Made by a program: the position numbers and the translations under genes | The notes under the pieces: generated by a model | Databases searched by the model: none | The model's input: only the letters and a program-made list of their open reading frames with translations | Told to the model about the DNA's origin: nothing | In this document: one piece after another, positions 1-64,000 of the stretch | How positions within the stretch are numbered: position 1 is the first letter of the stretch | Layout of the letters: each line of letters opens with the position of its first letter | Assembly: GCA_963814275.1 (NCBI GenBank) | Contig: CAWFCE010000002.1 | Span: 1,195,263-1,259,262, forward strand | Origin: Candidatus Parcubacteria bacterium | GTDB taxonomy: Bacteria > Patescibacteriota > Patescibacteriia > Patescibacteriales > UBA12075 | Length of the DNA stretch: 64,000 nucleotides | Direction of reading: 5' to 3'

Positions 1-256
1 AATACAATATAAAAATAAAAAAATTTTCAGTTTTTAAGTCAGCAGAATATCCCGCAAACAATTGAACCGTAAAGCCCTCATCCAGACAGGCATTTTTAAG
101 TTTTTAAATTTTATTTTTAATTCCTATCTCGGCAGTCTGCCACCTGTTTACTGCTTACTACTTACTGATTACTATATTACACGAACAAAAAGCGAAAGTC
201 AAGGGCAATAAAAAACGCTAATTATCAATAATCGGCGTTAAAATAAAAATATAATG

Positions 257-1465
257 CTAATTTTTCTTTCCCAGCTTTACTTTAATGTCTTTGCGCTGTC
301 CCTGGTGGATATAGGTAACGGAGATCTCATCTCCGGCCATGAAACCGCCGATAAGCTTATCCAGGCCATTGTTCCGGTCGATCTCGATATTGTTTATCGC
401 AGAAATAATATCTCCCGCAACAAAACCCGCTTTGGCGGCCGGGCTGCCCGGAACCGCATAAATCCCCTTTTCGTTTGCGGCTACCATCGCCCCTTTGCCC
501 GAACTCACCGTTTCCGTACTGACGGCGCGGCTCAAATCGATATAGTATAAACCAAGCATCGGCTTGGCCGGCTCTTCGCCGTTCAAAAGACAATTAATGC
601 ATGAATTTATATATGATATCGGACGCACCACTCCATCCAGCCCAACTGTGGCAAATAGCTCGTTATTGAAATTAAATACATAAGATCCATATAAGTCCTC
701 ATCCGGCGGGATCGCCAGAATCAGCTGCTGGTCGTAATTATCGCTCAAGCGGACCACGCCGTCATTGCCCGGGTCTTTTATCCCGGATATCGTCGTTAGC
801 AGGCTATTGCCCTCCCAGGAAAGGGCCAAAATCTGCTGGCCGGGCATGACCGATTCGGTTGAAATTTTTTTGACCGGCAGATCATTGCTCGCAACCCTCC
901 AGAAAGAAATGTGCGAAACAATATCCGCTTTGACCGAAATAACCGGCAAGATCATACGGTCTTTCGTAGCGATAGTATATTGCTTTGCCAGCGAATCGAG
1001 CAACTGTGCCCGGGTTGTACTGGCATCGGGCAAAGCATTGAATTCGGACGGCCAATAATGGGACATGATCCATCCGTCGCTGGTAATCACGAAGCCCTGC
1101 CCAACCGGCCGGTCAAGGTCGTAAAATCGGTCCGCTGACGGGCCGGTTGAAGATGCCAGCGGCATTTTATCGGTTGCTACTGACTTGAATATCGCCACAA
1201 AACTATTCTCAACGCTGGCGATCGTTTCTTCGACCTTGGTATTCTGCTCCACTACCACCTTGCGGGCGCCCTGGATAACCACGCTTGACCCGGAAGGGGT
1301 TTGCGATGAGAAATCGAATGTCCCGACAAATGGTATATTAAAAACGGCCTCCCACAGGTAAACCCGTACCAGGATGGTACCGATAATACCGCTTGCCATC
1401 CCAAAAATAGCCACGAAGAGAAGCGGCCCGATTATAGATTTTCTCAATAAAGGTCTATTATCCAT
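257..1465 (-). CDS. membrane-anchored HtrA/DegP-like protease homolog with C-terminal PDZ domain
   Basis: 402-aa ORF with an N-terminal TM helix, a trypsin-fold-like GQGFVITSDGWIMSH segment and a PDZ-like C-terminus (GSPAAKAGFVAGDIISAINN). Confidence 0.55.
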   Translation of the reverse strand: MDNRPLLRKSIIGPLLFVAIFGMASGIIGTILVRVYLWEAVFNIPFVGTFDFSSQTPSGSSVVIQGARKVVVEQNTKVEETIASVENSFVAIFKSVATDKMPLASSTGPSADRFYDLDRPVGQGFVITSDGWIMSHYWPSEFNALPDASTTRAQLLDSLAKQYTIATKDRMILPVISVKADIVSHISFWRVASNDLPVKKISTESVMPGQQILALSWEGNSLLTTISGIKDPGNDGVVRLSDNYDQQLILAIPPDEDLYGSYVFNFNNELFATVGLDGVVRPISYINSCINCLLNGEEPAKPMLGLYYIDLSRAVSTETVSSGKGAMVAANEKGIYAVPGSPAAKAGFVAGDIISAINNIEIDRNNGLDKLIGGFMAGDEISVTYIHQGQRKDIKVKLGKKN

Positions 1466-2228
1466 AAGATAACCAATTGGCGGTTAATAGTACTAATATA
1501 ATGCTCGAAAAACCGAATACCAGATAAGCCCTTACCGTCTGCCTGGTAAGCGTACCCAATAGATAAAATCTGGTCAACCCAATTATAATATAATAACAAA
1601 CCGCCAAAATCAAGCCCAGGATATAGTAGTTAAGGGTTAAAAACGAAATTGACCAGCTCAGTTCGGTGATTATCAGCTCAATAATAAGCAAAAACAAAAA
1701 TCCGCGGGAAAACTGGATTTGATTGATCCAGAAAACCTGAATAACAGCCATCGCCAGCATGATCATCAGCGCGAGAATCAACTTCCATATTTCGATGCCT
1801 AGAAATACCTGTAACCCATAGATGGAAGATGCGATGAAATAAAATGCCAGGAAGTTGCCGTAAGCCGATATATTCTCCATACTGCGAGGCTGATAGCGAC
1901 GGATATCGACGAGATAAAAATATATAGTGCGGAAGTACAAATACAAAAACACGACGTTAACGGCAATGAGGATCTGTATATAAAAGCGGTTCGGTATCGT
2001 TGCGCTGAATATTATGTCTCCAACAAAAAATAAGCCGGGCAAAATAAGATAAAGATACCACTTTTCTTTACGATGGCTGGCAAGTATGAATTGGCGAATA
2101 ACGAAAAAAAATAAAAATTGTCCCAGCACCGCGATCACGTACAGCATTTTAGGGCGGAAATAATACGTTTCCAGAAGCGCTAAAGCGGAGATGACAACCA
2201 ATATGGGCAAAAAACGGTTATATTTCAT
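1458..2228 (-). CDS. polytopic membrane protein, function unknown
   Basis: 256-aa ORF, highly hydrophobic with multiple predicted TM helices; overlaps the downstream gene by 8 nt, consistent with an operon. Confidence 0.5.
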   Translation of the reverse strand: MKYNRFLPILVVISALALLETYYFRPKMLYVIAVLGQFLFFFVIRQFILASHRKEKWYLYLILPGLFFVGDIIFSATIPNRFYIQILIAVNVVFLYLYFRTIYFYLVDIRRYQPRSMENISAYGNFLAFYFIASSIYGLQVFLGIEIWKLILALMIMLAMAVIQVFWINQIQFSRGFLFLLIIELIITELSWSISFLTLNYYILGLILAVCYYIIIGLTRFYLLGTLTRQTVRAYLVFGFSSIILVLLTANWLSYG

Positions 2229-2519
2229 ATGATACGATTCGAAAGCCGGATGATTTATTTTAATAACATTTCAGTTTGGCAAAGGGAATATTATGAGAAT
2301 TTATGCGTTAGCTGAGAATAATGCTGATATATCAATAGTAATAAGACACATGGAATAAGTAATAAGCCCGTTATCAAGGCCATTAGTTTTAAATTGGCTT
2401 GTTACTTATGCCTTATTACTTATTATTTTCTCAAAAAATTTTATCCGGCCGAACCCGTTATCGGCCAAGGCCGGCAAATACGTAATTAAAACTTCCCCGC
2501 AAAGGTCAAATATCCCATC

Positions 2520-3026
2520 CTATTGGTAGAGCCATGGCTGATTGGCGACCGCTAAACGAAGTGACTCCAAGCTGGTTTTTTGCGCGGTCTCATCGCTATC
2601 CAGTATCGACTGCTTCAGCTGGGCCAGGGCCAAAACGGTGTTGACATGAAAATCCATTTCATCCTCCGGGACCACCAACTCCATCAACTCCAGCTTGTAC
2701 TGCGCCAGGGCTTCGATCAATTGGCTGCCGGATAAATTTTCCGTACCGGTCGCGGCCGTAACTTCCGTACCGGTCGCGATATTCAATCCGGCTTTCATGA
2801 GCGCGCCGTTGAAGCCGTCATATATTCGCCGGTACTCCAGGCGGTATTCGTTTTCGATCTGGCTCGGATCGATCCGTTCAGCCAATGAACCCGCCTGTTC
2901 CGTACCGGCCGGCAGGCTCTTGATCTCATCCTGCATATCGATCGGCTTGGAAGAAATGAAAATATAAAGTGATAGCCCCCCTGCTATCACCAGCAGAACC
3001 AATAAAATTCTAATTTCTTTTTTCAT
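2520..3026 (-). CDS. hypothetical TM-anchored protein
   Basis: 168-aa ORF with an N-terminal hydrophobic helix; no recognisable motif. Confidence 0.45.
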   Translation of the reverse strand: MKKEIRILLVLLVIAGGLSLYIFISSKPIDMQDEIKSLPAGTEQAGSLAERIDPSQIENEYRLEYRRIYDGFNGALMKAGLNIATGTEVTAATGTENLSGSQLIEALAQYKLELMELVVPEDEMDFHVNTVLALAQLKQSILDSDETAQKTSLESLRLAVANQPWLYQ

Positions 3027-3098
3027 AGAATAATATTCCTAAATCAATTATAAATTAGATTGAAGTCTGGACTTGTTGTCTGCCGTAATTTATTATTA

Positions 3099-3719
3099 TC
3101 ATTTACCGCTGATGGCAAAGTCATTGGAATGGATTATCTCATAGCTGTTCTTCGCTCCATTCCAGGCTGCGCTGCTGACGCGATACCGGCCCGCTTCAAC
3201 CCCAAGGGACTCCATCTCTCCGCTTGCCAAATCGCAAATATGCCGACTCTGATCCCAGACGAACGTCCTGGTTTCCCCTGGATTCATATCCGGTCCCTCG
3301 CGGCAGGATTCAAAACACTTGCTATCACAGCGCCAAACCGGTTCTATTGCCTGCCAAGAACCGCCGGCATAATATTCGATCAGGGCAACACCGTAGTTCC
3401 TCCCCATGCGCGGATCACCGTATATCGTTAAACCGCTATCGGTGTTATTGCGTATCTGCTTCCCGTAACCGCTTCTGATACTGATATTTACCGGCTCTCC
3501 CGGATTATACATTTGTTTATCCGTCCGTATCGCCATAGGCTGCGTCTTATCACCTTGCGGTATCCCGAATATCGAACCAATCGATAAATTATCTGACCGG
3601 AAGATTAAATAAGACAAAATCAACAAAACGACTAATGCGCCGCCGATTATCAATGTCGGCGTTTTATAATCCGTTTTCCGCCGTAAAACATATTTGTTTA
3701 TTATCCTTTTAATATGCAT
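3099..3719 (-). CDS. hypothetical TM-anchored/extracytoplasmic protein
   Basis: 206-aa ORF with an N-terminal TM helix (LIIGGALVVLLILSYLIF). Confidence 0.45.
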   Translation of the reverse strand: MHIKRIINKYVLRRKTDYKTPTLIIGGALVVLLILSYLIFRSDNLSIGSIFGIPQGDKTQPMAIRTDKQMYNPGEPVNISIRSGYGKQIRNNTDSGLTIYGDPRMGRNYGVALIEYYAGGSWQAIEPVWRCDSKCFESCREGPDMNPGETRTFVWDQSRHICDLASGEMESLGVEAGRYRVSSAAWNGAKNSYEIIHSNDFAISGK

Positions 3720-3761
3720 CTGTGTTTCTATTGATGGCCAAATTAGGGTTAAATGAAGATG

Positions 3762-4205
3762 TTAATGCTGTATATCGATAATTATCGTAACCGGTCCGTC
3801 GTTGACCAGCGACACATTCATTTTTGCCCCGAATTCCCCGGTCGCTACGGATACGCCCCGCTCCTGCAAACACTCGACGAATTTTTCGTAAAACGGGATT
3901 GCTTTTTCCGGCCGGGCAGATGCGATGAAACTCGGCCGATTGCCTTTTTGGGTGTTGCCGTAAAGCGTAAATTGCGGCACGACCAAGATCTCGCCGCCGA
4001 TATCTTTGACCGACAAATTCATTTTGTCCGCTGTATCGCCAAATATCCGCAAATTCATTATTTTGTCGGCCAATTTGCCAATCAGATCTTCCGTATCTTC
4101 TATATGAACCGCCAGCAATACCAGGAGCCCCTGGTTAATCCGCCCGACGACCTTACTGCCGATTTCAACTTTGGCATCTTTGACCCGTTGGATAACAGCG
4201 CGCAT
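3762..4205 (-). CDS. dtd: D-aminoacyl-tRNA deacylase
   Basis: 147 aa. MRAVIQRV...VVPQFTLYG...NRPSF...GEFGA.M.V.L.NDGPVT matches the Dtd family along its full length. Confidence 0.93.
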   Translation of the reverse strand: MRAVIQRVKDAKVEIGSKVVGRINQGLLVLLAVHIEDTEDLIGKLADKIMNLRIFGDTADKMNLSVKDIGGEILVVPQFTLYGNTQKGNRPSFIASARPEKAIPFYEKFVECLQERGVSVATGEFGAKMNVSLVNDGPVTIIIDIQH

Positions 4206-4321
4206 TTATTCAATAAATTAAGCTGGATTATACTGGTATATACCGGATCAGGGCAAGACTCGAATAAACTCCCGGATAACAAGATTCAACGGGATAGCCG
4301 GATTGGATTATGCATTTGCGG

Positions 4322-4648
4322 CTATTCGAATGAAGCGCTGTCCATCTCTACCCAATCGTTTTGGGCGTCGTCCCATTTGTATGCCATTAGCTGATGGCTC
4401 ATTTCCTCGTCGCTGTAAACATAATCCACCTTGGTTTCCGAACCGATGCGCCGCGAGTAAGTGGTTTTCTTGTCCAGGATCACCGGCTTGACCACGTATT
4501 CCAGGCGCATCCGCCCGAGCGGCCCGCCGAATTCGATAAAATCGACCTGTATACCGCCTTCTTCGTCGATCTTGGACCGGCCTTCGTCAAAAACCTGGAA
4601 ATTATCCTTGATATTGCCGAGAATTGTTTTCCATTTATCTGGGGACAT
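4322..4648 (-). CDS. hypothetical protein
   Basis: 108-aa ORF, acidic, no recognisable motif. Confidence 0.45.
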   Translation of the reverse strand: MSPDKWKTILGNIKDNFQVFDEGRSKIDEEGGIQVDFIEFGGPLGRMRLEYVVKPVILDKKTTYSRRIGSETKVDYVYSDEEMSHQLMAYKWDDAQNDWVEMDSASFE

Positions 4649-4754
4649 TTAATAACTTTAATTATTTACACTTATAATTACGTTATGTTCACTTTTGAGA
4701 TTATCGGCTATTAATTGTACCGACAAACCCCACCAGGTAAAATATTGGTCTATA

Positions 4755-5798
4755 TTAATAATATACTGCTTTTGTTTCCATGTCACGCTTCCGATTATGG
4801 TTGGTGTGCTCGGAGATCTGTCCACTGGCGAATAATTGGTCGATCGCTTTGTTCATGGTAACCATCCCTTCCTTGGCTCCGGTCTGAATGACGGACGGTA
4901 TCTGTTCATACTGTCCATGGCGGATCAGGTTGGCTACGGCCGTGTTGTTGACCATTATCTCGCGCGCGGCAATCAAACCGCCGCCTTTTTTCGGCAACAA
5001 CTGCTGGGCCACAACGGCCCGTAGCACTGTAGCCAGCTGATGCGCCACTAATTGGTGGTTTTGGATCGGGAAATAATCCACTATCCTTTCAATGGTTTCG
5101 GCAGCGGTCGTCGTGTGCAGGGTGGAAAGGACCAAATGGCCGGTTTTAGCCGCGGTCAGCGCCGCCTGAATCGTTTCCAGGTCCCGCATTTCACCGACCA
5201 TAATAACATTCGGGTCCTGCCGCAGGGCGTATTTCAGGGCCGAAGCGAAACTGTCGGTATCCCGCCCCAGCTGGCGCTGCTCAACTATGCTCTGCTTATC
5301 GTCAAAAGAATATTCTATCGGGTCCTCTACCGTAATGATATGGGAATGACGCTCGGAATTAATGATGTCGATCATTACCGCCAAAGTCGTCGATTTGCCT
5401 ACCCCCGAAGGTCCGGTTACCAGGATCAAACCGTCTTTAAGATGCGTCATGTGATAGATCGCCTCGCTTATACCGATGTCTTCCGGCCGGGGAATATTGC
5501 TCGGAACCAACCGCGCCGCCAGTCCGATCCTTCCTTTTTGAAAATGCAGGTTAATGCGGAAACGATTATCATAAAATTCAAGCGATAGGTCGATATCACG
5601 CTTGCGTAAAAAACGGTCCTGGGTCTCCTTGTCCAGGCGCCGGAAAAGCGAATATCTAAGTTCACCGTATGGAATCGGCGATTCTTTGAATTTGACCAAT
5701 TCACCGTATATTCTAAGCGATGGGACACTGCCCTCCACCAAATGCAGATCAGACGCGCCATGCTCGATAGCCGCCTTGAAATAAGGTTCTAAGTCCAT
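4755..5798 (-). CDS. pilT: type IV pilus retraction ATPase PilT
   Basis: 347 aa. Walker A motif GPSGVGKSTT, the VGEMRD Asp box and the TGHLVLSTLHT His box, typical of PilT/PilU. Confidence 0.88.
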   Translation of the reverse strand: MDLEPYFKAAIEHGASDLHLVEGSVPSLRIYGELVKFKESPIPYGELRYSLFRRLDKETQDRFLRKRDIDLSLEFYDNRFRINLHFQKGRIGLAARLVPSNIPRPEDIGISEAIYHMTHLKDGLILVTGPSGVGKSTTLAVMIDIINSERHSHIITVEDPIEYSFDDKQSIVEQRQLGRDTDSFASALKYALRQDPNVIMVGEMRDLETIQAALTAAKTGHLVLSTLHTTTAAETIERIVDYFPIQNHQLVAHQLATVLRAVVAQQLLPKKGGGLIAAREIMVNNTAVANLIRHGQYEQIPSVIQTGAKEGMVTMNKAIDQLFASGQISEHTNHNRKRDMETKAVYY

Positions 5799-6041
5799 GA
5801 GGGTGGGTTTTTATAAGATGGGGATAATATTTCTTAATCTTTATATATTATAACATTATCTGCCGATTAAACACAATCGCAGGAAGCGCTGGAGCACGCG
5901 AGCGCTGAGTAGGAAATAAATCGTGAAAAATCCCTATATTATAATATTAAAAGAGGTTAAACTGTATTTAGTCCCTGTTTGATCTTGGATTTTTTCCGTG
6001 TACCTGCGTTCTGGTGTTCACGTGCTAAAATGTTCCGGTGA

Positions 6042-6599
6042 TCACGTTCGCCGGCTGAATTCACAGCCGCAGTAATCCTGGCGATACAAATCCAGTTCGT
6101 GCGAGAGCGCGCAGGCATGCCTGAAGCCGTCCTGTTTTTTGAAATCTCGGGCCAGGAATTCAACTCCGAAAACTGAGGCCAACTCGCTGCCGATCGCCAT
6201 GATCGCTTTGGCGTCTTTGTGCGGACTTACGGTCAAGGTGGTCGTGAATATGCCGAATCCCCGGACTTTGGCTTGCGCTGCCGCTTCTTCCATCCGCAGC
6301 CTATAGCATATCCGGCAACGCTCCCCTTTTTCCTGATCGTTCTCGTACCCGGCGATTGCCTTAAGCCAGTGGCTATGATCGTATTCACCGGTTATAAGAT
6401 CCAGGCCCAGCCGTTTGGCCACCTTCTCGGTTTCCCTGAGCCTTAGTTCGTATTCGGATCGGGGGTAAATATTCGGATTGAAAAAATACAATGTTACATC
6501 GTATTCATCGGTCAGCGTGCTCGCCACATAAGCGCCGCAGCCGATACAGCAGACATGCAAGAATATTTTAGGCTTTACGGAGTAATTTGTATCTGGCAT
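6042..6599 (-). CDS. queH: epoxyqueuosine reductase QueH (DUF208 family)
   Basis: 185 aa. N-terminal LHVCCIGCGAY and C-terminal YCGCEFS cysteine motifs plus the overall length typical of QueH. Confidence 0.72.
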   Translation of the reverse strand: MPDTNYSVKPKIFLHVCCIGCGAYVASTLTDEYDVTLYFFNPNIYPRSEYELRLRETEKVAKRLGLDLITGEYDHSHWLKAIAGYENDQEKGERCRICYRLRMEEAAAQAKVRGFGIFTTTLTVSPHKDAKAIMAIGSELASVFGVEFLARDFKKQDGFRHACALSHELDLYRQDYCGCEFSRRT

Positions 6600-6939
6600 A
6601 CATTATTATTATCATAACAAAAGCTCCCGCCACGCCGGCATAAAAATCGTATATTGACACCGTCCGGCCGGGAATGAACCCTTGCAGATATTCCACGCCG
6701 GCGGAATATGAAGCGCTTATCGCGAGCGCGATAAGGGCGCTTAACAAAAAAGGCAGGCGCGGGATCAATTCCAGCGCCAGAATCACGAAAAACACCAATC
6801 CGCCGAACAAGATCATGTGAAACACTTTGTCATACCAAGTCACCACGGTGCCGTTATACGGAACGCTTGGAGCGCCGGTAACGATCAGAATAAACATGAT
6901 CCAGTTAAATAATAAATACAATCTAAAGAAAATTTTCAT
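6568..6939 (-). CDS. VanZ-like membrane protein
   Basis: 123 aa, 4 TM helices, DKVFHMILFGGL motif characteristic of the VanZ family. Confidence 0.55.
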   Translation of the reverse strand: MKIFFRLYLLFNWIMFILIVTGAPSVPYNGTVVTWYDKVFHMILFGGLVFFVILALELIPRLPFLLSALIALAISASYSAGVEYLQGFIPGRTVSIYDFYAGVAGAFVMIIIMYARYKLLRKA

Positions 6940-7045
6940 AAAAATATACCATTGATGATGGTATTTACACTAATCATTAACCACACACCACATAGCACGC
7001 CTCACCAAAAATACAGCTAAAAAAATCAACTAAAGAGGAGATGTG

Positions 7046-8149
7046 TTACGTGTTATGTGGCCGGTGTCTTTCAAAATACGTCACTGCGACTATTATTCCC
7101 AGCATGATCAATACCAAAACCGCGAGGGCCAGGAGTTTGCCGATACTTTGGAAAAAAAGCGCCAGCAGGCCGAAACCGGCGGCGGCCAGATAATATAATA
7201 GCACGGTCTGCCTCTGCGTCAAGCCAAGGTCAAGCATGCGGAAATGAAGATGCCGCCGGTCAGCGAATTTGAACGGGTTTTGGCCTGATTTGAGGCGCCG
7301 GACGATCGTCCAGGCGACGTCCAGTATCGGGATACCCATGATCAAAAGGGCAATCGCGATCTTGCCGCCGGAAATGATCGCCAATACGCCCAGGGCATAC
7401 CCCAAAAAAAGAGAGCCGCCTTCACCCAGAAAGATCTTGGCCGGATGCCAATTGAAAATGAGAAAACCGAGACAGGCGGCGGTCAGCACCAGGGCGGCCA
7501 GGCCGATGTCCGGCTGGAAATAACGGGTGGTCATGGTAAACAAAAAAACGATAAAACTGCCGATCGCCCCTATCCCCGTTACCAGGCCATCCACTCCGTC
7601 CAGAAGCTTGGTCGTATACATCATCCCCATGAGCCAGAGCATGATCAACAAATCGGAGATAACGGTAAAATAATAGACCGTTCCGTTCCAGAGAAAGATC
7701 GGTATCTTTACCGCGTCCAGATAAAAATATCCTCCCAGCGGATTACTGACCTTGGCGATCTCCACGCCGCCAGCCACGACCGCCACGGCCGCCAGGATCG
7801 GGAATATAATCTGCCGGCCCGGGGGCAGGTGGTATTTGTCGTCAAGGAATCCGCCGATCATCAGGATCAGGCCGCCAACGAAAAAACCGATCCAATGCCG
7901 CGGCTCCAGCCCCCGCTCAACAAGTTTGCTTCCCAAGGGATACAGGATAACAAAAAATGTGGCAAAAATCGCCACCCCGCCCAAAAGCGGCACCGCCCGT
8001 TCGTGCTTCTTTCTTTCCAGATTCGGCTTATCGACCACTCCGATCCTCTCCGCGGCTATACGGACCACGAAGGTAAACAAAATCGAAAACAGAAAAGCAA
8101 AAAGAAAAACGCTGATATTGAATAAAAAGTCTATATTCGCTATTGACAC
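7046..8149 (-). CDS. glycosyltransferase family 4 (WecA/MraY-type polyprenyl-phosphate sugar-phosphate transferase)
   Basis: 367-aa polytopic membrane protein with VDKPNLERKKHERAVPLLGGVAIF and LDDKYHLPP motifs. Confidence 0.8.
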   Translation of the reverse strand: MSIANIDFLFNISVFLFAFLFSILFTFVVRIAAERIGVVDKPNLERKKHERAVPLLGGVAIFATFFVILYPLGSKLVERGLEPRHWIGFFVGGLILMIGGFLDDKYHLPPGRQIIFPILAAVAVVAGGVEIAKVSNPLGGYFYLDAVKIPIFLWNGTVYYFTVISDLLIMLWLMGMMYTTKLLDGVDGLVTGIGAIGSFIVFLFTMTTRYFQPDIGLAALVLTAACLGFLIFNWHPAKIFLGEGGSLFLGYALGVLAIISGGKIAIALLIMGIPILDVAWTIVRRLKSGQNPFKFADRRHLHFRMLDLGLTQRQTVLLYYLAAAGFGLLALFFQSIGKLLALAVLVLIMLGIIVAVTYFERHRPHNT

Positions 8150-8220
8150 AAATTTATTTTAGTTATATAATAAATTGTTGGTATAATATAAACCTATAAA
8201 AGCATTGGGAGGAGGAAAGC

Positions 8221-8508
8221 TTGAAGAATAAAAGTCGAAAGAGCAAAACCGCGGCAGTTAAACCAAAAGCACCCAAAAAAACAAAACAGCAATTTGACGT
8301 TTACGGGCACAAAATTTTCGACGGGGATGGAAATGTATTAATACTTACAAACAATATCCCCGTTGATCTAATCAACAAATTGGAAGAAATAAGAAGGAGA
8401 GGTATTGATGTCGGGATTACACTTGCCGTTATCGAAAAATTCAATGATGGCACCGAGAAAGCGACATTCAACAAGGATGTCGTATACAACAGGATAATAA
8501 AACTTTAG
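8221..8508 (+). CDS. hypothetical basic protein
   Basis: 95-aa ORF with a TTG start preceded by GGGAGGAGGAAAGC (strong SD). Confidence 0.45.
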   Translation: MKNKSRKSKTAAVKPKAPKKTKQQFDVYGHKIFDGDGNVLILTNNIPVDLINKLEEIRRRGIDVGITLAVIEKFNDGTEKATFNKDVVYNRIIKL

Positions 8509-8520
8509 AGTTTTTTTACA

Positions 8521-8556
8521 GGACCGCAGCCGAGCTGTGGTCCTTTTCTTTTTTTA
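8521..8556. terminator. rho-independent terminator between convergent genes
   Basis: GGACCGCAGC-CGAG-CTGTGGTCC hairpin followed by a T-run. Confidence 0.55.
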
Positions 8557-8598
8557 AACATTAAAATACTGTCCAATATCCTTTTCTGGAAAATTGTA

Positions 8599-11352
8599 TC
8601 AAAGTATCTTCTTTCCCTTCTCTATCCGTACATTCCCCTGTTCGTCGATCACTACTGTGTCGCGGCGCTTCAGGTTGCCCAGGAGGATCTGGTTGGCGAT
8701 CTGGTCTTCTACCCGGTCCTGGAGCAGGCGGCGCAGGGGCCGGGCGCCGAACTTGGGGTCGAAGCCGGCTTTGGCCAGGACGCGTATCCCCCCTTCTTCG
8801 GCGCGAAAGCCGATGCCTTTCGGTTCGAGCAGTTTGGCGATGCCCTTGAGCATCAATCCGGCGATCTCAACCACATGTTCCATTGACAGCGGTTCGAATA
8901 CGATCACCCCGTCAAAGCGGTTAATGAGCTCCGGCCGCATCACTTTGACCAGGTAATCGCCGAGTAGTCGATCCTTGAATTCTTCCGTCCGCTTGCCGGC
9001 GAATATCTGTTCCTGGATGAATATCGCGCCAGCGTTGCTGGTCGCGATAATGATCGTATTGGTGAAATCGACCGTATGCCCCTGGCCGTCGGTCAGGCGG
9101 CCGTCATCCATCACCTGCAGGAACAAATTCATGATATCGGGATGGGCCTTCTCGACCTCGTCCAACAGGACCAGGGTAAACGGCAATTGGCGCACCTTTT
9201 CCGTCAGATAGCCCTTGGCCCCGTCAGAATCGCCGATCATTTTTTTGACACTGTCCGGATGCTGGTATTCGCTCATATCGATCCGCACCATATACTCCTC
9301 TTTGCCGAAATAAACATAAGATAGGGTTTTGGCCAATTCGGTCTTACCGACACCGGTCGGTCCCAGAAAAAGGAAATTAGCGATCGGCCGCTTGCCTTCC
9401 CGGAGCTCGGTCCGGGCGCGGCGCAGGCTGGCGGAGACCATCCTGACCGCTTCTTCCTGGTCGATCATGCGCTCGTGGATGCGCTCTTCCAGATGCAATA
9501 ATTCCCGGCCTTCGTTTTCCGTGATCTTGGTCACGGGGATCTTAGTTTCGTCGCTAATGACCGCGGCAATGTCTTCCCGGGAAATAAAGGCGTTTTCTCC
9601 CTTTTCCTTGGCGGCCCTGACCGCCACCAACTCCAGTATTTTGACCGCTTTTTCCGGTAAATACTTATCGTGGATGTACTTTGCCGCCAGGGACAGCACC
9701 TGTTCGACCGCGCTATAAGAAAAATATACTTTGTATTTGCCTTCGAAATAACCGATCTTCGATTCGATTATCTGTATCGCCTGGTTGCCTTCCGGCTCTT
9801 CCACGTCGACTTTAGCCATTGCTTCGGCGATCGAACAGCCTTGGATATACTTGATATAATTCTCGTCGCTGGCCGATGCCAGACAGTAAAGGTTCCGCCG
9901 TTCCAGGGCGCTGGAGAGCACCTCCGAGAGATCCAGGCTCTCCTCCCCGCCACTCGTGATACCCAGTAAATTCTCTATATTATCGATAAACAAAACGATA
10001 TTCCCGGCCCGCGCCACCTCGTCAATCACATTCAGCATCCTTCCCTGCGCCTCCGAAGGGGAAGCGCCGCTAATAAGGCGGGCGGCATCCAGCTCGACCA
10101 GGCGCTTATCCTGGAGGAACTTCGGCACTTGCTCCTTGACCATCAGCTGGGCAATGCCGTCGACGATAGTCTTCTTACCCACTCCGGGCGGACCAACCAG
10201 GAGCACTCCATTCAGGCCGGATTCGAATTGCTGCCATATGCGGTTGATCTCCTCTTCGCGGGCTACGCAGAAATCGAGCTTATTCCATTTGGCTGCCACT
10301 GTCAGATCATACCCGAGGGCGTTCAGGATCGGTGTCGCCACGGATGTGTAGGCGCGGTCCATATTGGTAGAGGGCTTGAAACCGGCCATTTGGCGGTACC
10401 GTCGGTATGACTCCACCTGGCGTTCATTGATAATGAACCACAACAATACGTTGTGGATCTTTCCGGTATCAACTTCGAGTTCATATAATATTTCTTTCAA
10501 TATCGAATCTTTGGCGAGGCAAGGTATAATAAAATTCTTGGGTGTGACTTTTTTCTGCCCCAGCTGATAGGCGGAAATATAGGCGTCAACCAGCACTTCG
10601 CGGATAGTGCGCGAAAGCAGGGTTCGCGCCGCCTGCCGCGGGAACTGGCCGATCCTTTTTTTTACCGCTTCGATCAGCCTGGCGCTATCGACATCCAGAC
10701 GGGAGAACATCGCCGCCACTTGCCGGTCGGACAGGCACGCGAAAAACAAATGAGCGGGGGTGGCATGCGGTTGTTCCAGCTTATTCGCGAGCAAAAACGC
10801 CTGCTCCACCGTATCCATCGCGGAGCGGGAAAAACCGCCGGATACGTCAACCTTGAATTTTCCTTTGGCCGTCCGCAATTCATCCCAATTATCGGCAATA
10901 TGGACTGCCTGGATATGCTCATCATACGGCAGCGGACGGATCAAATGCTGGCGGCGGATCTCTTCGCTCAGTCGGTAAAAAATGAACATACCGGCCGCCA
11001 AACCGATCCAAAATATCAATATCAGCGGATGCTGGATGCGCCAAAAAGCGAACCCGGCCAATTCGGCGGTATCCCGGGAAATATTATAAAGCCAGAACGT
11101 GAGCGACAATAATCCGGATAAGGCGATCGTGAAAGCGATTATATTTATGGCCAGCTGGAATTTTTGCCGGATATGGCTGAGTTCGATCATGGCCCGCCCC
11201 AATTTGGGCGCCCAAAAAAAGAAACGGTTATAGGCGAATTTACCCACGCCCATACCGGAGCAATTCGGACACGCCAAGCCTAAATTATTCTTGCCCTGGC
11301 CGGAACATACCGGGCAGATGATATATTTGCCATTTCGGGTGTTATTAGCCAT
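8599..11352 (-). CDS. ClpC/ClpB-like double AAA+ ATPase with N-terminal DnaJ-type zinc finger and TM helices
   Basis: The ORF runs to 11382; ATG at 11352 (MANNTRNGKY) is the likely start. CPVCSGQG and CPNCSGMG repeats, then 2-3 hydrophobic helices. Two Walker A motifs: LLVGPPGVGKKT (D1) and FLGPTGVGKTELAK (D2). Confidence 0.85.
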   Translation of the reverse strand: MANNTRNGKYIICPVCSGQGKNNLGLACPNCSGMGVGKFAYNRFFFWAPKLGRAMIELSHIRQKFQLAINIIAFTIALSGLLSLTFWLYNISRDTAELAGFAFWRIQHPLILIFWIGLAAGMFIFYRLSEEIRRQHLIRPLPYDEHIQAVHIADNWDELRTAKGKFKVDVSGGFSRSAMDTVEQAFLLANKLEQPHATPAHLFFACLSDRQVAAMFSRLDVDSARLIEAVKKRIGQFPRQAARTLLSRTIREVLVDAYISAYQLGQKKVTPKNFIIPCLAKDSILKEILYELEVDTGKIHNVLLWFIINERQVESYRRYRQMAGFKPSTNMDRAYTSVATPILNALGYDLTVAAKWNKLDFCVAREEEINRIWQQFESGLNGVLLVGPPGVGKKTIVDGIAQLMVKEQVPKFLQDKRLVELDAARLISGASPSEAQGRMLNVIDEVARAGNIVLFIDNIENLLGITSGGEESLDLSEVLSSALERRNLYCLASASDENYIKYIQGCSIAEAMAKVDVEEPEGNQAIQIIESKIGYFEGKYKVYFSYSAVEQVLSLAAKYIHDKYLPEKAVKILELVAVRAAKEKGENAFISREDIAAVISDETKIPVTKITENEGRELLHLEERIHERMIDQEEAVRMVSASLRRARTELREGKRPIANFLFLGPTGVGKTELAKTLSYVYFGKEEYMVRIDMSEYQHPDSVKKMIGDSDGAKGYLTEKVRQLPFTLVLLDEVEKAHPDIMNLFLQVMDDGRLTDGQGHTVDFTNTIIIATSNAGAIFIQEQIFAGKRTEEFKDRLLGDYLVKVMRPELINRFDGVIVFEPLSMEHVVEIAGLMLKGIAKLLEPKGIGFRAEEGGIRVLAKAGFDPKFGARPLRRLLQDRVEDQIANQILLGNLKRRDTVVIDEQGNVRIEKGKKIL

Positions 11353-11713
11353 AAATCTGAAAAAATATTTCGAATATAACAAGCGGCGGTATTATAAGCC
11401 ACGCCGCCAAAGCGGCCACTGCGACAGCCGCCCAGACCAACATCACTATTCCGCGAAAAAATATCTGGACCAGCCGCATTCCGATACTGATCAGGCGCCC
11501 CTGCCAGTCGGTTTGTCCGAACATCGGCCGGAATAAATTCTTGACCCAGATGTGAAGCGCCAATCCCCTTTCCCGGTTCTTCAAGAACTCATGCAAGCCG
11601 CGCACCGTGCGGACCAGCCCGAAAGTATACCACCATAACGGAAACATCAAAATGTCCCGACTGATCTCGCCAAGGATTTTTATGCTGTACAAATAGAAAT
11701 TATTGGTTAGCAT
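11345..11713 (-). CDS. hypothetical membrane protein
   Basis: 122-aa ORF with 2-3 TM helices; its 3' end overlaps the clp-like gene start. Confidence 0.45.
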   Translation of the reverse strand: MLTNNFYLYSIKILGEISRDILMFPLWWYTFGLVRTVRGLHEFLKNRERGLALHIWVKNLFRPMFGQTDWQGRLISIGMRLVQIFFRGIVMLVWAAVAVAALAAWLIIPPLVIFEIFFQIYG

Positions 11714-11967
11714 GAAATATTAGTGTATAAACATAAATGTTAACAAATAGCAAACAAGAGATAACAGCTTGAATAATCTGTTATCCGCCATCTGTTATCT
11801 GTTATCTAATTATAACATATTTTCCTCGTTTCCGACAACTAAATCTTGACATATTATCCTGGCTTTGTTATATTAATATAGTTATCTCTATGAGGGATAT
11901 TTTATTTTTAAGTATCTAACTTTCCGCTATTACAACTAATAATAGTCAAAGTTAATATCTAAACAAT

Positions 11968-12252
11968 ATGGCCCATAAAAAAGCCGGCGGCAGTACTAGT
12001 AACCTACGGGATTCAAAAAGCAAGCGTCTCGGCGTTAAACTGGCCGACGGGCAATTCGCCAAAATCGGCGCGATCATAATCCGCCAGCGCGGCACGAAAT
12101 ATCATCCCGGTGAAAATGTCAAACGCGGCAATGACGATACTCTTTTTGCGACCGCGGCCGGATTGGTCAAATTCACCACCAGAAAGCTCAAAAAATTCAA
12201 TAACCAATTGAAAGCGACAAAAATAGTAAGTGTCAACGAGCAAACTAAATAG
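11968..12252 (+). CDS. rpmA: 50S ribosomal protein L27
   Basis: [24 protein letters not shown]...[16 protein letters not shown] is canonical L27. Confidence 0.97.
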
Positions 12253-12273
12253 GATATATTCACCATATTAAAA

Positions 12274-12302
12274 ACACCCGATTAATTACCGGGTGTTTTT
12301 AA
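12274..12302 (+). terminator. rho-independent terminator after rpmA
   Basis: ACACCCG-ATTAATTA-CGGGTGT hairpin plus TTTTT. Confidence 0.6.
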
Positions 12303-12324
12303 TTGTATAAAATATCCCAAAAAT

Positions 12325-12930
12325 GAATTACCCCGGGGCAGAGCCCCGAGGTATCGGGGATGTTCCGATGTTTTTGTTAATCAAACAGTTTTAGCTGACC
12401 TTCGTGTATCTTTTTGTAGCTTCCGCCCTGTTTTTCGATATATTCCTTAATCATCTTTTCATTACCGTATTGTCCGACCGTGTTTGCATAAAAACCTGAT
12501 GTCCAAAGATTTCCACCCCACAATATTTTCCTGATTTCCGGATGCTTCTTGAATAGCCCTTTTCCAGTTATGCTTTTGATCGTTTTCACCATTTCTGAAA
12601 CCGACATGCTTGGAATTCCCTGGACTAAATAGTGTACGTGATTTTCGTCGGCTCCGATTTCTACAAAATTCATTTCATAGCAAATTCCAATTTCCAGACA
12701 AATATCTTTCAATGAATTTTCAACTTCAGGAGTTAGAATAGAGCGTCGATATTTTACAGGAAAAACTATGTGGTAGAGTAGCAATGTCTTGCTGTGCCTT
12801 TTGTATATATGTTTATCATCTTTATCCATATATACATAGTTTAGCTGTTAATCAACCTCTTGAAAACCTACGGTTTTCAAACTTTCCCTCCTGAAGGAAA
12901 CCCCGGGGCAGAGCCCCGAGGAATAGTAGA
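12325..12930 (-). mobile_element. IS200/IS605-family insertion sequence (tnpA only)
   Basis: A Y1 transposase gene bracketed by the same-orientation repeat CCCCGGGGCAGAGCCCCGAGG (12331-12353 and 12901-12923, with internal hairpin CGGGG-CAGAG-CCCCG). An additional hairpin TTGAAAACC-TAC-GGTTTTCAA (12860-12880) lies upstream of tnpA. Element ends are approximate. Confidence 0.72.
12377..12829 (-). CDS. tnpA: IS200/IS605 family transposase TnpA (HUH/Y1)
   Basis: 150 aa. LLYHIVFPVKYRR...DENHVHYLVQ (HUH motif)...GFYANTVGQYG (catalytic Tyr region). Confidence 0.88.
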   Translation of the reverse strand: MDKDDKHIYKRHSKTLLLYHIVFPVKYRRSILTPEVENSLKDICLEIGICYEMNFVEIGADENHVHYLVQGIPSMSVSEMVKTIKSITGKGLFKKHPEIRKILWGGNLWTSGFYANTVGQYGNEKMIKEYIEKQGGSYKKIHEGQLKLFD

Positions 12931-12936
12931 TTTAAT

Positions 12937-14649
12937 TTATTGTTTCTTTGGTTTTTTTTTCCTTTCGTTCAGGCAGACCCGGATGAATTCCACGAAGAGC
13001 GGGTGTGGCGAAAGAGGTCGGGAGATATATTCCGGATGGAATTGGGTGCCGATGAAAAACGGGTGGCCTTTGATCTCGACCGCTTCCACGATCCGGCCGT
13101 CGGGCGAAGTACCGGCGATCGTCAAGCCGTTCTTTTCAAAATGCTGGCGATAATCGTTATTGAATTCATAGCGATGGCGATGGCGTTCGCTCACTATTAC
13201 ATCTTCTTTTCTGTCGAATTTTTTCCTGATATCCGCTGCTGTCCGGGAATAGGCCGATGCCAAATGAGTCCTGGGAACCAGTTTGCAGGGCCAGCCGCCC
13301 AAGCGGATAGTCCCTCCATATTGTTTTTTCTCGATCAATTCCTTCTGGCCGGGCATAATATGGATGACCGGGTATGACGTCCGGGGATTCACTTCCTCGG
13401 AATTAGCATCGGCAAATCCGCATACATTACGGGCGAATTCGATCACCGCCATCTGCATGCCGTAGCAAAGCCCGAAATACGGCAATTTCTTTTCCCGGCA
13501 GTATTCGATGGTCTTGATCTTCCCCTCGCTTCCCCGCGATCCCCAGCCCTGCGGTACGATCACGCCGTCATAGCGCTTCAGGCTGGCGGTGCCGTTCTGT
13601 TCGATCTCTTCGGTGTTGATCCAATGCAATACCGGTTTGCAATTATTGGCCGCTCCGGCATGCTTGATCGCTTCGATCACCGAAATATATGAATCGGCCA
13701 GGCAGAAATCGCCGGTGGCGAAATATTTGCCCACAATCCCGATATTCACCTCTTTTTTCGCTTTTTTGACCGCAACGGTCATATTGGTCCATTCCTTCAT
13801 ATCATTCTTGCGCTTGCGCAAGCCGAATTTTTCCAATATCCGGTCACCCAGATTTTCCTGTTCGAAATTCAGGGGGACGTCATAGATCGAATCAATATCC
13901 GGAGCGGCAATCACGTCATCGGTCTTGACGTTGCAATGGATCGCGAGCTTCTTCCGCCTCGGTTCGTCAATCGCCACCCGGGCCCGGGCGACGATGAAAT
14001 CCGGCTGGATGCCGGCGCTGTTCAGATTGCGCACCGCGTGCTGGGTGGGCTTGGTCTTCATCTCACCGACCTTCTCCGGGATCGGCAGATAACTGACCAT
14101 CACGAACTGGACATCTTCCGGATGTTCCAGATGCATATAGCGCGCCGCTTCGAGGAAAAGCAGGTTCTCGTATTCTCCGGCGGTGCCCCCGATCTCGATC
14201 ACCATGATCTCGGCGCCGGTTTTCTTGACCGCCCTTTGGATCCGCTCCCTGATCTCGATCGGCACATGAGGAACGACCTGGACGCATTTGCCGTCATATT
14301 CCAGATTACGCTCTTTCTGGATCACGCTCAGGTAAACCCGCCCGGTCGTCATATAATTCTCACGATAGATATTCTGGTTCAGAAACCGCTCGTAATTGCC
14401 GATGTCCTGGTCGGTTTCGTCTCCGTCTTCTGTCACGAACACTTCGCCGTGCTCGATCGGATTCATCGTGCCGGCATCCACGTTGACATAGGGGTCGACC
14501 TTGATACAGCTCACTTTATATCCTTTGGATAATAAAATCCGGCCGATCGAGGCCGTAGTTATGCCCTTGCCCACTCCGGACAAGACGCCGCCGACCACAA
14601 AAATGAATTTTGCGGACGGTTTTTTTCGGTTAATTTTTCTTTTTGGCAT
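12937..14649 (-). CDS. pyrG: CTP synthase
   Basis: 570 aa. N-terminal synthetase domain FVVGGVLSGVGKGITTASIGR and C-terminal GATase domain (GLCYGMQ, HRHRYEFN). Confidence 0.97.
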   Translation of the reverse strand: MPKRKINRKKPSAKFIFVVGGVLSGVGKGITTASIGRILLSKGYKVSCIKVDPYVNVDAGTMNPIEHGEVFVTEDGDETDQDIGNYERFLNQNIYRENYMTTGRVYLSVIQKERNLEYDGKCVQVVPHVPIEIRERIQRAVKKTGAEIMVIEIGGTAGEYENLLFLEAARYMHLEHPEDVQFVMVSYLPIPEKVGEMKTKPTQHAVRNLNSAGIQPDFIVARARVAIDEPRRKKLAIHCNVKTDDVIAAPDIDSIYDVPLNFEQENLGDRILEKFGLRKRKNDMKEWTNMTVAVKKAKKEVNIGIVGKYFATGDFCLADSYISVIEAIKHAGAANNCKPVLHWINTEEIEQNGTASLKRYDGVIVPQGWGSRGSEGKIKTIEYCREKKLPYFGLCYGMQMAVIEFARNVCGFADANSEEVNPRTSYPVIHIMPGQKELIEKKQYGGTIRLGGWPCKLVPRTHLASAYSRTAADIRKKFDRKEDVIVSERHRHRYEFNNDYRQHFEKNGLTIAGTSPDGRIVEAVEIKGHPFFIGTQFHPEYISRPLSPHPLFVEFIRVCLNERKKKPKKQ

Positions 14650-14711
14650 AGGGATTTTGGTAATTAGTAATTTGTAATTAGTAATTTGCGAGCCTATTCC
14701 GGTGACTTCGG

Positions 14712-15161
14712 TTATTTAGTATTGTCTGTCGTAATTTTGAATTCGGCTTTTACGGCTTTGCTTCCCAGTGCGACCTCTACTTTATAATCCCCTGTTTTCT
14801 TGATAGTCCGGTTGAGTTTTATCTCTTCCGGATCGATATTGTAGCCTTCCTTTTTAAGCGCTTGGGAGAGCGCTTTTTTGTCCAGCCCGGCGTATAGCGT
14901 CCCTTTCTCGTCCGTCTTTACAGTAATGACAAATGTTTTACCGGAAATTCTCTTTACCAGCTTTGACTTGTCCTGTATTGTCTGTTTTTTCACTCTTTCC
15001 CGTTTGGCGGCCTGGGCGCTTAGCATATTGAGCGTGTGTTTGTTCAATAACTCGGCAAAACCCATAGGGATAAGGTAATTCCGGGCATAGCCTTCGGCCA
15101 CATCCTTGATATCGCCCTTGTGGCCGAGTTTGGGAACCTCTTTTAGCAATACTATTTTCAT
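14712..15161 (-). CDS. rplI: 50S ribosomal protein L9
   Basis: MKIVLLKEVPKLGHKGDIKDVAEGYARNYLIP is canonical L9. Confidence 0.93.
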   Translation of the reverse strand: MKIVLLKEVPKLGHKGDIKDVAEGYARNYLIPMGFAELLNKHTLNMLSAQAAKRERVKKQTIQDKSKLVKRISGKTFVITVKTDEKGTLYAGLDKKALSQALKKEGYNIDPEEIKLNRTIKKTGDYKVEVALGSKAVKAEFKITTDNTK

Positions 15162-15323
15162 AAATGTTGTTTAAAAATTTAAAATTATTCAGTTATCAAC
15201 GTTGGGAGTAGTAATTTTCAATTACCCAATTATCAATTTCCATAAATTTCAAATATCTAATATCAAATTATCAAATCATCTTTACTTTTATTTGACATTG
15301 ATTGGATTATTGAAAATTGATAA

Positions 15324-16637
15324 TTAATTCTCCATTTGGTCGCTTGTGCTCGCATTATTACCAGTGGCTGCTCCGGAATTATTACCCGTTAATATTTCGA
15401 CGGCTTTATCCATCTGCGGATCGAGGTTGTTGTTGTAATCATCCAGGGTTAAATCGACCTCGACGTCTGGCGTTATCCCTTCATCATTGATGCTGCGGCC
15501 GTCCGGGGTCAGCCATTTGGCGACAGTCACCTTGACCGATGAACCGTCGTCGAATTTTTCCAGGGTTTGGACCGAACCTTTGCCGAAAGACTGTTTGCCC
15601 ACCAGGGTAGCCAGTTTATGGTCCTGAAGCGCGCCGGAGACGATCTCCGAAGCGGAGGCGCTTCCCTGGTTTATGAGCACTACCGTGGGGAAGGATTTCA
15701 AGCGGGCGCGACCGCGCGATAGATGCTCGATCTTCTGGTCGTCGCTGTAGCGTTCAACCACCACAATCCCGTCTTCCACCCATTCACTGGAAACTTCGAT
15801 CGCGGTTTCCAGATAGCCGCCGGGGTTGTTCCGCAGGTCAAGTATAATACCTTTGGGGTTGGCGTCGACGATCTCCCGAACGGCAGTATTGAATTCTTCT
15901 TCGGTGTCATCGTTAAAGCTGGTTATTTGGACAACAAAGATCCCATCATCGCGTTTGGTCGTACGCACGCTTTTTACCGTTATCTGATCGCGTTTGACCG
16001 CGATATCGCGGACATCATCCTCCCCGTTGCGCTTGATTGTCAGGGTGACTTCGGTTCCCTTGGGGCCGCGTATGCGGTTAACCGCCTCATCGACCGACAG
16101 GCCCATTGTCGTTTCTTTATCTATCGCCAGTATCCGGTCGCCGGACAATAAGCCGGCCTTTTCGGCCGGCATTTCGGGCAGAGGCGCGATAATCGTCAAC
16201 AAATCGTTCTTCATGCCGATCTCGGCCCCTATCCCTTCGAAAGTCCCCTGCAAGTCTTCCTGGAACTCGCGCGCCACCACGGGGTCCATAAACACCGTAT
16301 ATGGGTCTTTGGCCGAAGCAACCATACCCTTGATCGCGCCGTAAAACATCTGTTTATCGCTTAGCTTATCCTTGTCGACATAGTTGGACTTAAGCGAATC
16401 CCACACGCGCCAAAACAAAGAAAAGTCTATATCCTGAGATAATACTCCCGGTTCCGGTTCCTGATATTCCCCGATTACCTTGCCCAAATAGACGGCCTGG
16501 TCAGTGGCCAATTTCGCCATAATTTCATTTTTGCCCGACAGATATACGCCGGCCCCGAAGCTTAACCATAGCAGTACGACAACTAATATTAGCTTTAAAA
16601 AACGTTTTATTGATTTTCCATTTTTTTCTTCTGACAT
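15324..16637 (-). CDS. S41 family carboxyl-terminal processing protease
   Basis: 437 aa. N-terminal TM helix, PDZ segment (PAEKAGLLSGDRILAID) and S41 catalytic region (LINQGSASASEI...GKGSVQ). Confidence 0.88.
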   Translation of the reverse strand: MSEEKNGKSIKRFLKLILVVVLLWLSFGAGVYLSGKNEIMAKLATDQAVYLGKVIGEYQEPEPGVLSQDIDFSLFWRVWDSLKSNYVDKDKLSDKQMFYGAIKGMVASAKDPYTVFMDPVVAREFQEDLQGTFEGIGAEIGMKNDLLTIIAPLPEMPAEKAGLLSGDRILAIDKETTMGLSVDEAVNRIRGPKGTEVTLTIKRNGEDDVRDIAVKRDQITVKSVRTTKRDDGIFVVQITSFNDDTEEEFNTAVREIVDANPKGIILDLRNNPGGYLETAIEVSSEWVEDGIVVVERYSDDQKIEHLSRGRARLKSFPTVVLINQGSASASEIVSGALQDHKLATLVGKQSFGKGSVQTLEKFDDGSSVKVTVAKWLTPDGRSINDEGITPDVEVDLTLDDYNNNLDPQMDKAVEILTGNNSGAATGNNASTSDQMEN

Positions 16638-17029
16638 ATTTTAATTACTAGGCTTTAAAACTTGATTGTAAATACAATATAAATAAGCGTCAATTGATTA
16701 TTGAGCTTATTGAATGATTATTAATTTTTATTACATGATTATTCTAACATAAATAAATCAATCGTGGCAAGAAGCCAAACATGCTTGAATTTTACCGCAA
16801 TTGAAGGTAAGATAGAATTGAATAATAAAAAATTTACATTATTCCAAACTATAAGCATATTAACATAATACTGCCAAAGATTAGACGGAAACTTGAAATT
16901 GGAAATTGGAAATTTGGTTTTGACTTATCCATAACCGTCAATTACAAGATTCGAATACTTCCATAATTGTAATAAGCTTAGTCGTTCGAAATACGGGTAT
17001 ACAACATATTAGTAATTCGTCTAAAAACT

Positions 17030-18343
17030 ATGCCTAACTTTATTATCAACGGCGGCCGGAAACTACACGGCAAGATAAAAACTAATTCAGCCAAAAATTC
17101 GGCAGTTGCGGTATTGTGCGCCACCGCCATGATCAAGGGCAGAACAAGATTGACCGATGTACCGAAAATCGAGGAGGTGAAAAGAATAATCGAAATTCTG
17201 GAATCGATCGGCCTTAAGATAGAGTGGAGCGGCGACCATGAGCTCACAGTCGAAAATACGGGTAAATTCGTTTTGGACAAGATCAACCGTGAATCTTTCA
17301 TCAAAACCCGTTCCGGCCTGCTCCTGATGGGCGCCCTGTTGCCGTTTTTCGATAAATTCGACCTCCCCAAGGCCAGTGGCTGCAAGCTGGGCAAGCGTAC
17401 GGTCAATCCGTACTCCATTGCCCTGGAACATCTGGGTATTACGGTTGAATGCGATAATGAAGCCTACCATATCGTCAAAACCGATCCGCATCCGGCTGAT
17501 TTTACGATGTACGAAATGGGCGATACGGCAACGGAAAATACGATTATGGCCGCCTGTCTGATACCCGGCAGCACGACTGTCCATTTTGCCTCTTCCAACT
17601 ATATGGTCCAGGACCTGTGCCGGTTTTTAACGGCTGCCGGCGCGCGGATCGAGGGTATTGGTACGGCCACGCTTGAAATAGAAGGGGTGTCGGCGCTAAG
17701 CGAAGTTGACGGCTACGCCATTATGCCTGATCCGATCGAATCGATGGCCTTTATATCCGCTGCCATTACTACCGGCTCCGAGCTGACTATTACCCATTGT
17801 CCGATCGATTTTCTTCGTCTGGAACTGGAAAAGCTGCGGATAATGGGCCAGAAATTTGAATTAAGCGACACTTACAAATCAGAAAACGGATATTTCGACC
17901 TTAAGGATATAAAAATCATTCCTTCGGAGCTGACCGCGCCCGCTGACAAGATCCATCCCCTGCCTTATCCCGGTCTTAATATTGACAACATACCGCAGTT
18001 TCTCCCGATACTCACACAAGCCCGGGGTACGACCCTGGTGCATGACTGGATTTACGAAAACCGGGCGATCTATTTTACCGAGTTGAACAAGCTGGGAGCG
18101 GATATAATTCTTATGGACCCGCACCGCGTCATGGTAAACGGCCCGACCATACTCAAGGCCAACGAATTGATCTGCCCGCCGGCCTTGCGCCCCTCTATCA
18201 GTTTGCTCATCACGATGCTCGCCGCCCAGGGGCAATCGATACTGCGCAATTCTTACGCCATCGACCGCGGCTATGAGGATATTGTCGGCCGCCTGAATAA
18301 GATCGGGGCGAATATCAAGTCGGTGGATAAGCTGGATATATAA
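17030..18343 (+). CDS. murA: UDP-N-acetylglucosamine 1-carboxyvinyltransferase
   Basis: 437 aa. EPSP-synthase-fold repeats and an active-site loop KASGCKLGKRTVNP. Confidence 0.9.
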   Translation: MPNFIINGGRKLHGKIKTNSAKNSAVAVLCATAMIKGRTRLTDVPKIEEVKRIIEILESIGLKIEWSGDHELTVENTGKFVLDKINRESFIKTRSGLLLMGALLPFFDKFDLPKASGCKLGKRTVNPYSIALEHLGITVECDNEAYHIVKTDPHPADFTMYEMGDTATENTIMAACLIPGSTTVHFASSNYMVQDLCRFLTAAGARIEGIGTATLEIEGVSALSEVDGYAIMPDPIESMAFISAAITTGSELTITHCPIDFLRLELEKLRIMGQKFELSDTYKSENGYFDLKDIKIIPSELTAPADKIHPLPYPGLNIDNIPQFLPILTQARGTTLVHDWIYENRAIYFTELNKLGADIILMDPHRVMVNGPTILKANELICPPALRPSISLLITMLAAQGQSILRNSYAIDRGYEDIVGRLNKIGANIKSVDKLDI

Positions 18344-18527
18344 TCAAATTTTCAATAATCCAATTATCCAACCTGTTTGCCGGCAGGCAGGTTTTCAATC
18401 AATATCCAATATTTAATATTAGTTATTCAAACACTCTTTATAAATACTAGATATTGAATATTGTTTGAGTCATTGGATTATTGAAAATTGAAAATTCGAA
18501 ATATTTTGACTTATCTAAAATCCACCA

Positions 18528-19883
18528 ATGTCCCTGAATAAAAGACGTATTCTATATTCCCTCTTCATCCTCGCCTTCCTGGTTATTACCCCGCTGGTCT
18601 CGCTCTACGCGGGCGGATATAAGATCGGAGGCGGTTTTAAGATCCAGAAGACAGGCATCTTGATCCTGGATACCCGGCCGCAGGGAGCGACCATTTCCCT
18701 GAACGGAAAAATACAACGGCGCACTATTTCGGGCCTGCTCTTCGGCGGACATACCGATATAAATACTCCGGCTAAAATCAAGAACCTTCTGCCCGGAGAG
18801 TACGATGTTACTCTGTCTTTGCCGGGTTACTGGCCCTGGAACAAACGGCTCGACATCTCGCCCGGCCAGTCAACTTACGCGGAGGACGTGGTTTTATTCA
18901 AGAATGATCTCCCTCTGACAGTAACCAACGGTGATTATTCCGAACTACTCCTGTCACCCAGTGAACGGTATCTCGCAGCCACGGGAAACGGTGTGATATC
19001 AATAATCGATTTGGAACCGGATTTACCGCAAGCAATATACACTGCCACCTCCAGCGCCGGATTCCCGCCCGAGTCAATCCGGTGGTCGCCTGACGGAAAA
19101 AGATTGTCGGCCGGAAATTCCATCATTACCCCGGAGTCGGCAAAACCGTCCGAAAAAATCCCGGTACCTGGCGGCCAACCAGCCGGGAGGATATTGTGGC
19201 TGGACAACAGCCAGCTGACATTTCGGATGGATAACATCATATATCGTTATCACCTGGGAGAAAAAGCGGCTGATGAATTTTATAATGCTCCGTCCCTGGG
19301 AGATTATTCCCTGGAAAATGGCAAACTCATAACAATAGAATCCTCCGCCAGTGAAACCCGGGTGGTTTTTCACGATGCGACCGACCGGCGTTTTTTGACG
19401 GACGTCAGCCTCCCCCTTTCCCGCTACGGATTGCTTGACAACGGCAGCCAGTCCCTGACCGGCGCCTTGGACACGGATCATCATATCCTGTATCTCCTGG
19501 ATCCCTTCTCCGCTTTCAATCCGATCTTCGACACGATCAATGATGTCACGATGATGAAGTGGATCGATGACCGCCATCTCGTATTCGCGAACGAGCATGA
19601 AATATGGCTTTATGATTTGAATAACAAAAACAGCCAGCTTCTCACCCGGATCAGCGAGCAGGTCAACTCTATCTTGTGGCACCCCAGCGACAATTACGTC
19701 ATTTATTCCACCGGCAGTTATATTGCCACGATCGAGCTCGACAAACGCGACCGGTATAATATCACCCGCATTATCGAACTCACCGATATTACCGCTCCTG
19801 TCCTTACCCGCCAAGGCGATTCACTCTATTTCGGGGCCAGGATCGGAAACCAACAGGGAGTGTATCAGCTGGTGATACAGTGA
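18528..19883 (+). CDS. PEGA domain protein with beta-propeller-like C-terminal region
   Basis: 451 aa. N-terminal TM helix; PEGA-like LDTRPQGATISLNGK...LLPGEYDVTLSLPGYWPW; the C-terminal part is rich in WD/TolB-like repeats (RWSPDGKRLS). Confidence 0.55.
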   Translation: MSLNKRRILYSLFILAFLVITPLVSLYAGGYKIGGGFKIQKTGILILDTRPQGATISLNGKIQRRTISGLLFGGHTDINTPAKIKNLLPGEYDVTLSLPGYWPWNKRLDISPGQSTYAEDVVLFKNDLPLTVTNGDYSELLLSPSERYLAATGNGVISIIDLEPDLPQAIYTATSSAGFPPESIRWSPDGKRLSAGNSIITPESAKPSEKIPVPGGQPAGRILWLDNSQLTFRMDNIIYRYHLGEKAADEFYNAPSLGDYSLENGKLITIESSASETRVVFHDATDRRFLTDVSLPLSRYGLLDNGSQSLTGALDTDHHILYLLDPFSAFNPIFDTINDVTMMKWIDDRHLVFANEHEIWLYDLNNKNSQLLTRISEQVNSILWHPSDNYVIYSTGSYIATIELDKRDRYNITRIIELTDITAPVLTRQGDSLYFGARIGNQQGVYQLVIQ

Positions 19884-20045
19884 TCTTTTTCGGAGATCGG
19901 AGATCGGGGATCTTTTCTCACGCAGCACGCAACACATAGCAAGTAGCATATTACCGGTATCGGATTAATTTTATATTCAAAATTAATATTTTAAAAATTA
20001 AAAAGCGGCGGGTGAACCGTCGCTTTTGTTCGGCCTAAGGCCGTC

Positions 20046-20576
20046 TCAGTTGACAAGCAATAATTTTTTCCAAAACCAATAGTACCCGGGCGGTCTTAAT
20101 TTCATTAGCCTCTCTTCCATATCCCGGTGCTCTAACAGGATGCCCTCGTACTTTTCCATTAATTTCCGCCTCACCGTATCCATCGGAATACTGATCAAAT
20201 CGGATCGAGACAGCCGCAAACTGCGTTTATTGTCGAAAATAACATCGATATCGCTTATTTTCTCACCAAGTTTGTCTTGTTGACGGACGGCGATTTCCAC
20301 CAGTTCCTGAAATTCGTTACGCCGGTAAGTGCACAGACGGAAAGCGAAAATCATATCGGATTTTTTCGCGAAATAACTCCGGATCCGCCTGTACTGACCC
20401 ATTGTAACAAACGTGACGATGAAGCAAATTCCCATGTAACCGAGATTTTGCCATCTTACGAGTTGCGGCTGCTTCCCGGTGTAATCATACGCATAAACAA
20501 AAAATATCATAGCCGCTACGCAAATGACTATGCTCAATAGCCTCATCCTGTTATCAAGGCTTTTTTCCATTGTCAT
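20046..20576 (-). CDS. hypothetical membrane protein (tandem paralog A)
   Basis: 176-aa ORF with two N-terminal TM helices; same architecture and C-terminal FWKxxL tail as the neighbouring gene. Confidence 0.45.
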   Translation of the reverse strand: MTMEKSLDNRMRLLSIVICVAAMIFFVYAYDYTGKQPQLVRWQNLGYMGICFIVTFVTMGQYRRIRSYFAKKSDMIFAFRLCTYRRNEFQELVEIAVRQQDKLGEKISDIDVIFDNKRSLRLSRSDLISIPMDTVRRKLMEKYEGILLEHRDMEERLMKLRPPGYYWFWKKLLLVN

Positions 20577-20588
20577 ATCTCCCGGTAT

Positions 20589-21131
20589 TTACGCTTTCAT
20601 TGAATTAGCAAAAAGTACCGTCTTCCAGAACTTCATGTAACACGGTTCTGAAGTTTTAACATCCGCCAAATCGTCCTTCGCGGTTTCACATTCCTCCAAG
20701 GCTTTCTGGTAATCCCGCAGAGCCGCATCCCTCACCTGCTCGATCATTTTTTCGTCCAGAACCGGGCCATTAAGCCGGATTTTGAGATCATTGGGGAAAA
20801 GCACATCGATCCCGACAACCGCATCCCGTGCCTCATCCGGACTGTCTTCGGCCAATACCGCCAATTGGTTCAGTTTGACCATGCTGACTTGCTCCATGCT
20901 CAACTTTTTTTTCGCTCTGGCAATTCCTCGGATATAAATATCCATTTTGCATGCGAAGATCATGCCTATTCCTCCCACCAGGATGATACCTAAGCCGCAA
21001 GACACGTAAATGATGAATCGGGAATCGATCTTATCTGCCGTGAAAAACATGCCTCGGCACAAAAACAACAATCCTACTAAAATGACGATGAAAGACAGCG
21101 CTGACAACCGCTTAACGACCCTGATATCCAT
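20589..21131 (-). CDS. hypothetical membrane protein (tandem paralog B)
   Basis: 180-aa ORF with two N-terminal TM helices and a C-terminal MKFWKTVLF tail. Confidence 0.45.
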   Translation of the reverse strand: MDIRVVKRLSALSFIVILVGLLFLCRGMFFTADKIDSRFIIYVSCGLGIILVGGIGMIFACKMDIYIRGIARAKKKLSMEQVSMVKLNQLAVLAEDSPDEARDAVVGIDVLFPNDLKIRLNGPVLDEKMIEQVRDAALRDYQKALEECETAKDDLADVKTSEPCYMKFWKTVLFANSMKA

Positions 21132-21149
21132 TTTTCATTTCTCCCTTCT

Positions 21150-22022
21150 CTATTTTCTACAAACGGTTTTCTGGAAATAATCCATCAGTTCTCTGCCGAT
21201 GTCTTCGCGGTCCAGGGCGTACTTCAAGACCGCTTTGATATGATTTAAAGGATCGCCGGTGGTCAACCATTCACCGTCCTCCACTTTTTTTACATAGAAT
21301 TCCCCTCCCTGTTTGATATATTTGGTGATCGCGTCCACTATCCAGAGTTCATTGCCTTTGCCCAGGTCTGTATCTTGCAAAACGTCGATAATTTCCTGGT
21401 TAAGGATCATCCGCCCGAAATCCGCCAGATTCGAGGGTTCTTCTCCCGGCGCCGGCTTCTCTATTATCCCCTTTAGACGCATGGTGGCTGGATCGATATC
21501 GGCCACGCCGTAGCGGGACAATACTTCTTTGGGCATTTCCTGCACCCCGATCATCATATGTCCGGTCTTTTCGTATTCTTCCACCATCTGCTTGGTGAAT
21601 GATATTTTCGACTTGACCAGATCATCACCCCAGACATAGACGAACGGTTCGTCGCGTACCAGGCTGGCGGCGGAGAGTACCGGGGTGCCGTTGCCATATG
21701 GGCCCTTTTGCCGGACATAGATGAAATTAGCCATATCGGCGATCCGCTTCATTTGCTCTTTGATCTCATGTTTACCTGCTTTTTCCAGATCGTTTAAGAG
21801 CGCCCAGTTATAATCGAAATGGTCTTCAAGCGGCTTTTTGTCCCACTTGGTGACCAGAATGATATCTTCAATACCGGCCTCGACCAATTCTTCGACCACC
21901 AGCTGGATGATCGGCTTGTCCACGATCGGCAGCATTTCCTTGGGCATCGCCTTGGTGGCTGGGAGGAAGCGGGTGCCGGAGCCGGCCACGGCGACAATAG
22001 CTTTTTTTATGGGTTTGGGCAT
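21150..22022 (-). CDS. galU: UTP--glucose-1-phosphate uridylyltransferase
   Basis: 290 aa. KAIVAVAGSGTRFLPATKAMPKEMLPIVDKP is the canonical GalU N-terminus. Confidence 0.9.
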   Translation of the reverse strand: MPKPIKKAIVAVAGSGTRFLPATKAMPKEMLPIVDKPIIQLVVEELVEAGIEDIILVTKWDKKPLEDHFDYNWALLNDLEKAGKHEIKEQMKRIADMANFIYVRQKGPYGNGTPVLSAASLVRDEPFVYVWGDDLVKSKISFTKQMVEEYEKTGHMMIGVQEMPKEVLSRYGVADIDPATMRLKGIIEKPAPGEEPSNLADFGRMILNQEIIDVLQDTDLGKGNELWIVDAITKYIKQGGEFYVKKVEDGEWLTTGDPLNHIKAVLKYALDREDIGRELMDYFQKTVCRK

Positions 22023-22277
22023 ATGTTTTATAAAAGATGAAATTAATTAATTTAAAAATATATTTATATTTCTTTGAGCTAATTTTCAATTATCAATTTT
22101 CAATAATCCAATCAATATTTAATTTTCAATATTTATTTTACGCTATGAATATCAATTTCAGGAATTAACGGCCATAAGCTATGGATCAAAATAGATCCAG
22201 CCGCACTTAATTTGACACTACCTTTGAAAATTAAATATTAAATATTGATTGAAAATTGGATTATTGAAAATTGATAT

Positions 22278-23063
22278 TTATCTCCATTTCCACACATACT
22301 TGACCCAGCTCGATATATGTATCCGCGCCAGTTTGTTCTTGAACGGCGCGATATACCAGGGGTATTTGGCGCTTTCCCGGCTATGGTCATGCACTACCCG
22401 GACCAGCGGGTAATAAACTACTTTGTATCCGGCCTGCCAGATCCGGCGGCAGAGGTCGGTATCTTCGAAATACATGAAGAACCGTTCGTCGAACGGACCG
22501 CCGGCCGCATCCATCGCCTCCCGACGGATCAGGAGAACTGAACCCATTACCCAGTCGGCGTCGATCGGCGAGCGTTTGGACGCGTCTTTCATGAGGAAAG
22601 AATCGACCTGGGACTTGAATATCCGCCCGACGAATGTCCGCCGCACCAAGGGGTACCAAAGATTGGGAAAGCGGAAGCAGGAATCCTGGTGCCCGCCGTC
22701 GGCGAAGACCAGTTCGGGCGCCACTATGCCGACTGATGGATTTGCCTCCAAATATTCATGCAAAATCTTAACTGTATTCGGCTCCAGCCGCGTATCCATA
22801 TTCAAAATCAGGAAATATCTACCCTTAGCTTTCCTGATACCCAGATTGTTGCCGCCGCCCATTCCGAGATTCTTTTCGCTTCTCAGAAATATTATATCGG
22901 GATAGTACCGCTTAATTTCATTTTCGATATTGTCCGGCGAACCGTTATCGATCACGATTGCCTCATGATCCGGGTTTGCCAAATTCGCCTTCCTGACCGA
23001 TTCCAGACAGCGGAAGGTCTTTTCGCGCGCCTGGTAGTTTACGATGATTGTGCTGATATCCAT
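22278..23063 (-). CDS. glycosyltransferase family 2
   Basis: The ORF extends to 23129; ATG at 23063 (MDISTIIVNYQ) is the likely start. DNGSPD and EDTDLCRR motifs. Confidence 0.8.
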   Translation of the reverse strand: MDISTIIVNYQAREKTFRCLESVRKANLANPDHEAIVIDNGSPDNIENEIKRYYPDIIFLRSEKNLGMGGGNNLGIRKAKGRYFLILNMDTRLEPNTVKILHEYLEANPSVGIVAPELVFADGGHQDSCFRFPNLWYPLVRRTFVGRIFKSQVDSFLMKDASKRSPIDADWVMGSVLLIRREAMDAAGGPFDERFFMYFEDTDLCRRIWQAGYKVVYYPLVRVVHDHSRESAKYPWYIAPFKNKLARIHISSWVKYVWKWR

Positions 23064-23247
23064 ATTATCGATTAAGCAGTTATATGTTATTAAATTTTCA
23101 ATAATCCAGTAACCCAATGATCCAAACAATATTTAATTTTCAATACCAAATATTTAAACCGCATCGTTTGAAAATTAAATATTAGATATTAGAAATTGAT
23201 TGAAAATTGGATTATTGGATTATTGAAAATTTATTACGAAAATTCAT

Positions 23248-24303
23248 TCACCAAATTATAACTAATTTTACCATTTTCCAGTATAAACCAAACACCGGAT
23301 TCACCGCCCGCAGTTTCCAATCATCGATCTCCTGATACCAGATGCGCCCGGATATTAATTCCACAATCCCCTTGTCCTTAACTATTCTTAAAGATTGGTT
23401 CCGTTCCCGCGCCCGATGGAGGTATCGCCAGGTTTTCGGCTTCAGAAAATACCCCCAGACCTTAAGCTTGTCCCTGAACCAGCCGCCTTTCAAAGAAAAT
23501 AAGATATGGCCCAATTCCATTAATATAAAAGCCGGCAAAATCAAAACCAAAGTCGGCCATTTGTAACAGATCAAAATGGAAATCATCCGATTGCGGTCCA
23601 TCCAATAGAACTTCGTGATCGAGCGTTTGAATTCGTAATTATTGTAAAGTACGGCCTTGGGTGACAGCATTACCTTATACCCGGCCAGGCGGAAGCGCCA
23701 GGGCAGCTCCTGGTCCTCGTTGTACATCCAGTATTCCTCATCAAAGAGGCCGATCTTCATGAGTTCTTCAGCGCGAAACAGCATGGAGGTGCCGGAGGCA
23801 TAAAAAATCTCTGTCGGCTCGCTGATCTGTTCCTGCCACTTTTCGCGGTACCCGACGCAGTATCCGAAGCCGAGAAAGTGAGTGGCATTGCCCAGACTGC
23901 TGATGGTCTCTTTGTCCGGCATCATCTGCCGGGCCTGGACCACCCCGGTCTTCGCGTCGCTTTTGAGCACCTTAACCATTTCCGTAATACAATCCGGCTC
24001 CATTACGGTATGGATATTCAGCACCAGGACATAATCGCAGCCATCGGTAATCGCCTGCCGCATCCCGTCGTTCATACCCTTGGCAAATCCGTCATTAGTT
24101 TTGTTCAATATCAAATTCGCCTCAGGCGCGGTCCGGGAGATGAAACCGGTTGTTTCCGCAGTCGTCTCATTATCCGTGATATAAATTTTCTTTTCGCCGT
24201 CGTAATCCTGACTTCTCACGCTCTCGATCCAGCCGGGCAGGTACTTCTTCGAATAACCACGCCAGACCACGGTTACGATGCCGATCTTTTTTCCTGTTTT
24301 CAT
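23248..24303 (-). CDS. glycosyltransferase family 2 with C-terminal TM region
   Basis: 351 aa. IGIVTVVWRG...ITDNETT...NEDQELPWR motifs. Confidence 0.78.
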   Translation of the reverse strand: MKTGKKIGIVTVVWRGYSKKYLPGWIESVRSQDYDGEKKIYITDNETTAETTGFISRTAPEANLILNKTNDGFAKGMNDGMRQAITDGCDYVLVLNIHTVMEPDCITEMVKVLKSDAKTGVVQARQMMPDKETISSLGNATHFLGFGYCVGYREKWQEQISEPTEIFYASGTSMLFRAEELMKIGLFDEEYWMYNEDQELPWRFRLAGYKVMLSPKAVLYNNYEFKRSITKFYWMDRNRMISILICYKWPTLVLILPAFILMELGHILFSLKGGWFRDKLKVWGYFLKPKTWRYLHRARERNQSLRIVKDKGIVELISGRIWYQEIDDWKLRAVNPVFGLYWKMVKLVIIW

Positions 24304-24905
24304 TTTCGTAAATAATTCTGGTGTAATTTTTTAATTATCTCATACTCTTTCCTGACCAGGCTTTGCGCTCTGGGCAAAAGTGCCAGATCGCGCCAGTCTC
24401 TTTCCAGTTTAGCCAGATGTATTTCGACCATTTCCTCCAGGGTGTCATCTGGACGAAAAAACCAATGGCAGAAGTAAAAAAGTCCGGTGAAATGGGACAT
24501 TGTATCAACTACCGCCACAATCTTATCTTCGCTAGTCTCCACCAGATACGGCTTGCTATTGCGGTGGCGGATCACGGCATTGGCGACCAGATCGGTCTCA
24601 TCTTGGGGCAGTCCGTAGTTCTGCAGGAACCCCAGGGTGAATTTGTAGCTGTCGATATGATGGGTCTCATCGGCTTTTGCCAATCCCCTCTTGTTCACCA
24701 CCTCGTACTTGCTTATGTCATGGAGCCAACACGCGAGCATTACCACCTAGCGGTCGGCTTTGTAGAGTTTCAAAATCTTTTCGGCGCAGCGCAGGACTTC
24801 TTTCTGGTGCAAGTCATAGAACCATACCCAGTCGTTCCGTTCCGCCTGGCGGAGAATATAATCCTTGATGTCGGCTTCTATTTTTCTAAATAAATCGTTA
24901 TTCAT
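24300..24905 (-). pseudogene. HD-domain phosphohydrolase interrupted by an in-frame TAG
   Basis: The ATG at 24905 opens 52 codons (..FYDLHQKEVLRCAEKILKLYKADR). An in-frame TAG follows at 24747-24749, and the same frame then continues VVMLACWLHDISK... to 24300. The stop falls between the H and HD elements of a single HD domain. Confidence 0.6.
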
Positions 24906-24919
24906 AGCGATTTGCTAAT

Positions 24920-25780
24920 TTATAATAAATCCCCGATTTCGTCAAATTTATTTACTGCAACTTTAGTATAAATTTGAGTGGTTTCCAGGCGAGCATGGCC
25001 CAGCAAAGACTGAATATATCTTAAGTTTACACCATTTTCTAAGAGGTGGGTAGCAAAGCTGTGGCGCAATGAATGAGCAGAAACCCGTTTTTTGATCCCG
25101 GCCCGATTTGCGGCCTCGGTGACAATTTTCTGGATGGTCCGAACCGTCAATTTCCCGGCCGAACGGAAGCTTTCGAACAAGAATTCGGCCGGATCATAGC
25201 CGCGGATGTATTGCCCGATGTTTTCCAACACTGTCCCGGACACGATCGTCACCCGGTCCTTGTTGCCCTTGCCGGCCTGGATCCGGATTATTTTTCGGTC
25301 AAAGTCGATATCATAAACCCGCAAATTCACAAGTTCGCTCACCCGCATGCCGGTGGTATAAAGCACCTGGATGATGAGTTTATGTTTTATATTTCCTGCT
25401 ACCTCTATCATCCCAATGATTTCTTTTTTCGCCAGCACAACCGGTATCCTGGAGCCCATTTTGGGCCGCTTGATCCGGATTTCCCCGGCAAAAAAATTCC
25501 TCTTTAAAATTTGCGTGTAATAGAATTTAATGGCGTTGATCGCCAGGTTCAAGGTCGCCGGCGCCCGGCCGCTCACCAGAAGCCAATCCAGATAATCTTT
25601 TATATCCTGCGCGTTTAAATCATCGCTGAATTTGTTTGCAAATCTAAGCAATTCCTTGGTATAATAAACATAAGCCTTTACCGTTTTTTGGCTATAATTC
25701 CGTATTCTCAATTCCTGCTCCAAGTTATAAAACAAATCCCTTTTTAAAGTAGTAGAACGATTTAAATCTGATGGTAGCAT
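24920..25780 (-). CDS. tyrosine recombinase, integron-integrase-like N-terminus but Xer-sized (array 1 recombinase)
   Basis: 286 aa. SAM-like core-binding domain (IRNYSQKTVKAYVYY..., RIPVVLAKKEI); catalytic set TGMRVSE, GKGNKDR, HSLRHSFATH, LLGH, QIYTKV. It is divergent from and 78 bp away from the first GTTRRRY site. Confidence 0.85.
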   Translation of the reverse strand: MLPSDLNRSTTLKRDLFYNLEQELRIRNYSQKTVKAYVYYTKELLRFANKFSDDLNAQDIKDYLDWLLVSGRAPATLNLAINAIKFYYTQILKRNFFAGEIRIKRPKMGSRIPVVLAKKEIIGMIEVAGNIKHKLIIQVLYTTGMRVSELVNLRVYDIDFDRKIIRIQAGKGNKDRVTIVSGTVLENIGQYIRGYDPAEFLFESFRSAGKLTVRTIQKIVTEAANRAGIKKRVSAHSLRHSFATHLLENGVNLRYIQSLLGHARLETTQIYTKVAVNKFDEIGDLL

Positions 25781-25850
25781 ACCTTAATTAGCTAACATAT
25801 TTATATAATAATTTTAACTAATTTTTAACAAAAAATCAACAAGTTCAGAT

Positions 25851-25864
25851 ATAACCAGTTAGAT
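25851..25864 (+). other. attI-like site of array 1 (ATAACCAGTTAGAT)
   Basis: First GTTRRRY box (GTTAGAT, 25858-25864) after the recombinase gene. The ATAACCAGTT prefix is shared with array 2 (58890-58899). It is complementary to the R'' of cassette 1. Confidence 0.5.
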
Positions 25865-25902
25865 GAAATAATTAAATTATTTTCTGCTACGCAGAAAAAT
25901 TA

Positions 25903-27126
25903 TTGGGGCAAATTTATTTTTTTTATGAATATGAAGAAAAAATTCAAAAACCAACTCCTGAAAACAATCAAGAGTCACAAGCTGATATTTTACCTGAAAC
26001 ATACACCAAAGCCCGCACTCAAGAGATTAATCAGCAAATTAATTCATATCAGGGACCAAAAAACTCTGTAGATTTGGTATCCAAAACCAAAGAGATACAA
26101 GAAAACTACAAGCAATACATGGAAGAATCAGATGCTGAAGGAAGCCAAGAAACATTACAGCTTTTTCAAAAAAAAATGCAGGCAGAGATTGATTTCTATA
26201 AAAAAGAGTTTGATAAATTTAATGATCTGCAAAGGCTAGAAACCGTCTCTAATATATTAAAACCAGAAGATTTTCAGCTCTATGAAAAAATTCTAGGCAA
26301 CAAGGAAGGAAACACAGATGATTTATTTGATTCCCGCGGTAAAGTAATTCACGCCACAAATTCAACTGCACTAGATATAATATCTGATGTTAATACAATT
26401 TCTGGAGGAACAAGGCAGCTTGGACCTTCTTTCTCTGACGGAGATCACGACATCGCAATCACTTTTAATCTTGTGTGGGAAAAATTAAAAACGCCAGGAG
26501 GCATAGATAAAACCCACAAAAAAATTGACCTTGATGAATATCCACAATTCCCCAGTAAATATAATGAATTTGTTGATTGGGCAGTGCAAAGATTAAAAAA
26601 TGAATATGGCGAGGGAGAAAAGTTTGAAATGGAAAAAAACAAACTTCTTGCAAAAGCTGAAAAACATAACGAAGATAAATCAGTCCTCCACGATACTGAA
26701 GAACAGTACACTCAAGAATTAAAAGATATGGCATATGGCACGCTTAAACCGAAGTGGATAAAAGACGGGCTTAGCGAAGAAGAAGCTGAAAATAAAGTAA
26801 AAGAATATATTGAAAATCAAAACCATTTTAAAAACAGGCTAAAAAACCGACCTCAAAATGAAGTAGCCTTCCCTGTTACACTTGCATTTATTAAAAATGA
26901 GCTACCTGAACTTGTGCCTGAAGGTGGTGAAAGAGAATTTGAACTAAGAACAGAAGAAGAAATTAAGCTTGATAATGCCTCTACCATATTTGTTCCTGAA
27001 AAATATCTAAATAGCAGACTTGTTAGAAAAATAAATCAGGTTTATCCTAATATAGACATAAGAACAGAGGAGGAGTTGGAATTTGTAAGAATGAATAAAT
27101 TATTAAATAAAATAAATTTGCCCTAA
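25903..27126 (+). CDS. hypothetical Lys/Glu-rich protein (cassette 1)
   Basis: 407-aa ORF. Start uncertain: the TTG at 25903 lies inside the cassette inverted repeat and the first in-frame ATG is at 26119. Confidence 0.5.
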   Translation: MGQIYFFYEYEEKIQKPTPENNQESQADILPETYTKARTQEINQQINSYQGPKNSVDLVSKTKEIQENYKQYMEESDAEGSQETLQLFQKKMQAEIDFYKKEFDKFNDLQRLETVSNILKPEDFQLYEKILGNKEGNTDDLFDSRGKVIHATNSTALDIISDVNTISGGTRQLGPSFSDGDHDIAITFNLVWEKLKTPGGIDKTHKKIDLDEYPQFPSKYNEFVDWAVQRLKNEYGEGEKFEMEKNKLLAKAEKHNEDKSVLHDTEEQYTQELKDMAYGTLKPKWIKDGLSEEEAENKVKEYIENQNHFKNRLKNRPQNEVAFPVTLAFIKNELPELVPEGGEREFELRTEEEIKLDNASTIFVPEKYLNSRLVRKINQVYPNIDIRTEEELEFVRMNKLLNKINLP

Positions 27127-27162
27127 TAATAACTCGCTTCGCTCGTTGAATTTAATTACATC

Positions 27163-27254
27163 ATCTAACAGCGTGTATACGGTTCGCGCTTGGCTATCGC
27201 CAAATGCTCACCCAAATTTGCTTCGCAAACTTCGTATACACACGAACGTTAGGC
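27163..27254 (+). repeat. attC-like site 1
   Basis: R'' ATCTAAC (27163-69) is the reverse complement of the upstream GTTAGAT. It is followed by stem GTGTATACG / CGTATACAC, GGTTCG, hairpin H1 TTGGC-TATC-GCCAA, CACCCAAATT, hairpin TTTGC-TTCG-CAAA and ACTTCG. R' is GTTAGGC (27248-54). Confidence 0.75.
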
Positions 27255-27318
27255 GCAACAATAAAAAGCCTCTTTAATTAATTTAATAATTTTGGCAATT
27301 TATTTGCCCAATAAAACT

Positions 27319-27702
27319 ATGATAAAACCAGACCAAAATTTAGGAAAATTTTTTTCCAAAGAAGACCAATCCATTGAAAAGGAAACTGATTTAAAACAAC
27401 TTCAAGATTTCGCCGTATTATACCATGAAAAAAACATGCCTGAAGATCAGGAGAAAAAATTTATTTCATTGGCGCAAAAATACATAGACGAGAATCATGA
27501 TGGAACATACTATAATGAAGGCAATACAGATTATATTTATGTGCAACTTCCAAACGGACTATACTTAGAAGCTGATGCACATCTCAGAAGTAACACCTTT
27601 TATTTTTCCGGAGTACTATCAAAAGAAGATGCAGAAAAAAGAATAGACATGTTAGCAAAACAACGGGAAGAAGATATAAAAGCAGCTTTAGATAAAGAAT
27701 AA
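27319..27702 (+). CDS. hypothetical protein (cassette 2)
   Basis: ATG at 27319. The track start at 27292 reads through the cassette inverted repeat. 127 aa. Confidence 0.5.
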   Translation: MIKPDQNLGKFFSKEDQSIEKETDLKQLQDFAVLYHEKNMPEDQEKKFISLAQKYIDENHDGTYYNEGNTDYIYVQLPNGLYLEADAHLRSNTFYFSGVLSKEDAEKRIDMLAKQREEDIKAALDKE

Positions 27703-27842
27703 ACAAATTGCCAAAATTAATTTAAATAGCGGAGGAGGCTTTTTATTACTCGCTCCACTCCGTTCCGCGCCGCGCTGCGCTCTCACCCTCAAATTTTATG
27801 ATTATTAACTTTAATAAGGTATAAAATTTGAGTCTTCGGGGC

Positions 27843-27941
27843 GTATAACAACGCGATATACGGTTCGGCCCTCGGCCCGGGCCTCACCCAAATTGCAATC
27901 CCCTTCGGGTCTTGCAACTTCGTATATCGGTGATGTTGTGT
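27843..27941 (+). repeat. attC-like site 2
   Basis: Degenerate R'' GTATAAC; CGATATACGG / CGTATATCGG stems; GGTTCG; H1 GGCCC-TCG-GCCCGGGCC; CACCCAAATT; H2 GCAATCCCC-TTCG-GGTCTTGC; ACTTCG. R' is GTTGTGT (27935-41). Near-identical to site 14 except for H2. Preceded by an extra hairpin module at 27749-27842. Confidence 0.7.
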
Positions 27942-28006
27942 GAAATAATTAAATTATTTTTGCTCCGCAAAAATTGTTAGGGCAAATTTATTTAATCTTT
28001 AATCTT

Positions 28007-28456
28007 ATGAAACTCTATCATGGTTCACCAAATAGTTTTGATACAATTCGTAAAAGTCAGGCGCAAGCAGGTGATGATATTAAAGTGCCAGATGATGAAT
28101 TATTAAACGCGATTTATTTAACCCCAAATTATGAATTTGCTTTGGCCATCGCTTCGATGCCGGAAGGTGCTGCCAACATCGACAATGAAACCAAAACAAT
28201 CAAGTTTGAAAATCCTGAAGCATTCGACCCAGAAAAAGAAGTTTATATTTATGAAGTTGATAGTGAATTAATCCCGAAAGAAAATTTAAAAGAAGTTGAC
28301 GAGCTTCAAATTGCGATTTTAAACACCGATGAAATAAAGCCAACAATAAAACATGTTTGCAAAGCTGGTGATGTTGAGAAATATTATGAAATAAAAAAAG
28401 AAATTTTAGAGGCTAAAAACGAAACTAAAATATCACCTGAGTTCAAGATTAAATAA
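28007..28456 (+). CDS. hypothetical protein (cassette 3)
   Basis: ATG at 28007 (MKLYHGSPNSF). The track start at 27974 lies in the inverted repeat GGGCAAATTTATTT. Confidence 0.5.
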   Translation: MKLYHGSPNSFDTIRKSQAQAGDDIKVPDDELLNAIYLTPNYEFALAIASMPEGAANIDNETKTIKFENPEAFDPEKEVYIYEVDSELIPKENLKEVDELQIAILNTDEIKPTIKHVCKAGDVEKYYEIKKEILEAKNETKISPEFKIK

Positions 28457-28500
28457 ATTTGCCCTAACAACTCGCTATCGCTCGTTAATTTAATTACATC

Positions 28501-28627
28501 ACACAACACCGCGATAAACGGCTCGGTCTTTATTCAAAGACCTCGCGCAAATTTCTGTTTTCTCTTTTGTGATTAATTTAATAATGTAGAGAAGACAGAA
28601 ACTTCGCTTCATCGGGAAACATTATGT
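28501..28627 (+). repeat. attC-like site 3
   Basis: R'' ACACAAC is the reverse complement of the upstream GTTGTGT. CCGCGATAAACGG / CGCTTCATCGGG stems with conserved bulges; GCGCAAATT; long H2 with an ATTAATTTAATAAT loop; ACTTCG. R' is ATTATGT. Confidence 0.72.
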
Positions 28628-28686
28628 GAAATATGTTTTTACTCTTGGGCTAACGCCCCAACTTTTATATAATAAATTTAATTTTT

Positions 28687-29136
28687 ATGAATAACCTAAA
28701 ATATACGAAACCACTAAACATTTTTTTGCTTTTAGTAGCTATTGTCTTATTAGCTGGTTGCTCAAATAAATATTTTGAAAAAAATTTGGAGTGCGAGAAA
28801 CAAAAAGACATGCTTCAATACAACAGCGATAATTACAGCAAGGATACCAACACAATTATCAGTAAAATTCAAAAAGTATTTTACAGTCCAAAAGCAAAAA
28901 AATGTTTGTATGTTAGTGTCTCTGCAATCGATTTTAATTCGCCTAATAATATGACTGCTCTAACACAGAAAGACTATTCAGACGGAGCAAGATGGAAGCT
29001 CCGGACAATTTCAGGCGAATTAGTTGAAGATTTGCTAATTAACACTGAAGATGAAAAAATGGCTGTTTTTGGAGCAGAGCCACAACATACAGATTCATAT
29101 GAAGAATTTGAAAACCTTGTTAAAAAATGGGAATAA
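28687..29136 (+). CDS. putative lipoprotein (cassette 4)
   Basis: 149 aa. Signal peptide with lipobox LLAGC. Confidence 0.55.
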   Translation: MNNLKYTKPLNIFLLLVAIVLLAGCSNKYFEKNLECEKQKDMLQYNSDNYSKDTNTIISKIQKVFYSPKAKKCLYVSVSAIDFNSPNNMTALTQKDYSDGARWKLRTISGELVEDLLINTEDEKMAVFGAEPQHTDSYEEFENLVKKWE

Positions 29137-29200
29137 AAAATTAAATTTATTATATAAAAGCAATTCCGCATAAGCGGAATTAAGAGCAAAAACATACATC

Positions 29201-29657
29201 ACATAACAATGAATATGCGGTTCACAAATTAAAAATTATTCCTTATAATTATCAAAATATATGAAAAAAATATTAGTATTCGCGGTCGTTGTCTTGTTAA
29301 TAATTTTAGTGTTTAGCTGGTGGAATAAATCCCCAGAAGCTACATGGCAGGGTTCCTATTACAAACACGGACAACAAGAAAACGAAGTGTATGGACCAAT
29401 TTTTACTAATTTTGATGGCTGTAAAGCGTGGGCATTAGGAAAAATAGTTTATAACGACGACACAGCTAACTGTAGTAAAAATTGTCATGACGCTTTGGGA
29501 GACGGCACCCCTGTGTGTGAGGAAGTTGTTAGAAATTGGGCACCGCTTCCGGGCAGTTACACTTTTGATAATTATAAGGAATAATTTTTAATTTGTTCAC
29601 CCAAATTTTTGTTCCGCTTCGCTACACAAAAACTTCGCATATTCATAAACGTTAGGC
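29201..29657 (+). repeat. attC-like site 4, split by a nested cassette (29225-29595)
   Basis: R'' ACATAAC matches the upstream TTATGT. L'' AATGAATATGCG (29208-19) pairs with L' CGCATATTCAT (29636-46). The insert is flanked by GTTCAC (29220-25 and 29595-600) and sits immediately 5' of CCAAATT. R' is GTTAGGC (29651-57). Confidence 0.72.
29261..29584 (+). CDS. small secreted/TM-anchored Cys-containing protein (nested cassette)
   Basis: 107 aa with an N-terminal hydrophobic helix. The ORF is bracketed by a perfect 32-bp inverted repeat (29225-29256 / 29564-29595), whose right arm encodes the last 6 codons plus the stop. Confidence 0.55.
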   Translation: MKKILVFAVVVLLIILVFSWWNKSPEATWQGSYYKHGQQENEVYGPIFTNFDGCKAWALGKIVYNDDTANCSKNCHDALGDGTPVCEEVVRNWAPLPGSYTFDNYKE

Positions 29658-29689
29658 GAAATAAATTTTTCGCTACTAATTTTAAACAT

Positions 29690-30283
29690 ATGAAAAAATT
29701 CTTTTTGGGCTTCGCAAGCTCGTTATTAATCACAATTCCCCTGATCGCTTTTTCTGCTGATTCACTGTCTACAAAACTAAAAGGAAAAATTTTGTTAGCA
29801 GTAGAAGATAAGGGTAAAACTTATTATGTCAATGAAGATGGAAACAGATACAGAATTACTGTTTCTACTGCACAAAAAATATTTGAAAAACTTGCATTGG
29901 GCATTACAAATGAAAATTTAAGTCAAATTCCAGAAAGTAACGTAGGTATCGACCCAGAAGAAAACAGCACCCAGGAAAATTGTGCTGCGCAAGAATCAGA
30001 ATTAAATGATTGGAAGAATTTGAATACAAAAAATGAAAATACCCTCAGTTCTTGCCTTAACACCCTCACTAGCTTGAAGGATTCTTATGCAGACCTAATT
30101 AACAAATACGAAGATTGCATAGGTGAGTGCAATTATGGCCCTACAGTTGATGCACTCATCGCCCAAAATAACGAGCTTGCTAAACAAAATGATGAACTTT
30201 TAGCTATATCTATTTACTGGGAAAATAGTGCTAACACATGGAAGGCTTACGCATATGGTTGCACTGGCTATACTAGTCAATAA
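29690..30283 (+). CDS. secreted protein with KGKILLxVExxGxxYYV motif (cassette 6)
   Basis: ATG at 29690 (MKKFFLGFASSLLITIPLIAFS signal peptide). The track start at 29609 reads through attC-like site 4. Confidence 0.55.
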   Translation: MKKFFLGFASSLLITIPLIAFSADSLSTKLKGKILLAVEDKGKTYYVNEDGNRYRITVSTAQKIFEKLALGITNENLSQIPESNVGIDPEENSTQENCAAQESELNDWKNLNTKNENTLSSCLNTLTSLKDSYADLINKYEDCIGECNYGPTVDALIAQNNELAKQNDELLAISIYWENSANTWKAYAYGCTGYTSQ

Positions 30284-30336
30284 AATTAGTAGCGAAAAAT
30301 TTACTCAAGGGTTCGCTCCTTGAATCCGCTCACCTC

Positions 30337-31028
30337 GCCTAACGCGGCGTATCTGGCTCCGCTGGCCGTAAAATAATTAATTTTTTTATGACGATATTAA
30401 AGCCCAGAAATAAACCTGGCTCAAATAGTTTGCAAAACAGATTAGGTGGAGCAGTTTATAATTTTCTGGACAAAGCAAAAAATAATGATAAATTTTTGTT
30501 AGACTACGAAAGGATTAAAGGTAAATGTACCTCTGGCAATTGGCAAATTAATGATTATTCTCCAATACTTTTGCCATTGGTTAAATACTATGAAAATAGC
30601 TTGTGGTTTATTTGTGATAAATTAGGCATATTTAACCAGATTAATGACGGCAAAAAACCCCATAGCTTAAGGGCATTTTTCGACACAAAAGAAACAGAAA
30701 TAAATATTTGGCTTTCTTCAAAAATTAATGATAATCTTAAATATAAAAAATTGTCCAGAAAATTATTTTCAACAATCGACGATTATGTTCAGAGAAATGA
30801 AGTTGTTCATTGCAACGAAATCATATCCTTTCCCGATTTGAGCAATTACGATAGTTTGCTTACTAAATTAAAAGAATTAGTTGAACTTTTATTTAATCAC
30901 AATTTATTACAAAAAAATTAATTATTTTACTAGCTCCGCCCAAATTTCGTTTCCGCTTTTTGTTGGCGCATCCGCGCAATTATAACAAAAAGCTACAACG
31001 AAACTTCAGATACGCCGAAATGTTATCG
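30337..31028 (+). repeat. attC-like site 6, split by a nested cassette (30363-30932)
   Basis: R'' GCCTAAC is the reverse complement of the upstream GTTAGGC. L'' GGCGTATCTG (30346-55) pairs with L' CAGATACGCC (31007-16). The direct repeat GCTCCGC occurs at 30356-62 and 30933-39, the latter abutting CCAAATTT. R' is GTTATCG (31022-28). Confidence 0.72.
30388..30921 (+). CDS. hypothetical protein (nested cassette)
   Basis: 177-aa ORF flanked by the 20-bp inverted repeat GTAAAATAATTAATTTTTTT (30368-87 / 30911-30). Confidence 0.5.
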   Translation: MTILKPRNKPGSNSLQNRLGGAVYNFLDKAKNNDKFLLDYERIKGKCTSGNWQINDYSPILLPLVKYYENSLWFICDKLGIFNQINDGKKPHSLRAFFDTKETEINIWLSSKINDNLKYKKLSRKLFSTIDDYVQRNEVVHCNEIISFPDLSNYDSLLTKLKELVELLFNHNLLQKN

Positions 31029-31120
31029 GAAATAAATTTTTTATCTTGGTGGTAATTTCAAGGTTTGCGCGTTTTGCCAAGACGAAAATTTGATTTTTTA
31101 TTTTTTAAAGAGGGGTAATT

Positions 31121-31609
31121 ATGAAATTAACCAAAGAAACTACCTCGGAAAAACTTCTTGATTTTGGCAAACAGATTTTCGAGATTTTACAAAGACTAGA
31201 TACCTCACCAATCGTTTACGGTAGTTTGGCATATTTTTATCATACGAAAGATACTAGTTTCCCGATTAGAGACATTGATTTGCTTTTGCCAGAATCAAAT
31301 TTTTCAAAAATATCTGAAATGCTCGACAAAGAAAAAAATGTCACATACAATGTGATGCCATATCATAGTATAGAGGTATTCAGAGACGGTCTCGAAATCG
31401 ACATCGATTCTATCGAACATTTTTTAGATCCGAGATCTAGAGAATTTCATAAATCAACGATAAACGACCTCGATTTGAATATTTTAAATAAAGAGTCCTT
31501 GGCAAGCATTTACAAAGAAGCCTTGGATAACATGCCGCAAGAGAAAAAACTCGATGAAAAAAGAAATAAGTATCAAAAGAAGTTAGACAATCTCCAAAAA
31601 TTACTTTAA
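31121..31609 (+). CDS. hypothetical protein, possible minimal nucleotidyltransferase fold (cassette 8)
   Basis: 162 aa with SD AAGAGGGG. YGSLAYFYH...IRDIDLLLPE resembles the GS...DxD motif of Pol-beta-type nucleotidyltransferases; this is a weak call. Confidence 0.4.
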   Translation: MKLTKETTSEKLLDFGKQIFEILQRLDTSPIVYGSLAYFYHTKDTSFPIRDIDLLLPESNFSKISEMLDKEKNVTYNVMPYHSIEVFRDGLEIDIDSIEHFLDPRSREFHKSTINDLDLNILNKESLASIYKEALDNMPQEKKLDEKRNKYQKKLDNLQKLL

Positions 31610-31734
31610 TAAGGAGTTTTTATTTTTGGCCATTCACCCCTACCCCTCTGGCCAAAAATAAAAACAAAAAATCAAATTTTCTTTTAACGTAGAAAAGCTA
31701 TCGGCCAGTAGCATGGAGATAAAAAATTTACATC

Positions 31735-31921
31735 CGATAACACGGCACATGCGGTTCAGAAATTTCTCGTTTTTTAGACTTTTCAATTAAGGTATGAGAA
31801 ATTTCCTCTCCCAAATTGCGCTGACTATATGGAAAGTTTAGTGGTATAATCAAGTTAAGCGATAATCAATAATTTTATCAATAAATAACGGCGCAACTTC
31901 GCATGTGCCGATACGTTAAAT
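31735..31921 (+). repeat. attC-like site 8
   Basis: R'' CGATAAC is the reverse complement of the upstream GTTATCG. GGCACATGCGG / CGCATGTGCC stems; GGTTCA; H1 GAAATTTCTC...GAGAAATTTC; CTCTCCCAAATT; long H2; AACTTCG. R' is GTTAAAT (31915-21). Confidence 0.72.
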
Positions 31922-32016
31922 GAAATTGGCTAATTGTTTAGTGTACACCATAGATGACACTATAGTGTACACTAATGTGGTAAATCAAAGTTAATCGCGA
32001 GCCAACTTCACTTAAC
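31916..32016 (+). other. conserved ORF-less cassette, copy 1 of 3
   Basis: GAAATTGGCT...TTAATCGCGAGCCAACTTC-ACTTAAC with internal palindrome TAGTGTACAC-N16-GTGTACACTA. Homologous copies are at 59441-59542 and 61297-61396. Confidence 0.6.
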
Positions 32017-32534
32017 AGGTGATATGCGGTTACAATTAAGGAAATATAGAATATAATTTTTACTAAAAAAATCCCCACGAACTGAATCGCAGGGACACGT
32101 TGGTTTTAGTCCATCTTTGGAAATTACACAATAAGGATTTTTGCTCTGCCTTCGACATTGTGAAAACCGATAAACACAGTATTGCGTCCGGTTTCCTTTA
32201 AACGTTTCAATGCTAACACGGCAGCTTCGGTACCAACGGTTTTTTCAAAATCTGATATGAGCTTTATGGCATCATCAATCGGATAATCATCAACTTCCAC
32301 TCCAACCATTGGTCCGTGCTTTTCTGGGTCATATTCTGATATCGGCGCTGTCTTTAATTCCATATTCCCTCCTTTTTATGAATTGTTGCTAGAAACTTAG
32401 CACGTGAATGCCAAAAACGCAAGTAAAAATTATTTTCTATATTTCTTTAATCTCCACCCAAATTCCTGCCCCTCTTTTTAGGATAAATTAATAATGAGTC
32501 GGGGCAGAAACTTCGCATATCAAAAATGTTAGGC
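32010..32534 (+). repeat. attC-like site 9, split by a nested reverse-oriented cassette (32034-32451)
   Basis: R'' ACTTAAC. L'' GGTGATATGCG (32018-28) pairs with L' CGCATATCA (32513-21). ACCCAAATT and the H2 stem CCTGCCCC...GGGGCAG follow. R' is GTTAGGC (32528-34). This is a paralog of the array 2 site at 59536-60215. Confidence 0.7.
32124..32363 (-). CDS. hypothetical 79-aa protein (reverse-oriented nested cassette)
   Basis: Strong SD (AGGAGGG) 7 nt upstream of the ATG on the minus strand. The cassette is bounded by a roughly 29-bp inverted repeat (32034-63 / 32423-51). Confidence 0.55.
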   Translation of the reverse strand: MELKTAPISEYDPEKHGPMVGVEVDDYPIDDAIKLISDFEKTVGTEAAVLALKRLKETGRNTVFIGFHNVEGRAKILIV

Positions 32535-32559
32535 GAAATTTATTTTCAATTTAAAATTT

Positions 32560-33396
32560 ATGAGTTCGGATACTATAACCAATTACTACGATTACACCCT
32601 GCCATTTTATAGATTTTTTTATCACGGCAAGAGCAATGCCGTTCATTATGGCTTTTGGAACAATGGAGTTAAAAATCACCAGGAAGCTTTATTGAACGTA
32701 AATAAATTTTTGGCTGACACGGTTAAGATAAAATCAGATGATAGTGTTTTAGACGCGGGTTGCGGAATTGGAGGTAGCGCGATTTGGCTGGCACAGAATT
32801 ACAATGTTCGAGTTGATGGCATAACCATAAGTGAAAAACAGTTAGAGGAAGCCAAAAATTTATCTACCAAATATAATGTTGACCATATCGTAAATTTTTA
32901 TCAAAGAAATTTTTTAAATACCAAATTTAACGATAGTTCCTATAACATAGTTTTGGCGATTGAAAGCGTGTGCCATGCCGAGAACAAAAAGGACTTTATC
33001 AAAGAAGCGTACCGGGTACTTAAAAACGGCGGACGATTGATTGTTGATGATGGATTTCTTTTGCGAAGTCCGAAAAATAAACACGAGCAAAAAGATTTAA
33101 ATGCATTTTTAGAGGGCATGGCACTCTCCAATCTTGCTTTTGAAACAGACTTTAAAAAATCTCTTGAAGATGTTGGATTTAAAAATATAAAAATTTACGA
33201 CAAGGTCAACGAAACGATTCCTTCTTCAAAAAAAATCTATAAAATGTCAATTTTTAGTTATCCTTTATCTATAATTCTCGAAAAACTAAAACTTACACCA
33301 CCATTATTAACCAAAAATAATTTAGCGGGAATAACACAATACAGGATAATTAAAAATGGGATAATGGGACACCGAGTATTTTACGCTGAAAAATAA
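32560..33396 (+). CDS. class I SAM-dependent methyltransferase (cassette 11)
   Basis: 278 aa. Motif I VLDAGCGIGGSAIWLA; post-I and motif II/III spacing (LKNGGRLIVDD). Confidence 0.8.
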   Translation: MSSDTITNYYDYTLPFYRFFYHGKSNAVHYGFWNNGVKNHQEALLNVNKFLADTVKIKSDDSVLDAGCGIGGSAIWLAQNYNVRVDGITISEKQLEEAKNLSTKYNVDHIVNFYQRNFLNTKFNDSSYNIVLAIESVCHAENKKDFIKEAYRVLKNGGRLIVDDGFLLRSPKNKHEQKDLNAFLEGMALSNLAFETDFKKSLEDVGFKNIKIYDKVNETIPSSKKIYKMSIFSYPLSIILEKLKLTPPLLTKNNLAGITQYRIIKNGIMGHRVFYAEK

Positions 33397-33419
33397 ATTT
33401 TAAATTGAAAATAAACATC

Positions 33420-33573
33420 GCCTAACACCGCGATAAGCGGCTCCAGAAAAGTTCCTTAATTAAATATAATAATGAGTAAACTTTTCTTCCGACCCAAATT
33501 TCTATTTTTCTTTTCTTATTAATTTTAATATTGAAAAAAAATAGAAACTTCGCTTCATCGGGAAACGTTGTGT
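33420..33573 (+). repeat. attC-like site 11
   Basis: R'' GCCTAAC is the reverse complement of the upstream GTTAGGC. CCGCGATAAGCGG / CGCTTCATCGGG stems; GGCTCC; H1 33445-87; CCCAAATT 33493-500; H2 33501-45; AACTTCG 33546-52. R' is GTTGTGT (33567-73). Confidence 0.75.
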
Positions 33574-33639
33574 GAAATAATGTCCTTAAACAAAATATTT
33601 TAGGTGGTGCTAATTCAAAAGAAAAAGGAGGGAGGTATT

Positions 33640-33852
33640 ATGGTAATCATCAATAAACTTGGCAGATTATTAAAAGACCATTCAGAAACTTTTATTCTTT
33701 TTTTAGCGGGTATAATATTAACCCTATACGGGATTTTGAAAGCATTGCCTTTTATTGATTGGGCGCAGAAAGGTCAATTTTCGAGTGAGTTTACTATTTT
33801 ACTTGGAATACTTCTGCTATTCTTTGGACTTCGTTCATTATTAAACAAATAA
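33640..33852 (+). CDS. small two-TM membrane protein (cassette 12)
   Basis: ATG at 33640 preceded by AAGGAGGGAGG. 70 aa. Confidence 0.55.
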   Translation: MVIINKLGRLLKDHSETFILFLAGIILTLYGILKALPFIDWAQKGQFSSEFTILLGILLLFFGLRSLLNK

Positions 33853-33955
33853 ATTGATTATTCTCGCGGGGAACACTTTCCCCGCACCACCTAAAATATT
33901 TTGTTAGCTTCTATTCAGAAGCTGTTTGCTCAATCGCAAACAAGGACATTACATC

Positions 33956-34073
33956 ACACAACAACGCGACAAGCGATTCGGTCTTTATTCAAAGACCTCA
34001 CTCAAATTTTTGAAATGATTATTAACTTTAATAATGAATTTCAAAAACTTCGCTTCGTCGGTATACGTTATAT
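33956..34073 (+). repeat. attC-like site 12
   Basis: R'' ACACAAC is the reverse complement of the upstream GTTGTGT. H1 GGTCTTTATTCAAAGACC; CACTCAAATT; H2 TTTGAAATG...ATTTCAAA; ACTTCG. R' is GTTATAT (34067-73). Confidence 0.72.
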
Positions 34074-34090
34074 GAAATTAAAAATTCCCT

Positions 34091-34603
34091 ATGAGCATTA
34101 AACAAGATTGGAAAAGTCCCAAAGTTGATATAAAAGATAGTCCGATTGGAGGAAAAGGCATTTTTGCTAATTCCAATATTAAACGAGGTGAAAAAATCAT
34201 CGTCTGGGGAGGAAATTATACTGATGCTGTTGGTGCGCAAAAAGCAAAAGAAAAAGGTATGCTAGTATTTCAATGGGACGATGACCTTTATAGCTACGAA
34301 GATAGAGGGAAAGACGATGGGTACTACATAAACCATTCCTGTAACCCTAATCTATGGATGACAGATGCATACACTTTAACAGCTATGAGAGATATTAATG
34401 CTGGTGAAGAAATTACAATAGATTATGCGTTGTTCGAGGAAGATGATTATATTTCAAAATGGAAATGCAACTGCGGTTCATCGTTATGCCGCGGCCGGGT
34501 TACAGGAGAGGATTGGAAAAGCATAGTGCTACAAAAACGCTATAAAGGACATTTTTCACCTCTCTTAAATAAACGGATCCAGAAATTACAAGATAATAAA
34601 TAA
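34091..34603 (+). CDS. SET domain protein (cassette 13)
   Basis: 170 aa. YINHSCNPN and EEITIDY SET motifs plus the post-SET CNCGSSLCRG. Confidence 0.8.
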   Translation: MSIKQDWKSPKVDIKDSPIGGKGIFANSNIKRGEKIIVWGGNYTDAVGAQKAKEKGMLVFQWDDDLYSYEDRGKDDGYYINHSCNPNLWMTDAYTLTAMRDINAGEEITIDYALFEEDDYISKWKCNCGSSLCRGRVTGEDWKSIVLQKRYKGHFSPLLNKRIQKLQDNK

Positions 34604-34627
34604 TTCACGGCGGGAATTTTTAACATC

Positions 34628-34772
34628 ATATAACACCGCGATAAGCGGTTCCAGAAAATTTCCTTTATTAATGATAATAATGAATAAAATTTTCTTCCAC
34701 CCAAATTTTGCAAATGAATATTAATTTTAATAAGGTATTTGCAAAACTTCGCTTCATCGGGAAACGTTAGGC
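34628..34772 (+). repeat. attC-like site 13
   Basis: R'' ATATAAC is the reverse complement of the upstream GTTATAT. Same family as sites 3, 11 and 17. R' is GTTAGGC (34766-72). Confidence 0.75.
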
Positions 34773-34800
34773 GAAATAATTTATCAATAATTAAATTTCT

Positions 34801-35150
34801 ATGGGAATAGACAACAAGCCTTTTACGGCAGAGCAACTCCAGGAACAGATTAATTTTTTTGGAATTGATTGCACTGTAAAAAAACACCTGGAGAAAAATA
34901 TATATTTTTTAGTTGTGACTCTATGGAAGACGCGGAATCAATAGTAGTAAGTTTTTGGGGAAAAAGAGATCAATCAGTTGTTGACGGCCTTAACCGAGGC
35001 ATGCTAAAACCTAGTCATGAAATTACTACAGGTGCCAGAACGGAAATCACTGAAATCGGAGGCAAAGCAACATTAATTATTAGTGAAAACGGTGCTCCAC
35101 TTTCGGAAAAAACAATTTCAGCATTAGAAGATGGAGGATTTACAATTTAA
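34801..35150 (+). pseudogene. hypothetical cassette gene with a frame break at an A7 run (cassette 14)
   Basis: The ATG at 34801 opens MGIDNKPFTAEQLQEQINFFGIDCTVKK. After the A7 run (about 34877-34883) the reading continues in another frame as TPGEKYIFFSCDSMEDAES... to 35150; one extra A would fuse the two frames. Alternatively an intact ORF could start at ATG 34923. Confidence 0.4.
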
Positions 35151-35232
35151 TTATTGATAAATTACTCAAGGGGGCGCTGCGCTTCAGGTCTGCCTTTTAC
35201 AATTAATAATATTGAGAGCAGACCTGACCCTC

Positions 35233-35331
35233 GCCTAACAACGCGATATGCGGTTCGGCCCTCGGCTCGGGCCTCACCCAAATTTTCTTTCACTTCGTTC
35301 AAGAAAACTTCGTATATCGGTGATGTTGTAC
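35233..35331 (+). repeat. attC-like site 14
   Basis: R'' GCCTAAC is the reverse complement of the upstream GTTAGGC. Near-identical to site 2 apart from H2. R' is GTTGTAC (35325-31). Preceded by a hairpin module at 35165-35232. Confidence 0.75.
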
Positions 35332-35359
35332 GAAATAAAAATTTAATTATTTTGCTACC

Positions 35360-36079
35360 ATGAAATTCAAGGAAGCATACAAACACATAAACCCCACCGA
35401 ATACATAAATATTTTTTCCAACCCTCAATGGTATTTGGAAATACAAGCTGAACTAAAGGATTTTTTTTATGATTATGACGGCAATAAGGATAACAAATCG
35501 CAAGAATGGCTTGAAAAAAGGAAAGAATTTGTAAAAATGGTTTGTGAACTTTTAGAAGCTGGCAAAGTTGCTCTTGGCGACTCTGGTATAAACTGGGATA
35601 AAGACCGTTTACCCATAGATACAATTGTTATACATCATACGAGCACGCCATCAGACACCCCCGTTATAGCCATTGATGCACTGGGATTGATTCGTTTGTA
35701 TGCACCGAATTACAGCAAAAAAAATGAGGAGCAATTTGGCCAGCCAATATGGTCAAACCATTTTTGCAAAAATCAACAAACATTCGTTGCTTATCATTAC
35801 ATAATCAGACAGGATGGTTCTTTTGAACACATATTACAAGATGACCAAATAGGTTGGCATTGTGGCAATTGGGATTATAACTGCAGAAGTATTGCGATTT
35901 GTTTTCTTGGTGATTTAAAAGAAAAAAAACCGACTGAAAAAGCACTTCAAACGGCGAATGAAATCATAAAAAAATATCCAAATTGTAATATATTCGGTCA
36001 TAGAGAAATTAAACCCACAACAACTTGCCCAGGTAATCTGTTTCTAGGGAAAGAGGGTTGGAAAACGACATATTTCTAA
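35360..36079 (+). CDS. N-acetylmuramoyl-L-alanine amidase (amidase_2/PGRP fold) (cassette 15)
   Basis: 239 aa. IVIHHTSTP...AYHYIIRQDG...GWHCGNWDYNCRSIAICFLG...GHREI...TCPG. Confidence 0.75.
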   Translation: MKFKEAYKHINPTEYINIFSNPQWYLEIQAELKDFFYDYDGNKDNKSQEWLEKRKEFVKMVCELLEAGKVALGDSGINWDKDRLPIDTIVIHHTSTPSDTPVIAIDALGLIRLYAPNYSKKNEEQFGQPIWSNHFCKNQQTFVAYHYIIRQDGSFEHILQDDQIGWHCGNWDYNCRSIAICFLGDLKEKKPTEKALQTANEIIKKYPNCNIFGHREIKPTTTCPGNLFLGKEGWKTTYF

Positions 36080-36107
36080 GAACGCAAAATAATTAAATTT
36101 TTACATC

Positions 36108-36186
36108 GTACAACACTGAATATCTGGTTCCGTTATCGCTCCACCCAAATTGCTGACGCAACTTCAGATATTCAGAAACGTTATCG
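36108..36186 (+). repeat. attC-like site 15 (shortest, 79 bp)
   Basis: R'' GTACAAC is the reverse complement of the upstream GTTGTAC. CTGAATATCTGG / CAGATATTCAG stems; GGTTCC; CCACCCAAATT; hairpin GCTGACGCAA; CTTCAG. R' is GTTATCG (36180-86). Confidence 0.75.
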
Positions 36187-36253
36187 GAAATATTGCTCAT
36201 TAAAATATTTTTTTGTAAGAGGGCTTGAAATTAACTATCAAAGGAGGATTGTA

Positions 36254-36544
36254 ATGAAGAAAAAATCTTTACACAACGTTGGAGATTTGGTCGTATTTAA
36301 TGAAACCAAAGAATTTGGGAACAAAAATGACCGTATATTTCACATCCACGCCATTCGATATGGCAAATGCACTGGAATTCCTAAAAAACAATATTGGTTC
36401 GCTGGTTTCCTGCTGGAAATTGGAAAACACGAGAGTGAGGGTTTACCTCAAATTCCAGTTTTTGCAACAACCTTAACCAACGCTTCCGAAAATCAATTGA
36501 GTTCATTAGAGCATCTACAATGCCGTTTCAACCCATGGAAATAA
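36254..36544 (+). CDS. hypothetical protein (cassette 16)
   Basis: 96 aa. SD AAAGGAGGA upstream of the ATG. Confidence 0.5.
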   Translation: MKKKSLHNVGDLVVFNETKEFGNKNDRIFHIHAIRYGKCTGIPKKQYWFAGFLLEIGKHESEGLPQIPVFATTLTNASENQLSSLEHLQCRFNPWK

Positions 36545-36651
36545 TCTACGCCCTTTGTCTTCGCGGGAATAAACAATATTCCCGCCCTCTTTTCAAAAAA
36601 ATATTTTTGCTGGCTTATCAGCCAACGGCTATCACTAATGAGCAATATATC

Positions 36652-36759
36652 CGATAACAGCACGCTATCCGGTTCGCGCTTGCCCTGTCGGGCAAATGCT
36701 CACCCAAATCCCGACTCCGATTCACTACATCGGGACTTCGGATATCGGCATATGTTATG
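36652..36759 (+). repeat. attC-like site 16
   Basis: R'' CGATAAC is the reverse complement of the upstream GTTATCG. Family shared with sites 18, 23 and 24 (GCACG.TATCCGG ... CCGATATC). H1 stem TTGCCC/GGGCAA. R' is GTTATGT (36753-59). Confidence 0.75.
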
Positions 36760-36815
36760 TGAAATTTAAGTTGTGGCCTTAATTAAATTTAATATATTCA
36801 ATAACTTCTCTCTTA

Positions 36816-37208
36816 ATGATAAAACAAGTTTCATTGTTAATATTATTTGATAAAGATAAGCGCATTTTATTGCAACATCGTTCCGAAGATCAAGAAGGAT
36901 TACCTGGCTATTGGGCTTTTTTTGGTGGTCATATTGAAAACGGCGAAACACCAGAGCAGGCATTACTGAGAGAGTCTGAGGAGGAATTAGAGTATATGCC
37001 GGAAAACCCCCGCCTAGTTATGACTCAGGATTTTATGCACGACAATATACGACATAGAAAATACGTTTATTTAGAGGAATATAATAACAGCAAACTTGTT
37101 CAACACGAGGGTCAAGCTATGGGATGGTACCATTTAGGCGAAATACAAAAATTAAAAATGGTAGACCACGACCGAGAAGTTATTGATTATATTAAAAACA
37201 AATATTGA
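36816..37208 (+). CDS. NUDIX hydrolase (cassette 17; duplicated at 60271-60663)
   Basis: 130 aa. Nudix box [23 protein letters not shown]. Protein sequence identical to the array 2 copy. Confidence 0.85.
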
Positions 37209-37227
37209 GTGCCACAACTTAAACATC

Positions 37228-37433
37228 ACATAACACCGCGATAAGCGGCTCCAGAAAATTTTCTTTATTAATATTAAACAGGAATAAAATTTTCTACCGG
37301 CCCAAATTTCATTTCAGTTTTCTGATGAACGTTCAATAAACGTTCATCGCTCCACGATTGTCTGATATTGATAATAATCGATTCTAAAACGGAAAACTGA
37401 AGTGAAACTTCGCTTCATCGGGAAATGTTAAAT
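37228..37433 (+). repeat. attC-like site 17 (206 bp)
   Basis: R'' ACATAAC is the reverse complement of the upstream GTTATGT. Long branched H2. R' is GTTAAAT (37427-33). Duplicated with the NUDIX cassette in array 2. Confidence 0.72.
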
Positions 37434-37497
37434 GAAATATCTAAAACAAATTCCCTATCGGGAATTTTATCTGCAAGTTTATAATTAATTTTCTTAT

Positions 37498-38160
37498 ATG
37501 AAAAACAAATTTTTTTTACTATTAATCTTAGTCATTATCTTAGCTGGGTGCAATAAACAAAACACAAGTATTAATTTAACCCCAGATAATCAAACTAAAA
37601 ATATTTCAAACTCAACAAACGATACTAATACATCAATACAGGAAAACGTAGAAGCAAAAAACAATATTCCCGAAGAAAAACCAACAGAAATTAAGCAAGA
37701 AGACGATATAAAAATACAAAATATTAATAATAAAAAAAGTTATCAAAATTTAACAACTGGGTTTAGCTTAGAATTTCCAGAGGCATTAATATTCAGGAAT
37801 AACGCTTTTTACACCGAGGTAAACTGGGACGGTATTGTAAATAAAAAAACTGACCATATGTACGTTCCTGAATTTACTGTCCGTTTTGCATCTGATGTGT
37901 CATTAGATGAATTTATTTATAATTCGATTAACCCAAATTATAAAAATCATTTTAATTCAAACAAAAACAAAATCAAAGAACAAAAAACAATAGGAAATAA
38001 TAAATTCTTTATGATAAACAGTAAAAATTTTGATAGCAATGGTTGTAGTTACTATATAGAAAATAATAAAAATATAATGAGATTAAGTACCGCATATAAC
38101 TGCGGTGAAAACGAATTAATAGAAAACGTTTTGATATCTATTAAAACAACAGAAAATTAA
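37498..38160 (+). CDS. putative lipoprotein (cassette 18)
   Basis: 220 aa. Signal peptide with lipobox ILAGC; Asn/Lys-rich. Confidence 0.55.
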   Translation: MKNKFFLLLILVIILAGCNKQNTSINLTPDNQTKNISNSTNDTNTSIQENVEAKNNIPEEKPTEIKQEDDIKIQNINNKKSYQNLTTGFSLEFPEALIFRNNAFYTEVNWDGIVNKKTDHMYVPEFTVRFASDVSLDEFIYNSINPNYKNHFNSNKNKIKEQKTIGNNKFFMINSKNFDSNGCSYYIENNKNIMRLSTAYNCGENELIENVLISIKTTEN

Positions 38161-38212
38161 TTATAAACTTGCAGATTATTTTTGCTATCGCAAAAATGGT
38201 TTTAGATACAGC

Positions 38213-38318
38213 ACATAACAGCACGATATCCGGTTCGCGCTTTCCTTCGGAAAATGCTCACGCAAATCCCGACTCCGTTTCACTGCGTCGGGACTTCGGA
38301 TATCGGCATACGTTAGGC
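38213..38318 (+). repeat. attC-like site 18
   Basis: R'' ACATAAC has 2 mismatches to the upstream GTTAAAT. Paralog of site 16 with a compensatory H1 stem TTTCC/GGAAA. R' is GTTAGGC (38312-18). Confidence 0.68.
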
Positions 38319-38347
38319 GAAATTTAAAATTTATCTTTATCTCAATT

Positions 38348-38638
38348 ATGTCATTAAACAAACTAAAACATTTTAAAAAACCTTGGGTAATTGGTCTTAT
38401 TGTTGGTATAATCCTAGCCATCGGAAATATATTACTTGCCGGAATTCCAGGGATTATCTTATTTGAAAACACTTTAGATCCGGTACAATCAATTTCTGGT
38501 TGTGCAGGAGAAGACTGTTGGGGTCCATCTGCACTTTATGGTAGTGTAATTTTCTTAATTGTCGGGTTTTTATTTGGTTACCTTGTTGGAATATTTATAA
38601 ATAGATCCTTGAGCAAAGTAGATAAAGATAAATTTTAA
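38348..38638 (+). CDS. small membrane protein (cassette 19)
   Basis: 96 aa, 3 TM helices. The 3' end (GATAAAGATAAATTTTAA) is part of the cassette inverted repeat. Confidence 0.5.
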   Translation: MSLNKLKHFKKPWVIGLIVGIILAIGNILLAGIPGIILFENTLDPVQSISGCAGEDCWGPSALYGSVIFLIVGFLFGYLVGIFINRSLSKVDKDKF

Positions 38639-38712
38639 ACTCAAGGGGGCGCTGCGCTTTCGTCCCGCCCTTTGAATAATATAATTTAATATTGTAGGCG
38701 TGACGAACCCTC

Positions 38713-38811
38713 GCCTAACACCGAGTATACGGAAAAAGGCTCAACTCGCCTTTTTCCCAAATTCGCCTTCGTTTCACTCCGGCGAACTTCGTATACTCGG
38801 AAACGTTATCG
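38713..38811 (+). repeat. attC-like site 19
   Basis: R'' GCCTAAC is the reverse complement of the upstream GTTAGGC. CCGAGTATACGG / CGTATACTCGG stems; H1 AAAAAGGC...GCCTTTTT; CCCAAATT. R' is GTTATCG (38805-11). Preceded by a hairpin module at 38640-38712. Confidence 0.75.
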
Positions 38812-38845
38812 GAAATTACACTTTTTAAAAAATAATTTTATTATT

Positions 38846-39511
38846 ATGAACCATAAACTAAAACCCTTAATCTATAGTTTGATATTTGCTACACCAATAT
38901 ATTTATATGCCACATACGTGTTTAGCTATATTCCAGATTATGATAGTAGCTTTCCTTTTGACAAAGAAGCGTTTTTCTTTGTCCCAGTCTTAACCTATGG
39001 CATCTCAATATTGCTATTCCACATAATTTATATGAAAGCTACAATAAATATTGTTAAAGGTTTTAACGAATACAAAAGAAACAACAAAAAAAAGTATTTA
39101 TATCAAAATTTATTCACCTTTTTGATAGTTTTATCATTCGCCCACCTGTCTTTGGTGGCGCCAAGATACATGCAATCAATAATATTCGTACTTTATTTAA
39201 TAATTTATATTTTAATTATAAAAATCCCCAATCAATACCTTCGCGCTGAATTCAATAACTATAAAAAATATTTTAGAGATGCTAATATATTCAACTTTGT
39301 ATTATCATTCGTGGTTCTTATAAATACTTTTTTATTTATTAGATTCGCAGGAAATATTACCGGAAACGAGGTAGGTGACTTTTTGGCCCTAGTTTATACG
39401 AGTGGATTTTTGTTGTTTCTTTTGTTTGCTTCATTTGTCGTAAATGTATTTATATTACTAATTCATAAAAATTATTTAACAAAAAAACATAACCAACCAC
39501 AAGGTTCATAA
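38846..39511 (+). CDS. polytopic membrane protein (cassette 20)
   Basis: 221 aa with about 6 TM helices. Confidence 0.5.
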   Translation: MNHKLKPLIYSLIFATPIYLYATYVFSYIPDYDSSFPFDKEAFFFVPVLTYGISILLFHIIYMKATINIVKGFNEYKRNNKKKYLYQNLFTFLIVLSFAHLSLVAPRYMQSIIFVLYLIIYILIIKIPNQYLRAEFNNYKKYFRDANIFNFVLSFVVLINTFLFIRFAGNITGNEVGDFLALVYTSGFLLFLLFASFVVNVFILLIHKNYLTKKHNQPQGS

Positions 39512-39589
39512 TAATAAAATTATTTCTTTATTTGGGCTATTCGCCCAAATGTCCTTCCCTATCGGTCAGGACTAAAAAGTGTAACTGTC

Positions 39590-39726
39590 CGATAACAGCG
39601 TATATCAGGTTCCGACTCCCCTGTCGGTGAGCCTCCACCCAAATTCGGTCTCCATAATTTGCTGGTGCTCCGCACAATTTTAGAAAATTACTACGACTGT
39701 ACTTCTAATATACGCATATGTTAGAT
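39590..39726 (+). repeat. attC-like site 20
   Basis: R'' CGATAAC is the reverse complement of the upstream GTTATCG. GGTTCC; CCACCCAAATT. R' is GTTAGAT (39720-26). Confidence 0.7.
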
Positions 39727-39763
39727 GAAATGACTCCATATTCATTACGTCACATCATCTAAC
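39721..39763 (+). other. minimal ORF-less cassette (43 bp)
   Basis: TTAGAT-GAAATGAC...GTCACATC-ATCTAAC: just a short inverted repeat between an R' and the next R''. Confidence 0.5.
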
Positions 39764-40325
39764 ACTGTGTAACTGGCTCCGCTAAATAAATAATTTCATT
39801 TCAATATTATGGCTTACTATAACAAAATCGGCTTATTGATTTTAAATGAAAATGCTACTAAATTTCTTGTTTGTGAGCCTGGCAACCTGTATAAAAATAA
39901 AAACGTTACTCAGTATTTAATGCCCGGCGGGAAATACGAAGAAGATTCTGTCGAGGATTGTTTAAAATCCGAAACAAAAGAAGAGCTTGGTTGTGAATTG
40001 GACATAAGCAGTGTTAAATATATTAATGAATACCTCGACGTAGCCGCGGCAAGCCCCAATCGCGATGTCTCAATTCGTTTATATGAAGGAAAACTCATTG
40101 GCAAACCCGTTCCCTCAACTGAAATAGGCGCTCTTCATTGGATTGGAAAAAGAGACGTTAATAATGAAAAAGTTTCTGCCATAATAAAAAATAAAATAAT
40201 CCCCGATTTAGTGGAGAAAAAAATATTGAAATAAAATTATTTATTTAGCTCCGCCCAAATTTTTGAAATAATTAATTAACTTGATAAGGAATTTCAAAAA
40301 CTTCAGTTACACATAAACGTTAGAT
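39757..40325 (+). repeat. attC-like site 21, split by a nested cassette (39783-40247)
   Basis: R'' ATCTAAC. L'' TGTGTAACTG (39766-75) pairs with L' CAGTTACACA (40305-14). The direct repeat GCTCCGC occurs at 39776-82 and 40248-54, the latter abutting CCAAATTT. R' is GTTAGAT (40319-25). Confidence 0.72.
39809..40234 (+). CDS. NUDIX-like hydrolase (nested cassette)
   Basis: 141 aa. Nudix-box-like PGGKYEEDSVEDCLKSETKEELG. Flanked by the perfect 15-bp inverted repeat CTAAATAAATAATTT (39782-96 / 40234-48). Confidence 0.6.
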   Translation: MAYYNKIGLLILNENATKFLVCEPGNLYKNKNVTQYLMPGGKYEEDSVEDCLKSETKEELGCELDISSVKYINEYLDVAAASPNRDVSIRLYEGKLIGKPVPSTEIGALHWIGKRDVNNEKVSAIIKNKIIPDLVEKKILK

Positions 40326-40398
40326 GAAATAAATAAATGCTTTTCGGCTAACGCCGAAAAATTATTCGGGCAAATATTTATTATTCAATACTAAAAGA

Positions 40399-40944
40399 AT
40401 GAACAAAAAAATAATATTGACGTTAAGCATTTTAGCCCTTATGGCTATCGGGCTCTATTTCTGGATTGTTAACAAATATCAACCTAAACCTGAAACAAAT
40501 ATCCCACTGGTTAATCAACCGGTTGTGGAAGATGCACAGATGGACGAAACTAAAAAAATTGACAATTGGCAGACTTATACAAACAAAGATTATGGTTTCG
40601 AATTCCAATACCCAAGTGATTTAAAGAAAAAAGATAATCATTATTATTTTTTTGATCTAGTAAATAAGCAAGTTACAATACATATAGATATTCTTGATGA
40701 AAAATTTGATATTAATAATGTAAAAAGCCCTATTGGATACGTCCCAAAAGACACAATCAGTGAAACCACAATTAATGGAATTAAAGCCTACTTCTTTAGT
40801 GATGGTGACATGGGTGCAGGGGGAAATAGCTATAGAATGCCAATCGACGAAAATCATACTTTACTTATTTGGTTTGTTACAGAAGGCGGCCCATACCAGA
40901 ACGAAAATAAAATTCTTTCAAGTATAAAAATATTGAATAAATAA
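40399..40944 (+). CDS. TM-anchored extracytoplasmic protein (cassette 23)
   Basis: 181 aa with an N-terminal TM helix. Confidence 0.5.
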   Translation: MNKKIILTLSILALMAIGLYFWIVNKYQPKPETNIPLVNQPVVEDAQMDETKKIDNWQTYTNKDYGFEFQYPSDLKKKDNHYYFFDLVNKQVTIHIDILDEKFDINNVKSPIGYVPKDTISETTINGIKAYFFSDGDMGAGGNSYRMPIDENHTLLIWFVTEGGPYQNENKILSSIKILNK

Positions 40945-40991
40945 AATTTGCCCAAATAATACTCGCTATCGCTCGCGAATTTATTTACATC

Positions 40992-41095
40992 AGCTAACAG
41001 CACGATATCCGGTTTGCGCTTACCTCCGGCAAACGCTCACCCAAATCCCGATATCGCTTCGCTCATCGGGACTTCGGATATCGGCAATGTTATCG
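40992..41095 (+). repeat. attC-like site 23
   Basis: R'' AGCTAAC has 1 mismatch to the upstream GTTAGAT. Family of sites 16, 18 and 24. R' is GTTATCG (41089-95). Confidence 0.7.
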
Positions 41096-41149
41096 GAAAT
41101 AGGAAAAAAAATATTTTCTTCCAGAAAATACAAATTATTTTTGAAAATT

Positions 41150-41187
41150 AAAAAGCCTCGTGGTTACTTAAGTATTATCCACGAGGC
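41150..41187 (-). terminator. rho-independent terminator of the reverse-oriented cassette gene
   Basis: GCCTCGTGG...CCACGAGGC hairpin followed by a T-run on the minus strand. Confidence 0.55.
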
Positions 41188-41205
41188 CAATTAAACGGTT
41201 TTATT

Positions 41206-41460
41206 TTATCTATCTGTAAAATATGGGCATCTACCACAATAAGTAGATACTTCCTCCTTAGATCTTGGAGGTCCTGGATTACAGTACGACAAGTAACACG
41301 AACCTTCTTTGCCCAATTGCCAGTGTTTGCACAACACTTTTGTGCGACCGTCAAGGTAAACATTAACAATTGCTTGACAGGGCTTGTCAAAGACATTCTT
41401 TCTTGACCTGTCTGCCCCCATACAAGGAACTATATGTGATTGTAATAAAACACTTTCCAT
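41206..41460 (-). CDS. small Cys-rich protein (reverse-oriented cassette 24)
   Basis: 84 aa. Strong SD (AAGGAGGAATC-ATG on the minus strand); 8 Cys including CGRC. Confidence 0.55.
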   Translation of the reverse strand: MESVLLQSHIVPCMGADRSRKNVFDKPCQAIVNVYLDGRTKVLCKHWQLGKEGSCYLSYCNPGPPRSKEEVSTYCGRCPYFTDR

Positions 41461-41609
41461 GATTCCTCCTTGTTCAGTTATAATATTTCCAAAAATAATT
41501 TAAAAATAGTGCGGGATTTTATAGCGTTTAAAACTAACATCACAGATATTATATTTTACACTTTTTAGGAAGAAAGTCAAGACACTATTTCCTGTTTTTT
41601 ACTACTATC

Positions 41610-41697
41610 CGATAACAGCCGATATCCGGTTTGCGCTTACCTCTGGCAAATGCTTACCCTTCGCTACTCGGGACTTCGGTTATCACAAACGTTAGGC
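41610..41697 (+). repeat. attC-like site 24 (CCCAAAT core partly deleted)
   Basis: R'' CGATAAC is the reverse complement of the upstream GTTATCG. Aligns with site 23 but lacks about 6 nt of the central motif. R' is GTTAGGC (41691-97). Confidence 0.65.
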
Positions 41698-41786
41698 GAC
41701 ATTTGCGAGCGTGTTAATTTGTCTACAGGATCCTAACAAAAAATAATTATAAATAAAGATTATTTTTAAACAAAATTTGTATAAAT

Positions 41787-41921
41787 ATGAAAAAAAACAT
41801 AAAACAGGCAATTAAAATTCACCAACAAGGTTTTCTTCCGATAGTAGAAAAATATATTAGGAATAAAAATCTTTTAGATGTTGGCTGCGGGAATGGATTA
41901 AATTCATTTTTCTTAATATAA
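41787..41921 (+). pseudogene. truncated SAM-methyltransferase fragment (cassette 25)
   Basis: A 44-codon ORF ending just after motif I (LLDVGCGNG). It runs directly into a 5'-truncated attC-like site lacking R''. Confidence 0.5.
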
Positions 41922-41924
41922 AAC

Positions 41925-42047
41925 TTTCTCTTACGCATTCGCTTCAGAGAAATTATAATATTGAAATTCTTTCACCCAAATTTTGCAGATGAATATAAAT
42001 ATTAATAAGGTATCTGCAAAACTTCGCAACATGCGGATATGTTCAGC
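41925..42047 (+). repeat. attC-like site 25, 5'-truncated
   Basis: TTCACCCAAATT, H2 TTGCAGATG...TCTGCAA and ACTTCG are present, and R' is GTTCAGC (42041-47). No recognisable R''. Confidence 0.5.
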
Positions 42048-42094
42048 AAAATCGTGCGCCTTCGCTAACGCTCGGCGCTTCGATCTTGCTGAAC
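42042..42094 (+). other. minimal ORF-less cassette (53 bp)
   Basis: TTCAGCAAAATCG...CGATCTT-GCTGAAC. R'' GCTGAAC (42088-94) is the reverse complement of the upstream GTTCAGC. Confidence 0.5.
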
Positions 42095-42165
42095 GGTCGC
42101 GGTGCCCGAATCAGTTAAATAAAATAGCCTCGGCCATTATTCTTGTATCAAAGTATTGACAACGT

Positions 42166-42196
42166 AAAAAAGCCGCTACTTAATTTCACGGCTTTT
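42166..42196 (-). terminator. possible bidirectional terminator downstream of the reverse gene
   Basis: AAAAGCCG...CGGCTTTT hairpin with an A-run and a T-run on either side. Confidence 0.45.
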
Positions 42197-42271
42197 GAAT
42201 GGACTATCTCACTTTACACGGAACATCTGGTCCGTAAAAAGGAATTTAATAAATTGAACCCTTTTTACAGT

Positions 42272-42754
42272 TTACCTGGCTATGCGTTTGTAAATGAAAA
42301 AAGGCATTAACATGATGATTAGCTCCCTGCTCCACCATTCCCATTTTGTACGAGTGCGTTTTTGCCCTGATTCGACGCAAAACCACTCATTAGAATATAG
42401 TCTCACTTCTTCACATGCGTTAACCTTAATTTGTGCGCCAGCTTCTCGGACAGCATAAGTCAGATCCCTAACACAGCGCCACATGTGAGGTTTTGCGGCT
42501 ACAATCAAAAGATTTGTAATTCCTCTACGCATTGCCCACTGAACAGCCCCCCTTGCTATTCGCAAAGTAGGCGGCGGATAACCTGGTTGTTCTTTCGTAA
42601 ATTCAACTTCAATTTTCGGCTCAACCATAACGTCAACCTGAGTATATACTGGTGCGCATAATTCCCTGGCTTTCCGCGAAGCGATTTCAGAAATTAACCT
42701 ATTTGAGAGTAAAGAACTTGGTACCCCAAATGCTTGTGCCACTATTCCTTCCAT
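42272..42754 (-). CDS. hypothetical 160-aa protein (reverse-oriented, last unit of array 1)
   Basis: SD AAAGGAGGTTCAAT-ATG on the minus strand. GC content is higher than in neighbouring cassettes. Confidence 0.55.
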   Translation of the reverse strand: MEGIVAQAFGVPSSLLSNRLISEIASRKARELCAPVYTQVDVMVEPKIEVEFTKEQPGYPPPTLRIARGAVQWAMRRGITNLLIVAAKPHMWRCVRDLTYAVREAGAQIKVNACEEVRLYSNEWFCVESGQKRTRTKWEWWSRELIIMLMPFFIYKRIAR

Positions 42755-43251
42755 ATTGAACCTCCTTTGTTTGTATAGCCAGATTTTACTTTATAACATA
42801 TTTTATAATATTTGTCTATAGTAAAAACAAAAAAATATTAAAAGGGCTCTAAAATAAGGTATGTTATTTGTTAAATTTCTTTTCACTACACCCAAATTTC
42901 ATTTATCCTTTTATCAATAATTATAATAAGCTATAATAAATAAAACTTCCGATACTCCGATATGTTCAGAGAAATAATAAAAAATCTTTTTTGTCGTATG
43001 CATGTTTAAAAAAATTAAAAGGAAGTGATTTTATTTAAATATCCTTGGAAAGAACAAAGGGATGAACCCAAAAGAATTTATGCGGTATCTGGATGGAATG
43101 AAGCCTAAAATTATTATAACGAGCAGTTTCAACTTTATTCACCTCATTCCGCTCCCTGCTGCGCATGGCCTGCGGGCCACGGTTCACCACGCAACAAACG
43201 GCTTACCAAATTCTTTATCTTTATTCTTAACCATATATAGTAAAATATAAT

Positions 43252-45537
43252 ATGTTTTCAGAATTATTTTCTCCGGCCATTTATTCATACAATCCGGCTG
43301 CCATACCGGTTTTGATCGCCGGTTTCATTAATTTATCAGTCGGGATTTTTGTCTTCTTTAAAAATCGCCGGTCGATAATCAACATTTCCTATTTTTGCTT
43401 TGCCCTGAGCCTGGCCGTCTGGCTAATCGGTTTCAGCATCGCATACAGCATGAACAATCCGGATATTGCGTTCGCCTGGTACCGCCATTTTGCGTTTTCG
43501 GGAATCATATTTCTTGCCCCTACCTATATTTTTTTTACTATTACTTTTGTGGGCGCCATAAACCGGCGAAGGATTTTTGTGGTTTTAAATTTTATTGCCG
43601 GGTTCATGTTTTATATACTTACAAGTGAAACCCTGCTGTTGTCAGATAAAATAATTATTAATGGACTCGGCTACTACCTCCATTATGCCATTGTGGGCAA
43701 AGTGGTTTTTATCCCCTGGTTTTCGTTTTTGATTTTATACGGTTTTTATCTGATATGGAAAAAATCAAAAGAGACCAGGAGCCGGGCGATGAAAAGGCAA
43801 TATCTGATCATATTACTAGCCCTAATGACCGGCTCCCTGGCCATGGTAGACCATCTCGTTGCCTATGGGGTGAGACTTTATCCAATCGGCTATATCTCGG
43901 TGACAATTTTCGCCCTGGTGATAGCGTATATGGTGATCCGCTACAAAATCATGAGCGTAACCACGGCAATCGCGGCCGAAACGATCGTTTCCACAATGCC
44001 TGATCTGCTCATAATCATAAACAAAGACCAGTCGATTTCTTTCGCCAATCAAGCCACGCTAAAAATTCTAGATTACAAAAACGAAGACATCTTTGCTGAA
44101 CCAATCGGCATAATATTCCCGGAATACGATACATTGGTTACCCGATGGTTTTCCCAGAAAACTCAGCCTATTTTAAACTGCAATTCCCTGGTCAAAGCAA
44201 AAAATGGCGAGAATATCCCCGTGGATATGAGTATTGCCGAAATAATCCAAGACAAAGAAGCGGTTGGTTATGTCATCGTGGCGAAAGATATGAGAAAAAT
44301 CAACCGCTTGATCGATAATCTCAAAAACCGGACAACCGAATTAAAGCGCTTGCAGGACAACCTTGAGGAAAAAGTCGCAAGCAGAACCGCAGAATTGATT
44401 TCGGAACGGGACAAAACCAATGCGATAATTTCCAATATGGTTGACCCGATATTGGTAGTCAATAATGATATGAAGCTGGTCCTGGCCAACCAGGCAAGCC
44501 AAAATGTACTAAAACTAAATACTAAGGCCATCGGACAAACGGTCGGTGCCAAAAATAGCGATCTCGCTTTTACCAATTTTAAAGGATTATCATCCATAAA
44601 TTTTAATTCTAAAATACTTAATGCCACTCCTGACGGAAAGGTATGGCTCGAAGAAGTAGTAATCAACGGAAATAAGCCAGGGCTAAAACCGCTTAATCCT
44701 TTCCTGAGCGGCCGGTCTAATTACGATACCGACAATAAAATATATAAAATAATCACCGTGCCGGTAGTGGGTAAGGAAGGCCAAAAATACGGCTACATGA
44801 AAATTTTCTACAATATGACCAGAGAACGATTGTTGGACCAGATGAAATCAGAATTTATCTCGGTCGCCGCCCATCAGCTCCGTACTCCCCTCTCAGCTAT
44901 AAAATGGTCTATTAAAATGGTTCTGGATGGTGATGTCGGGAAAATAACCAAGCAGCAAATTGCCATATTAAACAAAGGATATGTGAGTAATGAGCGGGTC
45001 ATAAAACTTGTCAATCAGATGCTAAATGTATCACGTATTGAAGAGGGCAAATTCGGCTACAGCTACGCAATGAGCGATTTTCTCGACATAATCAGATCTA
45101 ATGTAAATAATATCAAGGATTTGACCGAAAATAAAAATCTTAAAATAAATTTAAAGCTTCCGGATAAACCCATTAATATTAACATGGACAAGGAAAAAAT
45201 TAATATGGCTATTCAGAATTTAATTGACAACGCGATCCTTTACAGCCCGGAAAATAACAAAATTGATATTGAAGTAAGGCAGGAAGACAATAGCCTGGCT
45301 TTTACCATAAAGGATAGCGGCCTTGGCATACCAAAAAATGATCAGGACAAGATAGGAACAAAATTTTTCCGAAGCGACAATGTCCTTCGCGTACAAACCG
45401 ATGGTTCCGGGCTTGGCCTATATATAACCAGGAATATCATTGAAGGACATGGCGGTACCCTGGATTTCGAGAGCACCGAAGGCGTGGGCTCTGTATTTAC
45501 GATCAAGCTCCCATTGGCCGGAGTAACGGGTAAATAA
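43252..45537 (+). CDS. sensor histidine kinase (multi-TM sensor, PAS-like, HisKA, HATPase_c)
   Basis: 761 aa. About 7 N-terminal TM helices; H-box SVAAHQLRTPLSAI; N/G boxes (NLIDNAILYS, DSGLGIP, GSGLGLYI). Confidence 0.88.
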   Translation: MFSELFSPAIYSYNPAAIPVLIAGFINLSVGIFVFFKNRRSIINISYFCFALSLAVWLIGFSIAYSMNNPDIAFAWYRHFAFSGIIFLAPTYIFFTITFVGAINRRRIFVVLNFIAGFMFYILTSETLLLSDKIIINGLGYYLHYAIVGKVVFIPWFSFLILYGFYLIWKKSKETRSRAMKRQYLIILLALMTGSLAMVDHLVAYGVRLYPIGYISVTIFALVIAYMVIRYKIMSVTTAIAAETIVSTMPDLLIIINKDQSISFANQATLKILDYKNEDIFAEPIGIIFPEYDTLVTRWFSQKTQPILNCNSLVKAKNGENIPVDMSIAEIIQDKEAVGYVIVAKDMRKINRLIDNLKNRTTELKRLQDNLEEKVASRTAELISERDKTNAIISNMVDPILVVNNDMKLVLANQASQNVLKLNTKAIGQTVGAKNSDLAFTNFKGLSSINFNSKILNATPDGKVWLEEVVINGNKPGLKPLNPFLSGRSNYDTDNKIYKIITVPVVGKEGQKYGYMKIFYNMTRERLLDQMKSEFISVAAHQLRTPLSAIKWSIKMVLDGDVGKITKQQIAILNKGYVSNERVIKLVNQMLNVSRIEEGKFGYSYAMSDFLDIIRSNVNNIKDLTENKNLKINLKLPDKPININMDKEKINMAIQNLIDNAILYSPENNKIDIEVRQEDNSLAFTIKDSGLGIPKNDQDKIGTKFFRSDNVLRVQTDGSGLGLYITRNIIEGHGGTLDFESTEGVGSVFTIKLPLAGVTGK

Positions 45538-45575
45538 TGTTTTAATCTAAACACCGGAAAATCATTTAATGTTTT

Positions 45576-46097
45576 ATGTATTCACCGTCATTGGCAGAAA
45601 TCGATCGCATTCGCAAGAACGGCTACCGGCCGCAGGTGGTCGGCTGTTTTATGAATAGCCAAAGGATCCTTTTTCTCTATGATAAGAAATACGGGCTCTG
45701 GCAACTGCCCCAAGGCGGCATCGATAACAAAGAAACAGTCGAACAGGCGGTATTGCGTGAAATGTCCGAGGAACTGGGAGAAGAATTTACCGCGCCCGCG
45801 GAAATCAAGGCGCTTCTCGGTGAAGATCAGCTGGAATTTCCCGACCGCTTCAAGAATTCCCGTGAGATGAGAACGGATGATGGCGAAGAGATGAATATGC
45901 GCGGAAAAAAATATTTTTTTGTCGCGATCGATACGGATTTATCCAATCTGGATATCGATAAAACCGAATTCGATGATTATAAATGGCTGGACTACGAAGG
46001 CGCACTCCGACTGACTGCCGCAATCCACCAAAAGGGCAAAAGAATAATCACGGAATCCGCCCTGGCCAAACTGCGCGAATCAGGCCTGCTCTCATAG
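45576..46097 (+). CDS. NUDIX hydrolase (core)
   Basis: 173 aa. Nudix box GGIDNKETVEQAVLREMSEELGEE. Confidence 0.8.
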   Translation: MYSPSLAEIDRIRKNGYRPQVVGCFMNSQRILFLYDKKYGLWQLPQGGIDNKETVEQAVLREMSEELGEEFTAPAEIKALLGEDQLEFPDRFKNSREMRTDDGEEMNMRGKKYFFVAIDTDLSNLDIDKTEFDDYKWLDYEGALRLTAAIHQKGKRIITESALAKLRESGLLS

Positions 46098-46128
46098 CTG
46101 CCGAATTAAACTTATTAACCGCAAAATT

Positions 46129-46353
46129 ATGGAGAAAAAATGGTTCAAAAAATCCGGCTGGCTCTACCTTCCCATTGCCTGGCCGGGCATCCTTATCACC
46201 CTGGTTTTAATCGCTTTCTGTGTCCATATTTTCCTTTTCGTCGACAGCCGTTCCCATTCAGTGAGCGACACCCTTTACGGCATCTTCCCCTTCCTGGCCC
46301 CGGCTTTCCTGCTTTATCTCTGGATTGCCTCGGAAACGGCGGCCCGTAAATAA
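46129..46353 (+). CDS. small membrane protein
   Basis: 74 aa, 2 TM helices. Confidence 0.45.
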   Translation: MEKKWFKKSGWLYLPIAWPGILITLVLIAFCVHIFLFVDSRSHSVSDTLYGIFPFLAPAFLLYLWIASETAARK

Positions 46354-46430
46354 AATAAAAAAACCGGCACAAAATGCCGTTTTTCCCGATTACTCGCCAC
46401 TAAACGTACAGTGGATACTTTTATTGATTT

Positions 46431-47315
46431 TCAGGTTTTCGCCCGGGGCTTGACCCCCGCCTTCTCCCCCCATACCGCCATCGCTTTGCCGATCACCCAT
46501 GCCGATTGCAAAGCTAAATACTGCCAAAACGGATGCCATTTGCGGAAATATTTGATCATCGAGTCGCGCATATAGTTCTGGGTCGTGGAAAGCTTTACTT
46601 GTTTGAAGCTTTGCCCGACCAGATCAGTGCATTCGGCCGCCGGCGTATACCAGACTTCGCCGCCGGCTTTTTTGATCTGCCGGCAATAATCGACCTCCTC
46701 GAACCAGAGAAAATAATTATCGTCGAAAAAAGGCAGCGTACTGTCCAGAAAGTGGTCCAGCTCCCTGACCCGATGCATCGCGATCAGGAAGAACGAACCG
46801 CGGATCGAATCGACCCGGGCGGACCGGGTGTAATCAAAATCGGCAAATAAATAATGGTCTATTATTCTCTTAAAAATATGGGGTAATTTCAATATGATCG
46901 ACAATTGGTTCCACACGGAAGGAAATCGGCGGACCTGGCGGATAGTATTGCCGGCGGGGTCCGTGAGGCGGCACCCGGCTACACTGGCCCGCGGGTTGCG
47001 CATTAGCCAATTCAGCGCTTTGCCAAGCGTATCATCGCGAACGCGCATATCCGGGTTTAAGAGCAGGACATAGTCGCTCTCGATCTGTTTCATGGCGATA
47101 TTATTGGCCTTGGCAAAGCCGAGATTAGCTTCATTGGCGATATAGGATACATCGGGAAATTCTTTCTCCACCATTTCGATCGTCCCGTCTTCGGAATTGT
47201 TGTCGACCACGATTATTTCATATTCAAAATCCACCTTGCTCTTGAGCAAAGCAGCCAGGTTTTCGCGCAATTTATCTTTGACGTTCCAGGAAACGATGAT
47301 GATGGATAATATCAT
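46431..47315 (-). CDS. glycosyltransferase family 2
   Basis: 294 aa. LSIIIVSWN...VVDNNSEDGT...EEVDYCRQ. Confidence 0.82.
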   Translation of the reverse strand: MILSIIIVSWNVKDKLRENLAALLKSKVDFEYEIIVVDNNSEDGTIEMVEKEFPDVSYIANEANLGFAKANNIAMKQIESDYVLLLNPDMRVRDDTLGKALNWLMRNPRASVAGCRLTDPAGNTIRQVRRFPSVWNQLSIILKLPHIFKRIIDHYLFADFDYTRSARVDSIRGSFFLIAMHRVRELDHFLDSTLPFFDDNYFLWFEEVDYCRQIKKAGGEVWYTPAAECTDLVGQSFKQVKLSTTQNYMRDSMIKYFRKWHPFWQYLALQSAWVIGKAMAVWGEKAGVKPRAKT

Positions 47316-47432
47316 ATTGATAGATAACAGATAGCAGACGACAGATAACAGTATTTTATATCGGAAAAATTATAATATACTAAATATAAAGCAAATCCTG
47401 TGGGTTATTAACAATATATTAAAACTATTCTG

Positions 47433-48434
47433 CTATCTGTTATCTGCTATCTCAACTGGACTTATTTTGTTCTTAATCTTCCATAACATCACATACTGCT
47501 TCAATAAAAACTGCTCGAATATCAAGACAAAAATAAACATCTCAAAAGCATACCAAAGAACCGAAATTTTTTTTCCAATTGATAATGTATGCCAAAATTT
47601 TATAAACATCATATGCTGGTTGAAAAATGCCCATTCCTTGGCTTGGCGGTTTTTGTTCCGCCTATTCAGCGCGACTTTGACATCGCTCTCCCCTTTTCCG
47701 AATGTCGTCCGGTCATGATAGATCCTCGCTTCGTTAACTAATTTTGAACCGTAACCCGCCAGTTTCAGCCGATAAGCCAGGTCACAGTCCTCTTTGTACA
47801 TAAACATCATTTCGTCGAAATACTGCCCGTTTCTTTCGATTTTTTTCAGTGATGACGACCGGTACAGCGGCGCGGTGCCGCTTGGCCCCAATATTTCGGC
47901 ATTATTGAATTGCCCGGAATCACGCTGGCCCTGGCCCAGGTCGAAAAAACGCAAACCGGATTTCACGATTATGCCGCAGCTGTCCAATATGGCGGTTTTA
48001 GTATTATTATCGAAATCCCACCGTAATATTTTGGCGCTGGCCGAACCAAGCGCGCTGTCTCCAGCCATTATTTTGACCATCTTTTCGACCGCATCCTTCT
48101 CCAGGATCGTATCCGGATTAAGGAGCATAACGAATTCGGCGCCCCTTTTTATAGCCTCGCCGATTATGATATTATTGGCCCGGGCAAAGCCCAGATTCTG
48201 TCCCATCTGTTTTACCGGAATATCCGGATAGGCTTTTTGCAAGTAGTCGATATTGGGATTATCGATATTTTCGCTATTGTCCACTGCAAAAATCTCAAAG
48301 TCGCGGTAGGACTGGCCCAATAGGGACGGTAAAAAATACGGCAAATATTTTGCCGTCAGTGTATTGTAAGTAATGAAACCAACAACCAAATTAATATTAT
48401 TTTGCATTGATTTAAACTGATTTATACGGATCAC
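47433..48434 (-). CDS. glycosyltransferase family 2
   Basis: 333 aa. A GTG start overlaps the rfbA-like stop (GTGA); an alternative ATG is at 48407. AVDNSEN and KEDCDLAYR motifs. Confidence 0.8.
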   Translation of the reverse strand: MIRINQFKSMQNNINLVVGFITYNTLTAKYLPYFLPSLLGQSYRDFEIFAVDNSENIDNPNIDYLQKAYPDIPVKQMGQNLGFARANNIIIGEAIKRGAEFVMLLNPDTILEKDAVEKMVKIMAGDSALGSASAKILRWDFDNNTKTAILDSCGIIVKSGLRFFDLGQGQRDSGQFNNAEILGPSGTAPLYRSSSLKKIERNGQYFDEMMFMYKEDCDLAYRLKLAGYGSKLVNEARIYHDRTTFGKGESDVKVALNRRNKNRQAKEWAFFNQHMMFIKFWHTLSIGKKISVLWYAFEMFIFVLIFEQFLLKQYVMLWKIKNKISPVEIADNR

Positions 48435-49228
48435 GCTAAGCGTTTTTTCGCCAACGCCTTCAGCTCAGCGTTGAATTCCTGTATTGCTTCATCTATCTTG
48501 GGATCGAATTGTTTGTGGATGCCATTATCCCTGACGAAATTACCCGCATCCAATAGCGTATCGAAAGTCCCGGCATCAAGCCACTTTCCTTTTAACAGAC
48601 GGACATCGAGTTCATTTTTTTTCAAATACCAGTTATGCAATTCGGTAATCTCTATTTCGCCCCGCTCGCTCGGTTTAGCGGCTTTTGCCGCGGACACGAC
48701 CCGTTTGTCATAAATGTACAAGCCGGTAATAGCGTAATTACTTAAAAATTTTTTCGGTTTTTCCTCGATCTTGACCGCCTTCATATCATCATTGAATTTA
48801 ACTACGCCGAAACGTTCCGGATCTTCGACTTCAGCCGCGAAAACCCGGCCGCCGGATTTGAAGCTTTTGATATCATTGCTAAGATCGTCCTCAAATATGT
48901 TGTCTCCCAGAACCATGGTCACATTATCATTGTCTATGAACTTTTCGCCAACAATAAAAGCATCGGCTAATCCGCGCGGAACTTTTTGCACCTTAAATTC
49001 GATCGATATGCCATGATTCCCGAGAATAGAGCCCAAAAGATTCAGATATTGTCCGGAGTGATCAGGCGCCACGATCACTAATATTTCCTTGATTCCGGCC
49101 TTCACCAGGATATTCAACGGATAAAACACCATTTGCCGGTCATAGATCGGCAATAATTGCTTCGATGTGGTAGCGGTCAGCGGAAACAAACGTGTCGCGG
49201 TCCCGCCGGATAATATGATACCTTTCAT
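48431..49228 (-). CDS. rfbA: glucose-1-phosphate thymidylyltransferase-like sugar nucleotidyltransferase
   Basis: 265 aa. MKGIILSGGTATRLFPLT...KQLLPIYD is an RmlA-type N-terminus. Confidence 0.78.
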   Translation of the reverse strand: MKGIILSGGTATRLFPLTATTSKQLLPIYDRQMVFYPLNILVKAGIKEILVIVAPDHSGQYLNLLGSILGNHGISIEFKVQKVPRGLADAFIVGEKFIDNDNVTMVLGDNIFEDDLSNDIKSFKSGGRVFAAEVEDPERFGVVKFNDDMKAVKIEEKPKKFLSNYAITGLYIYDKRVVSAAKAAKPSERGEIEITELHNWYLKKNELDVRLLKGKWLDAGTFDTLLDAGNFVRDNGIHKQFDPKIDEAIQEFNAELKALAKKRLA

Positions 49229-49274
49229 ATTGACAGTTATAAAGTAATAAAGTTCATAAAGTTGAAGGTAAACT

Positions 49275-49628
49275 CTACAGGGTTTTTATCAAACCGGATA
49301 ATAATTTGGATATTTCGATCGTCTTAAAGTAGCAGTCATTGAACTGATTGCCATCTATATATTTCAATTTGAAAGCCAAATATAGCATGGATCTTACCTC
49401 GGCGTATGATCCTTTGGCAATATATAGAAAGTTTTTAAATTCTTTATTGGTATTCCTTTCAAAACCTTCCGCAATATTGTTCATTATTGATACTGAGGCT
49501 CGGCATATTTGGTTCCGGAAAGCATAATCACGGGAATTATCGAAATATTTATAAATCGTTAACGACAACTCTCCGCTTTTTCGCCATGAATAAATATCCT
49601 CAAATCTGTCGATCTTCATAACTTTCAA
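49275..49628 (-). CDS. four-helix-bundle protein (23S rRNA intervening-sequence protein family)
   Basis: 117 aa. SVSIMNNIAEGFERNTNKEFKNFLYIAKGSYAEVRS is the family signature. Bracketed by a 28-bp inverted repeat (49241-68 / 49622-49). Confidence 0.82.
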   Translation of the reverse strand: MKVMKIDRFEDIYSWRKSGELSLTIYKYFDNSRDYAFRNQICRASVSIMNNIAEGFERNTNKEFKNFLYIAKGSYAEVRSMLYLAFKLKYIDGNQFNDCYFKTIEISKLLSGLIKTL

Positions 49629-49642
49629 CTTTATGAACTTTG

Positions 49643-50506
49643 TTACTTTCTACTTAAGTATTCACGCAAGGCATCTTTGTAATTCCGTAATTTATCCGTT
49701 TTCGTGTTGAGCAATACCGAATACTCCGGCCGCTTGGCCGGGCGGGGAAAATGCGATCCGGGCACCGGCCGGAGCCTGACCGGAACGCCGGAAATCTCGA
49801 ATAGGGCCTGGGCCGCCTCATACCAGGTACACGGCCCTTCATTGACCAAATGGTATATCCCGAACGATTTCATATCTTCGACCAGCTTCAGTGTCGCGCC
49901 AGCCAAGTCCAGAGTATAGGTAAAACAGCTGACTTCACTGTCCACCACGTCGATCTCGCCTTTGTCGTGCGCCAATTTCATCATCATATCGAAAAATGCC
50001 GGTTTTGCCCCCTCGCTCTCGCCCTTGGGACCGAATAACTTTGATGTGCGGATCAAATAATACTTAAGGCCCTCTTCGGCGCGTTCCAGAACCGCCCGTT
50101 CGCCCAGGAGCTTGGTAAAGCCATATTTGTTAATCGGCGCCGGTTCGTCAGTTTCCCGGTAGCCTTCCTTCTTCCGGCCGTCAAAGACATAGTCGGAGAC
50201 ATAATGGATGAACAGCGCCTCCAGCTCCAGCGCCAGGTCGGCCAGATTCGCCACTACTTCGCCATTTAGTTGCCGGGCCACCTCTTCGTCCATTTCGCTT
50301 TCTTCGCATTTGTCGACCGCGTTGTAGGCGACCGTATTGATGATAATATCCGGTTCGACCGCCATGATGCTCTTCTTCGCCTGATGGTGGTTCAGCAGGT
50401 CAAGCTCGTCGCGGTCCCAGCCGATCACTTCATAATCGCGCCGGAACACTTTGGCCAGCTGGCTGCCCAGATTGCCGCGGGCACCGAGGATTAATACACG
50501 GAACAT
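49643..50506 (-). CDS. rfbD: dTDP-4-dehydrorhamnose reductase
   Basis: 287 aa. ILGARGNLGS Rossmann motif and overall RmlD-like sequence. Confidence 0.85.
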   Translation of the reverse strand: MFRVLILGARGNLGSQLAKVFRRDYEVIGWDRDELDLLNHHQAKKSIMAVEPDIIINTVAYNAVDKCEESEMDEEVARQLNGEVVANLADLALELEALFIHYVSDYVFDGRKKEGYRETDEPAPINKYGFTKLLGERAVLERAEEGLKYYLIRTSKLFGPKGESEGAKPAFFDMMMKLAHDKGEIDVVDSEVSCFTYTLDLAGATLKLVEDMKSFGIYHLVNEGPCTWYEAAQALFEISGVPVRLRPVPGSHFPRPAKRPEYSVLLNTKTDKLRNYKDALREYLSRK

Positions 50507-50646
50507 AATATATTATTAAATGTTATTAGAAGTTGTAATGCCATATTATCCGAAATTTTATTAATTTCTAAATTATAAATTATAATTTCTAACCCCGCTA
50601 ACTCATTTGGATATTTAAATATATAATTTAGAAATTTAACCACTAA

Positions 50647-51657
50647 CTATCTTTCCTGGTACTGTTTTTTGTAATATTCCAGATATTCCCCGTTTTTTAG
50701 TTTTTGCCACCACGCCTGATTGTTTTTATACCAATTCACGGTCTCTTTCAGGCCGTCCTCGAACTTGACCCCTGGTCGCCACCCCAATTTTTCAATCAAC
50801 TTGTCCGGATTGATGGCATAACCGAAATCGTGGCCAGGCCGGTCTTTTACCCGTTCGATAGAGCTCTCATCCTTTCCGAATTCCCTCAAAAGCATTGCGG
50901 TCAATTCCCTATTATTGAGCCTTTGCCGGGTGCCGATGTTGTAGACTTCGCCGATTTCTCCTTTGTGCAAAACTAGATCAATCGCGCGGCAATGGTCGCT
51001 CGTATAAATCCACTCCCGGAATTGCTTGCCTTCTCCGTACAATGGGACTTTCTTGTTTTCCATCAGATTGGTAATGAAGAGCGGGATTATTTTTTCCGGA
51101 TACTGGTTGGGGCCGTAATAGTTACAGCTATGGGTTACGATTACCGGAGTTTTGTATGTACGGAAATAGGCCATGCACAAATGATCCCCGCCGGCTTTTG
51201 ACGCGCTGTAGGGGCTTGACGGGTCGAAACGCGAATCTTCATCGAATTCTTCATCCATCGTATGGACCATGCCGAAGACTTCGTCAGTCGAGATCTGGAC
51301 GAGTTTTTTGGCCAACCCTTTACGTACCGCCTCAAGAAGCACATATGTTCCGTACACATCGGTTTTCAAAAAAGAATCGGGCTCCATGATCGAGCGGTCT
51401 ACATGGGTTTCAGCGGCATAATTAAGGATCACATCCGCCCCGTTGCCCAGCGCGCGAATTACATCATCCCTAATGGCGATATCACCTTTAACGAACCTGT
51501 ATTTGGTATTGTCCTCAACTTCCTTCAAATTTTCCAAGTTACCGGCATAGGTCAATTTATCCAAATTAACCACCTCGTAATCCGAATATTTTTTCAATAT
51601 GTATTTGATAAAATGCGAGCCCATGAATCCGGCGCCGCCCGTGACAAGTAATTTCAT
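50647..51657 (-). CDS. rfbB: dTDP-glucose 4,6-dehydratase
   Basis: 336 aa. VTGGAGFMGS; YSASKAGGDH catalytic YxxxK. Confidence 0.9.
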   Translation of the reverse strand: MKLLVTGGAGFMGSHFIKYILKKYSDYEVVNLDKLTYAGNLENLKEVEDNTKYRFVKGDIAIRDDVIRALGNGADVILNYAAETHVDRSIMEPDSFLKTDVYGTYVLLEAVRKGLAKKLVQISTDEVFGMVHTMDEEFDEDSRFDPSSPYSASKAGGDHLCMAYFRTYKTPVIVTHSCNYYGPNQYPEKIIPLFITNLMENKKVPLYGEGKQFREWIYTSDHCRAIDLVLHKGEIGEVYNIGTRQRLNNRELTAMLLREFGKDESSIERVKDRPGHDFGYAINPDKLIEKLGWRPGVKFEDGLKETVNWYKNNQAWWQKLKNGEYLEYYKKQYQER

Positions 51658-51884
51658 ACTCCTGAAATTATTATTTTAATTATGTCTATGCGAGTAAGAG
51701 TGAAGGGAACGACGAATCAATATTTGGTAATAATGTCATTGCGAGGAGCCGCAGCGACGAAGCAATCCCGAGGCGCACGCTACTATCATCCCCATAACCG
51801 TCATTCATATCCTTCGTTAAGAATATGTAGTTCAGGATTATCTCGTCCCGAATGCACAGCACTCAGACGGGAAACAAAGAAAAA

Positions 51885-53549
51885 TTATTTCTCGCCACGC
51901 CGCTTGGTCGGCAGCTCTATATAAAAAGTAGTGCCGATCCCCTCCTGGGACTCGAACCATATTTTCCCGTTATGGTTATCGATTATGTTCTTCGCCACGA
52001 ATAGGTCCAGGCCGTTGCCTTCGGTATCGACGCGCAGGGCGTTATCCGCCCGGAAGAACTTGCCGAACATTTTCTTTTGCTGCCCCTTGGGTATCCCGAT
52101 GCCGCTGTCGCTCACGCTGATCTGGCAGCTGGTGTTATCTTTGAATTCGACATTTACTTTCACTTTACCGCGTTTCGGAGTATAGCTGATGGCGTTGCTC
52201 AGTATGGCCCCCAGCACCAGCTTGATCTTATAGACGTCAAGCGTGACCGGGGACAAATTATTAACGACCTGCAAATTAAAACCGATCAATTTTTTCCCTG
52301 CTTCCTCTTCGTAGCGGCGGCAGATATCGAGGATCAACGGCTCAATGTCGACGGATTCGTATTGATACTCGAATTTGCCCTCTTCGATCGAGCTGACTTC
52401 CAGCAGATCGTTGATCAGGAATATCAGCCGGTCATTGTACTGGTAGCATTGTTCCAGCACTCTTTTCTGTTCATCCGATACCGGGCCGAAATCCCCTGTC
52501 TTGAGCAAATTCAAGGCTCCTTTGATGGCTGACAGAGGGGTGCGGAGCTGATGGCCGGCGATCGTGATGAATTCTGATTTCATATTGTCAACGAATTTTT
52601 CCCGACTGATATCCCGGATCACTTTGGCCATTCCGATATATTCGTCGGCCTCATTGCGGATTGCCGAAGATGACACCAGGAGGGTGTTGTCAGGCTGCGT
52701 GGCGGGTACGATCTCCTGTCCGCGGCTGGTATCGACTGACAGGATCTGCCGTAAGATCGGAAAGTTGTCTATCTTGATCTGGATGATATTCTTGCCGATG
52801 AGATCCTTGCCTTTGATATCAAGATATTTTTCCGCTTGCGGGTTCACCAATTCGATCACGTCTTTGTTGTTGATGTAGATCAAGCCATCCGTCAGATCGG
52901 CAAAAACCGACTTCACCTTGTCGCGTTCCTCGGTTACTTCCTGCTCCCGCTTGCGGATGCTGCCCGCGTACTTACTGACGAAAAAACCCAACATATAGAA
53001 ACTGGTCACGATCGTAAACGTATTGATCAACACCGGCCAGAACGAGGCGGCCAAAGAGAATTCGAAGGCGTCATTGTAACGGGGAATATACGGAAATATG
53101 CCCAGCAACTGTCCCCATAACAAGCCGCTGTACAAAACGCAGATTAGGGTGGTGAATACGAGCACGCCGCGATATTGATAGAAGAAACCGGACGCGATTA
53201 TGACAAACGTAAAATACAGGAAAGAGATACTGATGATCCCGCCGGCCAGGTAGATGGTAAAAGTCAAAATGATGCTGTCGATAACCAGCTGCAGGGCGGT
53301 GACCAGCCATACTCCCTGCGCGCTAGGCTTTTTTATCCGCCAAAAATACAAGGTATACAATACATTGACCAAGAACGAACAACCGACCAGCGCGGCCAGT
53401 CCGAGGGGCGACAAATTGACCCCAACCATCCCGGACAATCGGTTCAACAGACCGGTCAATGCCAGAGAGCCCAAATAAAACCACCGCACTTTGACGAGCA
53501 GGCGGTTGGCGGCGATCAATTGTAACAGTCTATCGGAATTTAATTTCAT
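51885..53549 (-). CDS. sensor histidine kinase
   Basis: 554 aa. N-terminal TM bundle, PAS-like region, H-box TIAGHQLRTPLSAI and an HATPase_c domain (DSGIGIP, GNGLDLFV). Confidence 0.88.
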   Translation of the reverse strand: MKLNSDRLLQLIAANRLLVKVRWFYLGSLALTGLLNRLSGMVGVNLSPLGLAALVGCSFLVNVLYTLYFWRIKKPSAQGVWLVTALQLVIDSIILTFTIYLAGGIISISFLYFTFVIIASGFFYQYRGVLVFTTLICVLYSGLLWGQLLGIFPYIPRYNDAFEFSLAASFWPVLINTFTIVTSFYMLGFFVSKYAGSIRKREQEVTEERDKVKSVFADLTDGLIYINNKDVIELVNPQAEKYLDIKGKDLIGKNIIQIKIDNFPILRQILSVDTSRGQEIVPATQPDNTLLVSSSAIRNEADEYIGMAKVIRDISREKFVDNMKSEFITIAGHQLRTPLSAIKGALNLLKTGDFGPVSDEQKRVLEQCYQYNDRLIFLINDLLEVSSIEEGKFEYQYESVDIEPLILDICRRYEEEAGKKLIGFNLQVVNNLSPVTLDVYKIKLVLGAILSNAISYTPKRGKVKVNVEFKDNTSCQISVSDSGIGIPKGQQKKMFGKFFRADNALRVDTEGNGLDLFVAKNIIDNHNGKIWFESQEGIGTTFYIELPTKRRGEK

Positions 53550-53683
53550 GTGATTCAGATAACAAATAGCAGAAAACAGATAACGGAATCTTATATTAAT
53601 TTAAGCTTAAATAAAAGCTGTTGCTTTATTCGCATTGAACTTTCGAACTGAATTATTACTGCCAAAATCAAGAATACAGTTTT

Positions 53684-54085
53684 TTAACCGTCTAATCGTT
53701 CACGCAGGCGGCGGGCAATGCCCTCCAGTTCCTCCGTAGATAATTTCTTCACGTTCTTCAAATCAAGGGAATCGCCGTGGCCGTCGTTCGGGAAACGGGG
53801 TATCAGCCAGACGTGGGCGTGTGGCACTTCCTCGCCGAAAACGGCGGAAACCACCCATTCCGTATTGAACTCCCGACGCAGCGCATTGGCGATCCTTCCT
53901 ACCACGCCGTAATATGCGCCGATATCAGGCACGTCCCAGACCCAGCGGTAATGCTTCTTGGGTATGACAAGCGTATGGCCGGGATTGCGCGGCGTGATAT
54001 CGAGGAATGCCAAAAAATCGTTATCCTCGTAAATTTTATAGCTGGGGATGTCCCCGGTTATGATTTTACAGAAAATGCACTCCAT
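53684..54085 (-). CDS. HIT family protein
   Basis: 133 aa. CIFCKI and histidine triad HAHVWLIP. Confidence 0.85.
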   Translation of the reverse strand: MECIFCKIITGDIPSYKIYEDNDFLAFLDITPRNPGHTLVIPKKHYRWVWDVPDIGAYYGVVGRIANALRREFNTEWVVSAVFGEEVPHAHVWLIPRFPNDGHGDSLDLKNVKKLSTEELEGIARRLRERLDG

Positions 54086-54218
54086 AAATATAATCCGAAT
54101 ATTCCGAATTGATTTCCGAATGCTCCGAATATGTCATATCCAAACTATTCGGATAATTCGCATTCGAGGCATTCGCCTGCCTGCCGGCAGGCAGGGATAA
54201 ATTCGTGGATTCGGATTA

Positions 54219-54626
54219 TTATTTTATGTTTTCCGTCACTTGTTTGAGGCAATGCTCCGCTTCGCCTTCGGAGTAGCCGCTTTGCGGCCAGCGTTCCAGT
54301 CCGTCGCCTTCGGCGCGGGGTACGACGTGGAAATGGGCGTGCGGTACGTGCTGGTTGGCCGCGCTTTTATTGTCCAGGAATACGCTATAGCCTTTTACGC
54401 CCAGCCCGGCCATTACGGCCTGGCCGATCTTCTTGACCGCGACCGCCATGGCGGAAATTTCCTCATCGCTCAGGCTCTCGACGTCCCCTTCGTGCTTCTT
54501 GGGTACGACGATCGTATGGCCCGGGCTGATCGGCAGGATATCGAAAAAGGCCATTACCTTGTCGTCTTCATAGACTTTGTAGCTGGGGATGTCCCCGGCA
54601 ATGATTTTGCAGAAAATGCAATCCAT
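54219..54626 (-). CDS. HIT family protein
   Basis: 135 aa. CIFCKI and histidine triad HAHFHVVP. Confidence 0.88.
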   Translation of the reverse strand: MDCIFCKIIAGDIPSYKVYEDDKVMAFFDILPISPGHTIVVPKKHEGDVESLSDEEISAMAVAVKKIGQAVMAGLGVKGYSVFLDNKSAANQHVPHAHFHVVPRAEGDGLERWPQSGYSEGEAEHCLKQVTENIK

Positions 54627-54718
54627 GTTTCAAATTTCGAATTACGAATTTCGAATTTCGAATAATGATTCGAAATAACGAAAATACATTTCGAACAAAT
54701 AATAATTAATTGGTTATA

Positions 54719-55171
54719 TTAAATGATTTTATATGGAGAATCCGGGTCTTTTTCCCAGCGGATTTCGTCTATCTCCTCTGCTTTGCCTTCCCCCTTATAA
54801 AGCTTGTCGGGTAAGTTGATCGAGTAGGCGCTAGCTTCGGAAACGCATTTATACCCATGCACGACGCCGGGGGGTACGATCACAAAGCAGGCATTTTCTT
54901 CTCCCGCACTCAGTTTCATATATTCGTCCTTGGTCGGAGAATTATCCCGCCGGTCCCACAAATGCAATTCGAAAGTACCCGGACCGACAAAGACGAACAT
55001 ATCCGACTGATATACGTGTTCATGCGGACCACGGACCACTCCCGGCTTAGTCACGCTCACATAGCACATAAGCGGCCGGTAGTTGACCTCGTCACTACGG
55101 TAAAACTCAGCCAGCCAACCGCGCTCATCTTCGTATTTATCTATTTTTTTAATTAACACGCCTTCGATCAT
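54719..55171 (-). CDS. rfbC: dTDP-4-dehydrorhamnose 3,5-epimerase-like cupin
   Basis: 150 aa. DERGWLAEFYR...RGPHEH...PPGVVHGY is a short RmlC-like cupin. Confidence 0.65.
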   Translation of the reverse strand: MIEGVLIKKIDKYEDERGWLAEFYRSDEVNYRPLMCYVSVTKPGVVRGPHEHVYQSDMFVFVGPGTFELHLWDRRDNSPTKDEYMKLSAGEENACFVIVPPGVVHGYKCVSEASAYSINLPDKLYKGEGKAEEIDEIRWEKDPDSPYKII

Positions 55172-55266
55172 TTATTTTATCTTAGAATATAAATATTTTC
55201 TTGAACTTGTTACCAATTTTACTAATTACCAGTCTTACCACTTACCAGTCTTACTGAATTGCACAA

Positions 55267-56310
55267 TTATTGCCCCACATTCTTGAACAAGGGCATACCC
55301 GTGTCCGGGCTGGTCGGGACGTAGATCGTGCCTTCGCGGTCTTTCAATTGGTTAATATAGGAATAATACAGGTAATTCGTGGTCAGCGATTCGTTGATGA
55401 TCTTCTGGGCGTCGCGCTGGCCCTCGGCTTCGATCACTTTGCGCTCTTTCTCTTTCTTTTCCGTTTCCAGGATGAAGTCGTATTTTTCCGCTTCCTGTTC
55501 GGCCTGAAGCTTCTCCTGGATCGCGTTGGCCAGGTTCGGCGGCAGGACCACGTTGCGCAAAAGAACGCTTTCGACGGTAATGCCTCGCGGGTCCAGCTCG
55601 GCCTTAAGCTTGTCCTGTATCTTCTGGGATGCTTCTTCGCGTTTCACGGAATAAATATCCTTCGCTTCATAGCCGGCAATGACATCACGGATAGCGGTCC
55701 GGATGGTCGGCCGGATAATTTTTTCGTCATAATTCAGGCCCAATTCGCTATAGACGTCCGATGCTTTATCCTCCTGCAGGCGGTAGAGTACGGTCATGTC
55801 CAGGTCCACATTCAACCCTTCCTTGGTCAGGGCGGCGATCGAATCATCGCCTGTCCGCTTGCCCTCGCTCGTCGTTATGCTCATTGTGTATTCCTCGGTC
55901 CGGATGCTCATCCTGGTCACTTTGGCCAAAGGTATTACCAGGTGAAAGCCGGGTGACAGCTCGCTGTCCCGCACTTTGCCGAAAAGCGAATAAACGCCGG
56001 TTTCGCCCGCGTCCACGATCTGGATCGAGGCGAAGAACAGCCAAGCCAGGAAGATAACGACCACGGCGCTGATAAAGATGCTTTTCGCTTTTTTTAATGA
56101 TTTGATTTTGTCCAAATCTATCGGATTGCCCATGTTTTTGTAGTTATTAATATTATTAAAGTTAAAATTATTTTTAAACTTTTGATAAACGAAATATAAC
56201 GCCACAGCCACGATTAAGAGCGCAATGATATTTTTGCCTAAAATCGGCAATAAAAAAAGAACCGCGAACAATATCAGGGGCCAATTGCTTTTTAGCTTAT
56301 TCATGTCCAT
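55267..56310 (-). CDS. SPFH/band-7 (prohibitin-like) domain protein
   Basis: 347 aa. N-terminal TM helices, an SPFH core (VDAGETGVYSLFGKV...) and a C-terminal coiled coil (EQEAEKY...EAEGQRDAQKI). Confidence 0.8.
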   Translation of the reverse strand: MDMNKLKSNWPLILFAVLFLLPILGKNIIALLIVAVALYFVYQKFKNNFNFNNINNYKNMGNPIDLDKIKSLKKAKSIFISAVVVIFLAWLFFASIQIVDAGETGVYSLFGKVRDSELSPGFHLVIPLAKVTRMSIRTEEYTMSITTSEGKRTGDDSIAALTKEGLNVDLDMTVLYRLQEDKASDVYSELGLNYDEKIIRPTIRTAIRDVIAGYEAKDIYSVKREEASQKIQDKLKAELDPRGITVESVLLRNVVLPPNLANAIQEKLQAEQEAEKYDFILETEKKEKERKVIEAEGQRDAQKIINESLTTNYLYYSYINQLKDREGTIYVPTSPDTGMPLFKNVGQ

Positions 56311-56497
56311 CTTTTTTCGCGAATAACAATAATATTATACCATTAATAAGCCAAAAAAGTAAAACGAAATTGGTATTGATATAGGCAATTACGATACCTG
56401 GGTGAATCAATTCGAGTACAATAAATAAAGCCAGTGTCCAGGTCAGCACAGAGAATATTTCTTTGAATATCATATTAATCATATAAATCCCTGCCAA
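56297..56497 (-). CDS. small membrane protein
   Basis: 66 aa, 2 TM helices; overlaps the start of the SPFH gene. Confidence 0.4.
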   Translation of the reverse strand: MAGIYMINMIFKEIFSVLTWTLALFIVLELIHPGIVIAYINTNFVLLFWLINGIILLLFAKKDGHE

Positions 56498-56539
56498 TTA
56501 TATACCATATATAAATAATTTTGCAGGGATTTATATGAT

Positions 56540-57970
56540 TCATAAGATTTCTTTTATTTTTTCAAAAAGTGATTTGCCTTCCAAGTCAGCTTTAATTGAT
56601 TTAATTTCAACAAAATCATCAATCTCATCATCGGCGCGGAGGCCGGGTATGGAGATAATGAAAGAATACGCGCCGTTTTCGCGGTAGGCGGAGGATAGAT
56701 CGATGTCAGCGGCAGCGGTCTGCCAGCCATCTGCTGACGCGGGCGGATAGTAGCCGGCTATTACATAATCTATCCCCTCTTTATCCGGATCGAACGTGGC
56801 GTCGACTTTCCTGATGGCGGGGTTAAGCAATTCTTCCGGGCGCAAGGTGAAGACGCCGTCGCCGGTCAGGGTAATCCCGTCTTTTTCCAGCTCGATCGGG
56901 GCAGGTTGGCCGGGTTTAGCGTCTGTTTGGGCGGTGTACTGGCGGTAGGTTTCGGCCATATCGATGGTAGAAGAACCGACCCTGAGCGTTTGCAGGCTCT
57001 CCGGTCGGGATGTTACCGCCTGAATTTGCCGGCTGTCGGTATAGAAAACAAAATTCTCCTCTCCGGAAGCATACAAGGGCACTTTGCCGATTAACGACAG
57101 CTTGCTTTGCGCTGTGTCTATCCGGTCGGTGACGATGTCACTGCCGGCGCGCACCGCGATCTTATAGACACCCTCAGGCAGTCCGGGCAGGTCAAAAGAC
57201 GCTTTTTCGTTCCCGCCGGACTGGCCGTTTTCCGGGGCGCCCGCGTCTTCGACCTTTCGGGAATCGATCGGTTCGCCGTTATAATAAAGGATGATCTCGA
57301 CCGGGTCCGGATCCCGGTTAAGGTTCAGGTCATGAAAGGTGAAATCGAAGCGGAGCGGCTCATCCTTGACATAGGTATAGAACTGGTAATCACCCCGGAG
57401 GGCAATGCCGATATCGCGCATGGCGCTCGAACTGGCATAACCGGATAAAAGATAGGGCAAGCGCAAATCATAATTATATACGGCAATACGCCCGCGCCCG
57501 GGCGGATTGGCCAGGAAATCGCCGATCGAATCGTAATCAGGCTGGCGCTGCAGCAGCAGCGTCTCCCCTTCCCTGACCGCGTTCCAGTCTCCGGCCAATC
57601 GGTCGAGCAAACTGTTATCCAAAGGCTTAAGCGAGTAGCGCCACACGGTCTTATCGACCAAGGCTCCGGTTTCGATGATGGGCTTAGTAGAATCGTTCTT
57701 ATATTCGATCGTTAATTTGGCTTTATCGAAGCGGCGCGGGGTGTACAAAGCAAAATAGACCGGATCGCCGGTCAGTTTGACAGTGTGGCTGTCGGTTCTT
57801 TCCACTCTGTCGTCCGGAGTGAGCGCCCGGATAAAATAGCTGCTCGCGGTAAAATCCTGCTTATAGGTAATTTTCCCGCCGGGAACGACTGTCATATAGA
57901 CAAGCCAAACAAGCAACAGCCCCAAGGCCGTCCACAATATGATCCTGATTTTAATCTTTATATCCGGCAT
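56540..57970 (-). CDS. hypothetical TM-anchored extracytoplasmic protein
   Basis: 476 aa with an N-terminal TM helix. Its start codon overlaps the recombinase stop (TAATG). Confidence 0.5.
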   Translation of the reverse strand: MPDIKIKIRIILWTALGLLLVWLVYMTVVPGGKITYKQDFTASSYFIRALTPDDRVERTDSHTVKLTGDPVYFALYTPRRFDKAKLTIEYKNDSTKPIIETGALVDKTVWRYSLKPLDNSLLDRLAGDWNAVREGETLLLQRQPDYDSIGDFLANPPGRGRIAVYNYDLRLPYLLSGYASSSAMRDIGIALRGDYQFYTYVKDEPLRFDFTFHDLNLNRDPDPVEIILYYNGEPIDSRKVEDAGAPENGQSGGNEKASFDLPGLPEGVYKIAVRAGSDIVTDRIDTAQSKLSLIGKVPLYASGEENFVFYTDSRQIQAVTSRPESLQTLRVGSSTIDMAETYRQYTAQTDAKPGQPAPIELEKDGITLTGDGVFTLRPEELLNPAIRKVDATFDPDKEGIDYVIAGYYPPASADGWQTAAADIDLSSAYRENGAYSFIISIPGLRADDEIDDFVEIKSIKADLEGKSLFEKIKEIL

Positions 57971-58782
57971 TAATATGGGCTTTTTATTTTTTTAATCCCC
58001 GGATTGGTTACCTGGGTGTAGTGCTGGGTGGTACGGATATTGGCGTGCCCGAGCAGGGCCTGCACATAGCGTACATCCGTTCCCTGTTCCAGCAAATGAG
58101 TGGCAAAGCTATGCCGCAGAGAATGGAAGGTCGCGTCTTTTTTTATTTCCGTGTCTTTAAGCGCGCGTTCAAATATGGCTTGCACGGCGCGCGAGGAATA
58201 TTTCCCGCCTCGGTTGCTCATGAATACCGGATCACCGGCTTGCCGCTCGCAGATGAATTCCCTTAAATCATGCCTGAGCAGTTCGGATATAATCGTTATT
58301 CTATCCTTTTTGCCCTTAGCGCCTTTGATGTGGATTATCAATTCTTCCAAATCAAAATCTCTGACGCGCAGGCCTGTTACTTCGCTGATCCGCAGTCCGG
58401 CCGCATATGACAATTCGATCATCAGGCGGTGCTGACGGTTTTTTATTTTGCTCATCAGCAATTTAATTTCCCGCGAACTCATTACTACCGGCAGTTTACT
58501 CTCTCTTTTTGCGAATTTAACGTCGATTTTATCAGATATATTTAGAATATCCCGGTATAGGAATTTTACCGCATTCAAGGCCAGATTAATAGTCTGCGCG
58601 GCCAGATCTCGTTTTCTCATTTCCAGCAAGAAATCTTTAACCGCTTCTTCTTTGCTTTCTTTTTTGTTAATAGTCACGTATTTTAAATATTCCCTGATAT
58701 ATCTCAGGTAGCTGGTTATGGTTTTTCCACTATAGATCATCATCACTAATTCTCTTTCTGTTTTAGCTAAAATAGATTGCAT
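57970..58782 (-). CDS. tyrosine recombinase, integron-integrase-like N-terminus but Xer-sized (array 2 recombinase)
   Basis: 270 aa. SGKTITSYLRYIREYLKY core-binding domain; catalytic set AGLRISE, GKKDR, HSLRHSFATH, LLGH, QHYTQV. Divergent from the cassette array that starts at 58897. Confidence 0.85.
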   Translation of the reverse strand: MQSILAKTERELVMMIYSGKTITSYLRYIREYLKYVTINKKESKEEAVKDFLLEMRKRDLAAQTINLALNAVKFLYRDILNISDKIDVKFAKRESKLPVVMSSREIKLLMSKIKNRQHRLMIELSYAAGLRISEVTGLRVRDFDLEELIIHIKGAKGKKDRITIISELLRHDLREFICERQAGDPVFMSNRGGKYSSRAVQAIFERALKDTEIKKDATFHSLRHSFATHLLEQGTDVRYVQALLGHANIRTTQHYTQVTNPGIKKIKSPY

Positions 58783-58889
58783 TTTATTAAATATTTGCTA
58801 AAATATAATAAGAAACGTGTTGACAATATTATACCAAATATTTCACATAATATACAAAAAAACACCATTATTTTACATATTTTCGCATA

Positions 58890-58903
58890 ATAACCAGTTG
58901 TAC
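58890..58903 (+). other. attI-like site of array 2 (ATAACCAGTTGTAC)
   Basis: First GTTRRRY box (GTTGTAC, 58897-903). Exactly complementary to the R'' GTACAAC of the first cassette. Shares ATAACCAGTT with array 1. Confidence 0.5.
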
Positions 58904-58930
58904 GAAATTTGAGAACTTATTATTCAAAAT

Positions 58931-59260
58931 ATGTGGAAACAACTAAACAAAAAAACGAAAAATCTAGGATACATTACTCTCACTATTACAGTAATTATTC
59001 TTTTTCAAGTGGCAAATTTTAGAAATATATATCCAGGGTATTGTGATTTAGTACCCGATAAAAAATGTTTTGGTTTTCTCTCTGTTGGTGTCCAAATTAT
59101 TATATTGATATTTTTCATAATTGCTTTTGGAATTGCGTTATCAAAAAACATTCAAGCGATAAAAGGCAAAGAGCCAGCAGACATTGACATGGTTAGAATT
59201 ATTGCGTGGGCGGTACTAATCACATTTTTTATCGGAGTAATATTTGAATTCTTTTTTTGA
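58931..59260 (+). CDS. small membrane protein (array 2 cassette 1)
   Basis: 109 aa, 3 TM helices. Flanked by the inverted repeat GAAATTTGAGAACTTATTATTC / GAATAATAAGTTCTCAAACTCC. Confidence 0.5.
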   Translation: MWKQLNKKTKNLGYITLTITVIILFQVANFRNIYPGYCDLVPDKKCFGFLSVGVQIIILIFFIIAFGIALSKNIQAIKGKEPADIDMVRIIAWAVLITFFIGVIFEFFF

Positions 59261-59347
59261 ATAATAAGTTCTCAAACTCCTTCGGCCCCGCTGCGCTCTC
59301 GGCCTGCCTCTTTTTATTAATTTAATAATGAGGGCAGACCTCGGGTC

Positions 59348-59446
59348 GTACAACACGCTGTATCTGGTTCGGGGCTCAGCCCGCCCCTCTCCCAAATTCG
59401 CTTCCGCTTCGCTCCAGCGAACTTCAGATACAGCGATATGTTAAAT
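59348..59446 (+). repeat. attC-like site, array 2 no. 1
   Basis: R'' GTACAAC is the reverse complement of the attI-like GTTGTAC. CGCTGTATCTGG / CAGATACAGCG stems; GGTTCG; H1 GGGCTCAGCCC; CTCTCCCAAATT. R' is GTTAAAT (59440-46). Preceded by a hairpin module at 59271-59347. Confidence 0.75.
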
Positions 59447-59542
59447 GAAATTGGCTTCACGATTAGCACATTCCATAGAATGTGCTATAGAATACTCTAT
59501 AGGTGGTTAATCCAAATTAATCGCAAGCCAACTTCACTTAAC
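59441..59542 (+). other. conserved ORF-less cassette, copy 2 of 3
   Basis: GAAATTGGCT...TTAATCGCAAGCCAACTTC-ACTTAAC with internal hairpin GCACATTC-CATA-GAATGTGC. Confidence 0.6.
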
Positions 59543-60215
59543 AGGTGATATGCGACTGCGAAAAGTAATTTTTATTTTTTAATTTTTATGTGGCGAACAA
59601 TTTCATCTAAAGAGATATTCAATCATCCACGCATTGTATTAGTCGAGGATGAGGTTGAATTACCGAATGGCAAAGTAACCAAATACCTTAGATACAAGGA
59701 CAGTGGTGCTGGCGTCGTTACCATAGTCTGCAGGCGTGATGACGGCAAGATATTATTACAGAAAGAATATTCCTACCCGATCAACCAAAAACTTTTCCAA
59801 TTTCCTGGCGGCGGAACACATCCGGGTGAAAAACTGGAAGACGGAGCTAACCGCGAACTAATGGAAGAAGCGAACTTAAGAGCTAACAAACTTGAGTTAA
59901 TTGGAAAATATCTGAAAAATAATCGTCGTTCCAAGGTAATGTTTCATGTTTACCTTGCTACAGATTTAGTAAGTGACTCGTTGCCCAGCGACGAAACCGA
60001 AGAAATCGAAAGTTTTTGGTTTAGTGAAGACGAAATTGACGACATGATAAGAAATGGGGACATTATAAATAACCACGCCTTGTCTGCCTGGATACTTTAT
60101 AAGATAAAAATTAAAAAATAAAAATCACTTTTCTCCGTCCAAATTCCTGTCCCTCTTTTTAGATAATTTTAATAATGAGTCGGGGCAGGAACTTCGCATA
60201 TCACAGATGTTATGT
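59536..60215 (+). repeat. attC-like site, array 2 no. 2, split by a nested cassette (59560-60133)
   Basis: R'' ACTTAAC. L'' GGTGATATGCG pairs with L' CGCATATCAC. TCCAAATT and the H2 stem CCTGTCCC...GGGGCAGG follow. R' is GTTATGT (60209-15). Paralog of the array 1 site at 32010-32534. Confidence 0.7.
59588..60121 (+). CDS. NUDIX hydrolase, ADP-ribose pyrophosphatase-like (nested cassette)
   Basis: 177 aa. Nudix box GGGTHPGEKLEDGANRELMEEANL. Flanked by a 28-bp inverted repeat (59560-87 / 60106-33). Confidence 0.8.
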   Translation: MWRTISSKEIFNHPRIVLVEDEVELPNGKVTKYLRYKDSGAGVVTIVCRRDDGKILLQKEYSYPINQKLFQFPGGGTHPGEKLEDGANRELMEEANLRANKLELIGKYLKNNRRSKVMFHVYLATDLVSDSLPSDETEEIESFWFSEDEIDDMIRNGDIINNHALSAWILYKIKIKK

Positions 60216-60270
60216 GAAATTTAAGTTGTGGCCTTAATTTAATTTAATATATTCAATAACTTCTTTCTTA

Positions 60271-60663
60271 ATGATAAAACAAGTTTCATTGTTAATATTA
60301 TTTGATAAAGATAAGCGCATTTTATTACAACATCGTTCCGAAGATCAAGAAGGATTACCTGGTTATTGGGCTTTTTTTGGTGGTCATATTGAAAACGGCG
60401 AAACACCAGAGCAGGCATTACTGAGAGAGTCTGAGGAGGAATTAGAGTATATGCCGGAAAACCCTCGCCTAGTTATGACTCAGGATTTTATGCACGACAA
60501 TATACGACATAGAAAATACGTTTATTTAGAGGAATATAATAACAGCAAACTTGTTCAACACGAGGGTCAAGCTATGGGATGGTACCATTTAGGCGAAATA
60601 CAAAAATTAAAAATGGTAGACCACGACCGAGAAGTTATTGATTATATTAAAAACAAATATTGA
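60271..60663 (+). CDS. NUDIX hydrolase (second copy of the cassette at 36816-37208)
   Basis: Protein identical to the array 1 copy. Only synonymous nucleotide differences were seen by eye (TTG/TTA, GGC/GGT, CCC/CCT). Confidence 0.85.
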
Positions 60664-60682
60664 GTGCCACAACTTAAACATC

Positions 60683-60888
60683 ATATAACACCACGATAAG
60701 CGGCTCCAGAAAATTTTCTTTATTAATATTAAACAGGAATAAAATTTTCTACCGGCCCAAATTTCATTTCAGTTTTCTGATGAACGTTCAATAAACGTTC
60801 ATCGCTCCACGATTATCTGATATTGATAATAATCGATTCTAAAACGGAAAACTGAAGTGAAACTTAGCTTCATCGGTGAACGTTAGGC
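60683..60888 (+). repeat. attC-like site, array 2 no. 4 (copy of site 17)
   Basis: R'' ATATAAC (one substitution relative to copy 1). Same 206-bp body. R' is GTTAGGC (60882-88), which differs from copy 1 (GTTAAAT). Confidence 0.72.
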
Positions 60889-60914
60889 GAAATATTTTTA
60901 AAGCAACAAATCTT

Positions 60915-61124
60915 ATGAACAAAAAAATAATAACAATTTTGATAATATCCATTGTGGCATTATCAATCATCTCAGCTCTGTCAATCAATCATTGTCGAAA
61001 AACATGCAACTGTCCGATTGAATCAATGTGCTCAAAAATATGCGATTCGGCTTTACAATTTTTTGACATAGACAGTTGTCCATATATAACAAATTTTCCT
61101 GAAATTCAACCAACAAATAATTAA
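60915..61124 (+). CDS. small TM-anchored Cys-rich protein
   Basis: ATG at 60915 (MNKKIITILIISIVALS). The track start at 60876 reads through the attC-like site. Confidence 0.5.
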   Translation: MNKKIITILIISIVALSIISALSINHCRKTCNCPIESMCSKICDSALQFFDIDSCPYITNFPEIQPTNN

Positions 61125-61145
61125 CTGTTGCTTTAAAAATACATC

Positions 61146-61302
61146 GCCTAACACCGCGATAAGCGGCTCCATCTCGCTTATTATTAATAAATGATAATAT
61201 TAAATGGCGGGATTCCGACCCAAATTTCAATCCTTTCTTTTAAGTATTAATTTTAATAATGTAGAAAGAATTGAAACATCGCTTCATCGGGAAACGTTAT
61301 AT
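61146..61302 (+). repeat. attC-like site, array 2 no. 5
   Basis: R'' GCCTAAC is the reverse complement of the upstream GTTAGGC. Family of sites 3, 11, 13 and 17. R' is GTTATAT (61296-302). Confidence 0.75.
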
Positions 61303-61396
61303 AAAATTGGCTTCACATATAGTGTACACCATAGCGCCATCTATAGAGTACACTAACGTAATAAATAAAATTAATCGCGAGCCAACTTCACTTAAC
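61297..61396 (+). other. conserved ORF-less cassette, copy 3 of 3
   Basis: AAAATTGGCT...TTAATCGCGAGCCAACTTC-ACTTAAC with internal TAGTGTACACC...GAGTACACTA. Confidence 0.6.
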
Positions 61397-61775
61397 AATG
61401 TATATACGGCTCCGCCGGACGTGAAATAAATATTTTTAGAAAGCTAACTAAAAGGAGGTGCACATGGATGAAATAAAAAAAGATGTTGGCAAAGACGATC
61501 CTTACAGAAACCTCAAAGAATGGGGTGAACGAGCGCGCAAAAAAATGAAGCCCGAAGACTGGGAAAATGCTTTAAACGCAGCCGAAAGCATTATCGAGAA
61601 TATTGCGCGCATCTGTTCTTAGTAACAATTAACATTCCATTCTGGGGGAAATTCGCTTTCCCCCGCTTTCTAAAAATATTTATTTCACTGGCTCTGCCCA
61701 AATTTTTATTTTTCTTTTCTCTATAATGATAATAATGAAGAAAAATAAAAACTTCGTGTATACAAAATGTTAATC
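61390..61775 (+). repeat. attC-like site, array 2 no. 6, split by a nested cassette (61421-61688)
   Basis: R'' ACTTAAC. L'' TGTATATACGG pairs with L' CGTGTATACA. GCTCCGC (61409-15) and GCTCTGC (61691-97) flank the insert, the latter abutting CCAAATTT. R' is GTTAATC (61769-75). Confidence 0.68.
61464..61622 (+). CDS. 52-aa hypothetical protein (nested cassette; absent from the ORF track because it is under 60 aa)
   Basis: Strong SD AAAGGAGGTG 5 nt upstream of the ATG. Translation MDEIKKDVGKDDPYRNLKEWGERARKKMKPEDWENALNAAESIIENIARICS. Followed by hairpin GGGGGAAA-TTCG-CTTTCCCCC. The cassette is bounded by a perfect 24-bp inverted repeat (61421-44 / 61665-88). Confidence 0.55.
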   Translation: MDEIKKDVGKDDPYRNLKEWGERARKKMKPEDWENALNAAESIIENIARICS

Positions 61776-61805
61776 GTAATTTAATATTTATTTTTTATTA
61801 CTTTT

Positions 61806-62078
61806 ATGGCAGAAGATAAATTTAGTTACAAAGAAACATTCAAAAGAGTATCGGCAATAATATCCATGTTTTTACTGATTATTTACATTTGGGCTGTATT
61901 CAATTTTGGTGGTCTTGGCGGAAGTTCTCCTAATCCTTCTTTTGGTGCTTTTACTAATCCAGTTATCTATATAATAATTATTGCAATTACTCTCATTAGT
62001 TCTGTGATTTTAACCATATTTATTAAGTGGGGAAAAGAAATCGTTAATAAAGTAAAAAGTAATAAAAATAAATTTTAA
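61806..62078 (+). CDS. small membrane protein
   Basis: 90 aa, 2 TM helices. Confidence 0.5.
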   Translation: MAEDKFSYKETFKRVSAIISMFLLIIYIWAVFNFGGLGGSSPNPSFGAFTNPVIYIIIIAITLISSVILTIFIKWGKEIVNKVKSNKNKF

Positions 62079-62243
62079 ACTCTGCGGATTTACTTTTCCA
62101 AATTCGAGTGACTAACACAATTAGCACAACTCCATAACAGCACAACATTAAGTGTACATCTAAAGTAAATCCTTGCCCCGTTGCACTCTCACTTTCAAAT
62201 TATAAATTTCTATTATAATAAAAATAATTTGAGTCTTCGAGAC

Positions 62244-62355
62244 GCCTAACAGCACGATACACGGTTCGCTCGCGCACTTGCTCTCCCAAATTTTTAAAAT
62301 GAATATTAACTTTAATAATGTATTTCAAAAACTTCGTATATCGGCAACGTTGTAC
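62244..62355 (+). repeat. attC-like site, array 2 no. 8
   Basis: R'' GCCTAAC does not match the upstream GTTAATC. GCACGATACACGG / CGTATATCGGC stems; GGTTCG; CTCTCCCAAATT; H2 with a TTAACTTTAATAAT loop. R' is GTTGTAC (62349-55). Confidence 0.65.
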
Positions 62356-62500
62356 GAAATAAATTTTTTATCTGTAGAGGTTTTAATGGTTAGTGTTTTG
62401 AACACGACGAAAATTTGATTTTTTATTTATTTAATGAGGGGAAATAAGGCGGGTTTTCTTCGCTCCGCTGCGAAAACGATTTATTAACATATCTAAAAAT

Positions 62501-64000
62501 ATGACAAAAAAACTACTTTTATCAACAGTGACTTCTATTGTATTATTTGGATTAATTGGCATTACAAATGCGCAAAGTGAAAAACTCCATATCTCAGAAG
62601 ATAATGTAGTCTATGACTGCCCTGATGGCCAAGTAACCGCGCCTGAAAATCTAAATATCGATATGGAAAGTACGTCTATAATTGACGATAGATTTTTTAA
62701 AGACAAAAACAAAGTTTATACGGTCTCCGAAAATTGGAAGGCCAGAATCTGTACATTCTATATACTTGATAATATTGACCCAGAATCATTCGTGATATTT
62801 AATGACTATTACCAAAAAGATAATAACAATATATATTATAGCGATAACTACTGGGGATTCGGCACACCGCAAATAATTGAAGGCGCGGATATAAATACTT
62901 TTACCGTTCTTAATGACTGGTACGCCAAAGATAAGAACTATGCTTATTATACACGCCTTACTGACCATGAAAAAATCACTATGGCTGATGTTGGAACCTT
63001 CGAAGTTTTGAGTGAAGATGGCAGTTACGCCATGGATAAAAACAATATGTACTTGTACGGCAAAGTTCTAAACGAAGCAGCTGACAAAATCACCGACAAA
63101 TCACTTTACCAAAATCTTAAAGGGAAAGTTTTACTCAAAGTAGAAGCTAATGGCGAAGCTTACTATGTACATCCGACTAAACAGGAAATGCACTATCTGT
63201 CCCGTCCGTTGGTAGCTTTCTATGTTATGCGGGAACAAGGAATAGGCATTACCGACGGTGATTTAGAAAAAATAGAAATTGCCATAGACAATATATCGGG
63301 AACTGATTCTGATGGAGACAAACTTTCGGATATGCTTGAAGATTCGTTGGGTACGAATAAATACAAAATGGACAGCGATGGAGATGGTTTTAACGACAAA
63401 GAAGAGGTTGTGAACGGATATAATCCGGCAAACAGCAAAAAATTGAATCTTGATAGCGGTTTTGCACGAGCTCAGGCAGGTAAAATTTTCTTGCAGGTCG
63501 AAAAAAATGGCGAAGCCTGGTATGTAAATCCCATAAATTATAAAAGATATTTTTTGGGAAGGCCGATTGACGCATTTAACCTAATGAGGGACTTGGGACT
63601 TGGCATAAGTGATGCAAATTTTGAGAAAATGATTAATAATGATACAAATTGGAAAATTTTTAAATCTACTGAAAAACAGATATATTATGAAACAGATGAC
63701 TGGTCATCATACAGCCCTCAAGATAGCGCCAATAAAGTTCAAATTGCTTTTGAGTACCCTGGAAGTTGGAGTTTTACTGGTACCAGTGTATTTGATGATG
63801 AGACAGGAAGTAAAATAGCCGAATTATTGCCTGGCGCAATATTATTAAGCAATAATCAAAACTGTTTCGATTCTCCGCATGATGACAACTTTGGAATGAG
63901 CAAACTGATCTCAAAAGAAAATTTTACTATCGAGAACAATAGTGGCGTAAAAAAAATCACTAAAACTAATACTAATAACGGAACTTGGTATCCAAATTTA
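62501..64000 (+). CDS. secreted multi-repeat protein, partial (open to the window end)
   Basis: Absent from the ORF track because no stop falls inside the window. The ATG at 62501 opens 500 codons without a stop. Signal peptide MTKKLLLSTVTSIVLFGLIGITNA; DKNxxY repeats (DKNKVY, DKNYAYY, DKNNMYLY); Asp-rich DSDGD repeats; two copies of GK(V/I)(L/F)LxVExNGEAxYVxP. Confidence 0.65.
   Translation, partial: MTKKLLLSTVTSIVLFGLIGITNAQSEKLHISEDNVVYDCPDGQVTAPENLNIDMESTSIIDDRFFKDKNKVYTVSENWKARICTFYILDNIDPESFVIFNDYYQKDNNNIYYSDNYWGFGTPQIIEGADINTFTVLNDWYAKDKNYAYYTRLTDHEKITMADVGTFEVLSEDGSYAMDKNNMYLYGKVLNEAADKITDKSLYQNLKGKVLLKVEANGEAYYVHPTKQEMHYLSRPLVAFYVMREQGIGITDGDLEKIEIAIDNISGTDSDGDKLSDMLEDSLGTNKYKMDSDGDGFNDKEEVVNGYNPANSKKLNLDSGFARAQAGKIFLQVEKNGEAWYVNPINYKRYFLGRPIDAFNLMRDLGLGISDANFEKMINNDTNWKIFKSTEKQIYYETDDWSSYSPQDSANKVQIAFEYPGSWSFTGTSVFDDETGSKIAELLPGAILLSNNQNCFDSPHDDNFGMSKLISKENFTIENNSGVKKITKTNTNNGTWYPNL

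Follow-up and report, generated by a model that had tools for sequence, protein, structure and literature searches.

AT-loop hairpins as probable side arms of branched attC-like sites in two integron-like arrays of a Parcubacteria genome

What are the small hairpins that recur between the genes of this Candidatus Parcubacteria contig? In the 64,000-nt stretch of DNA that we analyzed (the window), the initial annotation described hairpins at up to three positions per junction, with stems that differ from copy to copy but stay complementary and with similar AT-rich loops. It proposed that they might be empty or miniature cassettes, protein-binding loops, or promoter elements displayed on a hairpin. 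Judging from the sequence, we think they are probably something else: the side arms of large, branched, attC-like sites for the recombination of single-stranded DNA, in two integron-like arrays.

Anatomy of the sites and their hairpins

The junctions follow the consensus ACATC-R''(xxxxAAC)-L''-H1-CACCCAAATT-H2-AACTTCG-L'-R'(GTTxxxx)-GAAAT. H1 and H2 are the two arms of a three-way junction at the center of the site, and H0, an optional third hairpin, lies upstream of R''. The cores xxxxAAC and GTTxxxx are inverted with respect to each other, as expected for attC (RYYYAAC/GTTRRRY), although some R cores, such as GTTCAGC, break the strict purine/pyrimidine pattern. L'' and L' lie 60 to 110 nt apart and pair over about 10 bp (9 to 11 nt of complementarity) in 35 distinct sites. 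This pairing is also found across ORFs, and exact 9-mer complements between L boxes span up to 690 nt. When we folded the bottom strand of 27745-27946, the R/L stem closed a junction with H2 and H1, and H0 folded separately.

The site at 33420-33573 (plus strand, 154 nt) illustrates this plan. Its R'' box (GCCTAAC, 33420-33426) is the reverse complement of the previous junction's R' and is followed by L'' (CGATAAGCG, 33431-33439). The H1 arm (33445-33487) has the stem AGAAAAGTT/AACTTTTCT and a 25-nt loop, CCTTAATTAAATATAATAATGAGTA (z = -2.8); among homologous sites (L003, L049, L079, and L124), one of its stem pairs shows a compensated G-C/T-A change. The conserved linker CCCAAAT (33493-33499), which is found at most junctions in the window and whose AAAT begins the H2 stem, leads to the H2 arm (33499-33547), with the stem TTTCTATTTTTCTT/AAAAAAAATAGAAA and a 21-nt loop, TTCTTATTAATTTTAATATTG (z = -3.1). 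The site ends with L' (CGCTTCATCG, 33551-33560) and R' (GTTGTGT, 33567-33573), all on the plus strand. H1 and H2 are robust helices whichever strand is folded. Given an alignment of the homologous sites, RNAalifold recovered H1 but missed H2 because the loops were misaligned.

A systematic scan of the window identified 23 hairpins of this kind (class A, with loops of 17 to 29 nt that are about 85% AT), all within the two cassette arrays and none in the 42 kb of host DNA. Within the sites, they occupy three fixed positions in one orientation, on the plus strand. The H0 copies are at 27788-27832 (upstream of the R'' at 27843, with the loop GATTATTAACTTTAATAAGGT; z = -5.8), 35184-35227 (z = -5.1), 38659-38707 (seen in both the DNA fold and the hairpin scan), and, in array 2, 59302-59339 and 62195-62232 (hairpin scan). 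Besides the H1 arm described above, there are H1 copies at 31759-31805, with near-identical copies in L054 and L087; at 34653-34695, with the scaffold flanks TTCC...TCCA; at 37253-37295, which recurs in array 2 at 60708-60750 within a duplicate cassette; and at 61169-61216, whose stem (CCATCTCGC/GCGGGATTCC) is unrelated while the scaffold is otherwise conserved. The other H2 copies are at 28552-28601 and 41978-42024 (DNA fold and hairpin scan); at 34004-34050, 40257-40303, and 42897-42945 (hairpin scan); at 34703-34749; at 32463-32510 and its homologue in array 2, 60144-60191; and, also in array 2, at 61225-61276, 61700-61754, and 62291-62331 (hairpin scan).

All ten of the hairpins cited in the initial annotation exist, and nine of the ten intervals fold (z of -1.7 to -5.8 against dinucleotide shuffles). 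The tenth, given as 34712-34748, is a hairpin of 12 pairs whose coordinates had been truncated (it runs from 34703 to 34749). Across junctions, the three positions are real, but within the window AT-loop hairpins never fill H0, H1, and H2 of one junction simultaneously.

The arms have two kinds of tips: the AT-rich loops of about 21 nt or, on half of all arms, mini-hairpins (class B) whose bottom strand has G-N-A as its loop. For example, the H2 tip at 29603-29635 is TTTGT-TCC-GC-TTC-GC-TAC-ACAAA on the plus strand, which gives GCGAAGC on the bottom strand; more class B tips are at 27890-27920, 35280-35310, 36706-36738, 38264-38296, 38759-38789, 41043-41074, and 59394-59424. The bottom-strand motif of these tips, and of H0, is GCGAAGC, GCGTAGC, GCGGAGC, or GCGCAGC, and the class B mini-hairpins are embedded within GNA x GNA internal loops. 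The d(GCGNAGC) type of G-N-A mini-hairpin is exceptionally stable in DNA (PMC13037366, PMC3201870), and the canonical attC sites of aadA1 and aadA7 have GAA as their bottom-strand tip (PMC2727003). The AT-loop hairpins are an alternative tip, in which the motif is missing.

Cassettes, integrases, and related sites

Each cassette comprises an ORF and the site downstream, and cassette boundaries occur at R' boxes only, as expected if the crossover is within R', as in attC. In 18 of 28 cassettes, R'' is the exact 7-mer reverse complement of the previous R'. In other words, the R' of a junction matches the R'' of the next cassette, while R' and R'' of the same junction fail to pair. An identical cassette is found at 36760-37433 and 60215-60888, and the identity runs from the GTT of one R' to the GTT(A) of the next. 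Both loci begin with an integrase gene on the minus strand, continue with a sequence that ends in ATAACCAGTT, and then give way to an array on the plus strand, where most of the cassette ORFs also lie. The first cassettes start directly after ...CCAGTT, with no intervening site. A divergent integrase, an attI-like point, and a co-oriented array are the layout of an integron platform, and L003 has the same layout.

The integrases are tyrosine recombinases, encoded at 24920-25780 for array 1 (minus strand; 286 aa, Xer-like) and at 57970-58782 for array 2 (minus strand; 270 aa, of the same type). The integrase aligns end to end with XerA/XerC-like proteins. Compared to VchIntIA (2a3v), it has 31 residues in place of 73 residues of the chain, and its match to TIGR02249 is in two pieces and below the cutoff. 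In particular, it has no counterpart of the additional domain that is specific to IntI, is located near patch III, and is considered to be defining and necessary (PMC9668308); in this respect it differs from the integrase of an integron platform. An exact-sequence lookup of the integrase gave no match.

The central scaffold, GGYTC-H1-TCACCCAAATT-H2-AACTTCG, is common to genomes and metagenomes. A Falkowbacteria MAG has it beside an integrase that is 61% identical, and a scan that was anchored on the CCCAAAT linker found it in at least 120 metagenome contigs. The literature that we searched contains no description of integrons in Patescibacteria (CPR) or of this type of site.

The sites share many features with integron attC sites and VCRs: inverted R''/R' cores, L''/L' boxes, an unpaired spacer, a putative crossover in R', an ORF with a downstream site, a preference for the bottom strand (predicted here), and homogeneous sites within each host. 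For the center of large attC sites, too, the term "complex branched secondary structure" has been used (PMC2727003). However, the center here is a conserved scaffold whose arms can be exchanged; the site can contain ORFs; and pairing runs past the R boxes, into an inverted repeat that is specific to the cassette. The spacer between the R and L boxes is just 1 nt on the 5' arm versus 3 to 4 nt on the 3' arm. By definition, attC sites have extrahelical bases on the R''-L'' arm and a conserved bottom-strand G in L'' (PMC2727003), whereas most of the sites here have no bulges in their L boxes, and the CGAT(G)AAGCG family has its extra base on the R'-L' arm. Because the extrahelical bases are absent or on the opposite arm and the IntI domain is absent, the rules of integrons can be applied to these arrays only by analogy.

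A XerA/XerC-like recombinase, together with genes that are bracketed by recombination sites, also recalls the Xer/dif and pdif systems. However, dif-type sites are duplexes of 28 to 30 bp, whereas the half-sites here are 60 to 600 nt apart and would have to pair by folding of the strand, and the arrays adjoin an attI-like site in the manner of integrons.

Stems, strands, and loops

As the initial annotation stated, the stems vary yet stay complementary: covariation exceeds that of shuffles in both classes. In the class B H2 alignment, 98.2% of the cells are paired and 6 of the 11 pairs show double changes, with 38 double-change cells compared to 10.1 in shuffles (none of 500 shuffles was as good). 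Class A stems are 92 to 98% paired, compared to 47 to 70% when shuffled, but this percentage is inflated by the ascertainment of the hairpins by pairing; double-change cells number 110 versus 34.

Several features favor folding of the bottom strand as DNA, insofar as mismatch types, loop types, and folding energies can indicate this. On the top strand, T-N-C (that is, G-N-A on the bottom strand) is the sequence of 17 of the 18 triloops and of 36 of the 39 inner ones, and pyrimidine-pyrimidine mismatches far outnumber purine-purine mismatches (43 versus 4). A.C mismatches on the top strand, which are G.T on the bottom strand, are more common than G.T on the top strand, both overall (42 versus 24) and in class A (24 versus 9). 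The bottom strand is more stable in 64 of 77 class B hairpins (the top strand is better in only 2) and in 17 of 19 whole sites. For class A alone, nearest-neighbor energies slightly favor the top strand (52 versus 24).

The likeness of the loops goes beyond what their AT content would produce. Across 22 distinct loops (a set that excludes the exact duplicate at 60708-60750 and was partly chosen by eye from the hairpin list), the mean normalized pair score is 0.289, compared to 0.070 for shuffled loops (z = 20) and 0.044 for real array segments of at least 80% AT (z = 13). The likeness holds between positions (z = 13.7 for H0-H2, 11.4 for H1-H2, and 6.3 for H0-H1), and it is stronger in the same orientation than against reverse complements (0.289 versus 0.185). 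A typical class A loop has about 21 nt that are A or T only, bounded by C/T at the 5' edge and by AAGG or AATG at the 3' edge; the conserved edges are CCTT or TTCTT on the 5' side and TAATAAKG or AAGGAG on the 3' side. The claim of a variable stem with a conserved loop holds in the window, where the 5' stems are far less similar than the loops (stem score -0.107). In the wider family, it applies to H2 (35 copies), with scores of 0.54 for the loops and 0.40 for the stems, which are at chance level, but not to H1 (47 copies), where the stems are more conserved than the loops (0.60 versus 0.51).

The loop sequence adds no folding energy: real loops are equivalent to shuffled loops. We considered a hidden inner AT stem or a palindromic loop and rejected both, as the loops fold no better than shuffles and their palindromy is at chance level in H1 (z = 0.2) and only weakly above it in H2 (z = 2.4). 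The orientation-specific pattern of the class A loops counts against our explanation, as it would not be predicted if the loops were pure spacers. With neither a gain in folding energy nor palindromy above that of shuffles, the loops may be constrained by something besides DNA pairing.

Cargo slots, other explanations, and a proposed mechanism

We then considered whether H0, H1, and H2 might be fixed insertion points, with the AT-loop hairpins as unoccupied or collapsed arms and with modules that move without a crossover in R'. This is a real if doubtful possibility, and it is compatible with the hairpins being arms. Its main support is that the slots can carry cargo. At least five cassettes in the window have an ORF in the H1 slot (29201-29657, 30337-31028, 32010-32534, 39757-40325, and 59536-60215), as do seven other loci (L003, L008, L016, L059, L068, L074, and L081); two of these ORFs in the window are NUDIX genes. 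In the plus-strand site at 39757-40325, the inverted repeat 39779-39806/40222-40249 closes the arm that holds the NUDIX ORF (39809-40234), CTCCG repeats flank this arm, and the ORF separates L'' (TGTGTAACTG) from the L' with which it pairs. The plus-strand site at 32010-32534 has a minus-strand ORF in the H1 slot; its scaffold is nearly identical to that of 59536-60215, but the H1 cargo of the latter is unrelated (a NUDIX ORF). Each ORF has its own flanking inverted repeat. ORF arms are also bordered by direct repeats, namely CTCCG in this window, GGCTCCGCC (9 nt) in L059, and GCTYCGCC in L003, and the H2 slot holds inserts of 77 and 97 nt. Arms can be swapped within conserved scaffolds as well: when we compared 27843-27941 with 35233-35331, H2 had been exchanged, as the initial annotation reported, and the only other differences were the cassette-specific R bases and two substitutions.

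However, no filled and empty slots that share one stem were found. The inverted repeats of the ORF arms do not show the class A loop pattern: one, at 29223-29252/29567-29596, has a likeness to the loop edges (TTCCTTATAAT...ATTATAAGGAA) that is absent from nine other ORF arms, so we rejected it as evidence for a collapsed ORF arm and treat it as a coincidence. No enzyme for a second reaction was evident among the ORFs that we scanned. The H1 hairpins had been described as flanked by direct repeats in the same way as the ORF-containing cassettes. TTCCA is indeed present at 34649, with its second copy at 34695 instead of 34696, but the flanks are a constant T(T/C)C...TC(N) scaffold that surrounds all H1 arms, whatever their content. 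Target-site duplication around the hairpins was therefore rejected, although the 5- to 9-nt repeats that border ORF arms may still be such duplications. Read on the bottom strand, the TCC/TC flanks of the hairpins look like the GNA x GNA internal loops seen in class B. As for empty or miniature cassettes, the hairpins are not cassettes, because they lack R'/R'' cores and cassette boundaries are at R' boxes only; the part of the proposal that stands is that the same fixed slots hold ORFs (H1) or longer inserts (H2) elsewhere. Because these slots can carry cargo, the class A hairpins are best seen as cargo-free arms.

It is unlikely, but worth considering, that the integrase, a nucleoid protein, or SSB docks in a sequence-specific way on the AT-rich loop that the hairpin exposes and thereby controls folding or synapsis. 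The likeness of the loops exceeds what composition explains and is specific to one orientation, folding energy does not account for the conserved edges, and one type of loop occurs on different stems and in different slots. However, the middle of the loop varies freely between A and T in close homologues, its length ranges from 17 to 29 nt, and no candidate protein was identified. Furthermore, half of the arms have a class B tip instead, so no factor that binds the AT loop can be essential.

We consider it quite unlikely that TAATAAT or TATAAT in the loops forms -10 elements, whether as duplex or as hairpin, from which the downstream cassette is transcribed. The loops often contain TATAAT-like strings, and cassettes that lack an ORF but have promoter activity have been described (bioRxiv 10.1101/427781); like the hairpins, these are noncoding modules of arrays that may carry regulatory signals. 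Also, the 77-nt insert in the H2 slot at 31818-31894 (plus strand) has the sole good promoter-like site, CTGACT-18-TATAAT with TG at 31821-31850, with a conserved TG-extended -10 and a -35-like hexamer. However, ORF-less cassettes are complete and bounded by attC, whereas the AT-loop hairpins lie inside a site and have neither boundaries nor a promoter signal of their own. Contrary to the initial proposal of -10-like promoters on hairpins, the 76 promoter-like sites that we counted show no enrichment over the expected 70.5 +/- 7.3, and we rejected promoters as the general explanation. None of the better promoter-like sites on the plus strand, by the standard of sigma-70 promoters (-35 and -10 hexamers spaced by 16 to 18 nt, or a TG-extended -10), is in an AT loop. 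The AT loops have no conserved -35 and no conserved TG, the TATAAT-like string lies anywhere from 2 to 8 nt away from the conserved 3' end, and the position of the invariant last T of a -10 element alternates between G and T (TAATAAT versus TAATAAG). Promoters at the H0 and H1 positions would direct transcription into the recombination site itself, and the types of stem mismatches suggest a function for bottom-strand DNA, not for the top strand.

That the hairpins act in the cassette transcript, as stabilizers, terminators, or translational insulators, seems very improbable. They would be transcribed, given that the ORFs are mostly on the plus strand; class A is marginally more stable on the top strand; and the loops contain stop codons in several frames and the Shine-Dalgarno-like AAGGAG. 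For the AAGGAG of the H1 loops, we rejected the Shine-Dalgarno reading, as there is no start codon downstream at a usable distance. But RNA does not tolerate the A.C mismatches that outnumber those of the G.U type on the top strand, and the G-N-A tips of the sister arms are DNA-specific and lie on the other strand. Downstream of the stems is CTTCG or TCCGACCC instead of a T-run. We obtained 26 terminator-like hits, and not one is a class A hairpin; the H0 hairpin at 35184-35227 is overlapped, in its 3' arm only, by one of them, on the minus strand (35232-35214). Rfam 15, which includes no attC family, gave no match in the window at the gathering score or in array 1 at E <= 1.

Finally, the hairpins of geminivirus and CRESS origins display the AT-rich loop motif TAATATTAC. 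It is extremely unlikely, and was already disfavored, that the AT loop is nicked in this way by an HUH enzyme or belongs to a mobile hairpin of the REP or MITE type: despite the look of a variable, compensating stem that presents a conserved AT-rich loop with a recurring motif, TAATATT in four class A loops, and short repeats at the flanks, the nonamer is missing from most loops, the motif is not fixed, the flanks are scaffold and not target duplications, the hairpins are absent from the 42 kb of host DNA instead of dispersed and are always at three fixed positions in one orientation within tyrosine-recombinase sites, and Pfam and NCBIfam identified no HUH, Rep, or transposase gene among the 26 array and 7 flanking host ORFs scanned (a set that left out ORFs of under 80 aa and several minus-strand ORFs).

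If the hairpins are side arms, the reaction might proceed as follows. In a single-stranded site, preferentially of the bottom strand, H1 and H2 would close up locally and turn the L''-L' interval into a compact three-way junction. This compaction would bring together the short L''/L' and R''/R' boxes to form a duplex-like substrate, on which the adjacent tyrosine recombinase could act, with crossover in R'; H0 would do the equivalent job in the stem that continues beyond R''. We infer this recombination at the array junctions, along with the folding and the choice of strand, and that folding of the arms promotes formation of the recombinase's substrate. Only pairing would matter in the arms, and their stem sequences would therefore drift with compensation, while whole arms would be exchanged between sites via the conserved scaffold segments that flank them. 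The AT-only loop may be kept unpaired and easily melted, or it may simply decay to A/T because it is often single stranded. When the large central structure was deleted in Vibrio VCR sites, recombination hardly changed (PMC2727003); therefore, an arm may be dispensable for the reaction itself.

More tentatively, the arms could be the visible part of a widespread integron-like system of the CPR, with a Xer-type integrase, a three-way scaffold, nested modularity, and a functional loop. In such a system, hairpins, regulatory inserts, and ORFs bracketed by inverted repeats would be exchanged at fixed slots within the site, and the AT loop would be a sequence-specific element of the empty slot, such as a melting nucleus or a docking site.

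The AT-loop hairpins alone are a modest part of this wider picture. The attC site is the textbook case of a recombination site that is recognized by its shape instead of its sequence, and how attC sites originated and became attached to genes is a long-standing question. What is unusual here is the conserved branched scaffold, with interchangeable arms and with genes inside the site, next to an integrase without the domain that is regarded as indispensable for the reading of attC. These arrays, if confirmed, would extend what counts as an integron to the candidate phyla radiation, would provide a natural set of arm variants for understanding how the central structure tunes folding and strand choice, and might hold clues to how cassettes are built.

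Cassette arrays and their attC-like junctions

G+C is 45-50% in the host DNA and drops to 33% in two blocks, one at ~25.86-43.0 kb and the other running from 58.9 kb to the window's end. Each block is a series of short ORFs on the plus strand that starts just downstream of a minus-strand gene for a tyrosine recombinase (24920-25780 for array 1 and 57970-58782 for array 2). There are thus two integron-like platforms on one contig, 33 kb apart. In both, an attI-like region ends in ...ATAACCAGTT (25855-25860 and 58894-58899), and the first cassette follows directly.

Both recombinases are Xer-like, without the domain that is specific to integron integrases (IntI). Their top-scoring NCBIfam model is "XerA / integron integrase," and the integron-integrase model TIGR02249 matches each of them in two pieces only, below its cutoff. 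Among solved structures, XerA/XerC-like proteins align with the first recombinase over its full length; in the comparison with Vibrio IntIA (2a3v), 31 query residues lie opposite 73 residues of the chain, so the additional IntI-specific domain is missing. The nearest relatives (57-61% identity) are from two Candidatus Falkowbacteria MAGs and one MAG labelled Gammaproteobacteria (CAYNBD010000008.1, with a 57%-identical integrase). That label may reflect a binning error or a wider distribution. Given these relatives, we only infer that the host belongs to the candidate phyla radiation.

All junctions that we read share one plan: ACATC-R''(xxxxAAC)-spacer-L''-GGYTC-[H1]-TCACCCAAATT-[H2]-AACTTCG-L'-spacer-R'(GTTxxxx)-GAAAT, where H1 and H2 are hairpin arms. 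In 18 of 28 cassettes, R'' exactly matches the reverse complement of the preceding junction's R', which is the signature of integron cassettes. L'' and L' pair over ~10 bp. Next to the R core, the spacer measures 1 nt in the 5' arm versus 3-4 nt in the 3' arm, and the extrahelical base is usually absent. When the bottom strand of 27745-27946 is folded, the R/L stem closes a multibranch junction with H2 and H1, and a separate hairpin (H0) forms; in the site at 33415-33578, H1 and H2 are robust helices whichever strand is folded. Thus, given the junction plan and these folds, the hairpins with AT-rich loops (class A) are arms of the central region of attC-type sites (the "variable terminal structure") and of the stem where it continues past R''.

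H0 is an optional extra domain immediately upstream of R'' (27745-27842, 35165-35232, 38635-38712, 59270-59347, and 62160-62245), and it is present in 35 of 187 junctions of the loci, among the matches listed. H0 domains start with CGCTGCGCT, a GCGCAGC mini-hairpin on the bottom strand, or with a compensated variant, CGTTGCACT. One of them (27770-27842) resembles a partial duplicate of its site's linker-H2-ACTTCG part. Each cassette ORF is also bracketed by its own inverted repeat of 20-40 bp, which prolongs the R-box stem past R'/R'' (for example, 25865-25920 with 27110-27162, 33574-33610 with 33886-33955, and 34773-34800 with 35143-35165); in single-stranded DNA, this would leave the ORF as a pinched-off loop.

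In a Falkowbacteria contig (MFGB01000010; locus L003), integrase and array are arranged as they are here, and the scaffold is the same. Scanning metagenome contigs for the pattern of scaffold bases only, CCCAAATT...AACTTCG...GTTNNNNGAAAT, gave matches in at least 120 contigs; these loci were picked by scaffold motifs, and related sequences among them are non-independent observations. The window and the matches listed together yielded 218 junctions. Of their H2 segments, 188 are distinct; distinct H1 hairpins number 81. Arm tips are class A, class B, or, in a few cases, long inserts. Class B, a 4-5 bp stem around TCC-NN-TNC-NN-TNC, is the commonest H2 tip.

Conservation, covariation, and strand

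The initial annotation described recurring hairpins with a conserved AT-rich loop and a variable, compensating stem. Nine of the ten hairpins that it cited fold as DNA hairpins (z = -1.7 to -5.8); the other, 34712-34748, was given without its 5' arm and truly extends from 34703 to 34749. A systematic scan found 23 hairpins with loops of 17-29 nt and ~85% AT, every one of which is inside the arrays. For the 22 distinct loops (omitting an exact duplicate, 60708-60750), the mean pairwise score was 0.289, as compared to 0.070 for shuffled loops (z = 20) and 0.044 for real array segments of at least 80% AT (z = 13), so the likeness of the loops exceeds what is expected of AT-rich sequence and the observation stands. 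The likeness holds between the H0, H1, and H2 positions (z = 6.3 to 13.7) and depends on orientation (0.289 as given but 0.185 against reverse complements). The kept features are a C/T-rich 5' edge (CCTT, TTCTT) and a G-containing 3' edge (TAATAAKG, AAGGAG); the middle is nearly pure A/T and varies by A/T exchanges between close homologues. A hairpin in host DNA between two minus-strand genes (56473-56544), with a 21-bp stem and a 28-nt AT-rich loop, is unrelated to the array hairpins.

In the wider family, where class A sets were chosen by loop length and AT content after pairing-based hairpin detection, a conserved loop on a variable stem describes H2 (identity of 0.54 for loops and 0.40 for stems; 0.45 and 0.39 if shuffled) but not H1, whose stems are more similar than its loops (0.60 versus 0.51). 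H1 pairs with near-identical loops have stems that are 91% identical.

For covariation in class B, we used 31 distinct H2 sequences, all equally long: 98.2% of cells are paired, versus 87.9% in shuffles, and sliding the partners abolishes pairing. Both sides have changed at 6 of the 11 pairs, and the two pairs of the inner 2-bp helix are among them (GC/GC, AC/GT, GT/AC, AT/AT). Double-change cells number 38, as compared to 10.1 after shuffling, and the observed score was not reached in any of 500 shuffles. In class A stems, pairing reaches 92-98%, versus 47-70% with shuffled columns, and double-change cells number 110 versus 34 in H1 and 87 versus 25 in H2, but these hairpins were found by pairing, which inflates the percentage paired. 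Among homologous whole sites, as defined by BLAST, the scaffold is almost invariant, and one H1 stem pair has a compensated T-A/G-C change; some members have an entire arm replaced (H1 in 61141-61309; H2 in 34623-34779 and in the related locus L079). The sequences show the hairpins to be arms of attC-type sites that are conserved, covary, and keep fixed positions.

On the top strand, T-N-C accounts for 17 of 18 simple triloops and, within class B loops of 13 nt, for 36 of 39 inner triloops, and G-N-A for none; on the bottom strand these triloops are G-N-A, typically GCGAAGC. The triplets on both sides of the inner helix are also T-N-C, which gives GNA x GNA on the bottom strand. Exceptional stability is known for DNA mini-hairpins of the form d(GCGNAGC) and for G-N-A loops with a closing C-G pair (PMC13037366, PMC3201870), and aadA-type attC has GAA at its bottom-strand tip (PMC2727003). 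Stem mismatches on the top strand are pyrimidine-pyrimidine (43) rather than purine-purine (4), and A.C on top, or G.T on the bottom, outnumbers G.T on top (42 versus 24; 24 versus 9 in class A alone). The conserved base of H2, AAATT/AACTT, likewise contains a mismatch that is A.C in the top strand and G.T in the bottom one. By a nearest-neighbour DNA model, which leaves out the extra stability that G-N-A and sheared G.A motifs confer, the bottom strand is more stable in 64 of 77 short-loop H2 hairpins (top in 2) and in 17 of 19 complete sites of the window (means of -21.6 and -19.7 kcal/mol). Class A hairpins by themselves are about as stable on one strand as on the other, with a slight advantage for the top. 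Together, the triloops, the mismatches, and the folding energies favor the bottom strand and so argue for selection acting on these structures as bottom-strand DNA, like that in integrons, rather than as RNA.

Exchangeable arms and mobile cassettes

At least five of the window's cassettes have an ORF in the H1 position (29201-29657, 30337-31028, 32010-32534, 39757-40325, and 59536-60215); two of these ORFs encode NUDIX hydrolases. L'' and L' of these sites are exact complements over 9-11 nt, although they are 370-570 nt apart. The ORF is closed by its own inverted repeat of 25-30 bp and flanked by direct repeats of 5-9 nt from the scaffold (CTCCG in the window; up to the 9-nt GGCTCCGCC in L059), which may be target duplications. 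The same layout is found in seven other loci (L003, L008, L016, L059, L068, L074, and L081). Between 32010-32534 and 59536-60215, the outer arm, R''-L'', linker, H2, and L'-R' are shared (93/121 and 75/92 aligned columns identical), but the H1 cargo is unrelated. As first noticed, the near-identical sites 27843-27941 and 35233-35331 have swapped H2; otherwise, only R bases and two substitutions differ. The short direct repeats that had been noted around H1 hairpins are the constant flanks T(T/C)C...TC(N), present whatever the arm contains. At the level of sequence, then, the arms are exchangeable and able to hold cargo.

The H2 slot also has inserts of 77 and 97 nt. The 77-nt insert (31818-31894; also in L087 and L054) has a conserved TTTAGTGNTATAAT (a TG-extended -10) and a -35-like hexamer, facing the next cassette. 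The 97-nt insert (37309-37405 and 60764-60860) contains a perfect 10-bp hairpin, GATGAACGTT-caata-AACGTTCATC.

One cassette of 673 bp, a NUDIX gene with a 206-nt site, is common to both arrays (36760-37433 and 60215-60888; ~98% identity) and has different neighbours in each. Identity runs from R' GTT to the next R' GTT(A), and the upstream sites are unrelated, so cassette boundaries are at R', and the mobile unit appears to be an ORF plus its downstream site, with crossover in R'. NUDIX genes recur as cassette cargo (36816-37208, 39809-40234, 59588-60121, and 60271-60663), and a fifth lies in host DNA between the arrays (45576-46097). A conserved segment between R' and R'' lacks an ORF (31922-32009, 59447-59535, and 61303-61360; ~7702-7867 in L003 and ~172-293 in L016). 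It carries a 15-bp palindrome, TTAGTGTACACCATAG/CTATAGTGTACACTAA (31938-31975), whose arms vary with compensation between copies, and could be an operator or a small RNA.

Role of the loop and relation to integrons

We favor class A as a cargo-free arm whose tip either has to remain unpaired and readily melted or drifts to A/T, which is the least secure step of our account. The loop adds no folding energy, as shuffled loops fold equally or better (for H1, -6.44 real versus -6.90). Palindromy is at chance in H1 loops (z = 0.2) and weak in H2 loops (z = 2.4). A/T drift could arise if exposed cytosines deaminate, and partial CCTT/AAGG pairing could keep the edges. Alternatively, a sequence-specific ligand may bind the loop. 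The suggestion that the loop presents a -10-like promoter element fared poorly: array 1 has 76 promoter-like sites, versus 70.5 +/- 7.3 expected, and its sole convincing one (31821-31850, of the TG type, in the 77-nt H2 insert) is outside the AT loops. As a sigma-70 promoter, the loop would have a last -10 T that alternates with G, and neither a -35 nor a fixed spacing is kept. Nor is the hairpin a terminator, because no T-run follows its stem. Array 1 (25800-43100) has 26 terminator-like hairpins, about double the expected number (12.8 +/- 3.7); one is directly after a cassette ORF (36563-36585), as is a GC-rich hairpin from the hairpin list that has no match in the terminator scan (33866-33885). 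The AT-loop hairpins match no Rfam family, no dispersed copies were found in 42 kb of host DNA, and no linked HUH or transposase gene was found among the scanned ORFs (26 in the arrays and 7 in flanking host DNA).

We propose that in single-stranded DNA the arms would fold first, shrinking a centre of 60-600 nt until a three-way junction is left; the L and R helices, which are weak and bulged, could then form, and the recombinase would bind. G-N-A tips and G.A and G.T mismatches would bias folding toward the bottom strand. This bias may substitute for the read-out of extrahelical bases, which needs the IntI domain that is missing here. The strength of the arms may set how often a site folds.

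The system appears to work like integron attC: R boxes, L boxes, crossover at R', and the platform layout are all present. Large attC sites such as VCR are described as having a branched centre, and substituting GAA for it has little effect (PMC2727003). Unlike in integrons, the extrahelical bases on the R''-L'' arm and the IntI-specific domain, which has been called defining (PMC9668308), are absent. Neither integrons in Patescibacteria/CPR nor this scaffold turned up in the literature that we searched, whose incomplete coverage makes this weak evidence of novelty. Because of the two differences from integrons, we classify the system as integron-like and its hairpins as a variant form of the attC central structure.

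Follow-up and report, generated by a model that had tools for sequence, protein, structure and literature searches.

How did one gene cassette come to stand, almost unchanged, in two separate arrays of what was assembled as a single bacterial chromosome? This question is raised by a window of 64,000 nucleotides (the whole stretch of DNA that was analysed), in which a unit encoding a NUDIX hydrolase occurs in each of two arrays (Table 1). The host chromosome belongs to the Patescibacteria (CPR). For the NUDIX protein, and likewise for the two recombinases encoded beside the arrays, the closest relatives with a name come from this group, namely from Kuenen-, Falkow-, Parcu-, Wolfe-, Kerfeld- and Gracilibacteria, and the flanking genes are bacterial housekeeping genes encoding a MurA-type enolpyruvyl transferase, an MraY-type glycosyltransferase, a ClpB-like ATPase, a CTP synthase and a PilT-type ATPase. 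From our analyses, we conclude that the 673-bp unit is probably a mobile cassette belonging to an integron-like system of this chromosome, and that it was placed in both arrays.

Table 1. Positions of the arrays, recombinase genes, cassettes and sites within the window.
Feature	Position	Strand	Details
Array 1	25859..42964	+	22 units ending ACTTC..GTTRRRY(GAAAT)
Array 2	58898..62349	+	At least 6 cassettes; continues towards the window end
attI-like site, array 1	25838..25869	+	AACAAGTTCAGATATAACCA G|TTAGATGAAAT; G at 25858, 78 nt from Int1 start
attI-like site, array 2	58884..58908	+	CGCATAATAACCA G|TTGTACGAAAT; G at 58897, 115 nt upstream of Int2
Int1 tyrosine recombinase	24920..25780	-	286 aa; transcribed away from array 1
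Int2 tyrosine recombinase	57970..58782	-	270 aa; 40% identical to Int1; transcribed away from array 2
NUDIX cassette copy 1	36755..37427	+	14th in array 1; bounded by TT of the R' upstream and G of its own R'
NUDIX cassette copy 2	60210..60882	+	3rd cassette of array 2
Cassette leader, copy 1	36755..36815	+	61 nt; TTATGTG is the distal half of R' and pairs with own R''
NUDIX hydrolase ORF, copy 1	36816..37208	+	130 aa; MutT-like, under the MutT equivalog cutoff
NUDIX ORF, copy 2	60271..60663	+	Protein identical to that of copy 1
attC-like site, copy 1	37228..37433	+	206 nt; from R'' ACATAAC to the end of R' GTTAAAT
attC-like site, copy 2	60683..60888	+	206 nt; R/L stem predicted weaker
Control cassette	34767..35325	+	Array 1; common to L056; used for breakpoint mapping

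Limits and content of the duplicated cassette

Local alignment, a repeat search and BLAST all returned the repeated unit in the window as one long match whose offset is 23455 throughout. With the crossover taken as the G|TT of the GTTRRRY box, which sets the limits of both copies, each copy measures 673 nt, and the exact pairwise alignment that had been proposed with the original prediction is ungapped, with 12 substitutions (98.22% identity). The near-identity had been recognized in that prediction, but its ranges (36754-37426 and 60210-60881) are one base out of register and unequal in length (673 and 672 nt). The three parts it described, a leader, a 130-aa NUDIX ORF and a 206-bp site, were all located in both copies, with the leader motif GAAATTTAAGTTGTGGCC at 36761 and 60216. 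In the coordinates of copy 1, the differences lie in the leader (36785, 36810), in the ORF (36872, 36908, 37010) and in the site (37229, 37238, 37360, 37411, 37422, 37423, 37426).

Identity begins as ...AT G|TTATGTG in both copies, in agreement with the predicted start of homology at the upstream GTTATGT. Breakpoints clearly outside the R' boxes, which would have spoken against recombination at these boxes, were not found: the copies become identical no more than 2 nt from G|TT. At the right edge, identity is uninterrupted to 37421 and is followed by the differences at 37422, 37423 and 37426, then by an invariant GTTA, and then by AAT in copy 1 and GGC in copy 2. The claim that homology ends a few nucleotides before R' is thus literally correct, but it does not extend to a displaced crossover. 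Provided that the crossover is at G|TT, the bases 37422-37426 are still inside the cassette, and the differences before R' are better read as probable extra substitutions in the spacer between L' and R'. A cassette of array 1 that is shared with another locus (L056, see below) breaks at GTT on both sides, and the three differences before R' therefore do not indicate a displaced crossover.

The alignment also confirmed that the downstream R' differs between the copies (GTTAAAT in copy 1, GTTAGGC in copy 2), as expected because the neighbouring cassettes begin with TTAAAT and TTAGGC. These neighbours are unrelated, as stated originally, if shared site motifs are set aside, and the upstream flanks of the two copies have only the consensus of the site family in common. 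A comparison of both arrays yielded no further whole cassette common to them. Copy 2 and both of its junctions have been reproduced independently, since a 3.6-kb metagenome contig from ENA (L001) is 100% identical to positions 58902-62494. The presence of both copies in one cell is suggested by a single assembly.

The cassette protein matches PF00293 (73.1 bits, cutoff 21.1) and PF14815. In its translation, the Nudix box GX5EX7REUXEEXGU reads G38-x5-E44-x7-R52-E53-S-x-E56-E57, where S stands at the U position and E in place of the final G. It has these domains and the Nudix box in common with MutT-type NUDIX hydrolases, but misses the cutoff of TIGR00586, the equivalog for MutT (8-oxo-dGTP diphosphatase), with 62 against 97.9 bits. 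The protein also matches the candidate defence family PDC-S07. A search of genome contigs with the protein returned only NUDIX genes of at most 48% identity, mostly cyanobacterial.

The proteins of the two copies are identical, and the three changes in the ORF (TTG/TTA, GGC/GGT and CCC/CCT) are all synonymous, as had been observed; the probability of three out of three under neutrality is 0.006. Against 4-13 non-synonymous changes expected at silent or non-coding rates, none was observed, and the dN/dS calculation suggested with the original prediction gave a dS of 0.043 and a dN of 0. In comparisons with the homologues in L059 and L060, dN/dS of the NUDIX gene is 0.06-0.09. At the sequence level, these values support the proposed purifying selection on the NUDIX protein. 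This selection, together with recurrence in at least four array contexts, makes the NUDIX cassette a candidate for a function useful to its hosts. The leader is also conserved (approximately 93% in L059, where synonymous sites are saturated), and its segment TTTAAGTTGTGGC (36765-36777) is complementary to GCCACAACTTAAA (37211-37223), directly past the stop codon. A consensus scan of the NUDIX region detected no plus-strand sigma-70-like promoter in the leader.

Arrays, recombination sites and recombinases

Both arrays consist of short co-oriented ORFs on the plus strand with a repeated site between them, and each starts at an attI-like site beside an oppositely transcribed tyrosine recombinase gene, which is the arrangement of recombinase, attI and array by which integrons are recognized. 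The attI-like sites of the two arrays share the core ATAACCA G|TT. The 78-nt spacing between site and gene recurs in L056, L063, L064 and L074, with 118 nt in L073, and in L056, L057, L063, L064, L073 and L074 arrays with sites of this family likewise begin at a set distance from the recombinase genes. The site pattern used detected no array in L058, a Falkowbacteria locus. GC content is 33-35% in the arrays and 45-50% in their flanks. A position of the arrays at the replication terminus, with its dif site, was considered and rejected: the GC skew is negative throughout the window, and since it shows no sign change, the region is not at the terminus.

Altogether, 28 sites end in GTT (or ATT) followed by RRRY, and R'' 7-mers were found for 26 of them. 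The common order is ACATC-RYYYAAC (R''), an L'' arm ending in GG(T/C)TC, a variable hairpin, the conserved CCCAAATT junction, a second hairpin, AACTTC with the L' arm, a spacer of 7-9 nt, and G|TTRRRY-GAAAT. The site of copy 1 follows this order with R'' ACATAAC, the L'' arm, hairpin 1, the junction at 37301, an extended hairpin 2, the AACTTC-L' arm, the spacer and R' GTTAAAT, the last 6 nt of which belong to the next cassette. Site lengths range from 79 to 206 nt, and several sites hold an ORF inside the site loop and reach 386-692 nt. The RYYYAAC and GTTRRRY ends and the paired L boxes, conserved in structure, are those of attC sites, whereas the length and the three-way architecture are atypical. 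Searches for known RNAs across the whole window (Rfam at the gathering threshold, and tRNA scans) gave no hits.

The L'' and L' arms vary between sites and are complementary within a site. Cognate arms score 8.7 and non-cognate arms 5.0, and none of 5000 shuffles reached the cognate score. This covariation indicates that the structure of the sites is selected, as in attC sites, and because it holds with arms up to approximately 690 nt apart, it argues for a folded strand as the substrate. Together with the asymmetric unpaired bases (a spacer of 1 against 3-4 nt, and a TT bulge), it is compatible with the integron reaction, in which the bottom strand, folded and with extrahelical bases, is the substrate and resolution is replicative. 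The predicted fold of the NUDIX site has an energy of -54 kcal/mol when the cassette is circularised, with a long stem and a three-way junction, compared with -35 in the array, and the stems reach 13-18 bp past the R box into leader and trailer.

The limits of the cassettes follow a rule that holds across the arrays. In 18 of 26 cassettes, the five variable bases past G|TT complement the R'' of the same cassette without a mismatch, whereas R'' and the bases that follow the site in the array, which belong to the neighbour, match perfectly in only 1 of 26; the own-R'' pairing was not reached in any of 20000 shuffles. Such a rule is expected from a crossover at G|TT and the shuffling of whole cassettes. 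Both NUDIX copies start with G|TTATGTG, the complement of their own R'' (CACATAAC), and the downstream RRRY bases pair with the R'' of the next cassette, as seen at 60883, where TTAGGCG pairs perfectly with its own CGCCTAAC. A crossover at G|TT, which leaves TTRRRY at the 5' end of a cassette, is thus found in the NUDIX copies, in the cassette shared with L056 and in the own-R'' rule, at a resolution that is limited to the invariant GTT in this sequence-based mapping.

Other genomes show the same limits. In L059, a Logan contig, an orthologue of the NUDIX gene (83% protein identity) has the same leader from G|TTATGTG onwards, with a different upstream site and a different downstream cassette. 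In L074, a JGI contig, an orthologue identical at 87 of 130 residues and preceded by the same leader is encoded by the first cassette, which directly adjoins an attI-like site; 78 nt separate this site from a gene of the Int1 type. The control cassette of array 1 has a 96.7% identical counterpart in L056, a relative with conserved gene order in which core-gene identity reaches only 71-85%. In this pair of cassettes, the left breakpoint is at G|TT, and on the right the match ends at the first variable base that follows GTT. The cassette at 31916-32528 was considered as a degraded copy of a NUDIX-177 cassette and rejected, since leader and site are in common but tblastn gave no match. The movement or duplication by R'-box recombination that was originally proposed finds support in four independent lines of evidence: the own-R'' pairing, the array-wide rule, the contexts in L059 and L074 and the breakpoints in L056. 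These sequence comparisons support the reading that one cassette was moved or duplicated into two arrays by R'-box recombination.

The enzymes beside the arrays are less typical of integrons. Int1 and Int2 both have the conserved R..HxxR..H..Y motifs, and judging from their sequences the two genes are catalytically intact. Int1 is colinear with Pyrococcus XerA (4a8e) over residues 15-279, but aligns with VchIntIA (2a3v) in two blocks (20-182/9-171 and 214-274/245-305), having 31 residues where IntI4 has 73, and is thus approximately 42 aa shorter at the IntI-specific domain. Int2 has VchIntIA as its best match among solved structures, yet it shows the same gap at the inserted domain and is continuous with XerA. 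Matches to TIGR02249 (integron integrase) are in two pieces and below the cutoff (209 and 197 against 265 bits), and with NF040815 (XerA_Arch, cutoff 220) Int1 scores above the cutoff with 249 bits and Int2 below it with 203. The alignment gaps and the shortfall in TIGR02249 indicate that the domain defining IntI, the I2 helix region near patch III, is absent from both proteins, which have the form of XerC/D/A-type recombinases without insertions. Since the Int1 and Int2 families are conserved at 55-65% identity across Patescibacteria, the two could be housekeeping Xer proteins. A metagenome search with Int1 returned 10 loci only, too few for a survey. According to two earlier papers, folded attC sites are held to depend for their recombination on the I2 helix that IntI acquired (PMC7790495; PMC9668308).

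Origin of the two copies

In the mechanism that we propose, the ends of the NUDIX site, R''/L'' and L'/R', would pair with each other, and in the circular cassette the stem would run on into the leader for approximately 13 further base pairs. The array-adjacent tyrosine recombinases would cut at the G|TT of the GTTRRRY box, and the unit would be excised as a circle, with an expected junction of ...CATCGG(G/T)(A/G)AA(T/C)G|TTATGTGAAATTTAAG, and then be re-inserted at an attI-like or attC-like site. In this way the cassette may have been copied from array to array, or captured twice from a community pool, and the copies would have diverged by 1.8% since their placement. Replicative 'copy' of cassettes is an established outcome in integrons (PMC3458562). 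The sequence comparisons show where the cassette ends lie, how these ends pair, that the cassette recurs in other contexts and that its protein is under selection; the acting enzyme, a folded single strand as the substrate, and the direction and date of the copying are inferred. In favour of the mechanism is the near-identity over exactly one unit from G|TT to G, with unrelated flanks; against it counts that neither recombinase has the IntI-specific domain and that both are possibly housekeeping Xer proteins.

The distribution of the 12 differences also counts against a clean single crossover. The R/L arms, 63 nt in total, hold six of them (Fisher P = 3e-4; P = 0.01 against non-coding plus synonymous sites only), and three are no more than 5 nt from the crossover. 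Compensatory changes in the arms (37238, 37422, 37423) were considered and rejected: the isolated stem has a predicted energy of -14.6 kcal/mol in copy 1, -6.9 in copy 2 and approximately -11 in hybrids, so that the stem of copy 2 is simply weaker. The spacer of copy 2, GGTGAAC, is also found in a site of L073 that belongs to the same hairpin-2 subfamily and has different cassette content, and the spacer of copy 1, GGGAAAT, resembles the commonest spacer of the arrays. The clustered differences in arms and spacer might reflect short-patch conversion from another site, heteroduplex in an Xer-type central region, or a fast-evolving unpaired spacer, and we leave the choice between these open.

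The divergence of the copies bears on the history of the duplication as well. At a dS of 0.043, it is not recent, as would be expected if different alleles of a community cassette had been captured independently, the same site-specific mechanism having inserted each of them. Relatives of the NUDIX cassette circulate in other genomes, the L056 case shows that cassettes are exchanged between genomes, and the recurrence of the copy 2 spacer in L073 fits the same explanation. However, the closest external relative found has 83% protein identity and a dS of approximately 1, compared with 100% protein identity between the copies, and an insertion of approximately 58 nt in hairpin 2, which brings the site to 206 nt, is present in both copies and absent from L059. 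We therefore regard two captures as a plausible account, though one to which we give somewhat less than even weight, and the evidence does not separate it from array-to-array copying within the genome. Homologous recombination or gene conversion through similar flanking sites, with no part for a site-specific enzyme, would draw on sites of the same family that are up to approximately 85% identical over approximately 90 nt, and the cluster of differences before R' could mark the end of a conversion tract. Yet the two copies follow upstream sites of different subfamilies, which share short consensus blocks only, while identity sets in next to G|TT; the comparisons with L056 and with L059 and L074 give the same exact boundary, and an array-wide own-R'' rule is unexpected from homologous exchange. 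This explanation is thus very improbable.

An assembly artefact or strain chimera, in which the cassette stood in array 1 of one strain and in array 2 of another and the two were merged, has to be weighed because the source is a metagenome-derived contig of 1.27 Mb, the arrays are rich in repeats, and the array 2 region occurs elsewhere as the separate 3.6-kb contig, which starts 4 nt past the attI crossover. However, the 12 differences and the unique flanks on both sides show that no repeat was collapsed or duplicated, and L001 matches copy 2 and both junctions without a mismatch. Even in a chimera, the same cassette would still occupy two array contexts. We consider a chimera very improbable, and placement of a mobile cassette by site-specific recombination remains our preferred reading.

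Comparison with integrons and Xer systems

The duplication itself is ordinary integron-type behaviour, and the platform looks like an undescribed variant of the integron. As in the sedentary chromosomal integrons, of which the Vibrio cholerae superintegron is an example, a recombinase gene is transcribed away from a long co-oriented array, with an attI-like site beside it; the sites have RYYYAAC ... GTTRRRY ends and variable but complementary L arms; the cassettes are limited by G|TT, with first bases that match their own inverse core; and the arrays are compositionally unlike the host. Duplicated cassettes are also found in chromosomal integrons, where they are explained by replicative resolution (PMC3458562). 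Unlike these integrons, the arrays described here adjoin recombinases without the IntI-specific domain and lie in a Patescibacteria host. Their sites, 79-206 nt long, have a conserved three-way junction (CCCAAATT) and flanking ACATC and GAAAT motifs, some of them enclose an ORF (386-692 nt), and their stems extend 13-18 bp past the R box. The archaeal integrons of Ghaly et al. 2022 (PMC9668308) are similar in that their arrays occur in uncultivated lineages with small genomes and were found through metagenomes. However, archaeal IntIs are reported to retain the IntI-specific additional domain, regarded as needed for the recombination of folded attC sites (PMC9668308), and Int1 and Int2 are without it.

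In the literature that we searched, we found no description of integrons in Patescibacteria/CPR, or of integrases without the additional domain. The NUDIX duplication provides base-level evidence for cutting at G|TT in a system that does not pass the defining test for integron integrases. As a tentative extension, which we consider rather doubtful at present, Patescibacteria may have a widespread integron analogue run by Xer-type recombinases without the I2/IntI domain, maybe the cell's own conserved XerC/XerD-like pair, acting on dif-like sites in the form of long folded three-way structures that hold cargo in either loop. If this is true, the system would be either a living relative of the ancestor of integrons before IntI or a separate origin of the cassette array, and the NUDIX copies and the cassette shared with L056 would be natural records of the crossover point. 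If Xer-like enzymes without the I2 helix run arrays of structurally conserved sites in CPR bacteria, a Xer-type origin of integrons becomes directly testable, and an entire clade of cassette platforms, within one of the major bacterial radiations with reduced genomes, would escape integron surveys that require the IntI domain.

In Xer/dif systems of chromosome-dimer resolution, a single 28-bp dif site (11-6-11) lies at the replication terminus, an arrangement not found in the window. Here, dozens of sites stand in direct repeat, the spacer is variable and has 7-9 instead of 6 nt, the arms are not a mutual palindrome, and each array has a fixed starting site beside its recombinase gene. In common with Xer/dif, Int1 and Int2 are colinear with XerA/XerD. 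The consensus of the cassette 5' ends, TTATGTGAAAT, matches the XerD arm of Escherichia coli dif, TTATGTTAAAT, at 10 of 11 bases (dif sequence from PMC3025954). For the individual array sites, the similarity of the right arm to dif is 6-10 of 11 bases. We take the likeness of the consensus to the XerD arm as a lead and not as a test. Mobile elements are known to exploit Xer/dif recombination, as the pdif modules of Acinetobacter do, and CTX phage integrates through a dif-like duplex made by folding one strand, its folded single-stranded attP.

ORFs within the recombination site

In several units of the window, the R''-L'' arm of the attC-like site is located near the 5' end of the unit (36-95 nt past G|TT) or behind a first ORF. 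The enclosed ORF has L'' on one side and the CCCAAATT/hairpin-2/L' part of the site on the other, resulting in sites of 386-692 nt in which the pairing of the arms is retained. Integrons are not known to place cargo in this 'wrong' loop of attC-like sites.

Coordinates of inverted repeats, enclosed ORFs and shared-leader cassettes
Feature	Coordinates	Scope
Inverted repeat pair	58908-58925 vs 59259-59276	window
Inverted repeat pair	36765-36777 vs 37211-37223	window
Inverted repeat pair	25866-25915 vs 27110-27160	window
Units with an ORF inside the site	39721-40319, 59441-60209, 31916-32528, 61297-61769, 29201-29657, 30337-31028	window
Enclosed 177-aa NUDIX ORF	59588-60121	example
Enclosed ORF	39809-40234	example
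Leader regions of the shared-leader cassettes	31910-32028, 59435-59554, 61291-61408	window

The protein of the duplicated NUDIX cassette (ORF 36816-37208) is a hit to PDC-S07, a candidate defence family of PADLOC (E = 6.6e-22), and NUDIX genes are also present in the arrays of two loci from other assemblies, L057 and L074. A third NUDIX-like ORF, of 173 aa (45576-46097), lies between the two arrays and outside both; the cassette protein is weakly similar to it (tblastn E = 1e-4).

Shared leaders and possible exchange of ORFs and sites

A conserved leader of approximately 95-120 nt that contains operator-like palindromes (TAGTGTACACCATAG ... CTATAGTGTACACTA) is common to three cassettes, and the R''-L'' arm comes after it. 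In two of the three, the 3' site is shared as well (32424-32542 vs 60105-60223, 79% identity), while their interiors differ. The related locus L073 contains a short cassette (5429-5812, minus strand) in which no ORF was called; its site has approximately 80% identity with the NUDIX site over the extended hairpin 2 and the 3' arm. By contrast, the NUDIX genes of L074 and of a further contig, L059, are linked to other site subfamilies. Given a NUDIX-type site without a called ORF, and NUDIX genes with other sites, ORFs and sites seem to act as separate units of exchange. An IS110-family transposase gene is located within the array of L073 (2107-3078).

Composition and orientation of the arrays

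The GC content is 33-35% in the arrays (25859-42964 and 58898-64000), compared with 45-50% in the flanking core genes. The core genes occupy the minus strand, and GC skew stays below zero over the whole window; relative to the likely direction of replication, transcription of the cassette ORFs therefore appears to run in the opposite sense. An independent metagenome contig (L001), corresponding to window positions 58902-62494, begins 4 nt past the crossover of attI2, the attI-like site of array 2. This start may mark a place where the assembly graph broke at a junction that is repeated or variable, in which case the array is possibly heterogeneous in the population.

Other repeats were also found in the window. 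The adjacent minus-strand ORFs 53684-54085 and 54219-54626 (133 and 135 aa) have a 134-nt stretch in common at 78% identity (repeat D10), and are thus tandem paralogues. Within the glycosyltransferase cluster, three intergenic regions hold a short AT-rich TTGGATTATTGAAAATT-like repeat (18441-18489, 22225-22273 and 23183-23231).

Site architecture and likeness to dif

The junction motif (CA)CCCAAATT that separates the two hairpins is kept in nearly all sites and is largely restricted to the arrays; CCCAAATT occurs 23 times in the window (e.g. at 27211, 37301 and 60756). The motif may be a binding site of the recombinase or of an accessory factor. The crossover triplet is ATT instead of GTT in two sites, at 28621 in the window (A|TTATGT) and at approximately position 652 of L059 (A|TTAGGC). 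Cassette-specific inverted repeats of 13-18 bp flank the ORF just inside the R' and R'' boxes, so that the stem of the circular cassette runs well past the 7-bp R box.

The spacer of the window sites measures 7-9 nt. In the XerD arm of Escherichia coli dif, TTATGTTAAAT, 10 of the 11 bases match TTATGTGAAAT, the consensus of the cassette starts after G| at 28 window sites, and the left arm of Bacillus subtilis dif, ACTTCCTAGAA, is similar to the left block ACTTCGCATAT of the window sites (L' blocks) (dif sequences from PMC3025954).

Follow-up and report, generated by a model that had tools for sequence, protein, structure and literature searches.

The region from position 57970 to 64000 of the window (the whole 64-kb stretch of DNA that was analysed) most probably is a functional integron-type platform for the capture of gene cassettes. 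Judging from its sequence we assign this reading a probability of about 0.8. An earlier note had proposed that the stretch carries an independent second integron-like platform, and every testable point of that proposal was supported: the region (platform B) has its own recombinase, an attI-like box and an array of attC-like sites. The first platform (platform A) that the note referred to is also there, with recombinase A, an attI-like G|TT at 25858/25859 and an array behind it, and the two lie about 15 kb apart, separated by an interval with histidine kinases, a GT2 glycosyltransferase and a NUDIX protein. Neither platform is a canonical integron, because the IntI-specific domain is missing from the recombinases, the unpaired bases of the sites lie on the crossover arm and some of the sites enclose an ORF.

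Recombinase B (57970-58782, minus strand) is a tyrosine recombinase of 270 aa that belongs to a XerA/IntI-like family without the IntI-specific insertion. Its earlier identification from the open reading frame was confirmed by the Pfam matches to Phage_integrase (PF00589, 4.6e-40) and Phage_int_SAM_4 (PF13495), and the catalytic residues R131, H220, R223, H246 and Y255 were invariant across the family alignment. Recombinase A (24920-25780, minus strand) comprises 286 aa. In the comparison that the earlier note had recommended, the two recombinases were 40% identical and represented different sub-lineages with different attI variants. The term paralog overstated their relatedness, while it was correct that platform B has a recombinase of its own from the same superfamily.

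The best NCBIfam family model was NF040815 (XerA), which scored 249 bits for recombinase A and 203 bits for recombinase B against a cutoff of 220, and 212-249 bits for their relatives. The model TIGR02249 matched the recombinases in two pieces, the first covering model positions 2-180, and its scores of 197 and 209 bits lie below the cutoff of 265; the outcome for this model and for the IntI domain was the same in 8 relatives. By both sequence and fold the closest solved relative of recombinase B was the integron integrase VchIntIA. An AF2 model of recombinase B gave PDB entry 2a3v as best fold match, with 317 aligned columns for 270 residues and approx. 47 gap columns, and residues ~210-243 of IntI4 were skipped when recombinase B was aligned to VchIntIA (2a3v). 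Profile, alignment and fold comparison all found the IntI-specific domain to be absent from recombinases A and B, a feature that the earlier reading had overlooked together with the conservation of the system in many genomes of the Candidate Phyla Radiation (CPR). The additional domain around patch III is necessary for integron recombination according to Messier and Roy 2001, as summarised in PMC9668308. Since it is missing, recombinases A and B fall outside the definition of an integron integrase. The integrase rule of IntegronFinder asks for PF00589 plus the IntI-specific profile (PMC9668308, PMC9024848), and both arrays would probably receive the label CALIN, because the latter profile cannot match these proteins. 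As the recombinase family is very large (>7,600 matches), it may have an additional housekeeping role.

The attI-like site B (58875-58908, plus strand) reads ..TTTTCGCATAATAACCAG|TTGTACGAAAT, with the crossover between 58897 and 58898 (G|TT). The corresponding site A (25836-25869, plus strand) reads ..AAGTTCAGATATAACCAG|TTAGATGAAAT, with the crossover placed between 25858 and 25859. The box GTTGTAC at 58897-58903, 115 nt upstream of the start codon of recombinase B, was read directly from the sequence, and so was GTACAAC at 59348-59354, the R'' of the first cassette, which had rightly been described as the exact complement of this attI-like site. Likewise, R'' of the first cassette in array A (ATCTAAC) is the reverse complement of attI-like site A. 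With an attI matrix trained on other genomes only, the best match on both strands of the 64-kb window was position 58897 (31.5 bits), and position 25858 ranked third. Between the start of recombinase B and attI lies an imperfect palindromic box, TTTCACATAATATACAAA (58841-58858), and many CPR loci have boxes like TTCGTATAATATACGAA at a distance of 35-45 nt upstream of the attI-like site; the box may function as an operator or as an accessory binding site. A consensus promoter scan gave results no better than shuffled sequence, and no Pc-like promoter stood out.

Six attC-like sites were found in array B, as claimed, with the G of R' at 59440, 60209, 60882, 61296, 61769 and 62349. They delimit 6 complete cassettes and 1 incomplete one, all on the plus strand; the earlier count of at least 9 cassettes was not supported. 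Cassette 1 (58898-59440) encodes a predicted membrane protein of 109 aa (58931-59260). This ORF has a 19-nt inverted repeat of its own on either side (58910-58928 and 59262-59280), and the cassette has a compact attC-like site (59348-59446). Cassette 2 (59441-60209) contains a non-coding D13 module (59441-59542) and a NUDIX ORF (59588-60121), which lies in the loop of a split attC-like site (left arm 59536-59560, right arm ~60140-60215). At this site the pairing with the cognate arm ranked first among 25 right arms. Cassette 3 (60210-60882) carries a NUDIX ORF of 130 aa (60271-60663) and an attC-like site at 60683-60888. Cassette 4 (60883-61296), with a small ORF at ~60916-61124 and an attC-like site at 61146-61302, has the R'' GCCTAAC at 61146, the reverse complement of GTTAGGC at 60882; both boxes are present where the note had reported them. 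In cassette 5 (61297-61769) a D13 module (61297-61396) and an ORF of 54 aa (61458-61622) are combined with another split site (left arm 61390-61415, right arm ~61697-61775). Cassette 6 (61770-62349) holds an ORF of 90 aa (61806-62078) and a compact site (62244-62355). The incomplete cassette 7 (62350-64000) begins with a leader (62350-62500) that is common to the cassette at 31022 and to cassettes in two other contigs (L015 and L006). Its DKNYY/TSP3-repeat ORF (Pfam DKNYY, 1.5e-16) starts at 62501 and runs off the window end, and its GC content is 0.37, compared to 0.45-0.53 in the core. From 62349 to the window end the right-arm matrix detected no further attC-like site.

Array A (25859-42970, plus strand) consists of approx. 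22 cassettes, whose attC-like sites belong to the same family as those of array B; its 22 R' sites extend from 27248 to 42964. The GC content is 0.30-0.38, and the products include NUDIX, SAM-methyltransferase, SET-domain and Amidase_2 proteins, while most are proteins of unknown function. Both arrays are low in GC, co-oriented and carry accessory-type genes. As proposed, they share site families, and they share one whole cassette, 36755-37427 in array A and 60210-60882 in array B. The two copies are ~98% identical, their identity starts and stops exactly at G|TT, and the encoded proteins are identical. Beyond this cassette the arrays differ in content and have the site families in common. Array B is not an assembly duplicate of array A, because the recombinases are only 40% identical, the sub-lineages and attI-like sites differ and the arrays mostly differ; the objection that it might be a duplication artefact was thus not upheld. 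The platforms look like two lineages that live side by side in one genome and take their cassettes from a common pool.

The 3' end of a cassette is an imperfect palindrome with the order R'' (RYYYAAC), L'', variable hairpins, CCCAAATT, AACTTC, L', 3-4 nt and G, and the 5' end is TTRRRY-GAAAT. The sites are imperfect palindromes with RYYYAAC and GTTRRRY boxes, conserved in structure and varying in sequence. The hairpin includes a three-way junction and, in its interior, the conserved motif CCCAAATT. At about one third of the attC-like sites an ORF lies inside the hairpin loop, and many cassettes have a conserved leader or promoter-like module. Within the 64-kb window, all right-arm matrix scores above 12 bits fell inside the two arrays and on the plus strand. 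R'' was the exact reverse complement of the starting R' of its own cassette in 15 of 25 comparisons (16 of 25 with the corrected position of attI-A), imperfect in 9 of 25, and it matched the adjacent R' in 1 of 25 (permutation p<1e-5); adding the site at 28621 gave 2 more exact matches. The L''/L' duplexes had a mean of -11.4 kcal/mol for cognate and -5.6 for non-cognate arms, and the cognate arm was the best of 25 at 17 sites (p<5e-5), including arms 400-700 nt apart. In canonical attC the extrahelical bases are found near L'', on the arm opposite the crossover (PMC5027507). The attC-like sites of arrays A and B did not have them there; a TT bulge and the 3-4-nt spacer are located on the L'-R' (crossover) arm, and the R''-L'' spacer is 1 nt. 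In integrons it is the folded bottom strand that recombines, with resolution by replication; at the attC-like sites the bottom-strand fold was slightly more stable.

These features are best explained by a mechanism in which the gene of a short XerA/IntI-like recombinase that lacks the IntI-specific I2 domain is transcribed divergently from a conserved duplex attI-like site, ..TTCGCATAATAACCAG|TT.., behind which mobile cassettes are stacked head to tail. The cassettes presumably leave as circles and re-enter at attI, with a crossover that the sequence junctions place within the R' box, between its G and the TT that follows. As in integrons, the palindrome would most likely act as a folded hairpin, which is suggested by the covariation of its arms. 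Within the window, two platforms of different sub-lineages would trade cassettes.

The same platform could instead recombine duplex sites only. The right halves, AACTTCG.ATAT, 6-8 bp and GTTRRRYGAAAT, would then be two-arm core sites equivalent to attI and Xer-like, as at dif/pdif, and the palindromic partner arm would serve elsewhere, e.g. in transcription termination or mRNA stability. In favour of this, attI and every attC right half have one layout and motif (TTCG.ATA .. G|TT....GAAAT), and the enzyme lacks the I2 helix that IntI uses to hold extrahelical bases. However, L'' and L' covary site by site, even over 400-700 nt, and R'' complements the 5' end of its own cassette, a pairing that is present only in the excised circle. 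Both observations count against pure duplex recombination because neither is needed for it or for termination. In addition, a conserved TT bulge and an asymmetric internal loop are typically seen in substrates that are recognised in their folded form. We therefore consider the duplex alternative rather unlikely.

Movement of cassettes was seen in three strains of a related species, represented by contigs from three samples (L082, L083 and L084). Their recombinases are identical to each other and 65% identical to recombinase B, and their core flanks show 99.95% identity. In L082 one of the cassettes occupies the third place of the array, whereas in L084 it stands at attI, and for another cassette it is vice versa. 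The junctions, ..AAAAACCAG|TTATATGAAAT.. versus ..GCGGAAACG|TTATATGAAAT.., fall exactly at the attI G|TT. These sequence comparisons indicate that cassettes move as discrete units with a crossover at the G|TT of the R' box.

Beyond the window, the attI-like consensus was found 76-162 nt upstream of homologous recombinases in ~32 CPR loci, and with a leave-one-out matrix the locus-wide top match fell into this interval in 30 of 32 loci. Three contigs terminate exactly at ..AGTTA(T). When the right-arm matrix from the window was applied to other loci, 85 of the upstream matches were on the array strand and 3 on the other strand. Downstream, 3 matches were on the array strand, and the remaining 23 were on the recombinase strand in non-CPR loci. 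Upstream sequence of at least 1.5 kb was available for 25 CPR-type loci, and 21 of these had one site or more. Judged by these matches, conservation of the system extends over many CPR genomes, and some Bacillota and Spirochaetota have related versions of it.

The recombinases could also be chromosome-dimer resolvases of the single-recombinase type (XerA, XerS, XerH), with the attI-like box as dif and the cassettes as IMEX-like, Xer-exploiting elements that pile up at it. XerA is indeed the best NCBIfam model, above its cutoff for recombinase A, the recombinase family is near-ubiquitous in CPR, and the site adjoins the recombinase gene just as difSL adjoins xerS. Moreover, a Xer enzyme without the I2 domain can recombine a folded single strand with a duplex site, as in the integration of CTX phage. 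A single dif at the replication terminus was not what we found in the 64-kb window, which has two sites and two different recombinases 33 kb apart on one chromosome and no terminus signature. Cumulative GC skew was falling or flat without reversal at either site, and the flanking genes kept the same strand, with no switch of strand bias in the window. No phage or plasmid functions were found among the cassettes in the annotation of the window ORFs, and it is typical of integrons that ORF cassettes are co-oriented, promoter-proximal and arrayed in such numbers (6 to more than 22). Taken together, a dimer-resolution system is improbable. Least probable of all, and already contradicted, is the view that the sites are inert REP- or MITE-like palindromes or terminators beside an unrelated recombinase, or that array B is a copy of array A produced by the assembly. 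In its favour, the palindromes are intergenic and dispersed, and a short-read contig (L001) spans only 58902-62494 with no bridge to recombinase B, but the exact G|TT junction swaps between strains, the cassette-level identity boundaries, the R''/own-R' signature, the strict polarity and adjacency to a recombinase in dozens of genomes, and the divergence of the two recombinases and arrays all speak against it.

The integron-type platform resembles the sedentary chromosomal integrons of the Vibrio cholerae type (superintegron, VchIntIA and VCR) in the divergent tyrosine recombinase gene with adjoining attI, the crossover at G|TTRRRY, arrays that are long, co-oriented and made up of small genes mostly of unknown function, homogeneous imperfect-palindrome sites with RYYYAAC/GTTRRRY boxes, an R'' complementary to its own cassette start, and the low-GC accessory content. 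It differs in the size of the recombinase (~270 aa compared to ~320), in the missing IntI-specific domain, in the arm that carries the unpaired bases (TT bulge and longer spacer), in the internal motif and three-way junction, in the ORF-holding loops and in the leader or promoter-like module of many cassettes. CALINs, a category of IntegronFinder, are clusters of at least two attC sites without an integron integrase, whereas the CPR arrays have a recombinase and attI at their 5' end in dozens of genomes and their cassettes move in nature. Single-recombinase Xer systems (archaeal XerA, XerS/difSL, XerH/difH) are alike in recombinase size, in fold and in the site beside the gene, but differ from the two-site, two-enzyme arrangement seen here. 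Xer-exploiting elements such as CTX phage are phages or plasmids and not single-gene cassettes with a common palindrome family. The pdif modules of Acinetobacter (PMC7399989) are likewise small gene modules bounded by Xer-type sites without a dedicated transposase, but theirs are inverted duplex sites, plasmid-borne and served by the host XerC/D, whereas the sites described here are hairpin-forming direct repeats that follow attI and a dedicated recombinase gene as an array.

No prior description of such a CPR cassette platform was found in the searchable literature. We see an even chance that these loci represent a class of integron-type gene-capture systems that is large, has so far gone unrecognised and is conserved throughout the Candidate Phyla Radiation, with relatives in Bacillota and Spirochaetota. 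It would be characterised by short IntI/XerA-like recombinases lacking the I2 domain, folded cassette sites and a hairpin geometry that mirrors canonical attC. In Archaea, attC sites have been found in 75 genomes and IntI in only six (PMC9668308). If the proposal is true, the CPR class could correspond to an ancestral stage between Xer and IntI, and it could account for many of the orphan attC clusters (CALINs), those of Archaea included.

The second tyrosine recombinase that the earlier note had read at 57970-58782 on the minus strand (recombinase B) was found to be a protein of 270 aa whose N-terminal domain is SAM-like and whose catalytic domain is of the Phage_integrase type, and the catalytic Arg, His-x-x-Arg, His and Tyr were invariant in an alignment of 27 members of its family. 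Direct reading gave GTTGTAC, the box of the attI-like insertion site beside it (attI-B), at 58897-58903 on the plus strand, 115 nt from the recombinase start codon, and GTACAAC, the R'' box of the first cassette, at 59348-59354 (plus strand). Six attC-like sites, the imperfect palindromes at cassette ends with the boxes R'', L'', L' and R', were recovered in array B as expected, with the G of the R' GTT at 59440, 60209, 60882, 61296, 61769 and 62349; in array B this repeat family lies on the plus strand only. A weight matrix of the right arm detected no further site from 62349 to 64000 and nothing comparable in the window outside the two arrays. Because there are six R' sites and none later up to 64000, array B contains six complete cassettes. 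A seventh, incomplete cassette starts at 62350 (plus strand), with a DKNYY/TSP3-repeat ORF that begins at 62501 and runs past the window end; the earlier count of at least nine cassettes was therefore not borne out, as six complete cassettes and this seventh one were delimited. The other points observed in the earlier note held. An independent short-read contig from ENA (L001, 3.6 kb), found via the cassette proteins, was 100% identical to window 58902-62494. No match was obtained in exact-protein look-ups of the recombinase, the SPFH protein and the 476-aa neighbour, in exact-pattern searches of metagenome contigs with the attI-B and window-end sequences, or in Rfam and tRNA scans of the whole window.

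The first platform is present in the same 64 kb, as had been stated, with recombinase A at 24920-25780 (minus strand), an attI-like G|TT at 25858/25859 (plus strand) and array A, which has 22 sites up to 42964 (plus strand). The GC content was about 33% in both arrays vs 45-53% in the flanks, and the 15 kb separating the platforms encodes histidine kinases, a glycosyltransferase and a NUDIX protein. Five NUDIX genes were seen in the 64 kb (36816-37208, 39809-40234, 45576-46097, 59588-60121 and 60271-60663), four in cassettes, two of these encoding identical proteins, and one in the core region between the arrays. The core region also holds a 134-nt direct repeat of 78% identity (53952-54085 vs 54493-54626), which spans the adjacent small minus-strand ORFs 53684-54085 and 54219-54626 and looks like a tandem gene duplication.

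On the plus strand an attC-like site reads CATC, R'' (RYYYAAC), A, an L'' of about 12 nt (..TATA..CGG), TTC and a first hairpin, followed by C.CCCAAATT, a second hairpin, AACTTC, L', 3-4 nt, R' (GTTRRRY) and GAAAT. When folded, the R stem leads into an internal loop that is asymmetric, with 1 nt on the left and 3-4 nt on the right. Beyond it lie, in order, the L stem (10-12 bp), a conserved TT bulge on the right arm, a GGTT/AAC helix and a three-way junction. An ungapped hairpin scanner misses such bulged sites and was used as a specificity check only. About one third of the sites are split (R' at 29651, 31022, 32528, 40319, 60209 and 61769), their left and right arms being 400-700 nt apart with an entire ORF in the hairpin loop. 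Separately, private inverted repeats of 14-19 nt bracket many cassette ORFs, one copy lying shortly ahead of the start codon and the other shortly past the stop (58910-58928/59262-59280, 28711/28912, 33591/33903 and 37506/37739); the bracketed coding region would sit in a stem-loop of single-stranded DNA or mRNA.

The left arms of the sites are diverse, with 21 distinct ones among 25 sites, each pairing with its own partner. A MAFFT alignment of the mini-sites placed the stem columns of two sub-families in inconsistent register and was not used for pair counts, so covariation was tested by comparing cognate and non-cognate duplex energies. Cognate L''/L' duplexes had a mean of -11.4 kcal/mol vs -5.6 kcal/mol for non-cognate ones, and the cognate arm ranked first in 17/25 sites (p<5e-5), split sites included. 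We concluded that the L arms, also those of split sites, are under selection for structure.

If the crossover lies at G|TT, the variable bases of R'' should complement the first bases of the cassette itself, which derive from the previous R', and not the adjacent R'. R'' was the exact complement of its own cassette start in 15/25 cassettes as first scored vs 1/25 for the adjacent R' (permutation p<1e-5); the count rose to 16/25 once the attI-A coordinate was set to 25858, and including a degenerate site at 28621 yielded two more exact matches. The first cassette of each array complements its attI-side box. The site at 28621 is an array A site with a mutated R' (ATTATGT, not GTTATGT), and may be a fixed junction that can no longer be excised. 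That the two arrays share cassettes and site families, as the earlier note had proposed, was confirmed by their common attC family and by a NUDIX cassette present in both (36755-37427 in array A, 60210-60882 in array B) at about 98% identity with identical encoded proteins. Identity begins at GTTATGT and ends at the next GTT. A crossover in R'' (AA|C, plus strand) was considered and rejected, because it is at R' and not R'' that the shared cassette begins to be identical, and because cassettes join attI at G|TT.

The earlier note had suggested looking across strains for cassette traffic between the arrays; rearrangement of cassettes between strains was found in a related species. A recombinase 65% identical to B (P0003) is encoded on three JGI contigs, L082, L083 and L084, from the samples 3300071326, 3300071334 and 3300071337. 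Recombinase genes and core flanks agree at 99.95% identity among the three, yet the cassettes are arranged differently: a deaminase cassette occupies the third position in L082 and directly adjoins attI in L084, and the one next to attI in L082 has an internal position in L084. The junctions swap exactly at G|TT, ..CATAAAAACCAG|TTATATGAAATTGAATT.. vs ..CATGCGGAAACG|TTATATGAAATTGAATT.., which, as read from these contigs, represents a natural excision and re-insertion at attI. This natural rearrangement is the strongest evidence for an integron-like platform. The array of this species also carries an IS110-family transposase gene (L082 4107-5078, L083 3169-4140).

The two platforms of the window have the attC family and at least one cassette in common. 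Recombinases A and B are only 40% identical; B falls in the main CPR clade and A is nearer to a second group (L039, L040, L043, L067), the attI variant of which, TTCGTATATAAC..GTT, resembles the attI of A. Because of this identity, the different groups and the differing attI variants we regard A and B as two lineages. Alignment of the recombinases and of the attI-like regions, as the earlier note had advised, thus speaks against a recent duplication or an assembly artefact, both countered by the divergence and separate grouping of A and B.

More than 7,600 homologues of the recombinase were found at E<1e-20; nearly all best matches had 266-301 aa, and the named organisms among them were Patescibacteria without exception. 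We compared 80 loci from species-representative genomes. CPR-type loci carry a conserved attI-like site with the consensus aAaAnAnTTCGgATAaaAAcgAG|TTaTgcGAAAT, 76-162 nt upstream of the start codon, which was the top match of the entire locus in 30/32 cases in a leave-one-out matrix test. The same matrix, naive to the window, had its best match in all 64 kb at 58897 and its third at 25858; the second-best (19 bits), at 58478 minus in the coding sequence of recombinase B on the gene's own strand, is probably due to chance. With the right-arm matrix of the window, 85 matches lay upstream on the array strand, vs only 3 upstream on the opposite strand; downstream, the array strand had only 3. Of the CPR-type loci whose upstream sequence spans at least 1.5 kb, 21/25 had at least one site. 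The complete Wolfebacteria genome CP011209 (L015) contains a small array built in the same way. Some 35-45 nt upstream of the attI-like site there is a palindromic box similar to TTCGTATAATATACGAA (window 58841-58858; also L003, L005, L007, L008, L010, L013, L019, L071 and others). Its half-sites resemble the TTCG.ATA arm of attI and of the attC right arms, and the box may serve the recombinase as an accessory site or act as an operator.

Contigs L002, L017 and L030 end exactly at the attI crossover, ..AGTTA(T), and L001 starts (window 58902) 4 nt past it and ends about 145 nt past the last attC-like site. Such breaks fit repeats or population variation that start at that base. Roughly 25 contigs of the 80 loci end within 600 bp upstream of the recombinase gene, as would be expected of short-read assemblies that meet a variable or repeated array.

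In some loci outside CPR (Desulfitobacterium sp. Sab5, L048; Bacillota, L045; Spirochaetota, L046) a recombinase of 270 aa has sites of the same type downstream of it and in its own direction (23 matches in total); here too, the array has the recombinase at its 5' end. In L048 (NZ_CP172056, 11700-20700), L045, L046, L076 and L066, same-family recombinases of about 270 aa without IntI domain were also noted to have downstream, co-directional arrays of hairpins, which are about 78-165 nt long and of the form RYYYAAC...GTTRRRY-GAAA. Such loci may represent this type of platform in Bacillota, Spirochaetota and Bacteroidota.

Non-coding modules were observed within cassettes. One of about 100 nt (D13) directly follows the R' box and has an R''-like ACTTAAC at its end; within it lies the palindrome TAGTGTACAC..GTGTACACTA. 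It occurs at 31916-32016, 59441-59542 and 61297-61396 in the window, at about 3506-3630 in L082 and about 4860-5071 in L084, with 85-87% conservation between species, and in all three window copies a split site with an ORF in the hairpin loop comes next; D13 may form the head of a cassette and act as promoter or operator. In unrelated cassettes and different genomes, R' is followed by a conserved leader of about 95 nt, without Rfam match, which reads AAATAAATTTTTTATCTYGGTG...GAAAATTTGATTTTTTATT...GAGGGG before the start codon (in the window at 31022-31120, at 62349-62500 and, on the minus strand, from 31741; in L015 at about 9720-9565 and in L006 at about 9880, both minus). It resembles a cassette-borne promoter with a ribosome-binding site. 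A consensus scan for promoters and terminators performed no better than on shuffled sequences.

The IntI-specific domain defines integrons and guides computational searches for them, and it is regarded as what enables tyrosine recombinases to act on attC sites in folded single-stranded form. In integron integrases this additional, defining domain is located around patch III (PMC9668308). Unlike the canonical integrase, the recombinases of the window lack it. Both match the integron integrase model TIGR02249 in two stretches (the first at positions 1-180) and below cutoff, and their best model was the XerA-type NF040815; eight relatives behaved likewise. The best PDB match of B was VchIntIA (2a3v), and IntI4 residues about 210-243 had no counterpart in the alignment. 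An AlphaFold model (pLDDT 87) likewise matched the fold of 2a3v best (E 1e-16, 30% identity), with XerA in second place; the 2a3v match took 317 alignment columns for 270 residues. The sites differ as well. In canonical attC the extrahelical bases are near L'' and the crossover is in R' (PMC5027507), whereas the sites studied here are mirrored, the bulge and longer spacer being on the L'-R' arm, the same as the crossover, and this persists when the opposite strand is read. ORFs in the hairpin loop, the conserved CCCAAATT motif and cassette-borne leaders further distinguish the arrays from those of canonical integrons. We concluded that the platform is integron-like, and not a canonical integron.

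The resemblance of attI to the attC right arms, together with recombinases without the I2 (IntI-specific) domain, would fit recombination of duplex DNA only, at right half-sites. We consider this improbable, as it leaves unexplained both the covariation of the arms and the complementarity of R'' to its own cassette start. A dif site used by Xer-exploiting elements is unlikely, given two sites with two enzymes in only 33 kb, the single-gene, accessory cassettes and the lack of a skew or strand-bias switch within the window. Inert repeats or a mis-assembly are contradicted by the boundaries of the shared cassette, the own-start signature, the G|TT swap between strains, the attI top matches in 30/32 loci and the site polarity across loci.

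CPR bacteria make up a large share of bacterial diversity and have tiny genomes. In the searchable full-text literature, which most subscription journals are outside, we found no description of integrons or attC-type arrays in Patescibacteria or of arrays tied to Xer-type recombinases, nor of recombinases associated with CALINs (attC clusters without integrase), and the IntegronFinder 2 survey does not mention CPR. Judged from sequence, a cassette platform without IntI domain and with mirrored hairpin geometry is apparently complete and active. If it works as we infer, the definition of integrons and the rules for their detection miss a whole branch, and the evolutionary step from Xer to IntI would become testable with natural intermediates. 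Two divergent integrases with one cassette pool in a single genome would then be a built-in experiment on site specificity, and CPR bacteria would own a dedicated system for shuffling accessory genes.
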